Below are positions 1-64,000 of a stretch of DNA of 64,000 nucleotides, in pieces. A program made the translations under genes and the position numbers. Under the pieces are notes generated by a model. The model was given only the letters and a program-made list of their open reading frames with translations. It was not told the origin of the DNA and ran no database searches. Within the stretch, counting starts at the first letter, position 1. The number at the start of each line of letters is the position of its first letter. The DNA comes from Lingula anatina (taxonomy: Eukaryota; Animalia; Brachiopoda): positions 6,448,001 through 6,512,000 of the forward strand of contig CM120645.1 in assembly GCA_051362555.1 (NCBI GenBank). Reading direction: 5' to 3'.

Positions 1-416
1 AATGAACAAATCAAACTGTCAACAGGTAAATCAAAATGTTTAGATATCTATCATTAATGAAAGCTGTCTTTACTAAAAACTGAGATCTAATGAAATTATT
101 TTCACTTTTTTTTTCTTTCAAGGGTACAAATAGGACGATGTGTAAGATTAAGACTATCTAAGATACAGGGTGATTAATTCAATGTACAACAAAGGATTCA
201 TACGTCAAAGCCAATTGGAAACCTCAACCACTGACGACTGCTTTGCCAGAGTTGAGTACAACTCAAGTTCAACTTCAAGAGATGTACCTTAATTGAACCA
301 ACTTGCAATATTAATGTCGATAAAAATGTGTTATCTAACAATTACTAGCATGCCTGAATGCACTTCAGGCTAACCTGGACGCTGCAAATCAAACAGAGAA
401 CATTTTGAACCCTCAC

Positions 417-620
417 CTGTTCACCAGAACTGCACACCCACGCCACCTTGGCCGCCTGTGAAGGCACCAGCCTTGTCACGTTGATTTCACCTGGACGGAT
501 AACTTCTATCGTAAATGTTCCGATAGAGGGCAATACTGCTGGCAAAGGAACAATATATCGAAAGTAGCGTATAACTTGCTCCCCCAGTGTCTTTTGATAA
601 CTTAATTTCAACCCTGAGAC
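417..620 (-). CDS. Unidentified divergent gene, putative coding exon 2 (gene continues off the left edge of the window)
   Basis: Acceptor ttttttctag|GTC and donor GAACAG|gtgagg; 204-nt open phase-0/0 frame VSGLKLSYQKTLGEQVIRYFRY...VCSSGEQ. No recognisable family. Confidence 0.5.
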
Positions 621-704
621 CTAGAAAAAATATTGATCTTATATCTATTTTAGTTGAGCAGAAATAACAGACTTGCTTATTGTTCACATGGCAATTAATT
701 TTAC

Positions 705-731
705 CTGAAAGCGCTTCTTGCATATAAACAT
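705..731 (-). CDS. Unidentified divergent gene, putative coding exon 1 (MFICKKRFQ)
   Basis: ATG at 731 and donor TTTCAG|gtaaaa; phase 0 joins in frame to exon 417-620. An out-of-frame upstream ATG at 742 makes the start choice uncertain. Confidence 0.45.
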
Positions 732-832
732 AGCAGCGCCATCTTCAGAAAGATAACACCGCGAAATTCACACGTGTGGTTAGGTGTTGACAGAAAATAC
801 GCTTAAAAATTTAGTCGTTTCAGCAATAGCTG
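732..832. promoter_or_regulatory. Bidirectional promoter region and non-coding first exon of the Tudor gene
   Basis: Head-to-head genes about 100 bp apart; palindromic E-box CACACGTGTG at 769-778; YY1-like AAGATGGCG on the minus strand at 737-745; strong plus-strand donor TG|gtgagt at 832/833. Confidence 0.55.
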
Positions 833-1173
833 GTGAGTAGAATTTGCACAGAAAGAAACACCACTAAGTGAAGCTCTTTTTATTTATATTATAGCTTTAG
901 CCTCTTTATATACCGCTCTAAAATGCTGAATTATATCTCGCCAAATTTGTTGGAAATTACTACAGGCAGTGTTAATGTTTCAAAATTCCAAAATTGCCAA
1001 CGATGGGTTTTTATTTTGCACCCTTTGTAGTATATGATTGCATTGGCTGTAAGGGGTTATTAGTCAGATCGAGATAGAAAAAAAAAACTAATTGATACAA
1101 ATTATTAAAATTTTTGTGTCTTTAGACTTAGTTGTTGATAGTTTTTCCCCTATTTTAATCTTTGCAGACAAAG

Positions 1174-1302
1174 ATGTCCCGAAAAAATAAAATGTGGGAA
1201 GATGGAAAGAAGAAGGTTATGGAGAGACTCGGTGAGATAGAGGACCTGCAGAAGAATCTAGTGAACTGTATTGAAAACCTTACAGGGCCTGTATGCAGAA
1301 AT
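1174..1302 (+). CDS. Tudor gene coding exon 1 (MSRKNKMWEDGKKKVMERLGEIEDLQKNL...; helical or coiled-coil-like)
   Basis: Acceptor tttgcag at 1167, aagATGt start, donor AAT|gtaagg, phase 0. Confidence 0.85.
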
Positions 1303-1739
1303 GTAAGGTCATTCATCAATACCATAAGTATTATTATTATTATTTCTGTTTTGTTTTATTTAAAACAGAATAATCTAAGGCAAAGCAAATTTTTGAGCCA
1401 TACTTTACATAAAGTCATTTCAGAGAACAACTTAATCTCAGACACCCCACCCCCATGCATACACAGAAACTAACTCCCATGGGAAGCCCCGGACTATCAC
1501 TGAATGCAGTGGGAATAAAGTTAGTTCGTATAAACTAAGTTGATAAAACACATTCTAAACTGTCGCTAAGAAAACTGGTCATTTGGACACACCAGTTAAG
1601 TCTTTTTTCGGTCTAAGATGTCGTTGACGTGTACTTGATTGAATTATTATTTTTCATTGAAAACCACATCAGAATAATCACTGTGAAGTCTAGGTCAGCT
1701 TAAGTTGAACATATCTAGAGGGGTTTTTTGTCATCCTAG

Positions 1740-1863
1740 GGACGGGCTCTGCTGGAAGTCCAAGACAAGTCACAATTCTTGCAGAAGTATGCCTCTGTCA
1801 TGCAGAAAATGGAAAAGTGCAGAAATGCTCTGTTCCTTGCATCAATGACCCTTGATGAACAAG
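1740..1863 (+). CDS. Tudor gene coding exon 2 (GRALLEVQDKSQFLQKYASVMQKMEKCRNALFLASMTLDEQ)
   Basis: cctag| acceptor, CAAG|gtaaga donor, phase 0 to 1. Confidence 0.85.
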
Positions 1864-2281
1864 GTAAGAAATTAAACCTTTATGAATGTTTTGCTCATGA
1901 ATTTATCCATTGGGCTTTTTATAGTTAAAACTATAGGTGGTATTGTTGATGACCCTATTGTCCTGGTTTTTCAGCTGTGACCATACATTTGTACTGTATA
2001 ACATGTTTTATCAAACTTAAACTTCATGATTTTCCTGGATGTTCAAAGTAAATCAGGTTTTACTCTTACAGGTTGATGAGGTAGATGTTGCATCTTATAC
2101 ATGGGGAATGCACAGTTCATGTGTGGATATGTCTTCTTTTTGTGTGTTTTGAAAAAAAGTGTAATTTAAAGTATAATTTGAATTATTGTGTATGGCCGAG
2201 TAAAACTTATTCATCATAGAAATGTTAATGTTTTAATGACATTCTGTTCTGAATATTATATTTTTTCAACAATATTTGCAG

Positions 2282-2859
2282 AAGAAAACCCAGAGTCTGT
2301 TTATCAGAACCCTGCTTTTGAAACCGAAATCTCCAGCAGTAAGGGAGCCTGTCATGATCAACATTTGGAAGGTGCTGCTATCTTGAACTCTTCTCAACCA
2401 CTACAAACTAGTGCTGTCACCTACAGTACACCACCAGGTCTGGTACCACTGGATAGTGCTTCCACCTACAGTGCACCACCAGGTCTAGTACCACTAGATA
2501 GTGCTGTCACCTATAGTGCACCTACTGTTCTGTCACAGATTGTCAGTGAACAAAACACAAACTCTGTTACATCAGCCACTAGTGGAAAGGAAGAAAGTTT
2601 TGTAGCCAATATTTCAGCATCCTTCATCCCACCTACAAACTCAGATGGACTGCTTGGTCTTAAAGCTCCCTCAGAGGCATCTGATACCAGCAGAACTTCT
2701 CTCTCAAATATAACAAAAAATACAAAGGAGGGCTCACAAAGAAAGAAAGCAGCAGGGAAAACACTGAAGAAGAAAAGAAGTAAAAGTAAAAAGGATGTAG
2801 TAGGTGACACAGACAGTAGGTCTACCAGTACAGGTGCAGGTTCTAGTGCTACATCAAAG
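2282..2859 (+). CDS. Tudor gene coding exon 3 (S/T-rich disordered region, 15-aa repeats, basic KKKRSKSKK patch)
   Basis: ttgcag| acceptor, AAG|gtaaat donor, phase 1 to 0; lies within ORF 2188-2871. Confidence 0.85.
2410..2525 (+). repeat. Coding 45-bp (15-aa) repeat SAxTYSxPPGLVPLD, about 2.5 copies
   Basis: Visible in both DNA and translation. Confidence 0.9.
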
Positions 2860-3076
2860 GTAAATTTTTAGTATGTTGCATTTAAAGCTACTTTGGTAAC
2901 TTTTATCTGGGCATTTTCTTCATAAGTGCTTAGGTTTTTTCTTATGTGAAGCTCATTAATATTGCAATGGGTCATTTACTCTATTTATGCCTATTTTTCA
3001 ATCATACTGATTCATACGTGGACATATATGATGTTTATACATTTTAATAAGTGTAAAGTAATTTTGATTTGAACAG

Positions 3077-3240
3077 TCTTCACTTCAGTTAGCAAAGCCA
3101 TTGGGTCAGTGCATTATTCCTACCATGTCATTTGTGGAAGGCTGCTCACTAGATGTTATTATCACAGAAGTCACAAGTCCCTGGTTTTTCTGGGCACAGC
3201 CAGCTCTCTCTGAGGCAGAGGAACTGGAGACCAGAATGTG
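3077..3240 (+). CDS. Tudor gene coding exon 4 (start of eTudor-1: LDVIITEVTSPWFFWAQ)
   Basis: gaacag| acceptor, ATGTG|gtaggt donor, phase 0 to 2; V-I-T-x-V-x-S-P-x-x-F-W-x-Q extended-Tudor motif. Confidence 0.88.
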
Positions 3241-3533
3241 GTAGGTGTTCTTGTGATTGTGTTCCTATGGGTCTACTAAGAGATTTTAAAAAGTTCTTTA
3301 GCCTGTTGTTTAACCTAGTTGACCAAGATTTGTAACAGATTATTTAAAATTAATTTTGGAAAAAAATTTATTTTTGAATTGCATTCTTCGATATTCATAC
3401 ATTCAGCACATTCTGATGCTGAAGAATAGATAGAGGAATGTGCCAAATGTTTTTTTGTTTTTTTTTTGTCTTAATATCAGTAAAAAAATATAAAGTGGTA
3501 ATTGGATTCAAAGTAATTTAAAAATCAATTTAG

Positions 3534-3658
3534 GGTCTTCTATGAAAAGGGACATGAAGAATATAAGCTGCAAAGTTTGCCTACAATGGGCAGTTTTGTG
3601 AGTGCCAAATACAATCATAACAACAGCTGGTATAGAGCCAAAGTCATGGAAGTCTGGG
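3534..3658 (+). CDS. Tudor gene coding exon 5 (eTudor-1: GSFVSAKYNHNNSWYRAKV)
   Basis: ttag| acceptor, TGGG|gtatgt donor, phase 2 to 1. Confidence 0.9.
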
Positions 3659-3659
3659 G

Positions 3660-3870
3660 TATGTATTCTCTTTCAAGCCACGGGCATTAATGTGTTCTCT
3701 TAAAAGAGTTGGGCATTAATGTATTTTCTTCCAAGAAATGGATGTAAATGTACTATTTCTTTAAAAAAGACAGTCATTAAGGTATTCTCTTAAAAGAGAT
3801 CAGCATGAATGTATGCTGTTACAAGAGATGGGGATTAATGTGTGCTTTTAAAAGAGATGGGCATTAATCA
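3660..3870. repeat. Degenerate ~30-bp tandem repeat (GGGCATTAATGTGTTCTCTTAAAAGAG)
   Basis: About 7 copies filling Tudor intron 5. Confidence 0.75.
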
Positions 3871-3905
3871 CATTAAAAATTAATAGTTATTTGTTGTATT
3901 TGTAG

Positions 3906-4060
3906 ATGCCAGGCCAGAAGATGGTTGTAGCCAAGGCGAAGTTGATGTCGTCTATGTGGATTATGGGAACAGAGAGCGCTTGCCATTGGACAGAGTCCGC
4001 CACCTGGCTCCTGACTTTGCCCAACTTCCAACCCAAGCTTTCTATTGTGCTCTCTCACAG
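3906..4060 (+). CDS. Tudor gene coding exon 6 (eTudor-1: VDVVYVDYGNRERLPLDRVRHLAPDFAQLPTQAFYCAL)
   Basis: ttgtag| acceptor, CAG|gtagct donor, phase 1 to 0. Confidence 0.92.
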
Positions 4061-4149
4061 GTAGCTGGATTCACTGTGATCGATACGTGTTGTGTGATTA
4101 TGTATATTTATGAATTGTGATTTTGGGTGCTTGGTGTCAAATTGGATTG

Positions 4150-4340
4150 ATGTTGTGTTAGGTGTGACAGTGTGTTTAGTGTAATGTTTGGTTTGACATT
4201 GTACTAGGTGTGACTGTGTAAGGTTTGACACTGTGTTAGTTGTGACTGTGTAAGGTTTGACACTGTGTTAGGTGTGACTGTGTAAGATTTGACATTGTGT
4301 TAGATGTGACTGTGTAAGGTTTGACATTGTGTTTAGTGTC
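4150..4340. repeat. ~30-bp minisatellite (TTAGGTGTGACTGTGTAAGGTTTGACACTGTG)
   Basis: About 5-6 degenerate tandem copies, related to the 8288-8790 unit. Confidence 0.85.
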
Positions 4341-4806
4341 ACAGAGTGGTGCATCTTGTTTGACGTAACAAAGTCTTTTGTTACTATTAGTTGTTATTGC
4401 CTTAGATTTTAAATGTAACAATCTACAGTATTAATAAGAGCTAGTGGAAACAGGGTCACATGTGACATTGCATTTGTTTTGTTAGATATGTCTGATATGT
4501 TTTGCACACGATACCTAGTTTCTTTTGACCTAAGTATGATGTATAGTTATGTAATTGATTGAACATATTATTACGAACACCTCAAAATGTATGATTTATT
4601 GCCGTGTATTAACTATAAAATAGAGTGCTTGCAAATCAATAATAAGTATTTGTTACATAGGTGCTGTCAATAATACAAAAAAAAAATTAATGAAACCAGG
4701 CACTTGATGTGTTAGTTGTGACTGTGCATGGTTTATGTACTCTAAGCAAGCCACAGATTGAATTTTGTTTTTTTTTTCATGTAATTTTGTTCTCTCATTG
4801 TTTTAG

Positions 4807-6995
4807 GTTGCGCCACCAGATGGCAGTGGTGTATGGTCTTCAGAGTACAACCTGATATTTCTCCGCCTGGTGGAGAACAGGATCCTGCATGCCTCCATAT
4901 CCAAAGAGCCAGACTGTCCTCTTTTATTCCTGGAGCTCCACTTCCCTGGTCAACCACTACCGGTCACTGCGGCCACAGGGGGCATGGTCAGTGGACCCAT
5001 CACAAGCATCATGGAGAGTGTCGGAGACTTGATGAGAAAGTATAACGCTGCCAAAATGATGTCCAATGCTGAGATTGCTTCCTATATCTTTCCTAAGTCA
5101 CCTCTTCACTCTCCAGCAGAAGAAGGTGCTCCCTCACAGTCGTCTGTGTTAGTGCCACCAGAGGGCAGCAATTTACAGTTTTGTGCAGACGACACTCAAG
5201 AGAAACCAGATGGAATGGTTTCCTTAGCAGAAATTGTAGTGCCAAATGCAGTGACCTCTGGTGCTGGGTCAAAAGAACTGAACCAAGTTGGAGGTGCAGA
5301 ACTTGGACGTAAATGTGGTGAATTTAGTTCAGACTCAAAAGGTGACAGGAAAGTAATGGGTGAAAAAAGTGACAGAAATACAGAGTCTGCAAGTGGTGAC
5401 AGAAATACAGAGTCTGCAGGTGGTGACGGAAATACAGAAGTGGCAGGTGATGACAAAATAACAGAGCCCGCAAGTGGTGACAGAAATACAGAGCCCGCAA
5501 GTGGTGACAGAAATACAGAGCCCCCAAATGGTGACAGAAATACAGGGCCCACAAGTGGTGACAGAAATACAGAGCCTGCAAGTGGTGACAGAAATATAGA
5601 GTCTGCAGCTGGTAACAGAAATACAAAGTCTGGTGACAGAAATACAGAGTCTGAAAGTAGTGAAGCCAACACAGCAAGAAAGGCTGACACCAACACAAGA
5701 ACCTCCCCATCTGATTTAGGCCTAGTTGTAGACAAGAAGCCAATTGCTGTGCAGGTTGAGACAGAAACTGACAAAGTGGAAAATGGAGCCAATGAAATTC
5801 CTTCTACAGAGCCTTCAGGTCAAACCAAAGTGCAACCCATCGGGGAGAAAATTGTGCAACCTCAACTTGAGTATAACGATGATGATCTTGCCAATGAGAT
5901 TGCTGATTTATCTTTTGATGAAATACTTGACAAGGAGATTGAAGCCTCTAGAAATGCCAATGCCAATGCAGCTGATCTTGAATTGGGACAGATCACCAAT
6001 GCCTCTCAGGAGTCCAATCCCAATTTGCAAGAAGATAGATTTGTAATGACACCAAGAAAGGATCAGGAAAGAGAATTCTCAGATGTACCTGACTCTTCAG
6101 TTAAATCAGTGGGGGCAGAAAAAATCATTACACCTCAGCAAAGGCTCAAGAGTTTGGGGTTTCCAGAAAGGCTGCCAATGAGCTGTGAGTTTCAGCAAGA
6201 ATTTCAAAGTTGGCTGTCAGAAAATGACACAGAGGATGATTCCTCAAAACTTGGCACTGCAACTGGAGGCCTGGGGGAAGATTGTGAAGTAGAGCATTTT
6301 TCAGAGCCAGCAAACAAAAAAATAGCTGAAGGGTCTGTCATGGCAGAAAAAGCTGATGGACAGAAAAAGAAAACTGCAAGATCCCCTTTAACAGTAATAA
6401 CCCCTAATAAAGATACATCAAAAGTTGCTGTTGATTTATCACTATTGTTGAAGGACCTTTCCTCGAAAGAAAAGAACTCTGCAAGCAGCAACCTTTCCAA
6501 AACAGAGACATCTTATGATAGTTTACCCAATCAGGGGGAATCCAGATCTCAGACCACCCCAGTGAAACAGTCATGTTCCACACAGATGGAGCCACAGACT
6601 CCACCTCAAGACAGGACAGGAACATTTGGTCAACATTCTGCAGCAGCAGTGCCCATGACACTCGCTCAGTCGTGTTCTAGAACTCCATCTGGCCCTGGGT
6701 CTTCCACTCCTCGTGCTACAACGCCAACTTTCTTAAAGAGTCCAAAGTCTAACAAAGGGGTGCTGCCTGACCAGCAACTGGACATCCCAGAGGACGGTTG
6801 CCTGCAGATGATGATGTCGCACATCGAGTCACCGAATCATTTCTACGTCCATCTTGTGACCCCCAGGTCAGTCATGTTGGACCAGATGATGGACGAGCTG
6901 AATGACCATTTCAGTAAGATTAATCTCCCTGTGCTAATGAAGTTTTTTGAGGGAGATGAACCAGCCAAGCATGACATTTGTTGTGCATTGTACAG
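4807..6995 (+). CDS. Tudor gene coding exon 7 (end of eTudor-1, roughly 550-aa disordered linker, start of eTudor-2)
   Basis: ttttag| acceptor, TACAG|gttagt donor, phase 0 to 2; 2189 nt open; HIESPNHFYVHL ... DICCALY at its end. Confidence 0.92.
5365..5655 (+). repeat. Coding 30-bp (10-aa) tandem repeat, SGDRNTE(S/P)A, about 10 copies
   Basis: AGTGGTGACAGAAATACAGAG units within exon 7. Confidence 0.95.
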
Positions 6996-7218
6996 GTTAG
7001 TCAACTGACATCATGACAGTACATTTCTCTGTTTGGCACACTTTTTTTTCCACTTAAAAAGTATAAAAGTTTTGTGAATTTTTTTTCTTTTTTTGTGTGT
7101 TTAAAGTGAACCACATTAAGATATTTTGCCCAAAATTTTATAGGCTAGTAATAACTAGTTCCCAAATTATTAGTCCCACCAGTGATAGATTCATACAGTA
7201 CTTGGATTTATTTTTCAG

Positions 7219-7590
7219 GAATGATAAGAAATTCTACAGAGTAGAGGTACTGGGGATGAGGTACGAGACCAGTTCAGATACTGAAGAGTCCCAATCCACC
7301 ACCGCTTCTAGTACAGATGATACTCCCAAGTGCTGTGCTGTCAAAGTTCTGTACATAGACTATGGCAACTCGGAGTGGATCCCACGAGAATATATTTATC
7401 CACTCCCGCCAAAATTCTTTGGAATTCCACCACTGGCTTGGCGGTGTAACCTGGCCGATATTTCTCCAGTGGAGAACAGAGATGACCAGCAAGAGATTAC
7501 CCAAGATGGATGGGGATATGAGACTGTCAAAGAGTTTGAGAAAATGACTGGTTACAATGATGTGCTGCTGGGATACATAGTTGAGCCCTT
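7219..7590 (+). CDS. Tudor gene coding exon 8 (eTudor-2: KFYRVEV...KVLYIDYGNSEW...PPLAWRCNLADI)
   Basis: tttcag| acceptor, CCCTT|gtgagc donor, phase 2 to 2. Confidence 0.92.
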
Positions 7591-8125
7591 GTGAGCAAAT
7601 TTGATATCTTTGCGGGGTGGATACAGAGATATTTTTCTGACAGACTTCTTAATTATCTTTGTTGATCCATCCTACATTTTTGACCGTCTTCCGACAGAAA
7701 AAAATAGATACCCGTCAATGTAAACTTGAAAATCAAGATCAAATTTTGCTTAAAAAGAGTTTTGTGTTGATGGTGAAGAATGATCATTACTTTTCCATGA
7801 AACTATGTAAATGACTTCTATTTCAAAGCGCAGAGGTAGATTTATAACTAGAAATTTTAATTAGGATATGTTCGATATGTTGGAAGAATTGCCCATTCTG
7901 GATGTGATTTCCAGAGAGATTTTCAATATAGGATCTTTGACCAGAAATCTTATTCTGACAAAAGCACATCCCCAAGCTTGTTTTGGAGACATTAAATTCA
8001 CAGAAAGTAGGTGTCATAACATTAATTCCATCAACATATATTTACACCTTATATGCATTGACAATGTTTGAAATATTTCAGCAGTAAGGTTTGACTCAAG
8101 AAAACCAATGACTTAATATTTTTAG

Positions 8126-8241
8126 CCCCACAAGCAGCAAGCAGTCCTTACACTTGATACTGTTGAACTCAAGTGGACCAAGTGATGTCTGGGTTAATGG
8201 GGAACTAGTGAGAAGAGGACTGGCCAAGTCTGAAGTCTTTG
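8126..8241 (+). CDS. Tudor gene coding exon 9 (end of eTudor-2: DVWVNGELVRRGLA)
   Basis: ttttag| acceptor, TTTG|gttagt donor, phase 2 to 1; typical N-x-x-L-V-x-x-G-L-A SN-fold terminal helix. Confidence 0.88.
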
Positions 8242-8287
8242 GTTAGTATGGATAAAGATTGTGTTAGATGTGTCAGTGAGGCAGCAT

Positions 8288-8790
8288 TATGTTTGACAGT
8301 GTATGTCATTATTGTGTTTGATGTGACAGTATATGTCAACATTGTGTTTGGTGTGACAGTGTATGTCAACATTGTGTTTGGTGTGACAGTGTATGTCAAC
8401 ATTGTGTTTGGTGTGACAGTGTATGTAAACATTGTGTTTGGTGTGACAGTATATGTCAACATTGTGTTTGGTGTGACAGTGTATGTCAACATTGTGTTTG
8501 GTGTGACAGTGTATGTCAACATTGTGTTTGGTGTGACAGTGTTTGTCATTATTATGTTTGATGTGATAGTTTATGTCAATATTGTCTTTTGTGTGATAGT
8601 GAATGTTAACTTTGTGTTTGGTGTGATAGTCTATGTCAGCATTGTGTTTGGTGTGATAGTCTATGTCAGCATTGTGTTTGGTGTGATAGTCTATGTCAGC
8701 ATTGTGTTTGATGTGATAGTCTATGTCAGCATTGTGTTTGATGTGATAGTCTATGTCAGCATTGTGTTTGGTGTGATAGTGAATGTTAAC
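8288..8790. repeat. 30-bp minisatellite, about 16 copies (GTGACAGTGTATGTCAACATTGTGTTTGGT)
   Basis: Direct tandem periodicity; explains the spurious ORFs at 8205-8985. Confidence 0.95.
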
Positions 8791-9361
8791 TTTGGCCATG
8801 GGATGACAGCGTGTAGCACATAAGATAAGTTTTTGGTTCCTCAGCATTTTACAATAAACATTTTGGTTTGGTATGATATGTATACAAAACAAAACACACC
8901 AGGTTGTATTTAATTTGAAACTGTAAAACACATAACATAATATATATATATATATATATGCTTGGTATTGATATATGACAGTCATGCAGCATTATGTTAA
9001 GCTGGTGATATGGACTATAATGTTGTGTTACAAAATGTAAAACGACATTTTGTTAGGCGTTACAATGTTTAAGAGGTAACATTTTATTATGGGAACAATG
9101 ATCATGTACATATGAATGTGCATGTGTGAGAAAGATATCATTTTAAAAACGTAATATGGACTGTGTTAAATGGTTAATGAAATGGAGTGTGTCGCTTTTG
9201 GTGAGAAATTTTCAGTATAGTGTATAAGGTTTCTTCAGATCAGAGACATTACTTTTGAGTATGGCAAATCACAATTTTTTTTTCTGTTGCACCAAAAAAG
9301 CTTTAAAAAAATTTAATGAATATAATACATTGTTAATAAATTTAATACATTGTTTTTACAG

Positions 9362-9580
9362 GCAAAGAACAAGCACAAAAAGCAGAGGATATCTTGATGG
9401 AATCAGAGCAAAGTGTAAACCCTGGAGAAAATAATAATGCTTTGGCCCCCTTGGAAAAGAGGAGTGAGAGCCCCACAGCAGAACTGCAGAACTGGGACCC
9501 CATGGTGGAGGATCATTTATCCAATAGAAACACGTATGCCATAGATCCAGATGACCCTGGGGTAGCCACCACTGGACACG
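9362..9580 (+). CDS. Tudor gene coding exon 10 (WDPMVEDHLSNRNTYAIDPDDPGVATTG motif)
   Basis: ttacag| acceptor, CACG|gtaaga donor, phase 1 to 1. Confidence 0.88.
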
Positions 9581-10239
9581 GTAAGAGTGTGCATGTGCAT
9601 GTGCATGTGTAAATGTGTATGTAAATGTCTGAGTGAATATGTAAATATGTGTGTGCATGTGTATCAGACATTTTGAAAACTCTGGAAGAACTACTAGTCC
9701 TTTGCTGGTATTTCATACCAGTGTAACATGAAAATCTGACTCCCGCAGTCAAAGTTACGTAATAGGTGACTGGCAACCACAGATTGCTGCTGGTCCTTTT
9801 TATTTTCACCTGCTCCAAAATTTCTTGGAAAAGTTATCTATGAAGACATTTTTCTGTGTATGGGTTTAAAATCCAGCATACAAGATGGAAGGATTTTATT
9901 TCAAAATTTTCATTGGTTCCGAACTCTTTCTTTTGACATTGGTCTATTTGCCTAGCTGAAAATTTATATTGATTCAGAAGTAATTTGTCTGAATAATTTG
10001 TTGCTAGTCAGTCAGTTCTGCTTTAAAATGGGAAAATCCAACCTTCTGACCTAATATATCGAATGGACAACCAAAGAAAAATAAAGTGCCCAGAATATGA
10101 GTTTTTTAACAATGCAAACGTTATTGTTAATGATTCAGTTATATTGCACATTACACTTGACATTGAATCAACATCTTAATAGTATTGACCCAGCTGGTTT
10201 TGTAATAACCCCATGGCACATGGCAATTCAATAATCAAA

Positions 10240-10382
10240 GTTCAGAAATGCAACCGAGACGAGAAAATCGGGCCTTAAGTGAGGACAGGAGATGAGTAGA
10301 TTTGCATCCCCAGATATTACCTGACTCTACAGCAATATCTACAAGACTCGGGCAGGTGTCTCACCATCTACGATCATATTAG
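10240..10382 (+). promoter_or_regulatory. Candidate alternative non-coding exon (possibly GPCR 5' UTR)
   Basis: Perfect donor TTAG|gtaagt at 10382/10383 after a GC-richer stretch; no long ORF. Confidence 0.25.
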
Positions 10383-13300
10383 GTAAGTGACTATTTTTTT
10401 TGCCTTGCACGGTTTCCTAAATCTATATCTTAGACTGTGCGGTAGACTTGAATATGGTAAATGATTTCTTGCATCAAGATTGCTGTATTGTATTTTGTGT
10501 TCTCTTTAGCTTTCTTTTATTGGGTTTTCCTTAAATAGAAAAGAAGAGTAGACATTTTTCGTATTGTTTACTCTTGTTCTTGTATGCTGGCAGTTTAATC
10601 AAAATGTTTTATTATAAAGACACCTTTTCTGAATCAGTAATTAGTTTATTACGGAATTCTAACAGCATCTTCTAAATGAAATGTTATTGAAAAAGGTATT
10701 TACATGTTAATTTGTTGGGTAATGAAGGTGATTTGAGCATATACCGCAGCATTTATCATCTTACCCGTTGAGATAAATGGAGTAAAGTAATGCAGACTCA
10801 TTGCACGAGCCTTCTCTATTTACATCATTAATCAGTTATTCCCTGTAATGTGTATCACTTTTGCATACAAAGTGATACTAATTATCTGACTTGGTGATGT
10901 ATTTGATGGTAAATTCACAGGATGATCTTTCTTTAATGTTTCCAATTAGTGATTCGTCTCGGATGTATTTGACAATGTGTATTTTAGATGTTATTCAAGG
11001 AAATAGCGTTGACAATGGCAGTTTCATCTTACAGTTGATGGTATTTAAGTTGAAAACTACCAAAGGCACTGTTACCAATAAAGTAATTTTCAAAAGGTCG
11101 CAGTGGCTGTCAGCAAATTCATGAGTAAATGTGTTCTGTATAGTGTTTTCTCTGTGAATATGTCACATTGTCTGAAAATTTTAAGGATCTTCACTTCTGA
11201 TTAGAAAATATCATTTCTGTTATAGTTTTATTTGTCTTGATGTTCAATTAGGTGATTACTAGTGGAAGATCCTAAAAGAAAAGTCACGAGTGAAATCTGC
11301 GCTATTGTGCAATGTTTTATTTCAACTGCAAATAATGTTTCAGTCTTGACTCATTTGGAATTGTGCACACAGGAGATAAGTCATTATGCTGAGGATTTGT
11401 ATGAGCTCTCTTTATAATGAGATCAGGAAGACAACATCAGACCAACTTTGACGTGTTTGATTAATCGTGTAGACATTGTTGGGAAATGTAAAATAATCAC
11501 GCAATGGGTACCCAAACAGCCATTAAACATGCATCAATATTGAATTTATCTATCTTTACATCCTGATGACGAGTAGGAAGCTAGGTTGTCATCTGGAATA
11601 TGGGCAATTAGTATAAATCTTGAATAATGAGATTTACGTTGGACGGAAAAGGAAAAACATTTATTTAAATGTCAGTGGTTTGCTCAATTATGCTGTGTTA
11701 GTTACTCGCTGGGTTTCCTTGATTGGCAGAAGGAGAAGAATGTCACTTTCCTTTGTTTCTAATAATATCTGCCTGCCATCATTGGTTTTTTGTCATCCAT
11801 TTTTCTTTCCTTCCATTGGCTGTTTCATTTATAGATTGCTGCTTGAATTTGAAAGGAAATGTATTTCCTCGCATTGTTATTTTATAATTTCTGCAAGATT
11901 ACAGAATCTTAGGAATGACTGGAAGCATTGATTTCTTGTTTTTATACATCTGGTTTTATTAGTGTTGCCCTGGATGAGGATTGAAAGAGAAGTGAATTTT
12001 CATAAAACCATTGTGCACTTCATATATAAGAATTGTATACTAGGCGAATGAATGTTGAATTTCTGGAATTTTTTTATGTGCACAGGTATATCAGAAATGA
12101 GTTTCATTCATTTACAAATACCAGTGTTTTTAATGCTCTTGACTATGTGCAGGATTTATCCTAACCCATACACCTACTTAAGATTAGAAATACCTGACAA
12201 GTGCTAGACTAGATTATAAAGACATTTTTGCCAAATGCTTTAAGTTATTTACCTACTTTGGATCAGAAAAAAAAAGAAGAAAAGACCATTTCAATTTATA
12301 TTTTTTTCAATTTATCATTGAATAAGATGTAACAAAAAATGATGTACAAAATGTATAGGATATTTAGATTTATTAAAGCAAAAATTAAGCAGGGGTGATT
12401 TTAGTATATTAATGTCTGATGTCACATGGTAAATTCACAGTATTTTCTCTTATGGATCAGGCCAGTTAGGGAGAGTTTGAGGGGGGGGGGGTTGCCATTT
12501 TGACCAGGAACAATCTGTTCTGTGCCCAAATTGGATATTGTGCTGTCTCCTGTAATGACTTGCACTGTTATTTCCTTTTTTTATGGCCAATAGAAAAATA
12601 TTCCCCATTGGCAGCCATTGGTTTTGATGATACCCATCAACTTTGAAAGTGGATAATAACTTTGATTGTCCTCATTTTTAAGTAATTTGATTTTTTAGTA
12701 ACTTTTCAGGTAAAGTATTTGAGCTTTCAGTGAGTTTGTCATTGATGATGGTTTATTGATGTACTTAGATATCATTTGAAGGTTTCCATATGGCTTTTAT
12801 GCTCTGATGAGAATCAGTCATTGTTTTTATTCTTTTTTGTGTGTATTTATTGTTTTTCTACAAATCTAAAATTCCAAATGAAACCGCCAATGGTAATTTT
12901 TTCCTTTTGTTCTGTAAAAGCACTGTCTAATAAATTGACAGACATTGTATTTATTTATTTATTTTTAGATTTATTTTATTTATTACTACTTAAAGGATGA
13001 AAGACGTAAAAAAGTACAAACACATACTCCATTTGTGGACACACCCATTGATTTATACGCCAGAAAAAGCCCACGGACCCATTTTAACCTGATTTTGTTT
13101 TTTGTATTGATTTCTTTTGCAAAGACTCCAGGTATTATAGTATTTACAAGTTCATGCTGCCTCTCCTAGACTTCTTTTGTTAAATCATGCTTTGGCATGT
13201 TAATTTAGGATTCAAACTAATAAATTACGAAGAACGTCTATAGCTAAAGATCTGCTGCAAATTTTCATCTCTTTTGGCATGTAAACAGAGCATTTAATGT

Positions 13301-15247
13301 TGCAATGACTGTGTGCAATGGTCCTGCAATATATCTTCCAGAACTCTTCTTTTCAGCTCCTGCCCAGCAGACAGTTAAAGCTACTTGACTCCCTATATAC
13401 TTGCTACAAAATAGAAAAGTTTTCATTTAGAAAATTATGTATGTTTTGGTATATGGATTAACTTGGAGTGTCCTAGATTGGTAGTTGTTAAATAATTATT
13501 CACATCATAAAATAAGTCGTGTTACAATTCACTTATCTTAGGCCTATTAAAAAAAAATGTGGCCATGAAAATGTATAACTATGGGGTACTTCTGAACCTG
13601 AAACTCCATAGTGTGTTGGTCAAGAAGCACTGAAGAGTTGTTGAGGATGTCTGGAAAAATTAAGTAATCATATCTGATCTCATCAAAATTCTGCATACGG
13701 TCCCTTTAAGAAGCTAAATTTAATGCTTAGTGCTCAGAAAATTGCCATTGCTACTCGGCAGCCTATAATTGAAGTGCAGGACAAGACATGGCAGTAATGG
13801 TCCCAGGGGACTGGTGATTTATATTCATCAGTGACAGGTCTGTTGTTGAATATTATCATGGTGTATACTGATGCACTGTCTGACCTATACTGATAGCAGC
13901 TCTTTAAAAGCCAGTGGGAAATTTCAAAATTCAAAGAATGGTTTCAAGGAAATTGATTCTTTTTGTTTTGTAAAATACATACAGGAAATTGGATGAGTAA
14001 AATGTAGACAGATGGATGCACTTACATTTAGATATCTGTTTTTGTTATCTCTACCATGGGAGTTGCTGTTCAGACAGTCATAGTTCAGAAGGTTTTGAGT
14101 TAAGAATCACCATTTCTAGAATGGATCAGAGAAATTCACTCTTTACACTGATGCATTACCTACTTTCCCAAAAAGGAATCATTGTATACTTCTACGAGCC
14201 TTGCATCATGGGAGACAGAAGTGGGCATGGTATTGCTATATAAGACACACCTGGATGTCGAAAGTAATCAAAATGAGAAAGTTGTTATAAAAGGTTAAAG
14301 TATGTCTGTTTTCATTGAATGAAATGTAATAAATTCTAATTTTCCCCAAAATTGCTGGTTTTGGACATGCTTTACCACATGCCATCCCACAATGCAACAT
14401 TCTCATCTAACACATTCAGCACCCTATCACATCCATACATACAGTAGATATATCCAAGGTTGTCTGTGTTCATCTAATTTTATGTGATGTTTATGGTCAC
14501 TGTGATTGAATTGAAGCAGTAATGATTGAATGATTCTGGATAGGAACTAAAAAGAAAAGATGTTAAAAATTCCATTTGTTGCCAGGAAATCATGCAGACA
14601 ATACCTTAATTGACCCTTATCGATAAATTCCTTTATTTCCCTTCTAGTAGACATGTCCAAAGAAAACAACTTGGAGATCTTAAAGTCATTTGGTTTACCA
14701 CAAATACTTGTTGTGTTTTGTTTTCCTGGAAATCCTGATTCTTTGACATTAACGTAATTGCTCCTTCAGGTGAACCTTTCACGATTTGTTTCTTAGATGG
14801 ACTCATTCCGATTGAAAATATTGTTCTACATTGATCTACATAGATAGAGGAAGAGATTAATATCCGCCTTTATCTAGAAGTCTTGGGGTTTCTAGTTTTA
14901 CTTCAGTTTTTAGGGCACAAAGTACATTAACATAGGGCTGATTCGCAATGAATTAATCAGAAGAACAGATTAACCCGCCACCTCTCGTCTCCAACATACT
15001 GATATAATTGCCACCTTTTTTGTATTGAACTCAATGCCAGGAGGTGTGTTAATCTGAATTGACTTTTTTTTTTTTTTTTTTTTTTTTTTTGAAATAGTGG
15101 CCTGACATATCTTGGGTCAAAGTAGACAAGAAAAAACTTTCAGTCTTAATTGTTGTTTTTTTTTTTTTGACATATTGAGCACACCTGGAACATCTTGCTC
15201 TTGTAAGTTATAATGTTGTATAATCCCAATAGTTGTTTCCATAGTTA

Positions 15248-15430
15248 GAGCACATTCAGAATAGCAGACTGACAGACACGCGGATCAAATATGGCCACCC
15301 ACTAAAAAGCTTGCCGCTTAATTCTCGATTAGACACTGAATTGTTCTCCCAGGGATTACGCAACAAGTATTCAAGTGGGTCAGCCATATTTGTTCTGAGG
15401 ATCTGTTAGTCCACTGTTCTGAATGTGCTC
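15248..15430. mobile_element. Tourist/PIF-Harbinger-like MITE (family A)
   Basis: TIR GAGCACATTCAGAA...TTCTGAATGTGCTC; TTA on both flanks. Confidence 0.8.
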
Positions 15431-18400
15431 TTAAACCTGTGAATGTGATCAATTGAAAGAAATTGCCTCAGATCATAATCACTAATCCCTGCTACACCTT
15501 GTCCTAAACCTAGGCGTTAACTTGTAATAAAAGCAGAAATTAATCTCTCATGGTATAAAACTTACAATATGTTTGCCGTATCACAGGTAGCAGATATTGT
15601 AGGGTAGCGGATGAGTATGTTGATTCATAGAAAAAAGCATCGGACGAGGGGAAGCCTCACTAGGTCATTTGTGCAAATAGATGTATCAGGAGTAGTATCT
15701 TGAATTGATACATATTATTATTATTATTATTATAGTAGATCATCGTTGGTAAAAAAGAATACTGTTATTTCTTACGCAAGTTACATATCAAGGAAGTATC
15801 CATTCTAAGCATCAACTAAAAAGGGGAAAAAATCAATGTTTACAACTGACGTATGTGTACAATTAAGATCAATCCTATGTCAGGGTCAGATGAAAAACAA
15901 GCTTCTTTTCTGTCTTTGTCATGTAACAGCATGGGAATACAAATATTTACAACCTTTGAAGAAAACCTGCTAACAAGTTTCTCAAACCTTGCTCGTGTCA
16001 TTGCTGGCATGTCTCATTAAGAGAACTGAAAAGCAAAGATCTAGCCTTTCATGTAGTCGTGATATTCCAGTGTACCCAATACAGCGGGGTTGAATATCCA
16101 GTTTACTCAGTTAGGTCTTAAAATAGTCAATAACCTTTTGATGTCCTGGAAAATTATATGACACAAGGGTTCTTTTGTGAGTTGTGTAAGGTATTTTGCA
16201 TGAGTTTTTTTTTTTTTTTTTTTTTAGAGATATTGTTTTATCTTGAGAAATATCTATTTTCTGAATGATGGAATGCAACATTTTGTACAGTGAGATATAT
16301 TCATATATGCGAAGCTATTATTCTTATCCCTGGCAGTTTTGAAATCAAATTGTTTGTAGATTTTTGAGAATGTTTAGATTTGACTTTGTTTATATATTTT
16401 GTACAAGGTGAGGCAGCACTTATGAAGTGACACGGTGTTTTGAAATAAGGATGCCAAATTCATTTCCTGACTGAAATAGTCAGTATAGTCTCCATATGTT
16501 TAGGGTGTCTAAAAACAGTTGTACACTTTTCTGCTCTGGTTTGAGTACACTGTTGTCTAGGTGCAACATTGTGTCAGATGTGCTAGGTGCAACATTGTGC
16601 TAGGTGTTACAATGTGTCATGTGTGACAAATCGTTCTATGCATGAAACAGTGTATGACATCAAATTAACAGTTCATCAGTTTGCTTATTATGCAATTTAT
16701 ACAATGCTTTAGCTGTGAATGTTTAAATTGAGAAACATTTAAGATCATATTTTCTGTAATTTAAGGTAAATAATTTTTTTCTATTTTATCAGTGTGTTTG
16801 ACATTGTGTATCAATTTGTATGCACTAAAAAATGAGTCATTCATTTTGTTTGTCCATTATCAAAATTGATGTATTAAACAGACATGCATCTCGAAAGTTT
16901 CATGATCTGTTTGCCCAATGATGGATTGCTTTGGATATTAGATTATGGTCTGCTGGTGATTTTATATTAATCCACATGAACCTTTTGTAGGACTTATCAT
17001 TCATTATTGTAAATTTTACTGTATACTCATTTGTGTCAGATCACTACTGAGTGTGAAAGGTCATAAAAAAAAGAAAAAAAGAAAGGTGACATCCGTGTTG
17101 GTTTATTTCTTAAACACATACCTGATAATTGCCACATTAGTGTTGTTTGTGACAATCTTTTCTTTCATAGAATTTTTTTTCTTGTCTATTGTGGAATGAA
17201 GGTAACATATTGTTTGTAAAGAGAGTAAACATGTTTTTCTACTTCTGAGACATGAAAGATCAGTTACGTGATCAAGGCTCTTTGAAGAAATATCGCAATA
17301 GGTTTAAAAACAAACACTTTTCTGTCTCCTCCATCTCTTCCAAGGTTTCAAGGTTAAGTTCTATTGAACCAAATGTAACATTAATGTATTAAAATGTCAT
17401 GGAATATTATCACAAAAAATACAACATGCATTCCAACAAATTACCAGATGAGATGATTAAGTATTGTTCTCTGGAGTTGCAAAAGTGCCATATTTACTCA
17501 ACGTATTTCCAGATAGGTTTTTAATTTGTTTTTTACTATCGTTATCTGGTTTATGAGTGAAGAGCATATGTACAGCTTTACTTCAGTATCTCCAAGCCTT
17601 ATACGCTGCTATTGGAGTGCTAGAGACCTGGGGAATTATATATATAACAGGGGCCTATGTGTAAACAAAAAGAAAAAAGGTCAAGGGCTCATTGACAGAA
17701 TTGATGTCATTTAGACGTACACATAATATTCTCACGTACTGAAAAACAACTAAATTTCTGCCTTAATTCTGTGGCACGACCATTTCTTTTGAAGTATTAG
17801 ACATCACTGTCTAAATGGCGGAAGTAATTTCAGTGCCACTGTTTGTATTGCCATTGTAGCAGCTTAGACGCATGCATACAAGGAAATGGGCCACTACAGC
17901 AAAACCAACGGCCTTTATAGGCTGTGACACTGAATGCTTTATAGTGTTTAAGATGGGTTTATGACACCAATTTAAAAGTATGTGGAGGTAAAAAAACATT
18001 TTCTGCAAACATCGGTTTGCTGCGATCAGGTGCAATTGATGCTTTAAGTAAGGTTAGCATCTCGGCTAAAGTCCACCATAGTGCGTAATGGCAAGTTTTT
18101 GTCAGCTATATGGCCTTTTGCATTTTTAATGGTCTTCATCCTCTAAATGTTAAAGAGCAGTGGCCTCAGCGATTTTAATGATAGCACTGTATTTAGTGTC
18201 CTTTAACCATTGATTTCAGAAGTATCTGTCTCATTATTGTTATTATCGTGTTGGGTTTTGGGTCATGCCAAGAGATCAGTGGCCTTCTGGATCACTTTTC
18301 CTAATGGGTTATTTTGTTTTATTATGGAGGATGACTGTTCGTGTTAAAGTACTTCTCTTGAAAAACATTTATCCACGAGAAGTTTGCACAAAAGGAGGCT

Positions 18401-20474
18401 TGTTCTATTTTCAATTGTACGTCTAGAGTGGTCATTATTGGTGTTGCACAGTAATTTCTAATTTATTTTACAACAGATTGCTTTGTGATAAAAATCCTAG
18501 AACGTTGAAAAATTCTGAATAGCAACTTGTCAGTTATATGTTTGGACAGAAAAAGATTTTTAGAATTAGTAAATATAAATAGCCATCAAAAAAAAAATTT
18601 TTTTTTTTTGTGTGACTGCAAATGCCTGCTTGTAATCATTTTTAAATATACTTGGCTGCATGTCACTTTCACTTTGTAAGGCCTGCTTAGAATGAGTAAG
18701 TAGCAGTAGCTAGTTCATTCTGAGCAGACTATAACTCTCCATCAGAGGTTGATGATGTGATTGGTGAAATTTAAACTTTTTCTGATACATTCTAATTGAT
18801 ATATTTCTCTTAAATCAACTCTATTTTATGAGCTTTTTGATCAGTGTATAATGTGTTGAATATGTTAAAAGTATTGAATTCAGTGTTATTTTCATATAGA
18901 TATCATGATGTATTTACTCATGTTGAGATCTTTTTAAGGTTGACAATTACATTTGATGTCTTAGTTCATTTTTAGTTGTCAGCCAGTTAACAGAGCAACT
19001 ACATAACTTCCAGGTGGCCTTCTACTTGACTGGTAACTCTGTGATTTCCAACAATGATAATTATTGTCAAAATCTGTCAATGTCACGTTATTGAAGTGAA
19101 ATCCAGAAAAAGATGGAAGATTGACAATCAAATTGAGTGGAACCCAGCACCTGTTCTAAAGATTTTTTTTTTTACATAAAAGCTTTCATATATGGAATTA
19201 TGTATGACTGATGAAATGAAGAACACACCCCATAACCCGCGAATTGCATATAGTGTCAACAGACATTAATGTAATGATCTGTGTTGTTGTTGTCAGAGGG
19301 AAGTAATCAAATAATTGCAATCTCATTTCAGTGGTCAACCTGTGCGTTTACCTAGAATAGAAGTCATAACAAGTGGTAAATATACACTCCTTTTTAGATA
19401 AATGTGTAATGAAGTCAACAACTTATTTTTTGGGTGAAATAGGCTTTTTGGTGATTTTTGTGTAATGATGATAAAAAGGTGCTTAATAATCCTCATTTCT
19501 AGAGCTCACATAGACTATCAGTTATGAATTGAAGGATCTATGTAGATTATATTTGTCAAAATTATATTTCTTGCAGGCAATAGTCAATCTCTCTCTCTTT
19601 CTCTCTCTCTCAGTTTAGAGCATAAGGAATTTTATTTTATTTAATGTAGAGCCCATTACATTTGCTCAGAGAGAGTCCAATGTGAAATTGGTCACATCCC
19701 CAAAACAGTTCTTATATGTATTTGATTGTTGGACACTTATGTAACATATCACCCATTAAGTGTAATATCTCTTCAATATCTCTTCTTGGTGAATGTTATT
19801 AGCAAGGCCAGTGCCTTCTGATTTGAGGATATATAAATATTGATTATTTTCATCAGCTCCGGACATGAACAGTTTGAAATGATTCATATTCTCATTATTT
19901 TAATTAGGGAAGAAGACTCTGAATGGTAATATGTGACATTCATTCTGACCAGTTTACGGACTTCTTTCCTGGTGTTAAATAATTGATGATTAGATGACGA
20001 CAGTTAGGATGTCTAACTAATAACAGACGTGATATGTGTGAGATAATACATTGTCACCCTATGCCAGAACACCTTGAGAGTGAATGAAAGTTCTTCAAGG
20101 CATATTAATTGCTAGAGGGTGACAACAAGTGTATTATTTGGCACATATATTGAGAGAAATTACTCACATTTCATCAAAATACACCCATAAAACACCATTA
20201 AATATTAATCGCCACTGTCACATAACATCTCAGGGAATACATATTAAATGAAAGACGTCATTTGAAAATTGCAATATTACAAGTTTCCAGAAAAAAAAAG
20301 AAAGGAAATAATCGAGAAAAAAATATTCAACCTTTCTTTTTTCTAGTTTTAGAAAAATTTAGAAACACCCATTTAAAGAACAAAAGAAAAAGGAGAGGAA
20401 GAATCAATTTAATTTGCGTCAACCTTTCTATTTTTTCTTTTTTTAGAATCTAATACTCTTGCATAATCTCTTAT

Positions 20475-21019
20475 CTGAATGGCCTTGATGTAAAGAACAG
20501 AAGTTTTTAATCTGACAGCTTGTTGTAGGATGGTACACAGTAATTGACGATAAGTAGAGATATGACAGATTCTGTCATAAGATGATCAGATTACAAGAAG
20601 GCTACATGTCATTGAAGTCATACATCACAAATGAAGGTAATAAGTTGTTCAGTATACACTCAATCAAAAAAGTTCAGAAACATGAACTTGTTTTTCATTT
20701 ATTAAAAACTATGTAATATACTGAATGGCCTTGACGTAAAGGACAGATGATTCCAATCTGACAGCTTGATTTAGGTTAATCAAGGAAAAGGGTACGTTCA
20801 CAATAATTGATAGTAAGAAGCGATATATCCGATTCTGTCATAAGATGATCAGATTACAAGGCGGCTACATGTCATTGAAGTCATTGAAATCAGTGTCGAT
20901 ATATAACACAAATGAAGGTGTATCCACAGTTCACTTTTGATAAGTTGTTCAATATACACTCAACCAAAAAAGTTCAGACAATGAAATTGTTTTTCATTTA
21001 TTAAAAAGAACTATGTAAT
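20475..21019. repeat. Tandem duplication of a ~250-300-bp segment
   Basis: CTGAATGGCCTTGA...TTCATTTATTAAAA at 20475 and again at 20721, with indels. Confidence 0.85.
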
Positions 21020-22213
21020 GTATTGCAGTGTTTATAAAAAAAATAAGAAATGGTGGGTGCATTATCCATCAATATTTGGTAAAAAAAATATCATAATATG
21101 GTAATTTTATAATTATTCAAAATAAGGTTTCCAAACCTTTTTTTGGTTGAATGTATATTAACATATTTGGTCAAGTGTATATTAACAAATTGTAATTAGA
21201 TTAGAGAGCCAGAATAATCCCTCTTGGGTACCACCATCTGCCTATTTAATTGAGTGCTGAAGACATAAACCAACTATGTTCACTAAGTCGGCTGATATAT
21301 GGCATGGTATAGGTATACTAAGTTCATTTTCACCCTAGAGAACAACTGTCCTGAATGCTCCTTCTGGCTGCTAACATTTTCAACTCTGTATGAACTTATC
21401 ACAATGCTGTTTATCATGCTAAACTAACCGCAAGGTATGAAGTCAAAATTTGAAAAAAAAAGTCATTTTTTCTAGAGAGACAATACTTGTTTTCTACCTA
21501 TGATGCATGACATATTACTTCAACCTCTAATGCTTCCCCCCCCCCCCCACTAACTGCCACCACCCTCCATCCCCCTCTCACGCCCCAACCCCACCTCCCA
21601 AAGTAATAGGTAATAGTCAAACTTCAGGCACTTACATCCAAATAGTCATGTAATAAAGGGTTAATTGAGGAAAGGTCGAGACATCATGCCTCATGATAGA
21701 AAACTCGATTAGCCCCTAAAGAAATGATTTACTTTTTTATCGTAGTTGCACAAGAGACTAAAATGCCCATTTCTTTGGAAACCAATAAGAAGCTGCTGGT
21801 TCTGGAACAAATTTCAGGTCCAGCTTCCTGTAACATCATAATTTTCATAAACCAATATGTGTACTTTGCATCTTTTATGTTGTAAAATTTTAAAAGGAAG
21901 TTGTAACATAAATTGTGCTTTTTTTGACTTGACAGATTTCTCCATTCATTTAAATTATTCTCTATCATTTGTAAGTCATTATATTGTTCAGTTTATAATT
22001 CTGATTCAAGATACATGTAGGTTAATTTTAAAATACAACAGGCACATTCAATTTTTTATTTTAATAGAATAAATTATTAAAAGAACAAATAAATAAAGAA
22101 ATAGATGAATAAACATGATGGATGATGAGGAGGCATCGATATTTACAAACGCCTTAACCTGTCCGAAATGCATTGCTCACCAATCCCTATCTGCTCATCC
22201 CTTGAGACCAAGA

Positions 22214-22534
22214 TCTATTAAAAGCTTAGGCGGAAGCTCGAAGAAGGTGATTATCTTCCTGCTGACTGGCTGATACATAAGTGTCATAATAGGCCATACG
22301 GATTCTCTGCTAACACAGTGATTAATTCTGCTGCAGACAAGAACAGTGCGTGGAAGAGCGGTGATATAGGAAGTTTCAGAAGCGAAAGGCTCCAGCAGGA
22401 CTTCACTGGATCATTACTTCACTGCCTTGCCACAGATGTTATAGTTGACAAAATTGGTATATGTGCAAGTGTTCTGATAAAGGAAGTTTAAGAACTAAAA
22501 CCGGATTTAATGGGAACTCAATATCGCTGGAGAG
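22214..22534 (+). promoter_or_regulatory. Candidate promoter and non-coding first exon for the nested GPCR
   Basis: TATA-like TCTATTAAAA near 22214, then about 300 nt of comparatively GC-richer unique sequence ending in the strong donor GGAGAG|gtaaga. Inference only. Confidence 0.35.
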
Positions 22535-23918
22535 GTAAGATTTGCAGTTTCTGGTTATTGTGAAAGCAGATTAACTGATATCTGTAATTCTCACTGATGT
22601 GCTATGTAGATCCGTTTTGATTGAAAGGAGCAGATCTTTTTCTATCCAGAAGTTATTGGTAGATAAAAGTGAAATCGGCAAAATAATGTTTTTATGATAG
22701 CAAATTATTTTTTTTTGTTTATTTATTTATTTATTTATTTATCATTATTTTTTTTTTTCATAAACTGGTTGTAAATCAAGATCACAGATTATGACGACTG
22801 GTATGGCGATTTGTTTTTGGATAGAGCTTGGACTGATAAAAAAAGCCTAATTATTCACAGATTAGATATGTTCTCTTAATCTTTTTGTTATTTTCAACAC
22901 GCCTACCTAACAAACTAGCTCATTTACCAACTAAATAGCAGGTTAAGTAGTCTTCTGCAATGAACTAGCAGGGAAACTTTATTAGCTTATTAGCAAGCTA
23001 GTCAACTAGATAAATTATTTACTAACCACATGTATAGCCAGCTGAGGAACAGGGAAGGTACGTTAATTTTCTCATTCTGTTACAATAGAATTATTTAGTT
23101 TTAACAGAATATGATAAATTATTCACCTGTTTTATTGAGAAACAAGTGGGAAAACATGTCAGCTCTTGTCTGTAGGAGTGTTAGATGAGTGTTTCTGGTT
23201 TAATTAGTGATACATAAATATTGTATGTTTTCTATGAAGTACGTGGAACATAGTTCCTGTTTAAAAGTAAATTGTCTTCACAAGATACTCTTTGTATGCA
23301 CTTATTGGATATCATAAGTGTCTCATGCTTCTTTTTTTTTTAACTTTGACAGTACAAACGAAATGTTTTTGTGATGTAGCTGAATGGTGTTTCAATTCTA
23401 CACGGCCGTCTAGTGTGTTTATTTCAGATCAATGAATCATTACCGTGTCCATCTAGACAATGGATATGGCATTTAATTGATCAGAAAACCACTAGGAACC
23501 AGATTAGAGATAAAGCTTTTATGTATCTGCTGACTGTATGGACATAAACCATATTTCTCATTACAAGAATCCACTCTAGATTATCTGGAATTAATGATGA
23601 TTATCTTTTGGAGCCATATTCATTGTGCTGAGCATTGGTTGATCCAGTAGAGCAAGTTACATACATGTATACAGTGGGCTTTACCTTTGCAAATCTGAAT
23701 CCATTTTGATCCAAGTGTAGGGTGGAAAAACTGGTCGAAAAGCAGGTTTTTGAGTTCTTTTGTGGCTTTAAAATAATTAAAAGTGTATCTAATATACATT
23801 GCATGACGTGATTTTTTGAGTCTAGACCAGAAAATGTGTCCTTTGATGAGTTTTTTAAACCTGCATGTGCCTCAAGCAGACCATCTACTAAACCACACAT
23901 TAGCTGTCAAGGGCCATT

Positions 23919-24066
23919 CAGGGATGAGACTTTTCCGACTTTTGGGAGCCAAAAATGTCATTTTTGAGATCAATGCATATGTGCAATAAAAACTTGGGGG
24001 GGGGGGGATGGGTCGGGACCCGCGCCATATTTTCAAACTTCGTACTAAATGGTAGTCTCATCCCTG
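23919..24066. mobile_element. Short MITE with TIR CAGGGATGAGACT
   Basis: 13-bp perfect TIR; flanks GCCATT/GTCATT (possible 6-bp TSD with one mismatch). Confidence 0.6.
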
Positions 24067-24383
24067 GTCATTGCTATGAGAGGGCATAGCAAAGTTATTG
24101 AGTTATAAGCCCATTATCTTTGTATTAACCAGTCATAAATATTACAGTTGCTTCGCAATATAGAAGTCACACCATGGGGATAAGGAATATTTGTATCAAA
24201 ATTAAATTACCTGAAGAAAAATTATCATTATTATAAAATTATAAAATTTAACCAGGAGTCAACCTTCACAATAATTTCTTGAGTCTACTTCACAATCACC
24301 ACTAGAACCGCCTGCACAAAGGATCTATACACTAACCATGCACTTTCTAGGCAAGAAGCCCAAGTAGCTATCCTTTACTTATT

Positions 24384-24660
24384 CAGGCCTACCCAACTAC
24401 CAGACTCGGCATATAAGGATCCTGTATTAACCAGTATATTGGACCACACTACCCGTTTTCAAGGTGTGTGTCAGTTCGCATTTTGGGGGTATCAGTCAGA
24501 ACACTGACAGGATGAGCCTGTGGTCATGCTACAGAATTTGTTCTGGGGTATGATACTCCGAAATGCGATCTGTCGCACACCTTGAAAACGGGTATTGTGG
24601 TCCGCTATACTGGTTTATTCAGGTTCCTTATGTGTCGAGTCTGGTAGTTGGGTAGGCCTG
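24384..24660. mobile_element. MITE family C (CAGG termini, 5-bp TSD; hAT5-like)
   Basis: About 100-bp imperfect TIR CAGGCCTACCCAACTACCAGACTCG; TTATT TSD. Confidence 0.85.
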
Positions 24661-25631
24661 TTATTTATGCGTCCTCTGCACTACAACAAGGGGTACTGTC
24701 AAAACACAGGCCTTTGGGTGCCTAGCTCTAAATCGTGTTATATTGATAAACATGTGCACGCAGGCACATATGCACACTAACTGCAGTTAGATCGCAATTA
24801 ATTTCAAGGTTGCCTTTGTCATAACAAGTAATAATAATATTTTGCTGTCAAGTGAGGAATAGGTCAGATTATCACAAAAGAAATAACAGTTAGATCACAA
24901 TCAATTTCAAGGTTGCCTTTATTTGCACTTCTTTCTGCCTATCCTACCCATGTACCCATGACTCCCTGGTCAGAATTGTCATGCATGTCACTGCAAGGAT
25001 ACTTATACTGATCTGTCAGTCATTATTAAAGTAGATGGCAGCACTAATCAATAATCTAAAACATTTAAATGATTCTCATTTTTCACCCAAAATGAAACTA
25101 TCTGCCTTGTAGGTGTCTTGCATATGAGAGCAGTGTGACAGTCTGAATTGTAATCAAGTTGTCTATGTGCTGCCAGAATCTATTATGCTGCCTACCATGT
25201 CTTTATTAAGTCAGGATTATTGAGTGTTTTTGTTGTGCGGACATAGGCGAGATTGTAATAAGAAGGGATGATGTAATTTTGTGTGTTAGATTGGATTTGT
25301 TATTGAGGGACTAGTTTCAATATCTACTTATGTCTGAAGGTGCAGTCATGCTGTGCCACATTTCTCAGTTATTTCATTGTGAATGGGCAGCTGCAAACTT
25401 AGCAAGATACTTTCAGTCTCTGCATCCCTTTTGTAATAATAATAATAATAATATAAATATTAATAATGATGATGATGATGAGGGCTGCAGGTTTATCCTG
25501 AATTGAAAAATACCAAATGATTTTTTTTTTAACTTTAAAGCCCAACTTTTGGCAGAAGTGCTTTGGTGAACCTGGTCCCTAGAATACCTAGTTTTGTTCA
25601 GCTGGTTGTCATTCAGACTTGACCAGTCTAA

Positions 25632-25839
25632 GAGTGCATTCCCAGAGATTTAGATCGATCCATCTAGATCGACCTAACTCCCTGGGGGTTCAAGCTAAAT
25701 TGCTGTCAGCCGAGTGCAGTTAATTACCCCTTTACAGCTTTTAGTAGGCGGGACAGACATTTAAGCCAGCTAAGCTGACAGTAATCTAGTGAGACTCCCC
25801 ACAGGGATAGGTCAATCTGAAATCTGTGGGAATGGGGTC
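25632..25839. mobile_element. Family B MITE, free copy
   Basis: GAGTGCATTCCCAGAGA...TCTGTGGGAATGGGGTC; TAA TSD; highly similar to 26098-26317. Confidence 0.8.
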
Positions 25840-25945
25840 TAAGCCTACATCCCAGGGAAAATATTATTGGCCTTTTCACAACAAGCTTTATATCTTAGCG
25901 ACATGTACAGTTGTATTGGTGTTTTTTTGAGAGATTGACAACTAA

Positions 25946-26342
25946 GAGCACATTCAAAACAGTGGACTAACAAATCCGGGGATCAAATATGGTGACCCGC
26001 TAAAAAGCTTGCTGCCTAATTCCTGATTAGACACTGAATAGATGCCCCGCAGGGATTGCGCCACAAGCATTCAAGTATTTGATCGGCGGATCTGTTAGGG
26101 TGCATTCCCAGAGATTTAGATCGATCCAGAGATGAAGATTTTGATCGACCTAACTCCCTGGGGGTTCACGCTAAATTACAGTCAGCCGAGCGCACGCCAT
26201 AGTTAATTACCCCCTTCTTTTAGTAGGGGGATAGACGCTTAAGCCGGCTAAGCTGACAGTAATCTAGTGAGACTCCCCACAGGGATAGATCGAACTAAAA
26301 TCTATGGGAATGGGGTCTTAGTCAGCTGTTCTGAATGCACTC
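25946..26342. mobile_element. Family A MITE interrupted by a family B MITE
   Basis: Same GAGCACATTC terminus and interior as 15248-15430; right arm split at TTA by the insertion 26098-26317. Confidence 0.8.
26098..26317. mobile_element. Tourist/PIF-Harbinger-like MITE (family B), nested copy
   Basis: GGGTGCATTCCCAGAGA...TCTATGGGAATGGGGTC; TTA TSD at 26095-26097 and 26318-26320. Confidence 0.8.
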
Positions 26343-27321
26343 TTAAAGGCAAAACATACCTTCTTCTCTTCCACTCTTGATATAACCAACCACTAAACTT
26401 AACAACAGGAATTGAATTTGTAGGGAACTTGTGAAAGAGAGTGAAGGCCCCTGTAGCATAAACTATATGGCAGAGCCGCTCAAAACATATCAGTTCATAG
26501 CATTATTGATATGTATGGGCTTAAGCTTATGACTAATATCCATGGACTGAATGAGTTTTAAGCAGTGAGTGGAGTGTTATGACATTTGTTAAGTGGTTGA
26601 TAGAGTTTGTTTGAGAGGAAAAAAGAATAATAACTGGTGATAAGCATATCAGCTGCATTATGCCGTATTGGGGAACCTGTCTTTGCATTAGGGACATGTG
26701 GTATTTTTAGTAAGAATGAAAAGAAATTGGTAATGCCTTTGTTTGGCCTGACCCAGCAATGTGTAACACTAAACAACTGCCTCTATATCATTCATATATA
26801 TGAAAGCACAATATCTCAGTAATATACCTATTTGAAAATGACTCTATGATTTTATTCTGCTATGAATGAATCATGTTATCACCCTTTTAAAAAAAATTTT
26901 GCCCATGTGAATAAAGTGTAGGTAAAGACTGAGGGTTGTTGACCTATGCTAGCTGTGATGCAACTTGTATGCTTTCATGATATTACACATAAAAAGCATC
27001 AAAGGAAGACCGTTTCTCCATGATTGATTGAAGATTGATTGCAATGCCTTGTACCAATTAAGTATTGCCAGCTATTTGTCTTTGTTCTGTGTACTTTTGT
27101 CTCATCTTCAAGGATTCAGAACTCAGAAAGTAGGAATATTGGGAAATTGTGCTATGGGGTTAATAATTTTTGTTATTGAATAGCAAGAACCTTGTCTGGA
27201 TGATACCCAGAAGTAAGAGCTGTCATGTTGTCAACCAGACAGGAAAAATGGCGTGAGAACCCCTTCGAGTGGTCACCCATAACAAGTAAGAAGAATTTTA
27301 TGCTGTCAAGTAAGGTAAATG

Positions 27322-27522
27322 CCAGGTTGTCACTAAAGTCAGGTTGTCAGCCACATAAAACCACTGTCAGGTTGTCACCAAAGAAATAATATTGTCAGGT
27401 TGTCAGCCACATAAAACCACTGTCAGGTTGTTATCAAAGAAAGACCAATGTCTGGTTGTCACCAAAGAAATAATACTGTCAGCTTGTCAGCCACATAAAA
27501 CCAATGTCAGGTTGTTAACAAA
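27322..27522. repeat. Alternating ~28/29-bp minisatellite (CAGGTTGTCAGCCACATAAAACCACTGT / CAGGTTGTCACCAAAGAAATAATATTGT)
   Basis: About 7 units. Confidence 0.85.
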
Positions 27523-27532
27523 GCAAGGGTAT

Positions 27533-27828
27533 GGGGGCCATTCAGAATAGGTGATCTGAGTACTAACTGATCTGCTGACTTAATATGGTCGAACACACTT
27601 CAAAAGCAATGCCGCTGATTCCCAATGGTCTCCTCCCCCCCCTCCTCACACACTATGAAACGGATTGAATCTTGGCTCCAAGGTTTAATTGCCAGGCCCC
27701 TTCAGCTACAGCGCATGTGGAGGCGGGAAGGCCATCATGGAATTAGCAGCATCGCTTTTGAAGTGGTGTCAGCCATATTTAGTCAGAAGATGAGTTAGTA
27801 CTCGGATCATCGATTCTGAATGGCCCCC
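27533..27828. mobile_element. MITE with about 90-bp imperfect TIR GGGGGCCATTCAGAAT (Harbinger-like)
   Basis: Long inverted arms are visible; TSD not clearly preserved. Confidence 0.75.
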
Positions 27829-28407
27829 ACTTGTCACTTATGTAGGAGAACCATTTGTCTGGAATGCAATTAGAGGTTTTGTAAGCACTGTTTTGACCCA
27901 CAAAGAGAACACGCAACATTGAATGTCAGACATAGGAGTGGTGTCCTCGAAATAAACCAATTTCTAGGAAATGTTTCATAAACCCTCCTTAAACTATTAT
28001 CAGCGATTGCTGAAGCATGTGTTAATTTTGTGAGGTTATGCAAGTGCAATAGCCACTCCATGACTCTTGAGTTCTGATTATATTAGAGACTGATTTATTT
28101 CTATGACAATAAGCTAAGTGATTGATGGCTCAATAATGTCATCACATTAAAATGGTATGTGTAGGAGCAATTGTAACCCGGGCTGCTTTAGGTCTAGACT
28201 GGTGTCAATGCATGAAAACATTGTGTAGGTCTATAAAAGTTGAACTTAAGCATTAAACCACCTGAGAAGCCATTTAATCAACCAGGTAAGTTGTGGGCTT
28301 CAATTATGTATTAAGGTACTAAATAATGAAAGTTTGCATGGTTGGAAAAAGGTTTTATGCAATGTTTTTATAAAAGTTATAATTTTAATGAAAAAACTAT
28401 GGAAAAT

Positions 28408-28573
28408 CAGGCCCGTAGCCAGGGGGGTTCGGGGGGTTCGAAAGAACCGCCCCTTTTGCTGGGAAAGGTCCACTCTGGGTAAAATTTGATCTAGGTACAT
28501 GAAGTTTTTATGGGAAAAGGTCCACTTTTTCAGAAAAAGAACCTCCCTTTTGAAATTGCTGGCTACGGGCCTG
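28408..28573. mobile_element. MITE with 15-bp TIR CAGGCCCGTAGCCAG and AAAAT 5-bp TSD
   Basis: Perfect TIR; a decayed relative ends at about 34970 (TTTGAAATTGCTCGCTACAGACCTG). Confidence 0.85.
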
Positions 28574-28863
28574 AAAATACTTTGAATACTTCAAACTTTG
28601 TAGCTGGGTTGTAGGGGAAAATACTCTCAATTTGAGGTTCGTCTATGGGACAGAGATTGTGATGGATAGAATGGTCTGTCAACTACGATATCCATAATGT
28701 GTTTAGTTAGTTGATCATAACAAGTGACCAATGGTAAATGATACATTGTAGTTGGGAGAACACTTTAGAATAAGATATCTTTGTTCTGTCTTCCACTTAT
28801 TACTAGTTATATTTGGTAGTATCTTTTACTTATCTGTTGTTTCCACATAAATGGGTTCCTCTT

Positions 28864-28899
<36 letters not shown>

Positions 28900-31734
28900 G
28901 AGATCACTCACTCCTTTTTAGTTTCATTCTGTTTTTTTTTTTTTTTTCATATTTTTTACTCCATCTCTTTCTTTACTATTGAAAACCTTAAGTTTCTTTT
29001 ATGAAACTGGAAATGCAGACAGTACCAGGTTTGTGTTTAAAAGATCATAAAAATATGTTTTAAATATTTGGAAATTAAAGGTGCAGGTTATGATAAAATT
29101 TATATCAGCACCTTTTATTTTTAGTGCTACAGCTTATTGAGACATGTAATCATGAAATAGAACAGTATTTTAGCTCTTATTAATCCAGGGAACATAAGAA
29201 TCAGGATTTCAGACAATAAATAGTTCCTTCTTGCAGATGTTGAGCAGTAATTAAAAAAGGATATTGCAGACTTTTGCTCATTACACTATGTGAATGGGTA
29301 ATGCCAATTTGAGCACAACAAATTATGCAAATTATTGTACTGTGATAGATTATGGGAAAGCTGCAGATGTTATAAAAAGATAGAGCTGGAACAAAGGATT
29401 GAAGGGCCAGCTGTTTGAACGAGTGTGAATTTATCCCTTCTAAAATACTCATATTGCATGGCATCGTTCTATTAGGCAGTTAAGAAGATGGGATTAAGAT
29501 AATTGCTAAGCAATATCAGAATTGCATGGAAAAAACTATAAAAACTAAACTTGAGAATTATTGCAGGAGTCAATAAATGTTTTCAGGAAAGATCTAGGGA
29601 AACTCGGGAGACATAAAATTAGGATTTTCTAATTGAATATATAAATCAATTATGACTTAATATTTGTCTTGTTTCAAACATAAGGTCAAGGAGAGTTAGA
29701 ATTGTGATAGGAAGTTCACCTTGTGGTCACTTGGGGGTGTGGAATGTGGCTGAAACCATCAACAGTACCATGGCGTCTAACCAGAAATTAATTTGCTTCA
29801 AAAGGGAAAGAATTCTCAGGTGTAAGGTATTCGGTTGTGGAATTAGATCTGAAACTTATGGTAAGGTGGCAATGTTAAGAACATTTTGATCAACATTGTG
29901 TCCATAATATTAATTGATAAAGTAATAATTAATAACTGAAACTAGCAATCTGCAATACAGTTTGTGTAGATTTTACGTTTTTTTTTTTTTTTCGTTATCC
30001 TCATTTCCAGGAGTAATTAAGTCATTTAAAACAAAATATTTGTTTTTCAAAGAAATATATATGAGTACACAATTCATAATACTTAATTCCTTTTCAATTA
30101 CCATTGCCCATTAACATGCAACCTTGAAAGTTAATGAACCCCACATTATAAGGTACCCAATGAATTGACATTATCAAATATTGTTATGGGAATATGTTGT
30201 TCGAACCACAGCTTAATGCGATAATGTCAGGTCTTAGTGATCAAATAGACTTGCAGATCAGAAAATGATCCATTTACATACAATATATATGATATTTCAT
30301 AGCCTAAAGGTACAATAATGTCTTTTGGTAAGTGGAAACTAAAATTCCACCTCCACTTAAACAATAATAGAGTGCATGTGACAACCTAAAATTATACTTT
30401 TTTTTTTTTTTTCATTTCTTGCTCATGAAAAAAAATTGTTGTTGTCAGTCTATTGTGACTGGCTTTGTCGAGTGGCCTTGTTTTCAACCTATTAGCTTTC
30501 ACGTGTCATTGCAAATACTAATTGGTCTTCTTATTATCCACCTGGATAAGACATAGGTTTGTCTGTGTGTCTGTCTGCCAGTTAGCTAGATGCATAAAAT
30601 TCAAACGCATCTTGATAGGAGGTAAAGCCTTGGATAGTTACCATCTTAAAATCCACTTGGTTACAAAACCATTTTTTTTTTAAGCCTCGGCGGTATTCTC
30701 GTTCTGTGCTTTAGAAATTCCCTCACAATGACTGCAAAATCTCAGAGCTAATTGTTTTTACAATGATGGTGAACTTCCTATAGGACACATCCCTGGTGAA
30801 ATCAGTCACGTAAAACTTATCCCTTGAAGAGCAAAGTGCCCTTTTCTGGTTCTAATATCATGCATTCAAATGATTCAATAATGTTACATAGTTCATATGT
30901 ACCAACAATTATAGATTTCCCAAGCTTCCCTTGCTTCAAAGGTATGAGCTTTGTATCTTAATTTTGTGTGACAAGTACTGAAAAAAAAATTGAAAGAAAA
31001 ATTGAAAGATATTTATCATCGTAAGAATGTGATAGGAGATTGTTTCCAAGAAATAACTTGTAATCAGAGATCATTTGATACCAGGTGGTCTAAAGAAACT
31101 ACTGAAGCATTTTAAAGGTGTCTAGAACACATTATCTAAGTAGAACTTTCAAGTTTTAAGCAAACACTTTCCAACAAGAGGTTAGCCCAGACAATACCAT
31201 CTTTCACAAATCTAAATTACTGAAGCCTAATTATAAATGGGTTTTGACTATTTGATCTAAATGTCTGACACTGTTTTTATGGCGTATGTAAGATTTAAAT
31301 ATTTCGAGTCAAATCACACCTGTCCATCTTTTGTATTGTGTGCTGGAAATAATGCAGTCTTAGCATTGTCACAACTAACACAATTATGACTTCAACAGTT
31401 GAAGCAGCGTTCACGAGAGCTCTCACTGAATGCAGTCAGATTTAACAGTTCAACACACCTGGCATTGAGTAGAATGCAGAAAAGCTGGTGATTATGCGAG
31501 AACATTGGAAACAAGAGGAGGCGTGTTAGTCTTTTAACCCTCAATCACCTTTCAGGGGCCTCGCAGGCCCGGACCCATGTATCTTTTGCTCTCTCTTCGT
31601 ATGCATGAGGTTTTGAGCCTGTTCCTTTCATATAATCCTCAAGCAACTTATACCCCATCAATGGATAAATAATTAGTTTTGAAATAATTTACAACATATG
31701 TAGAAATTAACTTTTCCAAAAGTTAGTCCCATTT

Positions 31735-33685
31735 CCTGGAAACCGGGCCTCTTAGGCCCGGTCGCTTGATAATTTTACTTCCACATGGGATAAATAAGTC
31801 CATGTTACCTCAAATAGCTTTGCTATAAAATGTTTTATACAAGCAATATCATGTGTGCTATGACTATCAGTATGGTCAATGAAATCTGCCTGTGAAAGAT
31901 TCAAGACCTGGAGAAATTATTATTTATGAGTAATCGGTCACCTTGGACACCTGATATGCAGATATCAGTTTAAATCTATCATTATTACATACCTGATAGA
32001 CTGCGCTACCTTTGCGAAACTTTCCATTTTGAGAAAAAAAAAAAAAAAAAAAAAAAAAAAACGTTTTTCTGCATTTTCCATACACAGTGTATACTCGTGC
32101 ACCCAGGTGGAGGTAAAGGGAGCAAGGGACTGGTGTAACATGAAAATCTGACTCCCCCAGTCAGATTTTCATAATGAAAATCTGACTCCTCATGAAAATT
32201 TGACTCCCCCACCACAAATGTTCATAAATCTTATTTTATTTGAGTATATGACTGTGATATTGTAGTATGTAAAATGGAGGATACTTTGGCACTTTTTTTT
32301 TAAGTTTGCAGGTGAATATTTTCATGAAAAAAATATGAAAATTAAAAATGTGCACTTAACTGCCCATTGTCTCCCCTTTGAAAAATCTATTTATTTGATA
32401 TTGGATGATCATTTCTACATCTTTCCTTTAAATTTACTTTATGAAGATTATATTGGAAATATTTGAAAGTTTGATGGTAAACTATTGGGTGAAAAAACTA
32501 AAAAAAAAAACATGAAAAATAGAAAATTAAAAATGTGCATTTTATCACCCAATAATTCCCCTATGAAAAAGCTATTTATTTGATATTTGATGATTATTCT
32601 GACATCTTTTCTATTAGGATACTTTATGAAAAATATATTGGAAATATTTAAAAGTTTGATGATAAAATAGTGAATGAAAGAATGAAAAATAAATCATGAA
32701 AATCTTCATTTTTATACCCATGAGATTTGGATTCCCATAAAGAAAAGGACCTATTTTATATTCAGTCACCATACCATTGTTTTCTACATAGTTTGCACAG
32801 AGATGTACATTTTGTTATTATTTGAAAGTTTGGTGGTGAAAATTTTGGTGAATATTTTTAAAACAAGTATTCATCTTACTACCTGTAGGTTTTGCAGTTC
32901 CATGTCAAAATGCTACATTTTTAACTCAAGAAATTGGCCCCATCACCTTTTTACTGAATTCTTCTTATATAGCATACCCAGTATTTTACCATTCAAACTT
33001 TCAAATATTTCCAATATATTCTTCATTAAGTATCCTTAAAGAAAAGATGTCAGAATGATCATCAAATATCAAATAGATAGCCTTTTCATAGGGGAGTCAT
33101 TGGGTGTTAGAATACAAATCTTTAATTTTTCTTATTTTTCATGTGTTTTTTTATTATTTTTTTCACCCAATTTTTTAACCATCAAACTTTCAAGTACTTT
33201 CAATATATTCCTCATAACGTATCCTCAAAGAAAAGATGTCAGAATGATCATCAAATATCAAATAAATAGCTTTTTCGTAGGGGGGTCATTGGGTGTTAGA
33301 ATATAAATCTTTAATTTTTCTTATTTTTTAATGTGTTTTTTATTTTTTTTTTTCACCCAATTTTTTAACCATTAAACTTTCAAGTACTTTCAATATATTC
33401 CTCATAAAGTATCCTCAAAGAAAAGATGTTGAAATGGTCATAAAATGTCAAATAAATAGCTTTTTCATAGGGGGGTCCTTGGGTGGTAAAATACAAATCT
33501 TTAATTTTTTTTTTATTTTTTCATGAAAATCTTCACCTGCAAACTAACAAAAAGTGCCAATGTGTCCTCCATTATGCATACTACAAGATCATAGTCATTT
33601 ACTCAAATTAAATTAGATTTTTGAATGTTTTTTGATGGGAGTCAGATTTTCATGGTACACCGGGCCTCTGAGGCCCGGTTTCAGG
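31735..33685. mobile_element. Foldback-type element with hairpin-bearing termini and long modular inverted arms
   Basis: Termini CCTG(G)AAACCGGGCCTCxxAGGCCCGGT in inverted orientation; inner TIR GGTGTA(A/C)CATGAAAATCTGACTCCC at 32130 and 33637-33663; arms at about 32190-32850 and 32980-33660 built of ~185-bp repeats in opposite orientation; solo TIR fragment at about 9718-9750. Confidence 0.7.
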
Positions 33686-36600
33686 GTTTACGTAGGGTTC
33701 CATTTCCTTGTGGATGAGGGTTAATCTGATTACATTCACCGAGAGTCCTGTGGAGTTGGTGCGCATTAACTATAGGTTTGCAAAACTCATTTTAAATGGT
33801 CGTTAAGTGACTGACGGTCATTGCTCTGTAGCATGTCAGTAACATAAATAGAAATTACGTATGATTTGCGTCACAGCAAGAAATTACTTATAGGATATAT
33901 TGTAGAGTTTCTTTCCTCTTTTCCTGGGTAGTTTTTACCTGAGGAAAGCAGTAAAATGTAAAATAGCAGTCTCTGCTTAAAATTCTACTTTTTGGTTTGT
34001 TCCTGTTCTGTGTTTTTTCAACAGATAGCAGAATGTAGGAAAATACAGAGGGTGCCGAAAAAGTAAGTTTTATTTTAATTAATTAATTAATATATTTATT
34101 TTATTTATTTATGTATTTACGCAACAAAAGTTAAGTTCACACAAAAGTAAAGAAAGTCACATTGTCCCAAGGGCCACATTATGTTCTCTCCAGGGTACTT
34201 TATCTTCCTAAACTGTGATATATAAGATGATGCACTGAGAAAACAAAGTAGTGCTTCACTTCAGGGTTTCACAGCTTATGGCTTGTCATAATCACCAGTA
34301 TTGTTATTAGAAACATGAAGGTCTATTTGTAGGTGTGTAGATATATCAATGTTAGATAGGCTACAGATTGGAGGCAGGCTGTGTTTCAAGCATCTGCATG
34401 CCCTACTGGTACTCTTCACAGTGAGTGATGAATGGGGATTTTTTAAAGTCACACTTGGATTGGTTTTCAATGACATTTGGAAGAGGAAGATTAATTACAA
34501 TCCATACCTCTCCCTCCTGTTTGTATTTCTATGTAATCTTACCTGATTGTGTTAAACAGTCAGATCATCCAGGCATGATAGGGAGATTGCAATTCAGCTT
34601 CCACTTCCAGAGGTAAGGGCTTTACTCAGCTACATGTAAGTCCAGTTTTGTTTATGAACTATATCTCAAGGGGATAGGTTAGGAGATAACTGGAAATAAT
34701 TTTTTATTGGATACATCTTCATTTTTTTAAATTACTGTGCCAATGATTGGTATAATTAGTGATGAAATATCCGTCAGAAATTTAAATTTGTTATGGCTCC
34801 TGCACAGACAGGGTGGGGTGGGGGGGTGCATGGAGGTTCAGGGGGTGAAGTAGCCACTACCTTGGACAAGAAAAGCTCTGTTCTTTATGTAAATTTGCTG
34901 TAGATTCTAGGATAGGTATCTTGATAGAAGAGCTCATATGCTCCCCTTTGAAATTGCTCGCTACAGACCTGTTATATGTGCCGATCAGTAATAATACGTA
35001 TAGGGGCATACATGTGAGAGTGATTATTCTTTGAATCATTATTTCCATTTCAGTGTAAATTATTTCACTTTAACTGTCAAAATTGACAGGAAAATTTATA
35101 TCATGGGTGATTATTTCAATTATTCTTGCACAATACTGGTAACTGATGCAGGTGTCAGAAGTTTTCTTTCAATATGGTTAGAAAGATATACTAGTTTATG
35201 AATGTTTTTATGGTACTATTACTATTAGTCAAAAAAGTCTGCTTCTGGGCTAGATTTTCAAAGAGTCATCCAAGAGAAAAAGAGATAAAAGGTTTGAAAA
35301 TTTTGTATGGAAGTTTGTTAACATGTAGGCCAGAACAGCTTCAAACAGATAAACACATTTTTAACAATGACTCAGAATAGACCAAATCAGAAACTGTTCT
35401 AATTTTACCCGTGTGAACATAGTTTCTAATGCACAGGACATGAAAATTTTATCACAGTTATTAAGTGAACAAGAGGAGAAAGTGAATTAGTCTAATTATT
35501 TTGCCTTTGAGCAGTCTGTCCCACATAAATTGCAGCACTTACTTGGACTAGAAATATGAGGGGTGAGGTAAGTACAGATCAGATTTTAACTTGTGTTTCT
35601 ACCTAGAGCAAAAGTTGATGGACTTTATAATGAAAGGCTTCTGTTGCAGCACTATTAAATGTTTATAACAGTTAGATGAACAGGTTGTTTATGCATCATT
35701 TCATCACAGAACATTGATTCACAACATTGATTATTTGTAAAACAACAGCTTGTCTGACGGTTAAAGAGCCATGATTGAGTTTAAGAATGAAAATGAAATT
35801 ATTTATATCTCAGAAGCGACATTAAAATCATTGTTTTATTTCATTAGCTTATTTTATCATTTTTTTTATTAATTTTATAATTAAATTTTGCTTACTGTGA
35901 ATTGCCAAAGCGAAATGAAAGTAAGTAATTGATTTGACTACCACTGTATCAGACATTAAAAGGTGTGCCTATGGCTTGTGGCCAGGATAGAATAGTGGAT
36001 GCTACAGTCACTTCGATATTAAAAAACAGTTTTCTTTAGGTGTTAACTGAGAAGTTGACTTCCGTGACATAAGTACTGAAGTGAGAGCGTTAACTATTTG
36101 ATACCATGTTAATAACGTAGTGTGAGACCCTAGATACTAACTGACCTTTTATTTTTTATTTCATGTATGCATGTAGATAGTTATATCTTTTGTGGTCAAT
36201 TTCTAAGAGATAGTTCCTGTAGGCAGTTATGTGGGTGGATGTATGCTACAATAACTGTTTCTTTTACATTGATATTAACTCTGATATTATTTGAATTTTT
36301 TATACCTGTTTATTTGATTGTTACTACTAGGTATATCCTAAGTTGGATTTATTGGCTTGATACAACTTGATTGCGTTGTATTTCAGGCCCTAGATATGTG
36401 ATAATGACCAAGGTCTGAAAAACAACTTGAGAGTCTGAGTGAAGAATCAATACTTGTTTTATTATTTGATTGTTTGTTGAATGGTTTGTTTTGAACCAAA
36501 GGCAAAACAACAATAAGGAATACAAGGGATTCATTGCCCCTTTTCAGAGCAGCTGCATGATAAAATTGATAGTCAAATGGCCTGTTTTTCACCAAGGAAA

Positions 36601-36733
36601 AAACTGAAAAAAATTATTAGTGAATTCAAGGCCTTTTTTTCAGAAAAATTTGCCTAGTTTGGCCATTTGGCCTAGTTATGTTATGTTGTCACTTCTGAAC
36701 AGTCGACTTCTGTCTCACAAAAAGTCCCCTCCC

Positions 36734-36764
<31 letters not shown>

Positions 36765-38816
36765 ACAGATTTTCTCAAACTGTAATTGATATGAAAGGCA
36801 TTACACAAGCATCCCATACTTCATCTGGAAAACACTTGTTTAATGGATAATTCAGAGATTTTGTTGACTTGTCTTTCCTCAGTTTAAAAAAAAGTAATTT
36901 ACAATAACTATTTGATCAAAGGTATCTGGTACTTTACAAGGTACATGTGTACCAATTAAGACTGATGTGTTCAGTTATTATTTTAAGATGAGTGAAAGTA
37001 ATGGTATTGAAAAGTAACAATATTTTATCTGTTATTTTGTTGAAATTTCTACAAATTCTGAAACCCAACTGCATAGTACCCCTTGTTACTCATGTATTAA
37101 AATACTGGATATGTTTTATTTAGATTGTCTCAAGAAAATATATTTCTAAATAATGATTTGGTGTCATGTAAGGATGTGGATTGATACTGTTGTTGCAATT
37201 ATATATATCGGATGAAACACGCATCATACAAAAATAGGATTTTAACTTCTGGTACCTTGGCTCAAGATAAAGCTGATAGTTAGGAGGAGATTCTGAATGG
37301 ATTATATTAAGGTTTTTCCAAGTAACAGAAATGATATGCAGATTATTCTACTTGATCCAGATCAGTAGTATTTCATTTTGATGAATATCTGGATTTTTTG
37401 CAGATGTATTTTTTAGTTTGGTTAATAAGATTTTACTGCAGGAGACTTAATTAAGTCTGTGCATTGCTCTCTGGCAGGAGGTTAAGCCACTTATTAGTTT
37501 TAAGCTAGAATTTAAGCCTTGAGCCAGAACTTAAAATCCCTAACTTTTTTTCTTTGATTTAGAGCCAGAAGTTAGAATTGCTGACTTTTTTCTACTTAAA
37601 ATAATTTTTTCTGGCTTTTATGTATCTTAATTTAGTTATTTGGCTATAGAAATTTTGTTAAATCACTATTAATGCATGTTAAAATTATTGTCAGTGATGT
37701 TACATTGTCATATCATGTTTGTTACACTCAGTTCATATGCAGATAAGAGATTATAAAGTAAGCTCTTGATAAGCTGAGTCTTTGGTCTTGCATAGTTTCT
37801 ACCTAGAACTTTCATTGACCTTTTTAGTCTGTTGTGAATATATCACATTTGGTTTCCAGTATGACCTTTTAATGAAGTTCTGTCATGAATCTTAATAGTT
37901 TTAAGTTAATGATTGTTATCAGGATCATGTATCCAAAAAGTTTTTTTTTAAAGATATTCATATTTAATACCATTTATTCACATTTTTTTAATAACTGAAA
38001 AGCACATTAGACAGCAAACTATTGAAGAGAATCCCAATCTCCCTTTTGTTTGATAGAAAGTTGTGAGATTTTTATTTTGTGTGGCCCATTTCCACATTGT
38101 TTTAATACTAATGAATGCTCTGTTGACCTGTTAAACTTTGAAATCAAAAATGTCACCCAGAATATCTTTCTCAGAAAAATGTAATCCATAAATAAAGTGC
38201 ATTCATATTTTATCATTTGTACCTGGTAACATGCATTTTGCGATTAGTTAATATCAAGCTATGTATTCCCATCTTAAATGACAGTTTGATGGGCAAGTAT
38301 GAATAATTATAGCTTGGTTCCTAGAAATTTGACAAAATAAAGTAAATGCCAAAGATGCGTGCTTCTGATGAGGCAAACAAATAAAGACAATTTTAGCTCA
38401 CACAATGAATAATTCATTTTATTGCCAGTATTGTGCGTGTTGAGAAGTTTGATCTTTGTCATTTTGTCTCTATATATACATGAATCTTATCTTGTTTTTG
38501 CACTTTTTCAGGTTTCCATTTGTACCATTGTGCAGTCAACTCGGAACATGGTGCCGTTTGATACAGTAGACTACGTAATCAGCCTTGGGCTTGTGAGGCA
38601 TTGGCAATGAGTTTTTAGCAGACGACAGTTTTTCATTTAACTGTGAGGTCAACTTTGACAAGAACGCAGATTAAATTGTTATGAGATATGCTTCTGAAAA
38701 TCAGAACACCAAGTATATGGCCAAGGAAGGAACAAGTTATTTGAAATTTTTAAGCATTGCAACAGCTCTTTGAAGATGTGTTGAGAGCACTGCGCTTCAA
38801 TCTCTGTGCTAGAGCT

Positions 38817-40610
38817 ATGCTCAACACCACGCCCACTCAAGCATTTAGCAAGACAAGCCTAAGACATTTTCCAAACAGTACTGTTTTAACAACATGGAGT
38901 GCAGAATTGCAGACTACTGACTCATTTGGTAATGTTTTTGTTGTGAATACATCTTTTTTCAATGACTCTTCGGTGGGGTTCAGCACATTGGATTTGGACA
39001 ATAAATCGAATACTGGCAGAAGCAATATTAGTCATCAACAAGAATTTGGTTCTCTGGAACAACAGATCGCTGGGATTGTTTTACTGGTGTTTGCAGTAGT
39101 TGCAGTTGTATTGAACAGTGCCATTTTAATGGCAGCAAAATTCACAACAGGAGGCCGGAGTCCCACACTTATCTTCATACGCAGTTTGTGCGTGGCGGAC
39201 ATTTTGGCTGGCGTGTTTGGTATCACCAAACATTTTTTCATCCAGTTTGGTGAGGTTGGCAAAAACAATCTTTTCCTTGGAGAAAGTGTGCTGTTTTGTT
39301 CCATGGTTGCTTCCTGTTGCATGGTGCTGGGACTGTCTTGGGAAAGCTATCTGCGCATAGCTTACCCGTTAGAATATGTGAAACATATACAGAAACACAT
39401 TGTGATAGGAACTGTAGTATTCTCGTGGAACTGTGCCTTCGTCTTCGGATTTGCACCTCAGATGGGGTGGAGCAACTCGGAGAATTACTCCTCTGAAAAA
39501 TTCTATGAATTCTATACCTATTCTTACTTGATCTCATTCGTAATTGCCTATTTTGTGTTTATACTGATTACTGTGGCATTGCATTTGAAAATTAGTGCCT
39601 TAGTGAGGCAACTACAGAAGACTGACCATCACTTGGCTCAGTTTAGTAGAGAATGTAGGCGGAGTATTAAATTTGTCAAACTGACAGTGGGAAATGCAAT
39701 TATTTTATTTATATCCTATACGCCATTGCTCATGTATATACTGTTACGCGTTGCTACCAATTTTTCTGGTTTGACAGAAACTATTCATCTCTATCTATAT
39801 CCAGGGGTTTTGTTGAAGTCTGTGGCTTCACCATTACTAAATGGCGTAAACATCAAACAAATCCGCCATGTTTTGGCCGACTGCTGCCTAAGACTTATTC
39901 TGAGACGTTTCACTGGAACTAGTCTGCAACATCGGAAATTCCATCAGAATTCCTCATCGTCCTCAGCCTCTTTATCCATTGTCAGTCGCAAAAGTTCCAC
40001 ACAAGAGCACACAAGTACTCATTCAAATGGAAAAGCTGGCAGCAGCATATACACCATACCTCACTGCGATAGTTATAATGAAAACATTGAAGGTGATGGC
40101 ATATTGACTAATGGTCGGATGAGGTCACAAAGTTTATGTTTATCCTGTGATAGGCCAAATCCTAATCGTCTGCAGGTTTCGCAACACAGATGCTGCCATC
40201 GTTCTGTGTCAAACGGTACCTTGCAGACTGAAGTATCACTTAGCAGTTCAGGTAGTGATATTGGCGCAGCTTTGTCAATAGCAGTACCAGAACAGTTGAG
40301 TGGAAAAGACAGCTATGAAAAGGGGTTAAGACGGAACAAGAAACATCACTCCTCTGACAACAGTATTCAGTCGTATACTCCAAAAATAAATAGTTCCAAA
40401 TTAGGATCTGTAGATAAGTTACCAGTTCACGGGACCAATTCAGATAGTGCGTCATATAATAAGTCGTCTCGCCCCAAGCGTAGGGTCAGTTTTTCTGACC
40501 TGCTTTCTTACCAGGGAGATTCCACAGTTATAGTGCACAAAACTCTGGCATCTGCTTGTAGTAACTTACCCCTAACAAGTAATGAAATCATAGAAGAGAC
40601 TCCGCTTTAG
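38817..40610 (+). CDS. Class A (rhodopsin-like) 7TM GPCR, 597 aa, single coding exon, nested in Tudor intron 10; MECA/GPR119-like features, degenerate activation motifs
   Basis: Seven hydrophobic segments; TM1 LN, TM2 SLCVAD, TM3 ESY-x-x-I-x-x-P-L-x-Y, TM4 W...P-x-x-G-W, TM6 SYTP, TM7 SPLLN, helix-8 CC; six N-x-S/T sites in the N-terminus; acceptor tttttcag at 38511. Confidence 0.92.
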   Translation: MLNTTPTQAFSKTSLRHFPNSTVLTTWSAELQTTDSFGNVFVVNTSFFNDSSVGFSTLDLDNKSNTGRSNISHQQEFGSLEQQIAGIVLLVFAVVAVVLNSAILMAAKFTTGGRSPTLIFIRSLCVADILAGVFGITKHFFIQFGEVGKNNLFLGESVLFCSMVASCCMVLGLSWESYLRIAYPLEYVKHIQKHIVIGTVVFSWNCAFVFGFAPQMGWSNSENYSSEKFYEFYTYSYLISFVIAYFVFILITVALHLKISALVRQLQKTDHHLAQFSRECRRSIKFVKLTVGNAIILFISYTPLLMYILLRVATNFSGLTETIHLYLYPGVLLKSVASPLLNGVNIKQIRHVLADCCLRLILRRFTGTSLQHRKFHQNSSSSSASLSIVSRKSSTQEHTSTHSNGKAGSSIYTIPHCDSYNENIEGDGILTNGRMRSQSLCLSCDRPNPNRLQVSQHRCCHRSVSNGTLQTEVSLSSSGSDIGAALSIAVPEQLSGKDSYEKGLRRNKKHHSSDNSIQSYTPKINSSKLGSVDKLPVHGTNSDSASYNKSSRPKRRVSFSDLLSYQGDSTVIVHKTLASACSNLPLTSNEIIEETPL

Positions 40611-40910
40611 TGGACAGGTTGTCTTTCAGGTTGCTTGAAAAATTTTATTTCCATTTGCAATGTATTGTGGGTAATATCTGAAAAAAGGTAATCTTATTTC
40701 CCAAAGCAGTGCTTTGTTAATGACACCTTCAGAGGACATCACAGAAGTTCTTATAAGCTAAAGATTTAGGATCTTTATAGTATTACTTTTTGCAAATGGG
40801 AGGCAAAGAGGACTTTATAGAGATGGAGCATTGAGATTAGTGTGGTGTTTGTCCATGAATTAAGCCTTTTTTGCATTGTACAGTCCACTTCAGTGATACA
40901 GCTGCTGTAC

Positions 40911-41221
40911 CAGGCCTACCCAACTACCAGACTTGGCACCAAATGATCCCAAATTCACCGGTAGATCGGACCCCGTTTTTGAGGTGTGTGCCAGTACGCA
41001 TTTCACAGTATTGTACGCCGGAACAAATATTGAGATAAGATGCACTACTTTCTAACCCTGCTGAGAATCATTACTATCACATCACGTACTAGGCAAGAGC
41101 AGTGCCGCGTCTGATACTTTGAAGCGCATATTGATGCACACCTTGAAAACGGGTAGTGTGGTCCGATATATGGGTGAATTCAGGATCATTCAGTGCTGAG
41201 CCGGGTAGTTGGGTAGGCCTG
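40911..41221. mobile_element. MITE family C, second copy, in the probable GPCR 3' UTR
   Basis: Same TIR CAGGCCTACCCAACTACC; TGTAC TSD at 40906-40910 and 41222-41226. Confidence 0.85.
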
Positions 41222-41889
41222 TGTACTAATGCATTTTGAGAGATTGACATCTACAAAAGAGAGCCCTCTGAAAGGAGTTCTCATGCTCAATATGTCCAGT
41301 TATAAACTTAAAGGTACTTTATACTGAATTTACCCACAAAACAATTTTCTCCTACTCACAAGTCATTGTTCATCTCTGCATTTGGTTTTGATGTTTTATT
41401 CCAGTTAAAATTAAATGATTTAGTTCTAAATGACTTTCATAAATGACTAAATTTTCAAGCACGTACACTGCACCTTGAAGTAAGAGCAATGAGGGCACTG
41501 AGGTAGAACTTGTGCAGCGTAATTACATGTTAACACCTCTCAAAACGTTACAGTACAGCTGCGTCACTCAGGTATACATCTCAGTGTGTAAAGGAGAAAG
41601 AATCCTTTTGGATATTTTAGACAAAACATTTCATGAAAATAAGTGAAAAGAAATGAGGACAGAAGTTTGAAAAATGATTATATGCAATTTGTGACAGTAC
41701 TAAAAGATGAGAGCATTATATATGACCAAATTGTAAAGAATACATATTTATTTTGATTTATTTCAAGTGTTTGCTTTTCTGTCTGTGTGGATATGAGCTG
41801 GGCATTTACTATGCCACTTAAGCAGAGCTGATATTTTCTTAACTAATCATACACAAATTTCAAAATTTTGTATGTATTTGCCCATGTGT

Positions 41890-41895
41890 AATAAA
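41890..41895 (+). terminator. Candidate polyadenylation signal of the nested GPCR
   Basis: AATAAA about 1.28 kb after the GPCR stop, followed by a GT/T-rich tract. Confidence 0.4.
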
Positions 41896-44394
41896 AATTT
41901 CACATGTTAAGTAAAAATGTTAGTTGTGGCTTAATTAATGGTGAAGTTTATTCATATAAAATGAGATAAAGTCTTTCTGTTAAAAAAAAAAACATTATTT
42001 GGGTGGGTGGGGGAGAGAAATTGGTTCCAATTGAATTTTATTGATTCAGAAGCAATTCAAACTGCAAGGGCTTCTTCTTGAGTATTGTGCAGAGAGAGGT
42101 AGGTTTATGGACATCAACCAAGGTAGCCTAGAAGAGGTTAGATTTTCAGGTTCACATGGATGGATATCTAATTTCTTCTGTGTCGGAAGATGGCCTGAAA
42201 CCAACAAATTTTACTACTGTAACAAATAATTAAGTTTATTTATCTTCCACAGCGTTAATTTTCTTCTTTGCGCTTTCCAAACAAATTAAGGAAAAAAACG
42301 GGGGTTATCCATCTGTGTGGTGCTAAGGTAGGTCTCCATCCACTGCAGTATGCACCAGAGCTTGCTTTACACCAATCATTTCTCGGCTGTAATATTCATT
42401 ACAATGGGCATAAAACTACAGCCGAAAAAATCAGAATTTGCAGAAAATGATTGCAAATGACTAGAAATTATCATTTTATTCACTTTCTGCTCCACAAAGT
42501 GTATTTAACTTGAAATGCATAATCATTTATTCACTAATATAGGCAATGATACAATGCAACAAATACAAAATTTGAAGCCAAATATTTATGAGGTTAAAAA
42601 AAATGTGGCTACATTTGCCAGTGATCTTGGTTAAAATGATTATAAGCTTGTGAGTACAAGTTGATGATTATTCCGCTGACTCAAAAAACATGCTTCTATT
42701 TACGAGTTCTACTATCTATACCTGTAAAAAGTTTTGATCTTGTTTCGGGGACGTTTATTTAAGTAGCAGAAATTTTGAGTAAACACCCAAACAAGCCCAC
42801 TTATTCAATTATAAAGTTTATTCGTGCCACAATTTCTGTTTCCGCCAATGATTGAAGTGAACTGGGTGTTTTCCATAGTGCTGCCTATCCATGCAGAAAG
42901 ACTAGAATTAAGGCATTCATTATATATCTTTGCCAACGAAGAAGGTTATGTTTTTGTCAATGTTGATTAATTGTACATGTGCTTGTTTGTTAATGGACAA
43001 GCTCTTCACAAATTTTAATAAAATCTGCAGGATATACAATTGGGGAAAGAATTGTTTATAATTTCAGTGAAAACCTGGTCTCCTTGTGCTGTATTTTTTA
43101 ACAATTTTCTCTCCGTTATCCCTTTACGTAAAGCAGCCTCTGTCAGTGCTTCAAGTTTGGAATTGGAGCATGGTTCCACAGTCTGTAGTTTTAGCAGTGC
43201 TGTCATTCAACACAAAGCTTTTAGATATAAAAGACTTAACAAAAAATAAGGATTGGTCATGAATGTTTAGGTGATATATATGTGTGCAAAACAACATGGC
43301 AAGTATTGATGGGCCGGGAATGCATTGGGGCCTGGTTAACATCTCCCTCATCAAGGGAAGCCTCTTTGCACAATGTCTCTTGGAAAAAAAAGATAAATTG
43401 CTTCTCTAACCTTGACATGTTTACATCCATTGTGATGTGTTTTAGCACTAGAAAACAGGATAAAGATGTACTTTTTAAAGGAAAATATAATAAACAAACA
43501 GTACAACCCAACCCAATGTGTGTTTTGGCTTTGTTGTGGCAATTCGATCCTCAATCATTTCGTTTATAGAATCATTATCATGGCAATAAACCACATTACA
43601 TCAACCTGTCACATATCCATTGGAAGGTAATAACCCTATCTAAGATTTATTGGGCTCAGTTCTGAAGGTGATCATTGAATATGTATTATGCTGTACCAAC
43701 ACATGAAATAATTCATGATTACATTTAGGGCCAACAAGTGCATTTTATATCTCCACCATCTCTCTCCCAATGTGTCAAGGTTAAGTTCTGCTGAACCAAA
43801 TATATCATGAAATTAAGACATGGTACCTGTGTTTAAACTTGGCAATGTTGCTCACTGAAATTTCTTTGTCAATATGGTGCACCATCAGTTATGCTGTTAT
43901 GTTCACTACGATGCCCCCCTCCACTGGGGGTTTATTCGTCTTCATTTAAATGCTCAACCACCTTATTGCATCCTTGGGTATAGGTTGGGAGCTTTTGACC
44001 TCATCATTTGCTGTTACAGTATTTAAATAAATAAAAACAGCTTGATATATACTGTCAAATGTTTTGAGAAAAGCCTTTCATTTGTGTTTGTTCCTATGCA
44101 TTTCATTATTTATCAGTGAAGTGTGATGAACATGTTTATGTCACAGTCACAAGTATCCCCACTTAAAATAATGGCTTCATTGTTAATGTTGCATGTGCTT
44201 GTTTGTATACATTATGCAATAATTGTCAGATTAAGGGAAATGTTTTCATAGTGCTTTTTTTTTTTTAGAAAAATTGTTTTTTTTTATGGGCCAACAAAAA
44301 GAAAACCCAACAGAAAGGACTTTAAGTGTATCTAGACTCTTTTGATGATATTTGGCAGAAAATTGAATATGAAATGTATGTACCTTTTTTGCAA

Positions 44395-44772
44395 CAACAA
44401 CATCAACAATAATAATAATGATAATTATTATTATTATAACTTTACAATGATTGTAATCCATTAGGTTGGAGTTGTGCGTAAAAGAATTGTAGCTATAGTC
44501 TTTTTTGGACAACATGCATACAAGGTGTTGACGCTCTCGCCTCCCTGGGAAGGATACATACAGCCCGACTGAGGTATGAGGATCTAACAAACAAACAATA
44601 TCTTTTGCTGCTACACCAGGAGCTTTCCCCTGTTTCAACCCCTAAGAACTGAGTGCCAAGCAGGGAGACGGCAGGTACCATTGATGAAAAACTCATATGT
44701 CCCTGGACAGGGTTGTACCCACGTTCTCCTGCTCTGGAGGCAGATACTCTTACCACAAGGCCCTTCTGTTGG
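44395..44772 (-). mobile_element. tRNA-derived SINE with a conserved central core (Meta-SINE-like) and (ATT)n/(GTT)n tail
   Basis: Minus-strand head GTGGTAAGAGTATCTGCCTCC...GGGTACAACCC (degenerate A/B boxes), then AATGGTACCTGCCGTCTCCCTGCTTGGCACTCAG; the core assignment is from memory. Confidence 0.6.
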
Positions 44773-44779
44773 CCAAAAC

Positions 44780-44945
44780 TAGCAACTCATTCAAATATGT
44801 GGATGACATTTCCCTCCTGATTATTTGCAATCCCATGACATCTTACAAATGGCAACAAATGAGGTCAAATGGTCAACCAACAAGAAAATGACAATAAATT
44901 CTAAGAAAACCAAGGCAATTGTATTTGACTTCTCAAGGTCATGCT
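44780..44945 (+). mobile_element. Non-LTR retrotransposon (CR1/L2-like) reverse transcriptase relic
   Basis: FKYVDDISL, then in another frame WSTNKKMTINSKKTKAIVFDF, typical of RT motifs 5-7. Confidence 0.7.
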
Positions 44946-45450
44946 ATCATCTTTCTCCAATGTGTGTGTGCGTGTGTGTGTGTGCGTGTACATACGTGAC
45001 AAAGAAATTGAAAGGGTGAAATCTGACAGATGTGCATAATTTAAGTATTTTCTTCCAAGCAACTGACTTTAGTTGAATGTTGCAGTTATTTGAGAAAAAT
45101 TCACTGGAAATGGAAGCATTCTTGTTATGTGTCTGTTTTTGTGTACATGCCTTTGTCAGCCCTCAATTTTGTCTACCAGTAAAACAATGATTTATGTAAT
45201 TGATAATTTCCAATCTTCAAAACAGTTGATGAATAATATATATCCTAAAACAATTTTTGTCAATTTTTAAAAGTTTGAATCAATTAATCATGAATTCAAT
45301 TAATTTTTTAATGTATTCATTTTTTTGCATAACTTATTAATTTTTTTTTCATTTTTCAAAGATTGAGTATACTTTTCTTTAGCAAAAATCATGTATCGCA
45401 CTTAATTTTGATTGTTTTTATAGTAATATATTTACTTTTTACATCTCTAG

Positions 45451-45549
45451 CTTCATATGAAGAAAAGATGCCATGCAAATTCTTCATGACCCCAGAAGGC
45501 TGTTGGAGAGGACACGAGTGCCCCTTTCCACATGTGGCTCCTGGGTCAG
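45451..45549 (+). CDS. Tudor gene coding exon 11 (CCCH zinc finger CKFFMTPEGCWRGHECPFPH)
   Basis: ctctag| acceptor, TCAG|gtaaga donor, phase 1 to 1; C-x8-C-x5-C-x3-H; phase-compatible with exon 10 across a 35,870-nt intron. Confidence 0.88.
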
Positions 45550-47939
45550 GTAAGATGTGATAAACAGTCATGATCTTCTTTTATTTGGTACAAGGTTTTT
45601 TATTGGCTGTAACTTCAGATTATTTTGGATTAGTTTAAAGTCCATGAGTTGGTAACCCTCTGTCATCTACTGGGCACAAATTTTCCTTAGCTAGCTGCTC
45701 TACCCTTTACATGGGACACAGTTATTATTATGTGGACCTTTTTGCTAAAGTGACCCTGTAACTTTTGGCAATGTGGAAGCAATTACATTTGTATAGCTGC
45801 GCCAAGTGTAAAAAAAACAGCCCATGGGTGAAAGATTTTATGCAGCTTTTAAGTTATGGTACTTGTTCACAGAGTGCAGTAACAAAAGTAACAGATCTCA
45901 TAAGATGATAGTCAATTTTTAGCTGTTTTACATTGATTTTACATTAATTCAGCTATTCTGAAATTCCCTAATGAAGAGCCAGGGTATAGGGATTTTATGT
46001 ATAAGAGTAGTACGAATCTGACCTCTGTCACCACCCTGAGTATTTAGAAATATAGATCCTGAAAATCCCCTTTGATACGTATTATTATTATATGCATAGA
46101 GGTTAGTTTCTGTTAATCTGTGAATTTTGGGGTACCTAATCATTGGTTTATGACAGAATGATCAAAATTTGATCCATCCAAAGGCATATGCCTCTTTGGG
46201 AAAAGCTTTTGTTGGAATCCAGATGTATTTTGTCTTCTCTCATGACTGGGGGGGGGGGGGGGGGGGGGGGTAATTTTGAAACTGTTGGAGACTTTTTTAT
46301 TTCTCTGTGTAAAAGATTATAAAAGACAAAATGTGAAAAAAACAGGAAATGAAGGGGAGGGGGACCTTTTACTTCTACATATTTTTCTATCCCTGCCTAG
46401 CACTTTCACTGCTTCCTGGCAGAAGAACCCATACAATGTACGTAAGCAATTCCTTTTCAGCATCTGTATTATGATTTTTGTTTTCATTCAGTTCAGCATT
46501 AAAAGAACGTGTTTCATAGGTTTTTTCTTTACTGTCAGTTACAATTAAATGTATCTTTCAGATGAATTCATTTTGATATATACCTCTCAGACTTATAGAT
46601 ACAAGAGACATCCCAGGTTCACACCTACATGTAATTCACCCTTAAATAACAATTTTTTAAACTTGAATTCAGTTACACTTGCATGTTATACATTGTAAAT
46701 GGTCACGCCTTTGTGTTAACAAATCATACCAAAAAATATTTTGACTAGGACAAAGTACCATGACAAATTTGTGTCAAAACAACCAGTTGATTAGTTATGC
46801 AAATGTTCAGACGTGCCAGGATTGTATAAGGCCATCCCCCCTCCCCCCCCCCCCCCCCCCCCCATAATTTTTAAGGGGTCATTGTCTTGTATAGTTATTT
46901 AACTATACCTGTTTGCATAACCATGAATGTATGTGGTAAGGTGAGGTGGCAATATTTCCAATAAAATTGGTCTAAGTGTTAACCTTAACTTGTCAATGTG
47001 TGATGGCAATAAGCCAAGTAAACTGTGGCAGTGGGCCAAATGATTTTCTGCCCAAGCTATTTCATAATTTTTTCTATCATGCCTGTATTTTCTATTGTAC
47101 AACATACCCACCTGTGAATTGTAAGTATCTAGGCTATTAGTATGATTGGATTGTAGAGGAACAATTAATTCGACCATGAGGGAGATATTGTGTGACAAAT
47201 TGATTTTACATAGAGAACATCTGTATGTGCAATTAAAGGTAGTTTCTATGGAAGTGTAGGTGTCATGAGACATATAACTAGCGTGGTGAGCCATCATAAC
47301 TAAAGTCTATACAGTTCAAAGCTATTGTAGGTGAAAATTGCCAGTTTAGTATGTAATAGGAATAAAAGTGGAGTTGGGCTGTTTTTTTCCAGTCTGTGTG
47401 TGTAAGAATGACTTTATTTCAGCTGCTGGCTCATCAGTAATACTCTTTGTCTCTGTTGCCATTAAGTATTTAATGGAAGAGGCTGACTCCCACACTGTAG
47501 ATAAATATAAGGTCGATGGGTATGATAGAAGTCAAAAGAGGATATTTTACCAAGAGTAATATATTCCATGATTGTTTCTGCAAGTTTGTTTCGCTTTTGA
47601 AAAGAACAATTATTGTGTTCATGTGTCTTGTGTGTGTATTGGATGAATTGAAAAAAAGAAAAAAATGGCCCAGACCTTATAGTTGTATTTCTTGAGGACT
47701 AACCACTAAATTGAAATGGCGACAAGGCACTTGATGTGCTACATGATGTTATTTCAAGCATGTTAAAAGTTCCACTCAAAATTAAGCTTATGCATCCTCC
47801 ATTTAGCATTCAATACAAAAAGTCCAAAAATGTTTGCCATGACTGTTCTTTTTTAAATGGATGATGGCCATCTTCTCAAATGTGCACAATATTTAAATTT
47901 TTTCTGTGTAATGATAAGATGATAAGAATATGTTCCAAT

Positions 47940-48200
47940 TTTTTATGTACAGACACAGATGTGTCTGTACATATTGCCATCACCTGCGTCTGTCGTCGCC
48001 GATGCCGGCGCCGTGCACTTTCCTTGTTAACACGATAAGTGGAGGGCAGTTTTACTTTTTGGCTTTATATTTACAGAGCTGATGAATATTCATAAAACGC
48101 AGGTCAAGTTCGAAAATCAGCATGATCTGGCCATTATTGTAGAAGTTATGCTGTTTTTTCACTTTTCAGCATATTTTCACATTTCCTCAGATTCAATTCT
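47940..48200 (+). mobile_element. Helentron-associated (HINE/DINE-1-like) element fragment
   Basis: T-run, 14-bp stem TATGTACAGACACA-GA-TGTGTCTGTACATA (47944-47973), CGTC-type microsatellite, then a core containing AGGTCAAGTTCGAAAA. Confidence 0.6.
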
Positions 48201-49340
48201 TAGGCATGTTAACAGTTTCATTATTTAATTAATAAGATATGTAAAAGTGTTTGTTTGACATTTCCTGCATCTTTACAACATTGTTAGTTGATTTTGTAAA
48301 AATGATGGTAAACTTGTTATCGTGTATTGTGTAATAAAGTTTCAAAAATGGAAATAAACTCATATCATTGCAGTTTGTCAGATTCAATCATTCACTATGT
48401 TCAGAATCTCAGAATGGAAGAAATTGGACATTTAACACTGCTCTATTGATATTTTTCCCATCTCATCAATTTTCTTAGTTGATCATATAAAAATGGCAGT
48501 AAACTGTTAATTTTGTTTTATGTTAAAAATTGTTAAAAATGGAAAAAAAAAACATTTCAGAACAGTGCTGTCTTGTTTACATTTTGGCATTTTCAAGTTG
48601 TGACTTTGAAGTTCCATGGGCCTGAAGACCTTTGCTAGTTACGTTTTCTGAATGTCCATGATACTAATATTTTATTATTAAAAATTGATGGTCATTATGC
48701 TGTTAAACATTATGTAATATTGCATCAAAATTTTGAAAAAAAAACTATTTGGGGCACTGCTCCCATGATGACCATTTAAGAAAAATCATGTTACTTACTG
48801 TTCTCAATCTTACAGGAAAGAAACATGGGACTAAAATACAGCTTCAGTAGGCAATGCAGTCTGTTTGGTAATTCTTTCTGCCAGTTAAACAGTTTTTTTG
48901 TGAAAATTTAATTTTTCACATATTGGCATTTTCAAGGTGTGACTTTGAAGTTCCACGGGCTTGTCAAACTTTCAAAAAAGAAATACAGGACTAAAATGCA
49001 GCCTGAGTTGGAAAAGCAGTCTAATTGGCTTCTTTTTCTGGAAGTTATACATTTTCAAACTGTGAACTTGTACTCCCATGGGCCTGAAGCCTTATGCTTG
49101 TTACACATTTTACCTACATTGGTATTACCTGTTGAGCATAATTAAAATTTGATGTTGAATTTGCAGTTTAACATAATGTACTTTTGCATCAGAATTGACA
49201 GTAGCCTATTTTGTGCATAGTTATTTCCTGCTTTTTGTCTGTACATTTGACAGCTTTGCTGCCTTGTAATAATGAGAATGTATTTTACATGTATTTCATA
49301 TGAAAAAATTAAGGTTTTTGCTCTTTAAATTTTTTTTCAG

Positions 49341-49523
49341 TTGTGACAGAAGAGCACAGGGAAGTGTTCAGTGTAGAGGATGTAGAAAACACTGTCTGTC
49401 CCGCAGAAAACAGTTGGGTTGCCGTGGAGATCACATCACTGTACAACCCCAGTCATTTTTACGTCACCTTTCCATTTGGGACCAGACCACTTCAGCATTT
49501 TATCTCAAATGAGCTTAGTGATG
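49341..49523 (+). CDS. Tudor gene coding exon 12 (start of eTudor-3: VAVEITSLYNPSHFYV)
   Basis: tttcag| acceptor, GATG|gtactg donor, phase 1 to 1. Confidence 0.87.
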
Positions 49524-49854
49524 GTACTGGATTTAAACTTTGTTTTGTCCATGTGCATTGATCATAATTGGGTCAAATTTGACTGTGCCTATTTTACTGG
49601 ATTTGAAACAGTAACTATGTATTAGTCATGTGATAGATGTTATTTTTAATTTAAGAAATATGCACATATCTTTCATTTTGTTACTGGATTTTGATGTTGT
49701 CTTCCAAAGAAGGTTAAGACTTTATATATTGTAATTTATTTTTGTAATGAAGAAACATTTTAGTTGCATTAGGTCAAGAAAGTTTACTTCAAGCATGACA
49801 TTTGAATTAGGATTATGTGAACGGGAAAAGTAATTGTGGTTGTATATACAAATA

Positions 49855-50060
49855 ATGTGTTAGTTTAGAAAGTAAAGGTGGCTGTGTTAACAATGTAGTG
49901 TTAGTTGTGTTAGTTAAGATGATTAAGGTGGTTGTAAAAACAGGGCATGTGTTAGTTAAGATGTTAAAGGTGGTTGTAAAAATTAAAAATGTGTTAGTTT
50001 AGATGTTAAAGGTGATTGTGAAAACAAGGAGTGTGTCAGTTGAGACGATAAAGGAGTTGT
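49855..50060. repeat. Degenerate ~40-bp tandem repeat (TGTGTTAGTT..GATGTTAAAGGTGGTTGT)
   Basis: About 5 copies. Confidence 0.7.
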
Positions 50061-50325
50061 GGAAACTGTGTTCTAGTTGAACCACAGAGTAGTAATTGAA
50101 GGTATTAATTTTTACCAACAAGAGATGGCTGCTGAATAAACGGATTTTGAAAATGTATAAGGCATGGGGTTGTCAGATCCTGGGAGTATTGCTGCATGTT
50201 ATTTGCACAAAATACTCTATAGGTATATATTTTGATTTGGTTTTCTACAACTTTAATTTCATGCTCAGTGCCATGTTTGTCTTATTCTTATACTGCATTT
50301 TCAAAGATTTATGTTCTTATTTTAG

Positions 50326-50383
50326 ATGGGTATGAAGGCAGCATTGGTTCAGAAGCACTGGAGTTACTGATGGAGGAAATCAA
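50326..50383 (+). CDS. Tudor gene coding exon 13 (DGYEGSIGSEALELLMEEIN)
   Basis: tttag| acceptor, TCAA|gtgagt donor, phase 1 to 2. Confidence 0.82.
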
Positions 50384-50621
50384 GTGAGTAGAATACTTAA
50401 CAGGTGGCTGTTAACACTCACAAGGTGATAGCTAGCACCAAGAAAGGCTTATAGTTAAGCTATTTTCTAGTATGCCTGGAAATATGTGGAAAATTTTATT
50501 TGAGCATCATCAGTTGCATGTACAATCGTATTCAATAATTGTCAAAGTAAGCCTTGTCCAATGTGTGAAAAACTTGTCCATGTTTCGATGAATTCTATAT
50601 TTTTTTACTAATATTTTTCAG

Positions 50622-50766
50622 TGAAGACTACTCCAGCTCTGTGTACAGAGACACTGACCTAGTGGGTCATGCCTGCGGTGAGATCGTGGTCGCTCAGTTT
50701 AGTGATGATGACCTTTGGTACCGTGCAAAGGTCATTGACACAGACATGGAGAATGAAAAAGTAGAG
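50622..50766 (+). CDS. Tudor gene coding exon 14 (eTudor-3: GEIVVAQFSDDDLWYRAKV)
   Basis: tttcag| acceptor, GAG|gtaaaa donor, phase 2 to 0. Confidence 0.92.
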
Positions 50767-51110
50767 GTAAAAGCTGTATTTTATAAAGATAGGGATAGAC
50801 AGATCACCAAGCTGATTGAAGAGTTCTTATGTGTTGTACAGTCGTGTTTTGTTTAGAATTCGATCATTAGAATATTTCATATTAAATGGAAATTAATGCC
50901 ATGCATGAATATTTTACATTTTATTGCTGCATGCACAAATGTTTGTTTATATGTGATTCCATACCCTTATTAATATTATAGAATTTTACCTTTACTGTAC
51001 ATTTATATATTTATACAGTCATGTTTTAAGAAGAAAGAAAATCCACCAGAGATACTTTCTAGGCATGTGTTTTAAAAAATTAGTTTTAAAAAATGATAAT
51101 CATGTTTCAG

Positions 51111-51268
51111 GTTTTCTACATGGACTTTGGCAACACAGAGTGGGTATCAGAGAGCAGGCTGCGGACAATAAAGAAGCACTATCTGGAGCTGCCATTCCAG
51201 GCTGTGGAGTGTTTCCTGGCCGGAGTAGAGGCCACCAGCGAGGACGGGACTTGGACCAGAGAGGGAAA
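51111..51268 (+). CDS. Tudor gene coding exon 15 (eTudor-3: VFYMDFGNTEWV...LPFQAVECFLAGV)
   Basis: tttcag| acceptor, GGAAA|gtaggg donor, phase 0 to 2. Confidence 0.92.
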
Positions 51269-51439
51269 GTAGGGAACAAGTTTTAAGCCTATCAAAAAGA
51301 TTTTTTAAAAGTATTTTTATCATGATTAATCATCCTCATGCAGCTAAAACTGCAAGTTTTTGAAAACAGTGAAAAAATAAATAAATTCACGTATATTTAC
51401 TGAAATAAATAGTTTTTTGCCCACTCTTTTTTGTTTCAG

Positions 51440-51496
51440 AGAGCATTTTAGTCAGATGACAGATGGAAAAGTGTTGTTTGCAAAAGTAGTCAAAAG
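51440..51496 (+). CDS. Tudor gene coding exon 16 (EHFSQMTDGKVLFAKVVK)
   Basis: tttcag| acceptor, AAAAG|gtaagg donor, phase 2 to 2. Confidence 0.87.
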
Positions 51497-51718
51497 GTAA
51501 GGCTGCAGAACTTACAAGTAGTGTTTCTACTTAATCTGCTAACAGTAGACACTATAATACTTCATGCTTATTCTGTATTTTAATTTATTATGTCATTTGT
51601 CAGAGTAGGAACTAAAGCCAATTATAATTTTGCATTTCTAATCTCCAATAGAAAATCCATTTCCAGTAGCTATTTTCCCCTCAGGTTAAACTATGCAGTT
51701 TTAAATTTTAGGTAGTAA

Positions 51719-54700
51719 CCCAGACAGCCTCAGTGATCTGGCCCACGTCTGGCCCAGATCTGGCAACGTCTGGCAATGTCCGGCAAAAGGTATGGCCCAC
51801 GTATGGCTTGCCACATGTGGGCCAGATGTGGCAATGTTTGGGCCAGATCTGGCCCAGACATTGCCACATCTGGCCCAGTCCACATTTGCTCATATGGCCA
51901 GATGTCGGCCCAGATCTGGCAATATCTGGCAAAGGTATGGCATGCCAGATGTGGGCCAGATCATATTCAAATGGGCCAGATTAGGGCCAGACTTGGACCA
52001 CATATGGCCCAGATTGTTTTTTTTTATTATTTCACATTTGCTCATGTGGCCAGATGTCGGCCCAGATCTGGCAATATCTGGCAAAGGTATGGCATGCCGG
52101 ATGTGGACCAGAAGTGGGCCAGATTAGGGCCGGACATGGACCACATATGGCTCAGATTGTTTTTTTTTTTCTTTTTTTAAATTTTTTTTAAATATTAAAT
52201 AAGATTACTATAAAAAAAGACATACAAGATTCAAGATTCAAGTATTTATTCTGTGCTAAAACCCTTAACAAAATTATTACACATTATATAACCTTGCTGG
52301 CAACTAACATGTAACAAATTAAGGGCCACTCCTTGTCTTTTTGTCAAAACAATGTATGTTTGAAAAAAAAAACTACACTGCAAAAAGGCAAATATACAGA
52401 CACTTAACAGGAGGAAATATCACTTACATACATGTAAAGAAAACAGTTATAACAACAATTTTTTTTTCAACACAAAGCTGCTCATCGAATCTGAATTAAC
52501 ACAAATTACAAAAATTGTAATTAATTATGCATGTACATGGGGGGGGGGGGGAGGGGTTTGAGGGGGAAATATTTTTGCACACCTCAACCTAAATAATATT
52601 ATACATTATCATTTTTAAACTAATTCAAACATATCATTAATAATAATAATCACTAATGAATATAGTTTTGTAATGAATAAATCTTGAAAAATGAATGAAA
52701 AAACATTGTCTTTTAGATGATGGAGAGTTATAACAAAATTATAAATAACCATGCAGTAACTGTTTCAATTCAACTTGCATGATGGCTACAGTACTGTACA
52801 TACATGTTAATTCTGAAAAAAAATATGTATACTCCAGCACAGATATAGATGTACAATTAAAAGAGAATTACATGTGCACAAAAACAAACCCCAGTATCAA
52901 TGCTTTTGAATTTAATCACATCACGAATCAAATCACTCAATGAATTGAACCAGTTTGCAATGCTTGCGCTTTTTTCAAATCCATAACACTAAGAAATGAT
53001 ACTCCTTGACAAGCTTATAATTATTAAAGGAATCAACAATGGAACAAGTAACTCTACCAAGTTAACAACAGTTCATTCAAATGTCAAGTCAAAACACAAC
53101 ATCCCTTCCTTTCTTGGAGAGAAACGGTCCTTTCAAAACATGTTAATTGACAGTTCAGTCTTTAAAATGTCTTTTCAAACATTTGCAGAATAGCATATGA
53201 ACTCCAACTTTTATTCCTTAAACCACACTGAAAATTCTCAAAACTAATCAACTCATATCAAATCCCATGTCCTTTCACTAATACTGGTCTCTTCCTTTGC
53301 TTGCCTTTATGTCACATTCAAATGTTCCCTTCACTTTTAAAGGTTTCTCAGACGTGTATGAATAATACTGTTTTTTGTTCTGGTCTTCCACAAGAGCCAC
53401 ATTTATTTTTCTTCGATTTCAGCATTCTCCATGTATTTTCATCAATGATATTACAATATGCACCTGAATCTGGTAATACACTGAGATTAACACCTCCTCT
53501 ATTTCCTCCATGTCTTCTGTGTATATTGCATTGGTTCCCACACCAAATGTATATGCACTCCTGGATTATCATGTTCAAAGCTGTCATTTACATGAATAAT
53601 AGTTTCAGTTTTGCAGACTTTTGCAAAGTGATCCAACGTTCCATGTTTTCTCAGTCAGGGAGTTTCTACTTCGTTTTTCATGTCTAAACTCGTAATGTTT
53701 AGACTGGCTTGGTTTGTCAAATGACTTCGGTTTCATCATACTCACAGTTTCTGGTGTTCCAATTTCATTCAAAGCGTTAACTGTCTTATGTATATTCATG
53801 TTTCTAACCTGTGGGAGTCCTGAAAATATCTTGTACACCTGTCCCTGCTGAATACAACATAAGCGCGCGTCTCCTCTGTCATGTATTTTTAATTTTCTAT
53901 CTTTGTTCATTATTCATGCCGTCCGTTGGTTTTGAAAAGATCAATCTTTTCCGTCAGCGAAGAGGTTAAAACTGTCAAGCCATCCCGTCGAGCGTGACCC
54001 TAATGTCTCCGGTGTCACGTGAAGAAACCGTCGTCGTGAATAAACCGTTCTGACGGACCACACCGGACTTCTGTACGGTTCGAATTCCGTAATTTCACAT
54101 TTTTCCTCCATTTTTTCAAAGAAAGTTGGCTCACAGTTTTGCACTAGTGTTAATCCTCGTCGCCAGTGTTGATGCCTTCGAAATAAATCGCATCACGAAT
54201 CAAATCACTCAACGAATTGTATCAGTTTGATACGCTTGTGCTTTTTTCATATCCACAACTCTAAGAAACGCTACATCCGGGTCCTTGATCGGCTTAGCAT
54301 AAAAAGCGGAATCTTACAACAGCGGAACGAGTAGTTCAAAAAAGTTTTAGAACAGTGAATTAATTCAAATGTCAAGTCAAATTAAACAAATAGCACACTT
54401 ATGAGGGGACTTTGAAGAAAAGACGAGAGAGATCAATTAAATCAAAATTTATCAAATGACGTCAGTTCAATGCATTCAGCTCACTGGTCAATAAAAAATA
54501 AATAAATAGAAAATAAAAATTGAAAATGAAAGTACCATATCTGGCCCAAGTCTGGGCAGCATCTGGCAAAATGTGGCATAAATGCCAGACTTTGCCAGAC
54601 TTGGCCCAGATCTGGCAAGTGTCTGGCAAAATGTGGCATAAATGCCAGACTTTGCCAGACTTGGCCCAGATCTGGCAAGTGTCTGGCAAAATCTGGCCCA

Positions 54701-54762
54701 GATATTGCCAGACGTTGCCAGATCTGGGCCAGACGTGGGCCAGATTACTGAGGCTGTCTGGG
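51719..54762. mobile_element. Non-autonomous CMC/EnSpm(CACTA)-like DNA transposon, 3044 bp, in the last Tudor intron
   Basis: 59-bp TIR CCCAGACAGCCTCAGT(G/A)ATCTGGCCCACG... with 1 mismatch; AA on both flanks (2-bp TSD); dense subterminal CTGGCCC/GCCAGA repeats at 51719-52155 and 54535-54762; no transposase ORF. Confidence 0.8.
52895..54388 (-). mobile_element. Decayed, internally deleted Ty3/Gypsy LTR retrotransposon inside the DNA transposon
   Basis: Diverged direct repeats at about 54167-54388 (5' LTR) and 52895-53101 (3' LTR); PBS TGGCGACGAGGAT (54153-54165) matching the tRNA-Ser(GCT) 3' end; PPT AAGAAAGGAAGGGA followed by TGTTG (53102-53115); frameshifted gag relics (WLDSFNLFADGK; QRRRALMLYSAGTGVQDIF) and a protease relic (LPDSGAYCNIIDENTW). 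Confidence 0.82.
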
Positions 54763-55000
54763 AAATTATTTATATCTACACCTTCTTTCTTTCCTCTGTT
54801 TTAATGTGAAATTCAATGGTGAAATTCAATTGAAATCCTCTCATTGCACCCTGAGATTCAGAGTTTACTAGAAACTCAAACACCTCTTTTTACTGGAAAT
54901 GTCAGTGCCTTGGATATATACTGATGAAAGAGATCAGGTGCCAGTAAACGCAATTGTCTCCTTGGCCCATCTTTCCAATTTGATTGCTCTACATTTTCAG

Positions 55001-55181
55001 GTTCAGCAACTGCGCCATTCAGGTCCAATTGTACGACAGCTCTGGAGAGACGGATGTGAATATAGCCGATGCCCTGGTGCAGTCAGGGTATGCTAAGAGA
55101 ACAACAGATACTGTTTCTCCCTCTTCTCCCAAAGGTAACCAAGGCCTCAAGGAGAAGATAGTGTCGTGGGTGCCAGGATGA
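55001..55181 (+). CDS. Tudor gene last coding exon (VQLYDSSGETDVNIADALVQSGYA...WVPG*)
   Basis: tttcag| acceptor, phase 2, TGA at 55179-55181; V-N-I-x-x-x-L-V-x-x-G-Y-A SN-fold end. Confidence 0.9.
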
Positions 55182-55667
55182 ATTGGGTTTGGTTCAACTT
55201 TTTAAGCTTTTTTAGTCCACTTTTTTTTAAAGAAAATTAGTTTACAGTCAAGTTAAAGATGTTAGATTCCAAAGTTCCATAGGATTAAAATGTGATATTG
55301 GTCTATAAGTGCAAGTAATTTAGTTTTCTTTAGAGGTGCAAATAATGTTTTTTTTTCTTTATTACACTTTAGTCCAAATATACACTTATGTTTAAAGACA
55401 TTGAGTGAACATTAATGTTTGATACATTTTTTTGTAGAAAATTATCTTAGATGCTAAAGGAAAAATTGTCAAGTTAAAAATGTAGAAAGCAATTTTGAGT
55501 AGTACTAAGTAAACTGTTAGTTCATTTGCGTTATAGGAACTTACCTCTGGGTAAAACAACCAAACTTCTGTGCCAAAAAAGTAACTGAGTAATCTTTTCA
55601 AACAACTTATAAACTTGTACCAGGCAGTATTAAGTGTATTGTTGCTACTGAACTTTGTTGATTTTCA

Positions 55668-55673
55668 AATAAA
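55668..55673 (+). terminator. Candidate polyadenylation signal of the Tudor gene
   Basis: AATAAA about 490 nt after the stop codon; another candidate lies near 56290. Confidence 0.45.
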
Positions 55674-56460
55674 AACTGTTTAAATGTACATCTTGTGATG
55701 TCTTATAGATTTTGCATAGTATGGGGTAACTTAAAATCAACTGCAACATTGGCAGATCAGAGATTTTGTAAATTATAAATTATAAATTTTTGTCTTGCCT
55801 CAAACAGTAGAAGATTGCAGTTTTACTATAATAATTGGTTTTGTCTTGTTTTGCTTGATTGTTTAATTGGGGGGAGGGGAGAGGAGATACTTTCAGAGTT
55901 AAGAGAATTAAGAAGCCTATGAAGTTAAGAAGTTGTCATGTCGATCACAAATCTGCAACCACACCCTTTCAAAATCAAAAAGTCAGTACATGTACCTGCC
56001 TTTTCTGTCCAGTGATGTGACTTATGTCCTTGGTCCAAAACCTCAATCGGTATGCTCTCAAAAAATCATGTTGCCATGGTTATGGAGAAAATTGAATTTC
56101 TGACTAATTACAGAAAATGGAATTTCTGACTAATTACATTAAGTTGTTGGAGCTGAAAATGTTGAAACTGACAGCTATTACAGAATTAAGCCTTGATTTT
56201 GTTTTGAGATCACAAATACATAAACAGTAGAAGTTTGAAATTCTTTTTTTTTTTTTTTTTGTATCATACCAATCTGTTGAATATTATCAAATAAATAAAC
56301 AGACCATTGCAGTAATATTTAATTTTAAAACTAGGTATTCTGCAAAAAGAAATATACATAATTATGTCAATCAGCTGACATTTTATACATCAACATGTAC
56401 ATCATCACACAATCCAAGAATAATTCAAATACTTTTTTTTTTTTTTTTTTTTGAAAACTC

Positions 56461-56466
56461 TTTATT
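56461..56466 (-). terminator. Candidate polyadenylation signal of the podocalyxin-like gene (3' UTR about 2.5 kb)
   Basis: TTTATT on the plus strand is AATAAA on the minus strand; followed by a genomic A-run (T20 at about 56433-56452). Confidence 0.35.
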
Positions 56467-58939
56467 TATCACTTTAACAATATGTTGACGGCTACAATAT
56501 GGTATATACCACCTAGCAAAAGACTATTATACAGGCTATTCACTGCAGAAATGAAACATTGTGGCACAGATGCACTGTATTAGGTAGGTTTTTAAGACTA
56601 TGGTACAATTATAATTACAGTATACTGCCCAGAATACAACTTCTAAATGGTACAAAATACTTCAATAACAAATTCACTTTGGCACATGAAAGGGATGGAT
56701 TATATTTTTTTTTTTAATATTAAAGACATGGCTCCTACTATAACTGACATCAAATATGGACTTTCATTAAAAGAATTTTTTTCAAGCATCATTTTCTATC
56801 ATTTAGGAAGAATTATTTCAAAGTACTAACCTTCCACATAATACAAGCAAGTAATCATACCACCAACTTGACCCTATAGACAACATTCTTCAAATTAAAA
56901 AAAAATAAAGGTATTTACACAAGTTCCATGATCAAACAAAAGAATCAGAAATATGCATAAAATACAGGAAGTATAGCATGTAACAATGAATACATTTTAT
57001 TTAAGTTGAGGGAAACTTATTGCAGGAAGTATGATTAGATAAAATATTTTTTTAACAAAAAAAAAAAATACTGGGAATTGTGTGGATAGCAATAAAACCT
57101 ACATGGTAAGCTACAGGTTATGCAAAAATAAGTTTTTTTTATTTCTGTATACCTTTATACTTCATGTATGTCTTTTTTTTTAATTCTTTTTTAAATACTA
57201 GACTGGCTATCTGAATATCTATAGTTAATGTGTAGAAGCTGTAAAATTTACACATTATTGCTATTTACATGCATAACTTGTCTAGCAATAATGTGAACTT
57301 AGTAAATTAATCTATAATCCTTTCTTTGACTGGATACCTATAAAACGCGATCGACTATATTTAATTTTTTGTACAAAACAAATGATCATCTTAAGAAGCA
57401 ATCATCTCTCCAAGTCATCCACAACTGTCTAATTTAAATAATGTTATTTTAAATGGCAATCTCTAATATAAAGTAACCTACCTACACCCGAGGCACAGAG
57501 CATTGGAAAGGACTCTCTACTGCCTGCTGGTTACAGGGTAGAGTGCCCAATTAACTCTGCCACACAGGGTGCCCATAATGTACCTAAGTTGTCTAAAAAT
57601 CTTTTTCCTTTTTTTATGCAGCTAAAACTCCACAATACATTGGAATTGAGGTATAATTCGGCCTAAGACAAGGATACAACATCTATCCTGGTCTTGTAAT
57701 GCTTCCTGGTTTCTCTGTGTGTGCAAAAAATACCGATTGTAGAATGTTACCTTATTTTATTGTTTCTATCATACCCATAACTACATGTACATTGCAGTTC
57801 CTGACAGCCGAGCCAATATATCTACATCTAACTTTTCTCAAATTAATGTCACAGATTCAGCTGGCCCTTAGACTTTTAAAACCACTTCATCCAAGGCTAC
57901 ACTACAGTTAGTGGTTTAAACACCCTTACCAGGAATTGGTTTGCCTTGTCGTTTTCAACCTTTGACTTTGGCCATATATATCAATAGTATCTAAGAAACC
58001 AAGGTCAGATATCTAAAGGTCAAGGTGGGATATCTGAGGGTTCAAGGTCAGAGGTTCTACACAGAGGGATGGTTACAATGCTGAACTGCTGCTTTACAAT
58101 CAGATAACATCAGAAATACATGTTACTGTAATTGGTATATTGAAGTTATTATAGAAGTATTTTACATAATAGTTTTTACAAAAGTATTAAGAAAAAAAAA
58201 AGGTTTCGTATAGCAAAACAACTTCATCCTGATTCTTAGTTCTCATGCAATCTTCTCATTGTTGGCATTTAGACATTTTACACTAACAAATGACATCAGA
58301 CAACAAGTAGCCTCACAACACAAAGCTGTTTCATTGCATTGGTTTTTTAATTATTATAATTATACTCACAAATTTCAAAAACATTACCCACACATCCCAT
58401 TTCAAGCATCGTAATATTCTGTTACTTAAAAAAGGAATAAAAATATTATTCAAGCTAAAGTCAGTTTTTTTTTTCATGAAATATTTCAGTACACATAAGA
58501 AAAAATTATTCATTCTGAAATAATGCAACTTCACAATATTTTGTGAGAGAGAGTACAGTTCAATTTTCGAATTACTATTCTACCATAAAACAACAGTTTG
58601 TCTTACACCAACAGTATGACCTTTTTAATTTGCAATTGATTTAAATTCCTAGTAATAATCTTAAGTTTTCTTTCAAATAAATTTGACTTCTAAATTCTTA
58701 TGAGGCAGAATATGAAGGAGTTTGTGTTCTTTGCTTAAAATCACTTGTTTCACTACAAACTTCCTTATATTTGTTTGCCAGCTAGAAAATATTACTTAAA
58801 CATCCAAGAACAATTCTCTGGTGACCAAATAAAGCTATTTTTGGACGACCTTATTTATTTTATCTGCTTGCTTATACTTGATGGCAGAATTGTTTCTTAA
58901 TTTAAAGTTTAAGGTACATGTATATTTGGACCTCATTAG

Positions 58940-59188
58940 CTACAGTTTAGTATCCTCTACCTCCGGTTGTTCAAGTTCTTCTGGGCTCAGTTCTGAGATG
59001 GGTACTACCCATCCATTGTTCTTCTCATCATCATCTGCAATAACATTGCCATTTCCATTGGGTGTCACTGCAGGGTTCGCCTTTTCTAACATAGGGGCTT
59101 CATCCCTGGTAATCTCCTCATCTGGTATGGGGTTCTCATGTACCTCCTGCAGGGGTTTCTTAGTGCCTGCCTCCAAGTCACCATCATC
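58940..59188 (-). CDS. Podocalyxin/CD34-like sialomucin, last exon (cytoplasmic tail ...HENP...MLEK...NGWVVPISELSPEELEQPEVEDTKL*)
   Basis: gttag| acceptor, phase 0, TAG stop; class I PDZ-binding end DTKL. Confidence 0.85.
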   Translation of the reverse strand, partial: DDGDLEAGTKKPLQEVHENPIPDEEITRDEAPMLEKANPAVTPNGNGNVIADDDEKNNGWVVPISELSPEELEQPEVEDTKL

Positions 59189-59619
59189 CTAACATAATAT
59201 TAAATTGTGACTTTGTATCAATGCCTTGATGTTTTAGGTATTCTGTTTCATTTGATTTTTTAAAGATTATATGAGAAAATTCAATAAACGAGTATTTTTT
59301 GTTGTAAGAGGTTTTAAAAACTAACAACAAGAATACCAATTTGTTATATTTGACTGGATTAAGTTTGATTTAGCTAAGATGCGACTGCTCAGTGAAGCAG
59401 ATCAGGAATTGGATGTGCTAGGTTTAACTGTGTCAGATTTAATTGTGTTGAGATGTGACTTAAATATTTAATCAAGATTTGGCAAGAAATGTATTTGGTG
59501 TGACTGTCAGATTTGCTTGCATCAAGATTTGACCATTCATTAAATCGGGGGTTTTGGAGAAATGTGCTTAGTGTAAATGTGTAAGGTGTAAAATTGCTGA
59601 GCTGTGACTTTCTACCAAC

Positions 59620-59865
59620 CTTAAGGTAGCTCTTGTCCCTCTTCTGACAGCATCTGCATCTGCAACATCTACGGCACTTGAGCCAAATAATACCAACTAT
59701 AATCACCACAATACACACACATGCCAGAACTGCCATGGCAATAAACAGTCCCATATGGGCCTCCAGGGGGGTCAAACGGCCACTGGCAGCCGCTGGTTTG
59801 GGTGCCGTAGTCGGGTAGAGGTCATTAGGTAGGCCAGCATAAACATCCGTCACATTCAGATTAAC
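59620..59865 (-). CDS. Podocalyxin/CD34-like protein, transmembrane exon (GLFIAMAVLACVCIVVIIVGIIWL then KCRRCCRCRCCQKR)
   Basis: ttgcag| acceptor, AAG|gttggt donor, phase 0 to 0; single TM helix with a basic, Cys-rich juxtamembrane segment. Confidence 0.88.
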
Positions 59866-60030
59866 CTGCAATACAAAACATGTGACTGGTAAGAGCGACT
59901 TACAATGATATTTACAGCTTTATTTTAACAGTTAGTTTCTGTTAGTCCCATCATTTAAAATGTTCTCTTAACACAGACCAACAAACCTCTTTTGGTCATT
60001 CCTATCAAAGTACAAATCAAAAATGTTTAA

Positions 60031-60268
60031 GGCACCATTCCCATACACCCCATTGGTCTGGGTAGATTGATGTGGCTCTGTGGGGACTCTTTCTGAATGC
60101 AGTCAGTTTAACAAATTAACACACTTCTCCGGCATTAAATAGAATACAGAAAAGCTGGTGAATGAAACAACAAGAGACTTGTCTTTCAGTTAAGATGAGT
60201 GCACTCAGCAAAATCCCCAAAGATTGGATCAATATACATAGACCAATGGTGTCTGTTGGAATGGGATC
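60031..60268. mobile_element. MITE (CCATTCC-type TIR) in an intron of the podocalyxin-like gene
   Basis: About 40-bp imperfect TIR (CCATTCCCATACACCCCATTGGTCT / AGACCAATGGTGTCTGTTGGAATGG); interior shared with about 31425-31500. Confidence 0.6.
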
Positions 60269-60366
60269 AAACTCTGTCACACAGATCTGTTTTTCTCAAG
60301 TTAACATTTGTTAAATCTCTTACAAATAATTATTGCTTCTCAAGCGTTCTTGTTTTGGTCACTTAC

Positions 60367-60443
60367 TTCCTTTTCTAATCTCCGTTTGTTTTCTAGCTGT
60401 GATAATAGATCCAGAAGTTTACCTCTTGGAAGTATTGTCTCTC
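60367..60443 (-). CDS. Podocalyxin/CD34-like protein exon (GETILPRGKLLDLLSQLENKRRLEKE)
   Basis: taaag| acceptor, GAA|gtaagt donor, phase 1 to 0. Confidence 0.8.
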
Positions 60444-60750
60444 CTTTAATTAACAGAGCAATGGTGCATAATAGCTTTAAGCAGTAAGTACAAAGTTATA
60501 CAACCTTTCATAGGTAATATATGTTAATAATTATTATAAATATTGTTTAATATAAATAAATGTATAACAATACAAAATACTTCAAACCATTCCCACAGTT
60601 GGTCATGTCATGCAGATTAATTTTACAACTGCATAACAGTGATCAAAAGACCAAGGAAATTAGGTTGGCTCCCTACATGTAGAAATAACAATCACCCTGT
60701 TAATAAGTTTTTCAATGTCTCACTCTAACAAACTTTCACAACTTTCTCAC

Positions 60751-60949
60751 CTGTTCCATTCCTATTCCTGATGTATACAGCCACTTCCAACTCCCCATTC
60801 TTGTTCACCCTGGGCGTGGGATTAACAATGACTATGTCATCTAAATCCAACTTGTCACCATCTGCTCTCTTGCGTCTGCTCCTTGACTGATCTTTGAAGT
60901 AGTCGTTCAAAATGGCCAACAAGGCCAGGCGAAATTGTTTTGCAAAGTC
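60751..60949 (-). CDS. Podocalyxin/CD34-like protein exon (SEA-like globular domain with RSRRKR furin-type site)
   Basis: ttacag| acceptor, ACAG|gtgaga donor, phase 0 to 1; DFAKQFRLALLAILNDY...DIVIVNP...LEVAVYI alpha/beta pattern. Confidence 0.85.
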
Positions 60950-61101
60950 CTGTAACTGAATTGAAATTTTGATAAAAAAATAAAAAGTTAGTTAATTTTG
61001 TCATTAATATTGCTCTATAGGATATATATTAATTTAAGATTCAGATTTGAAGTGTTATACAGATCTTCTGAAATGTCTAGTAAACATATATACATTCATT
61101 A

Positions 61102-61242
61102 GGGGGGCCGTAGCAATAGTCCAAGGTTCATTGTTCTGGATGTTCACTATAGAACCTTTGGACCAATGAACCCTTGATTAAAAACGGATAAAAATGTTAC
61201 CATTTTTTGGACCAATGAACCTTCAGACTATGGGGACGCACC
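61102..61242. mobile_element. Small decayed MITE with inverted ATAGTC..AAGGTTCATTG motifs
   Basis: ATAGTCCAAGGTTCATTG at left versus CAATGAACCTTCAGACTAT at right; GGG...CCC ends. Confidence 0.5.
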
Positions 61243-61358
61243 CTCATCAGGCAGATTATCAAAACCAATCACCATTTACAAACCAGCCAATCGTACCCTT
61301 ATGTTCTGCCAATTTTTCATCTAACTGCTCCCAACACAATGTCATGTCCCATCCACCA

Positions 61359-61577
61359 CACTCCAATTTAATATCTTGTCACAGCCATCATACTACCTCG
61401 CTTTATCTTTACCACACCTAACACAATCTTGCATTTCATACTCAGTCACATCTAACGCACTCCAATTTAATATCTTGTCACACCCATCATACTACCTTGC
61501 TTTATCTTTACCACACCTAACACAATCTTGCATTTCATGCTCAGTCACATCTAACGCACTCCAATTTAATATCTTGC
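61359..61577. repeat. 99-bp tandem repeat, about 2.2 copies
   Basis: CACTCCAATTTAATATCTTG recurs at 61359, 61458 and 61557. Confidence 0.9.
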
Positions 61578-61599
61578 CACACATAAAAAACTGCCCTAC

Positions 61600-61704
61600 T
61601 TTGTCTTCATCTTTATCTCCATCATATGCAAATACAGTTGTAATCACTCCATCTTCCTGCTCTTCAGTCAAGTCTTTTGCCTCTGCTGTTGGAGGGGCTC
61701 CAGT
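61600..61704 (-). CDS. Podocalyxin/CD34-like protein exon (TGAPPTAEAKDLTEEQEDGVITTVFAYDGDKDEDK)
   Basis: tttcag| acceptor, AAA|gtaggg donor, phase 0 to 0. Confidence 0.8.
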
Positions 61705-62361
61705 CTGAAACAAGCCAAAGTAATGTCAACTTAACCTAAGATCTAATAAACGGATTAGATCTTAGACTTAACAAAACAATCTTAATTGAGATAATTTTCA
61801 GTAATGTATTTTACATATTGTTATGCCTTTTTTTGTTTGTTTGTGTGCCCACTAAGATAATATGGTTGCCTTTAAAAGTAAAAGATTTCTTCTTTTCAAC
61901 TTCTTTAAGATGATGTAATATTAAAAATATTAGTAATATTTAAAAAAACATTATCTGCCTGTATTTTATTTGATAAAAAAGTGCTTCAGGTGTGAATTTT
62001 TGTGTTAAATTGTTTATCAATTGTGCTCAAGCATGCAATGAGAGTTCATCTGTTCAGCATTCAAACAGATGTATAAGTGCTGTAAGTGGAAATAAGCCCA
62101 GGATTGAACTGAAAAAATGATAACGTCACTGCAGATGAATGTTTTCAAATAAAATTGATGCTGAAGAAGATAAATTTCTCAAATATCCTAATCAAATCTC
62201 ACCAATTTGCATAAGAAGTGGGTTCATGCAGAATTTAGTCAAACAAGCCATTGTAAAATCAAAATCATTCTTTATGTCATTATACAAGAATATCAATAAT
62301 AAAAATCATAACAAAGTTATAAGTATTTAAGTTTTTAATTATACACACAAGTTCTGCTTAC

Positions 62362-62438
62362 AGTAGCTGCCAATGTTGTCTGTTCAGAAGATGTGGTAAC
62401 TGCCTCTGTTGTCTGGGTTGCTTCAGTGGTCTCTTCAA
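62362..62438 (-). CDS. Podocalyxin/CD34-like protein mucin exon (VEETTEATQTTEAVTTSSEQTTLAAT)
   Basis: tttcag| acceptor, ACT|gtaagc donor, phase 1 to 0; Thr-rich. Confidence 0.8.
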
Positions 62439-63632
62439 CTGAAAAACATATCACATGCCATTTCAAAGAGAAGCAACTGCTTAATCCAGGCAGACAGTTT
62501 TCTTATTCAAAACGTATCTTTTGGGTCTTCAGGTAAAATTCAGACCTTTTCCGTGTATGTATACAACTTTCTAAACAGTTATTATCTATTGATATTTCTA
62601 TTGCACAAGTTGACAGTTGTGTATATAAGGCTTTTTTTAAGCATTAAAGGATAAACATCTTTAATTGGACATGGCAATTCTAACTTTATCATGTGTTCTG
62701 GGGCCTCTTTGACATATACAAGTATAACAGTATATTTTTCCCCACTGGCCAAATAATTGTTCATTTTAGACCAGGACATGGATATATCTATTTTCTCTTG
62801 TTCATCAGCTCTAATTAACTAGCTTAGAATTGTTATACTGATCAATAATCAAGGAAAGTCACCAAGTTAAACTACAGGACACAAAGTTGACCTCTTTGCC
62901 CAATATGGATTGACCAACAAAAACTGACCACACTGACAAAAATATGCCAAAGAGACCCTGTACATTTCCAAGACTATACAGATATGAGGATTTTGATTTA
63001 GTAAACAGTGCTGACCAGCGGTCAGGATTTCTGTCAGATTTTCAACTTTGGGGGCATTTTGGCTCATACATCTGTAGGTTCTTATATAACCAAAAAATAA
63101 GACCCCTTCAAGCTGTTCTGAAAGAAACCCCTCTGACTCGGGCAGTATCAGTAGGAGTGCAAACAGATGAGGCAACTAGGTAGTGCAGCTATGATTTTAG
63201 TAATTGACGTATTGTATGTGAAGATTAGACTCTTAACTTTTTTCATTTGTATATAACAAATAGCTTTGTGACTGATAACAATTATGTACATTTGGCAAAA
63301 GACTTAAATTTGCCCAAAGTATACCCTTGAAGAAACATTCCTGTCTATAGTCTAATCTACTTTATTCAAGTAACTATCAGATATATACTATGTACTCATC
63401 TATAGTGATTAGTTCTATTCAGAAATGTCACTTTTTGACCTCTGCGTACATGTACATGCTGCCTTTCAAAAAAACCTCAGAAGTTGGGTATATAAGACTT
63501 TTCCGCTCCATTTAAGTATCACATAAAAGCCTCTAGGCTCTAGCTGCCAGTGGAGCCTCAATGCACTGTGTGCCATCCTACCTATCACCTTGGTCTTGTT
63601 GGGCACCTCGGGCTTCTTGCTGTTCCTCTTAC

Positions 63633-63710
63633 CTGTGGTGGTCTCAGGGGCAGGTGTTGTGATGGGGCCAGCCACGCCCTTCTGGGCCACACTTAACGTC
63701 TCTCCTGGGC
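63633..63710 (-). CDS. Podocalyxin/CD34-like protein mucin exon (GPGETLSVAQKGVAGPITTPAPETTT); gene continues beyond the window
   Basis: attcag| acceptor, ACAG|gtaaga donor, phase 1 to 1. Confidence 0.78.
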
Positions 63711-63797
63711 CTGAATGAGACAGATGGAAAGTGCATGTATGTGACACAACTTTGTCATCTACGCAAAATAAGTTCCTCATTTGTTTCGGTTTCAATA

Positions 63798-63935
63798 GTG
63801 TGTGTGTGTGCGCGTGCGTGCGTGCGTGCATGTGTGTGTGCAGTTCTGTATAAAAGCATGTTTGTGTGTGTTTTAAAGCATGTGTGCATGTGTTTAAAAT
63901 CATGGGTGCATGTGTGTGTATGCATATGTATAGGT
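63798..63935. repeat. (GT)n/(GCGT)n compound microsatellite
   Basis: Direct inspection; similar simple repeats at 28866-28896 (CT) and 44962-44987 (GT). Confidence 0.9.
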
Positions 63936-64000
63936 ATGAATGAATGCATGACTGTGCCTATGCTTTGCATATGACAGTGTACGTTGATTCATGTGATTTT

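Follow-up and report, generated by a model that had tools for sequence, protein, structure and literature searches.

The window analysed here, a 64,000-nt stretch of Lingula anatina DNA, carries the 3' part of an expressed gene for a single-pass mucin. The protein belongs to a bilaterian-wide family that is probably the pro-orthologue of CD34, podocalyxin and endoglycan, and that probably does the same job, namely presenting a glycan brush whose link to a PDZ adaptor and to the actin cortex runs through the cytoplasmic tail. Descriptions of the CD34 family come from vertebrates; since the inner tail of the present family matches vertebrate podocalyxin, the family likely predates them, as a bilaterian pro-orthologue rather than a textbook member. 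Literature searches, which gave ranked results and were not exhaustive, returned no description of an invertebrate podocalyxin. A 2017 survey of divergent SEA domains by Pei and Grishin may already include invertebrate relatives.

As the initial annotation had proposed, the window holds seven phase-consistent exons of the gene; all lie on the minus strand (Table 1). They are bounded by AG/GT ends and, spliced in frame, give 343 codons and a stop. Each of the six introns is spanned by RNA reads as a CT..AC joint; counts in runs X15/X18, beginning with the last intron and ending with the first, are 24/26, 15/42, 3/26, 15/29, 20/27 and 9/20. The stranded run X15 identifies the minus strand as the transcript strand, and the transcript is readily seen in two of three RNA runs. 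Reads place the exon-4 acceptor at 60955, adding the residues LQ (60949 is not among the joints listed), and show use of an alternative exon-1 donor at 63582 (seven reads in run X15) that extends the exon and adds 17 amino acids. The gene runs past the window end: the seven exons correspond to the 3' part of the L. anatina "mucin-17-like" entries XP_013416967-9, and the database protein has 538 further N-terminal residues. The full layout is signal peptide, trefoil, mucin, D8C, mucin, SEA, TM and tail; the trefoil and D8C domains fall beyond its end, and the earlier reader could not see them. The window also holds one Tudor-domain gene and one GPCR gene, whereas the 5' neighbours of the mucin gene are not part of it.

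Table 1. Features of the L. anatina mucin gene, in window coordinates.
Feature	Position	Strand	Phase, basis or remark
Upstream exons: signal peptide, trefoil, mucin, D8C	beyond window
Exon 1 in window, Thr-rich stalk	63633..63710	-	phase 1 to phase 1; RNA joints
Thr/Glu-rich mucin exon	62362..62438	-	phase 1 to 0; RNA joints
End of mucin stalk and first SEA strand	61600..61704	-	phase 0 to 0; RNA joints, fold
SEA helix 1, basic loop, strands 2-3	60751..60955	-	phase 0 to 1; RNA joints, fold
RSRRKR, predicted furin-type cleavage site in SEA loop	60866..60883	-	sequence
SEA second helical segment	60367..60443	-	phase 1 to 0; RNA joints, fold
SEA strand 4, short stalk, TM, juxtamembrane exon	59620..59865	-	phase 0 to 0; RNA joints, fold
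TM helix	about 59748-59680	-	within exon 59620..59865
Cys/basic juxtamembrane segment	59679-59620	-	within exon 59620..59865
Last coding exon, cytoplasmic tail: ENP, MLEK, NG, WVVP, PDZ-binding end, stop	58940..59188	-	RNA joints, reads
C-terminal DTKL, predicted class I PDZ-binding motif	58943..58954	-	sequence, reads; RefSeq models without DTKL
3' UTR	57500..58939	-	transcribed at least to 57500 (edge of region examined); stranded run X15

The initial description holds for the Thr-rich segments, the single TM helix, the Cys/basic juxtamembrane stretch and the tail motifs. Serine and threonine make up a fraction of 0.34-0.36 in two ectodomain blocks, in keeping with a type I mucin ectodomain, and an N-terminal helix and a TM helix are predicted, fitting a type I membrane protein. 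The globular alpha/beta module of the initial annotation is predicted to be a SEA fold (block pLDDT 75-96 over residues 1-130), with structural matches up to Z 10.5; an alignment-free prediction of the whole protein (pLDDT 36) was not good enough for a structure search. Cysteines are absent from the Lingula SEA region and from 11 of 15 family SEA regions, and R-x-[KR]-R is present in the SEA regions of 6 of 15 relatives. The Lingula protein also gives a Pfam trefoil match above cut-off; its D8C region aligns with those of Owenia, Mytilus and Haliotis (E 1e-12 to 1e-16, in a small set), and Pfam detects D8C among the lophotrochozoan relatives. These two domains, found in Lingula and in some lophotrochozoan N-terminal parts, recall trefoil factors (PF00088) and Uromodulin/GP2 (D8C, PF23283). 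Unlike Uromodulin/GP2, however, the Lingula protein has a TM helix and tail, and no ZP module was detected by Pfam scan. Neither trefoil nor D8C was found by Pfam scan in three deuterostome members.

It is possible, if on the unlikely side, that the protein is a podocalyxin homologue which in lophotrochozoans serves mainly as a barrier mucin shed from gut, lophophore or epidermis. Its trefoil/D8C/mucin ectodomain, freed by furin and sheddases, would bind mucus and decoy microbes, and filtration cells would not be a particular site of action. The trefoil match, the aligned D8Cs, the RSRRKR sequence in the SEA loop and the ready detection of the transcript are all consistent with such a role, which is compatible with homology and differs from the preferred reading in the main job only. 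However, the tail is the best-conserved part of the protein and is under purifying selection, judging from the coding sequence, and this points to an intracellular tether. Among 17 read variants in the tail exon, 15 fall at third codon positions and 14 are synonymous, a pattern beyond chance.

As initially annotated, the tail has the last exon to itself; the intron before it is in phase 0. The RefSeq models end in DNRR, whereas four read sets support an EDTKL end followed by the stop. DNRR as an alternative splice form or common allele is not supported: neither a joint nor a coding indel was found in any of the four runs. A one-letter variant is present at the DNRR codon in two runs, and we infer that the RefSeq end is an assembly error at a variable site. 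The annotation is corrected accordingly: a PDZ motif missing from the RefSeq models is backed by reads.

HMMER searches of 1.84 billion proteins yielded 33 relatives at E<=0.001. Twenty of these were looked up, and nine were named: Owenia, Tubulanus, Mytilus, Haliotis, Tachypleus, Acanthaster, Ptychodera, Branchiostoma and one protist transcriptome, covering annelid, nemertean, mollusc, chelicerate, echinoderm, hemichordate and amphioxus. No vertebrate protein was identified among the 20. Word-based homologue searches returned only the Lingula protein, or three invertebrate proteins; these blanks mean little, since they missed relatives that HMMER later found. P0050, which clustered with Tachypleus proteins and looks unrelated, was left out. 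The Lingula mucin belongs to an unnamed family with members also in worms, molluscs, a horseshoe crab, a starfish, an acorn worm and amphioxus.

Tail motifs were counted in 23 complete tails, omitting 11 of the 33 relatives, which lack one. A class I PDZ end is present in all 23; [DN]Tx[LF] and NG each occur in 22, [EDS][NS]P in 20, MxE in 19 and W[VI][VIF]P in 17. The HxNP, WxVP and DTxL motifs, put forward at the outset as a mark of invertebrate orthologues, hold up across the bilaterian relatives, apart from the H of HxNP: the core retained there is [E/D/S][N/S]P. The amphioxus, starfish and acorn-worm members have a plain signal-mucin-SEA-TM-tail layout, and deuterostome members end in EDTHL, as podocalyxin does.

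The initial interpretation is borne out in part, deep homology with podocalyxin being supported. The Lingula protein gives no match to Pfam CD34_antigen (PF06365; gathering cut-off 26.3 bits) in single-exon or whole-protein scans, and no protostome-type member exceeds the cut-off. On the other side, two amphioxus proteins pass it: P0019, with 26.8 bits whole and 29.3 trimmed, and P0051 of B. lanceolatum, with 35.3. Lingula connects to P0019 with E 4.3e-7 over SEA plus TM (HMMER), and CD34_antigen is the commonest Pfam family among the alignment members (6 of 18 at E<=1).

Vertebrate podocalyxin was represented by one locus (L001; last exon CD34_antigen 60.5 bits), compared over TM and tail only and chosen using two of the motifs. 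This segment scores 43.6 bits with the family profile A2, against 27 bits for the best of 177,635 PDB sequences, and 33.9 bits with a profile from which three EDTHL-ending deuterostome rows are absent. Neither score was reached by any of 2500 shuffles in which the TM and the two search motifs were kept fixed. The tail-only profile performs less well: its 18.5 bits are reached by 23 of the 2500 shuffles with fixed motifs, and an unrelated intein comes to 18 bits against that tail. On its own, the amphioxus tail fails to match the non-EDTHL tail profile (2.8 bits, reached by 361 of 5000 shuffles). All five motifs (NP, MxEK, NG, WxVP and EDTxL) align in order between the Lingula family and L001, in agreement with the podocalyxin order first noted.

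We consider it quite improbable that the protein is an independent invertebrate SEA mucin, of KIAA1549-, dystroglycan- or MUC-like grade, whose short acidic tail came to carry podocalyxin-like motifs by converging on shared PDZ and trafficking adaptors. As a NHERF-type motif DTxL is generic, and the failure of the Lingula protein to match CD34_antigen fits convergence. So do weak matches to KIAA1549 (PF12877), named at the outset as a possible competing family: the Lingula TM exon scores 11.8 bits (E 0.076) against a cut-off of 24, and 2 of 18 alignment members match below threshold, at best with E 0.0027. KIAA1549 has a stalk bearing O-glycans and, within its membrane-proximal SEA domain, a furin site (PMC13570299), a position shared by the site predicted in Lingula. 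The Lingula protein, however, has a single SEA domain and a tail of about 100 amino acids, as opposed to the three tandem SEAs and long tail of KIAA1549. Moreover, the podocalyxin match survives masking of both search motifs (equalled by 0 of 2500 shuffles with A2 and 9 of 2500 with the non-EDTHL TM-plus-tail profile), and the passage of amphioxus members over the curated CD34 cut-off and the EDTHL ends of deuterostome tails also argue against convergence.

The SEA domain itself is no more distant from collectrin (TMEM27/CLTRN) and the ACE2 neck than from CD34, which weighs against deep homology on that side. In both, a SEA/ferredoxin-like domain is followed by a TM, with detectable sequence similarity, the region concerned in ACE2 being residues about 615-770. 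The best PDB match of profile A2 is ACE2 (residues about 628-793; E 2.5e-5); those ACE2 chains that are matched over the SEA positions alone score 15-18 bits. The ACE2 neck ties for best with the Lingula SEA model (Z 10.5, rmsd 2.3, 103 residues) in a second structure comparison, having been absent from the top 50 of a wide structure search. In the ESM Atlas, collectrin comes first for both Lingula (0.91) and amphioxus (0.93), with CD34 at ranks 16 and 4, respectively. Pfam Collectrin (PF16959) does not match Lingula; it appears in 2 of 18 alignment members, the best relative reaching 16.9 bits against a cut-off of 27.1.

These data could mean that the protein is mainly a collectrin/ACE2-neck relative, in which SEA plus TM would dimerise and escort SLC6 amino-acid transporters to brush borders, the tail being a shared ancient or a convergent apical anchor. 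We regard this as improbable. The PDB searches brought up no chain of the CD34 family, and ACE2 may therefore lead for want of a competitor. The SEA domains of PCDH15 and Nup54 tie with the ACE2 neck in Z, the fold being shared more widely with KIAA1549, PCDH15 MAD12, CELSR1, IA-2, Nup54 and MUC16 (Z 7-10). With the same profile, podocalyxin TM plus tail beats ACE2 by about 16 bits. The tail-only profile A4 retrieves no full-length ACE2 chain from the PDB at E<=10, in a comparison that for this group covered ACE2 alone. Finally, collectrin lacks a long mucin stalk, and unlike ACE2 the Lingula protein has no peptidase domain.

Descent from a common ancestor with podocalyxin, the reading we favour, is also compatible with much of the gene and protein layout. 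In both Lingula and L001 the last intron is in phase 0 shortly after the TM, although TM exons are commonly followed by a phase-0 intron and the TM exon starts about 39 codons before the TM in Lingula as against about 6 in L001. The Lingula gene has seven exons in the window and more beyond, compared with eight in the CD34 family, where TM and tail lie on the last exons (PMC2193439). Like PODXL, PODXL2 and CD34, the Lingula product is a type I protein with mucin stalk, alpha/beta globular domain, one TM and acidic tail (a predicted model of human PODXL 322-461 shows four strands and three helices; PMC12922080); it further shares with them the class I PDZ end and the separate tail exon, and with locus L001 the ordered motifs. 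It differs in its trefoil and D8C domains, its additional exons, its cysteine-rich juxtamembrane stretch and its score below the Pfam cut-off. Its globular domain contains a predicted furin-type site and no cysteine, whereas the vertebrate one is described as cysteine-rich and disulfide-bonded (PMC2193439).

On the favoured reading, O-glycans would stretch the stalk into an anti-adhesive spacer, and at the apical surface DTKL would bind a NHERF-type PDZ domain protein through which ERM proteins and actin are brought in. The basic juxtamembrane stretch may aid ERM binding, its cysteines being putatively palmitoylated. Furin may cut the SEA loop, the halves staying joined until shed, and the trefoil and D8C additions of lophotrochozoans may bind mucus glycans or microbes. 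In vertebrates, podocalyxin recruits NHERF-1 through DTHL and drives microvilli through its ectodomain (PMC1796660), and mouse podocytes require it for their foot processes (PMC2193439). It is unlikely, though worth stating, that living single-copy descendants mark invertebrate filtration cells (podocytes and nephridial terminal cells) and provide the glycocalyx part so far missing from the ancestral ultrafiltration toolkit. The finding also ties the SEA domains of the CD34 family and of collectrin/ACE2 to one invertebrate family. And because that family spans protostomes and deuterostomes with the same tail, it provides a named candidate gene with which to ask whether a podocalyxin glycocalyx and its NHERF-ERM link were part of the ancestral filtration or lumen-forming toolkit.

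The mucin gene occupies seven minus-strand exons in the window, which have canonical AG/GT ends and join in frame to a terminus reading ...EVEDTKL* at 58940. In RNA runs X15 and X18, reads span all six introns (few reads for this gene were obtained in run X12), bearing out the seven phase-consistent exons of the initial annotation. The reads place the exon-4 acceptor at 60955, reveal a second donor in use at 63582 and extend the 3' UTR at least to 57500. The exons correspond to the 3' portion of Lingula anatina XP_013416967-9, annotated as 'mucin-17-like' or 'GPI-anchored protein pfl2'. Beyond these exons, the database protein carries a signal peptide followed by a trefoil domain (Pfam 25.9 bits against a cut-off of 21), an extended mucin block and a D8C domain. 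The D8C assignment comes from precomputed annotation and aligns with the D8C of relatives; it was absent from our own Pfam scan of the database protein.

An intronic tandem repeat at 61359-61582 (2.3 copies of a 99-bp unit, 96% identical) has a unit similar to the neighbouring exon end and donor. Two very high-copy intronic repeats, at about 61087-61297 and 60032-60242, show reads from both strands and opposite-strand joints, and are likely relics of small transposons. Elsewhere in the window (see table), the Tudor and CCCH exons likely belong to one or two Tudor-domain genes heading toward the 3' end of the mucin gene. The GPCR frame sits between Tudor exons and is possibly nested within an intron.

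Other features identified in the window
Feature	Position	Strand	Evidence
Tudor-domain exons and CCCH zinc finger	about 2180-9600, 45333-45560, 50569-50856	+	Tudor: four fragments over Pfam cut-off
Rhodopsin-family GPCR, single long ORF	38754-40610	+	7tm_1, 58.5 bits
Repeat-family copies, long open frames on both strands	51705-52180 and 54462-54804		

All three RefSeq isoforms finish in ...ELDNRR, the neighbouring frame of the window sequence; these models differ in frame at 58943-58975 (minus strand) and carry no PDZ motif. Since the tail exon is free of coding indels in two sets of DNA contigs as well as in two RNA runs, and a further contig covers it gap-free, DTKL* is the supported protein end. 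Variants in the tail exon are mostly synonymous (14 of 17). The reads contain no indel, but two runs carry a one-letter variant at 58970, which suggests that the RefSeq DNRR end arose from misassembly at a variable position. With its exons, RNA-supported introns and DTKL* end, the gene structure described initially is confirmed.

A HMMER search of 1.84 billion representatives with the SEA+TM+tail region (E<=0.001) returned 34 proteins, namely the query and 33 others. Names were looked up for 20 of the 33 and obtained for nine: Owenia (annelid), Tubulanus (nemertean), Mytilus, Haliotis, Tachypleus, Acanthaster, Ptychodera, Branchiostoma and Ancora sagittata. None of these nine is a vertebrate, an insect, a nematode or a cnidarian. 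Because Ancora parasitises the gut of polychaetes, its record (P0005, P0037-P0039) is likely the sequence of an animal host. Of the 23 tails that are complete (one from the window, 22 from relatives), every one closes with a class I PDZ motif, and 22 have a [DN]Tx[LF] end; NG is present in 22, [EDS][NS]P in 20, MxE in 19 and W[VI][VIF]P in 17. Apart from the H of HxNP, the tail motifs noted at the outset are conserved across bilaterian relatives. EDTHL is the terminus of all three deuterostome members, whose layout is simply signal-mucin-SEA-TM-tail; several lophotrochozoan members carry D8C or trefoil domains.

Two Tubulanus isoforms (P0017 and P0055) diverge directly after the TM: in one the tail is truncated to 16 residues, in the other it runs in full to DTKL. 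The difference resembles the splice form of CD34 in which the tail is cut short, a form that our literature search did not retrieve. Single-exon tail fragments (P0008, P0009, P0011, P0012, P0014, P0022) start behind a Phe/Leu-rich stretch whose last residue is Q, which would fit a phase-0 acceptor ahead of the tail exon in these relatives as well.

The initial interpretation of the protein stands in part. Neither single-exon nor whole-protein scans matched Lingula to Pfam CD34_antigen (PF06365). However, amphioxus P0019, retrieved from the Lingula query at E 4.3e-7 over SEA+TM, exceeds the CD34_antigen cut-off of 26.3 (26.8 bits whole, 29.3 trimmed), and B. lanceolatum P0051 scores 35.3 bits over TM+tail. 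CD34_antigen is the commonest Pfam family among alignment members (6/18 at E<=1), and automatic annotation had already assigned it to one amphioxus protein. On its own, the amphioxus tail shows no match to the profile of protostome-type tails; amphioxus therefore joins the family via SEA+TM.

One locus, L001, came out of a scan of metagenome contigs for a pattern built from two podocalyxin motifs of the initial annotation; CD34_antigen matches its last exon at 60.5 bits, and from its likeness we take it to be fish podocalyxin. With the 18-row family profile A2, its TM+tail reaches 43.6 bits, whereas the best of 177,635 PDB sequences reaches 27; a 10-row profile lacking the EDTHL-ending rows gives it 33.9 bits. 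Because L001 had been picked by motif, the TM and both search motifs were kept fixed while the remainder was shuffled; none of 2500 shuffles reached either score. When the motifs were masked, 0/2500 (A2) and 9/2500 (10-row profile) did so. The tail alone gave a weaker result: 18.5 bits, a score reached by 0/5000 full and 23/2500 motif-fixed shuffles, with an hhalign probability of 75-80% and an unrelated intein scoring 18 bits against the same tail. The last intron is in phase 0, 10-20 codons past the TM, in both genes, but since a phase-0 intron after the TM exon is a common layout, this agreement lends weak support.

An AlphaFold model built with a 17-row alignment (mean pLDDT 75.6) predicts, with confidence, a beta-alpha-beta-beta-alpha-beta globular domain and a TM helix. 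Its top structural matches are divergent SEA domains, and Foldseek is concordant: PCDH15 MAD12 (Z 10.2), Nup54 (Z 9.8), CELSR1 (Z 9.4), IA-2 (Z 8.6) and MUC16 (Z 7.2) were found by structure search, and the ACE2 neck reached Z 10.5 with an rmsd of 2.3 across 103 residues. The Lingula domain has zero cysteines, and RSRRKR is located in the loop following helix 1; a furin consensus is present in 6/15 family SEA regions. PMC13570299 describes furin cleavage in the membrane-proximal SEA domain of KIAA1549 and PMC6586460 describes SEA-like domains as often housing protease sites.

In the PDB, A2 matches ACE2 best (residues about 628-793, E 2.5e-5), and the identical residues fall along the SEA elements. 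Collectrin tops the ESM Atlas ranking (Lingula 0.91, amphioxus 0.93), where CD34 receives 0.83 and 0.89, respectively, scores that the tool flags as leads; a tail-only profile search of PDB listed no ACE2 chains. Thus, the ectodomain points to collectrin/ACE2, with no competing CD34-family structure on that side, and the tail to podocalyxin. The boldest reading, that the family represents the ancestor from which both podocalyxin and collectrin arose and that it marks filtration cells in invertebrates, appears unlikely.

Vertebrate CD34-family proteins have a disulfide-bonded globular domain and pass the CD34_antigen cut-off, whereas Lingula lacks both of these defining features; the protein is therefore likely a pro-orthologue of the CD34/podocalyxin family rather than a member. 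Of the initial interpretation, what holds is a shared ancestry with the CD34 family, which we regard as quite probable. PODXL, PODXL2 and CD34 each have a plexin-A gene nearby. Among the papers listed by literature searches, none deals with a protostome podocalyxin; Pei and Grishin 2017 on divergent SEA domains, supplements included, may affect how new the finding is. The accessible portions of PMC2607016 and PMC5787515 mention podocalyxin for vertebrates only.

In vertebrates, according to PMC1796660 and PMC8227556, the DTHL end recruits NHERF-1, ezrin binds either directly or via NHERF, and the glycosylated ectodomain broadens apical surfaces and elicits microvilli; PMC2193439 reports that foot processes do not form upon podocalyxin loss. 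As every anatomical part of this system is present in the Lingula protein, and no other region of the family is as well conserved as the tail, we infer an apical glycan spacer that the tail would tether to actin via a PDZ adaptor and ERM. Furin would likely cleave in the SEA loop. In lophotrochozoans, trefoil and D8C would have been added as lectin-like or decoy domains. Descent from an ancestor shared with the CD34 family, taken together with this predicted tethered-glycocalyx mechanism, is somewhat less certain than the ancestry by itself, yet is the account that we favour.
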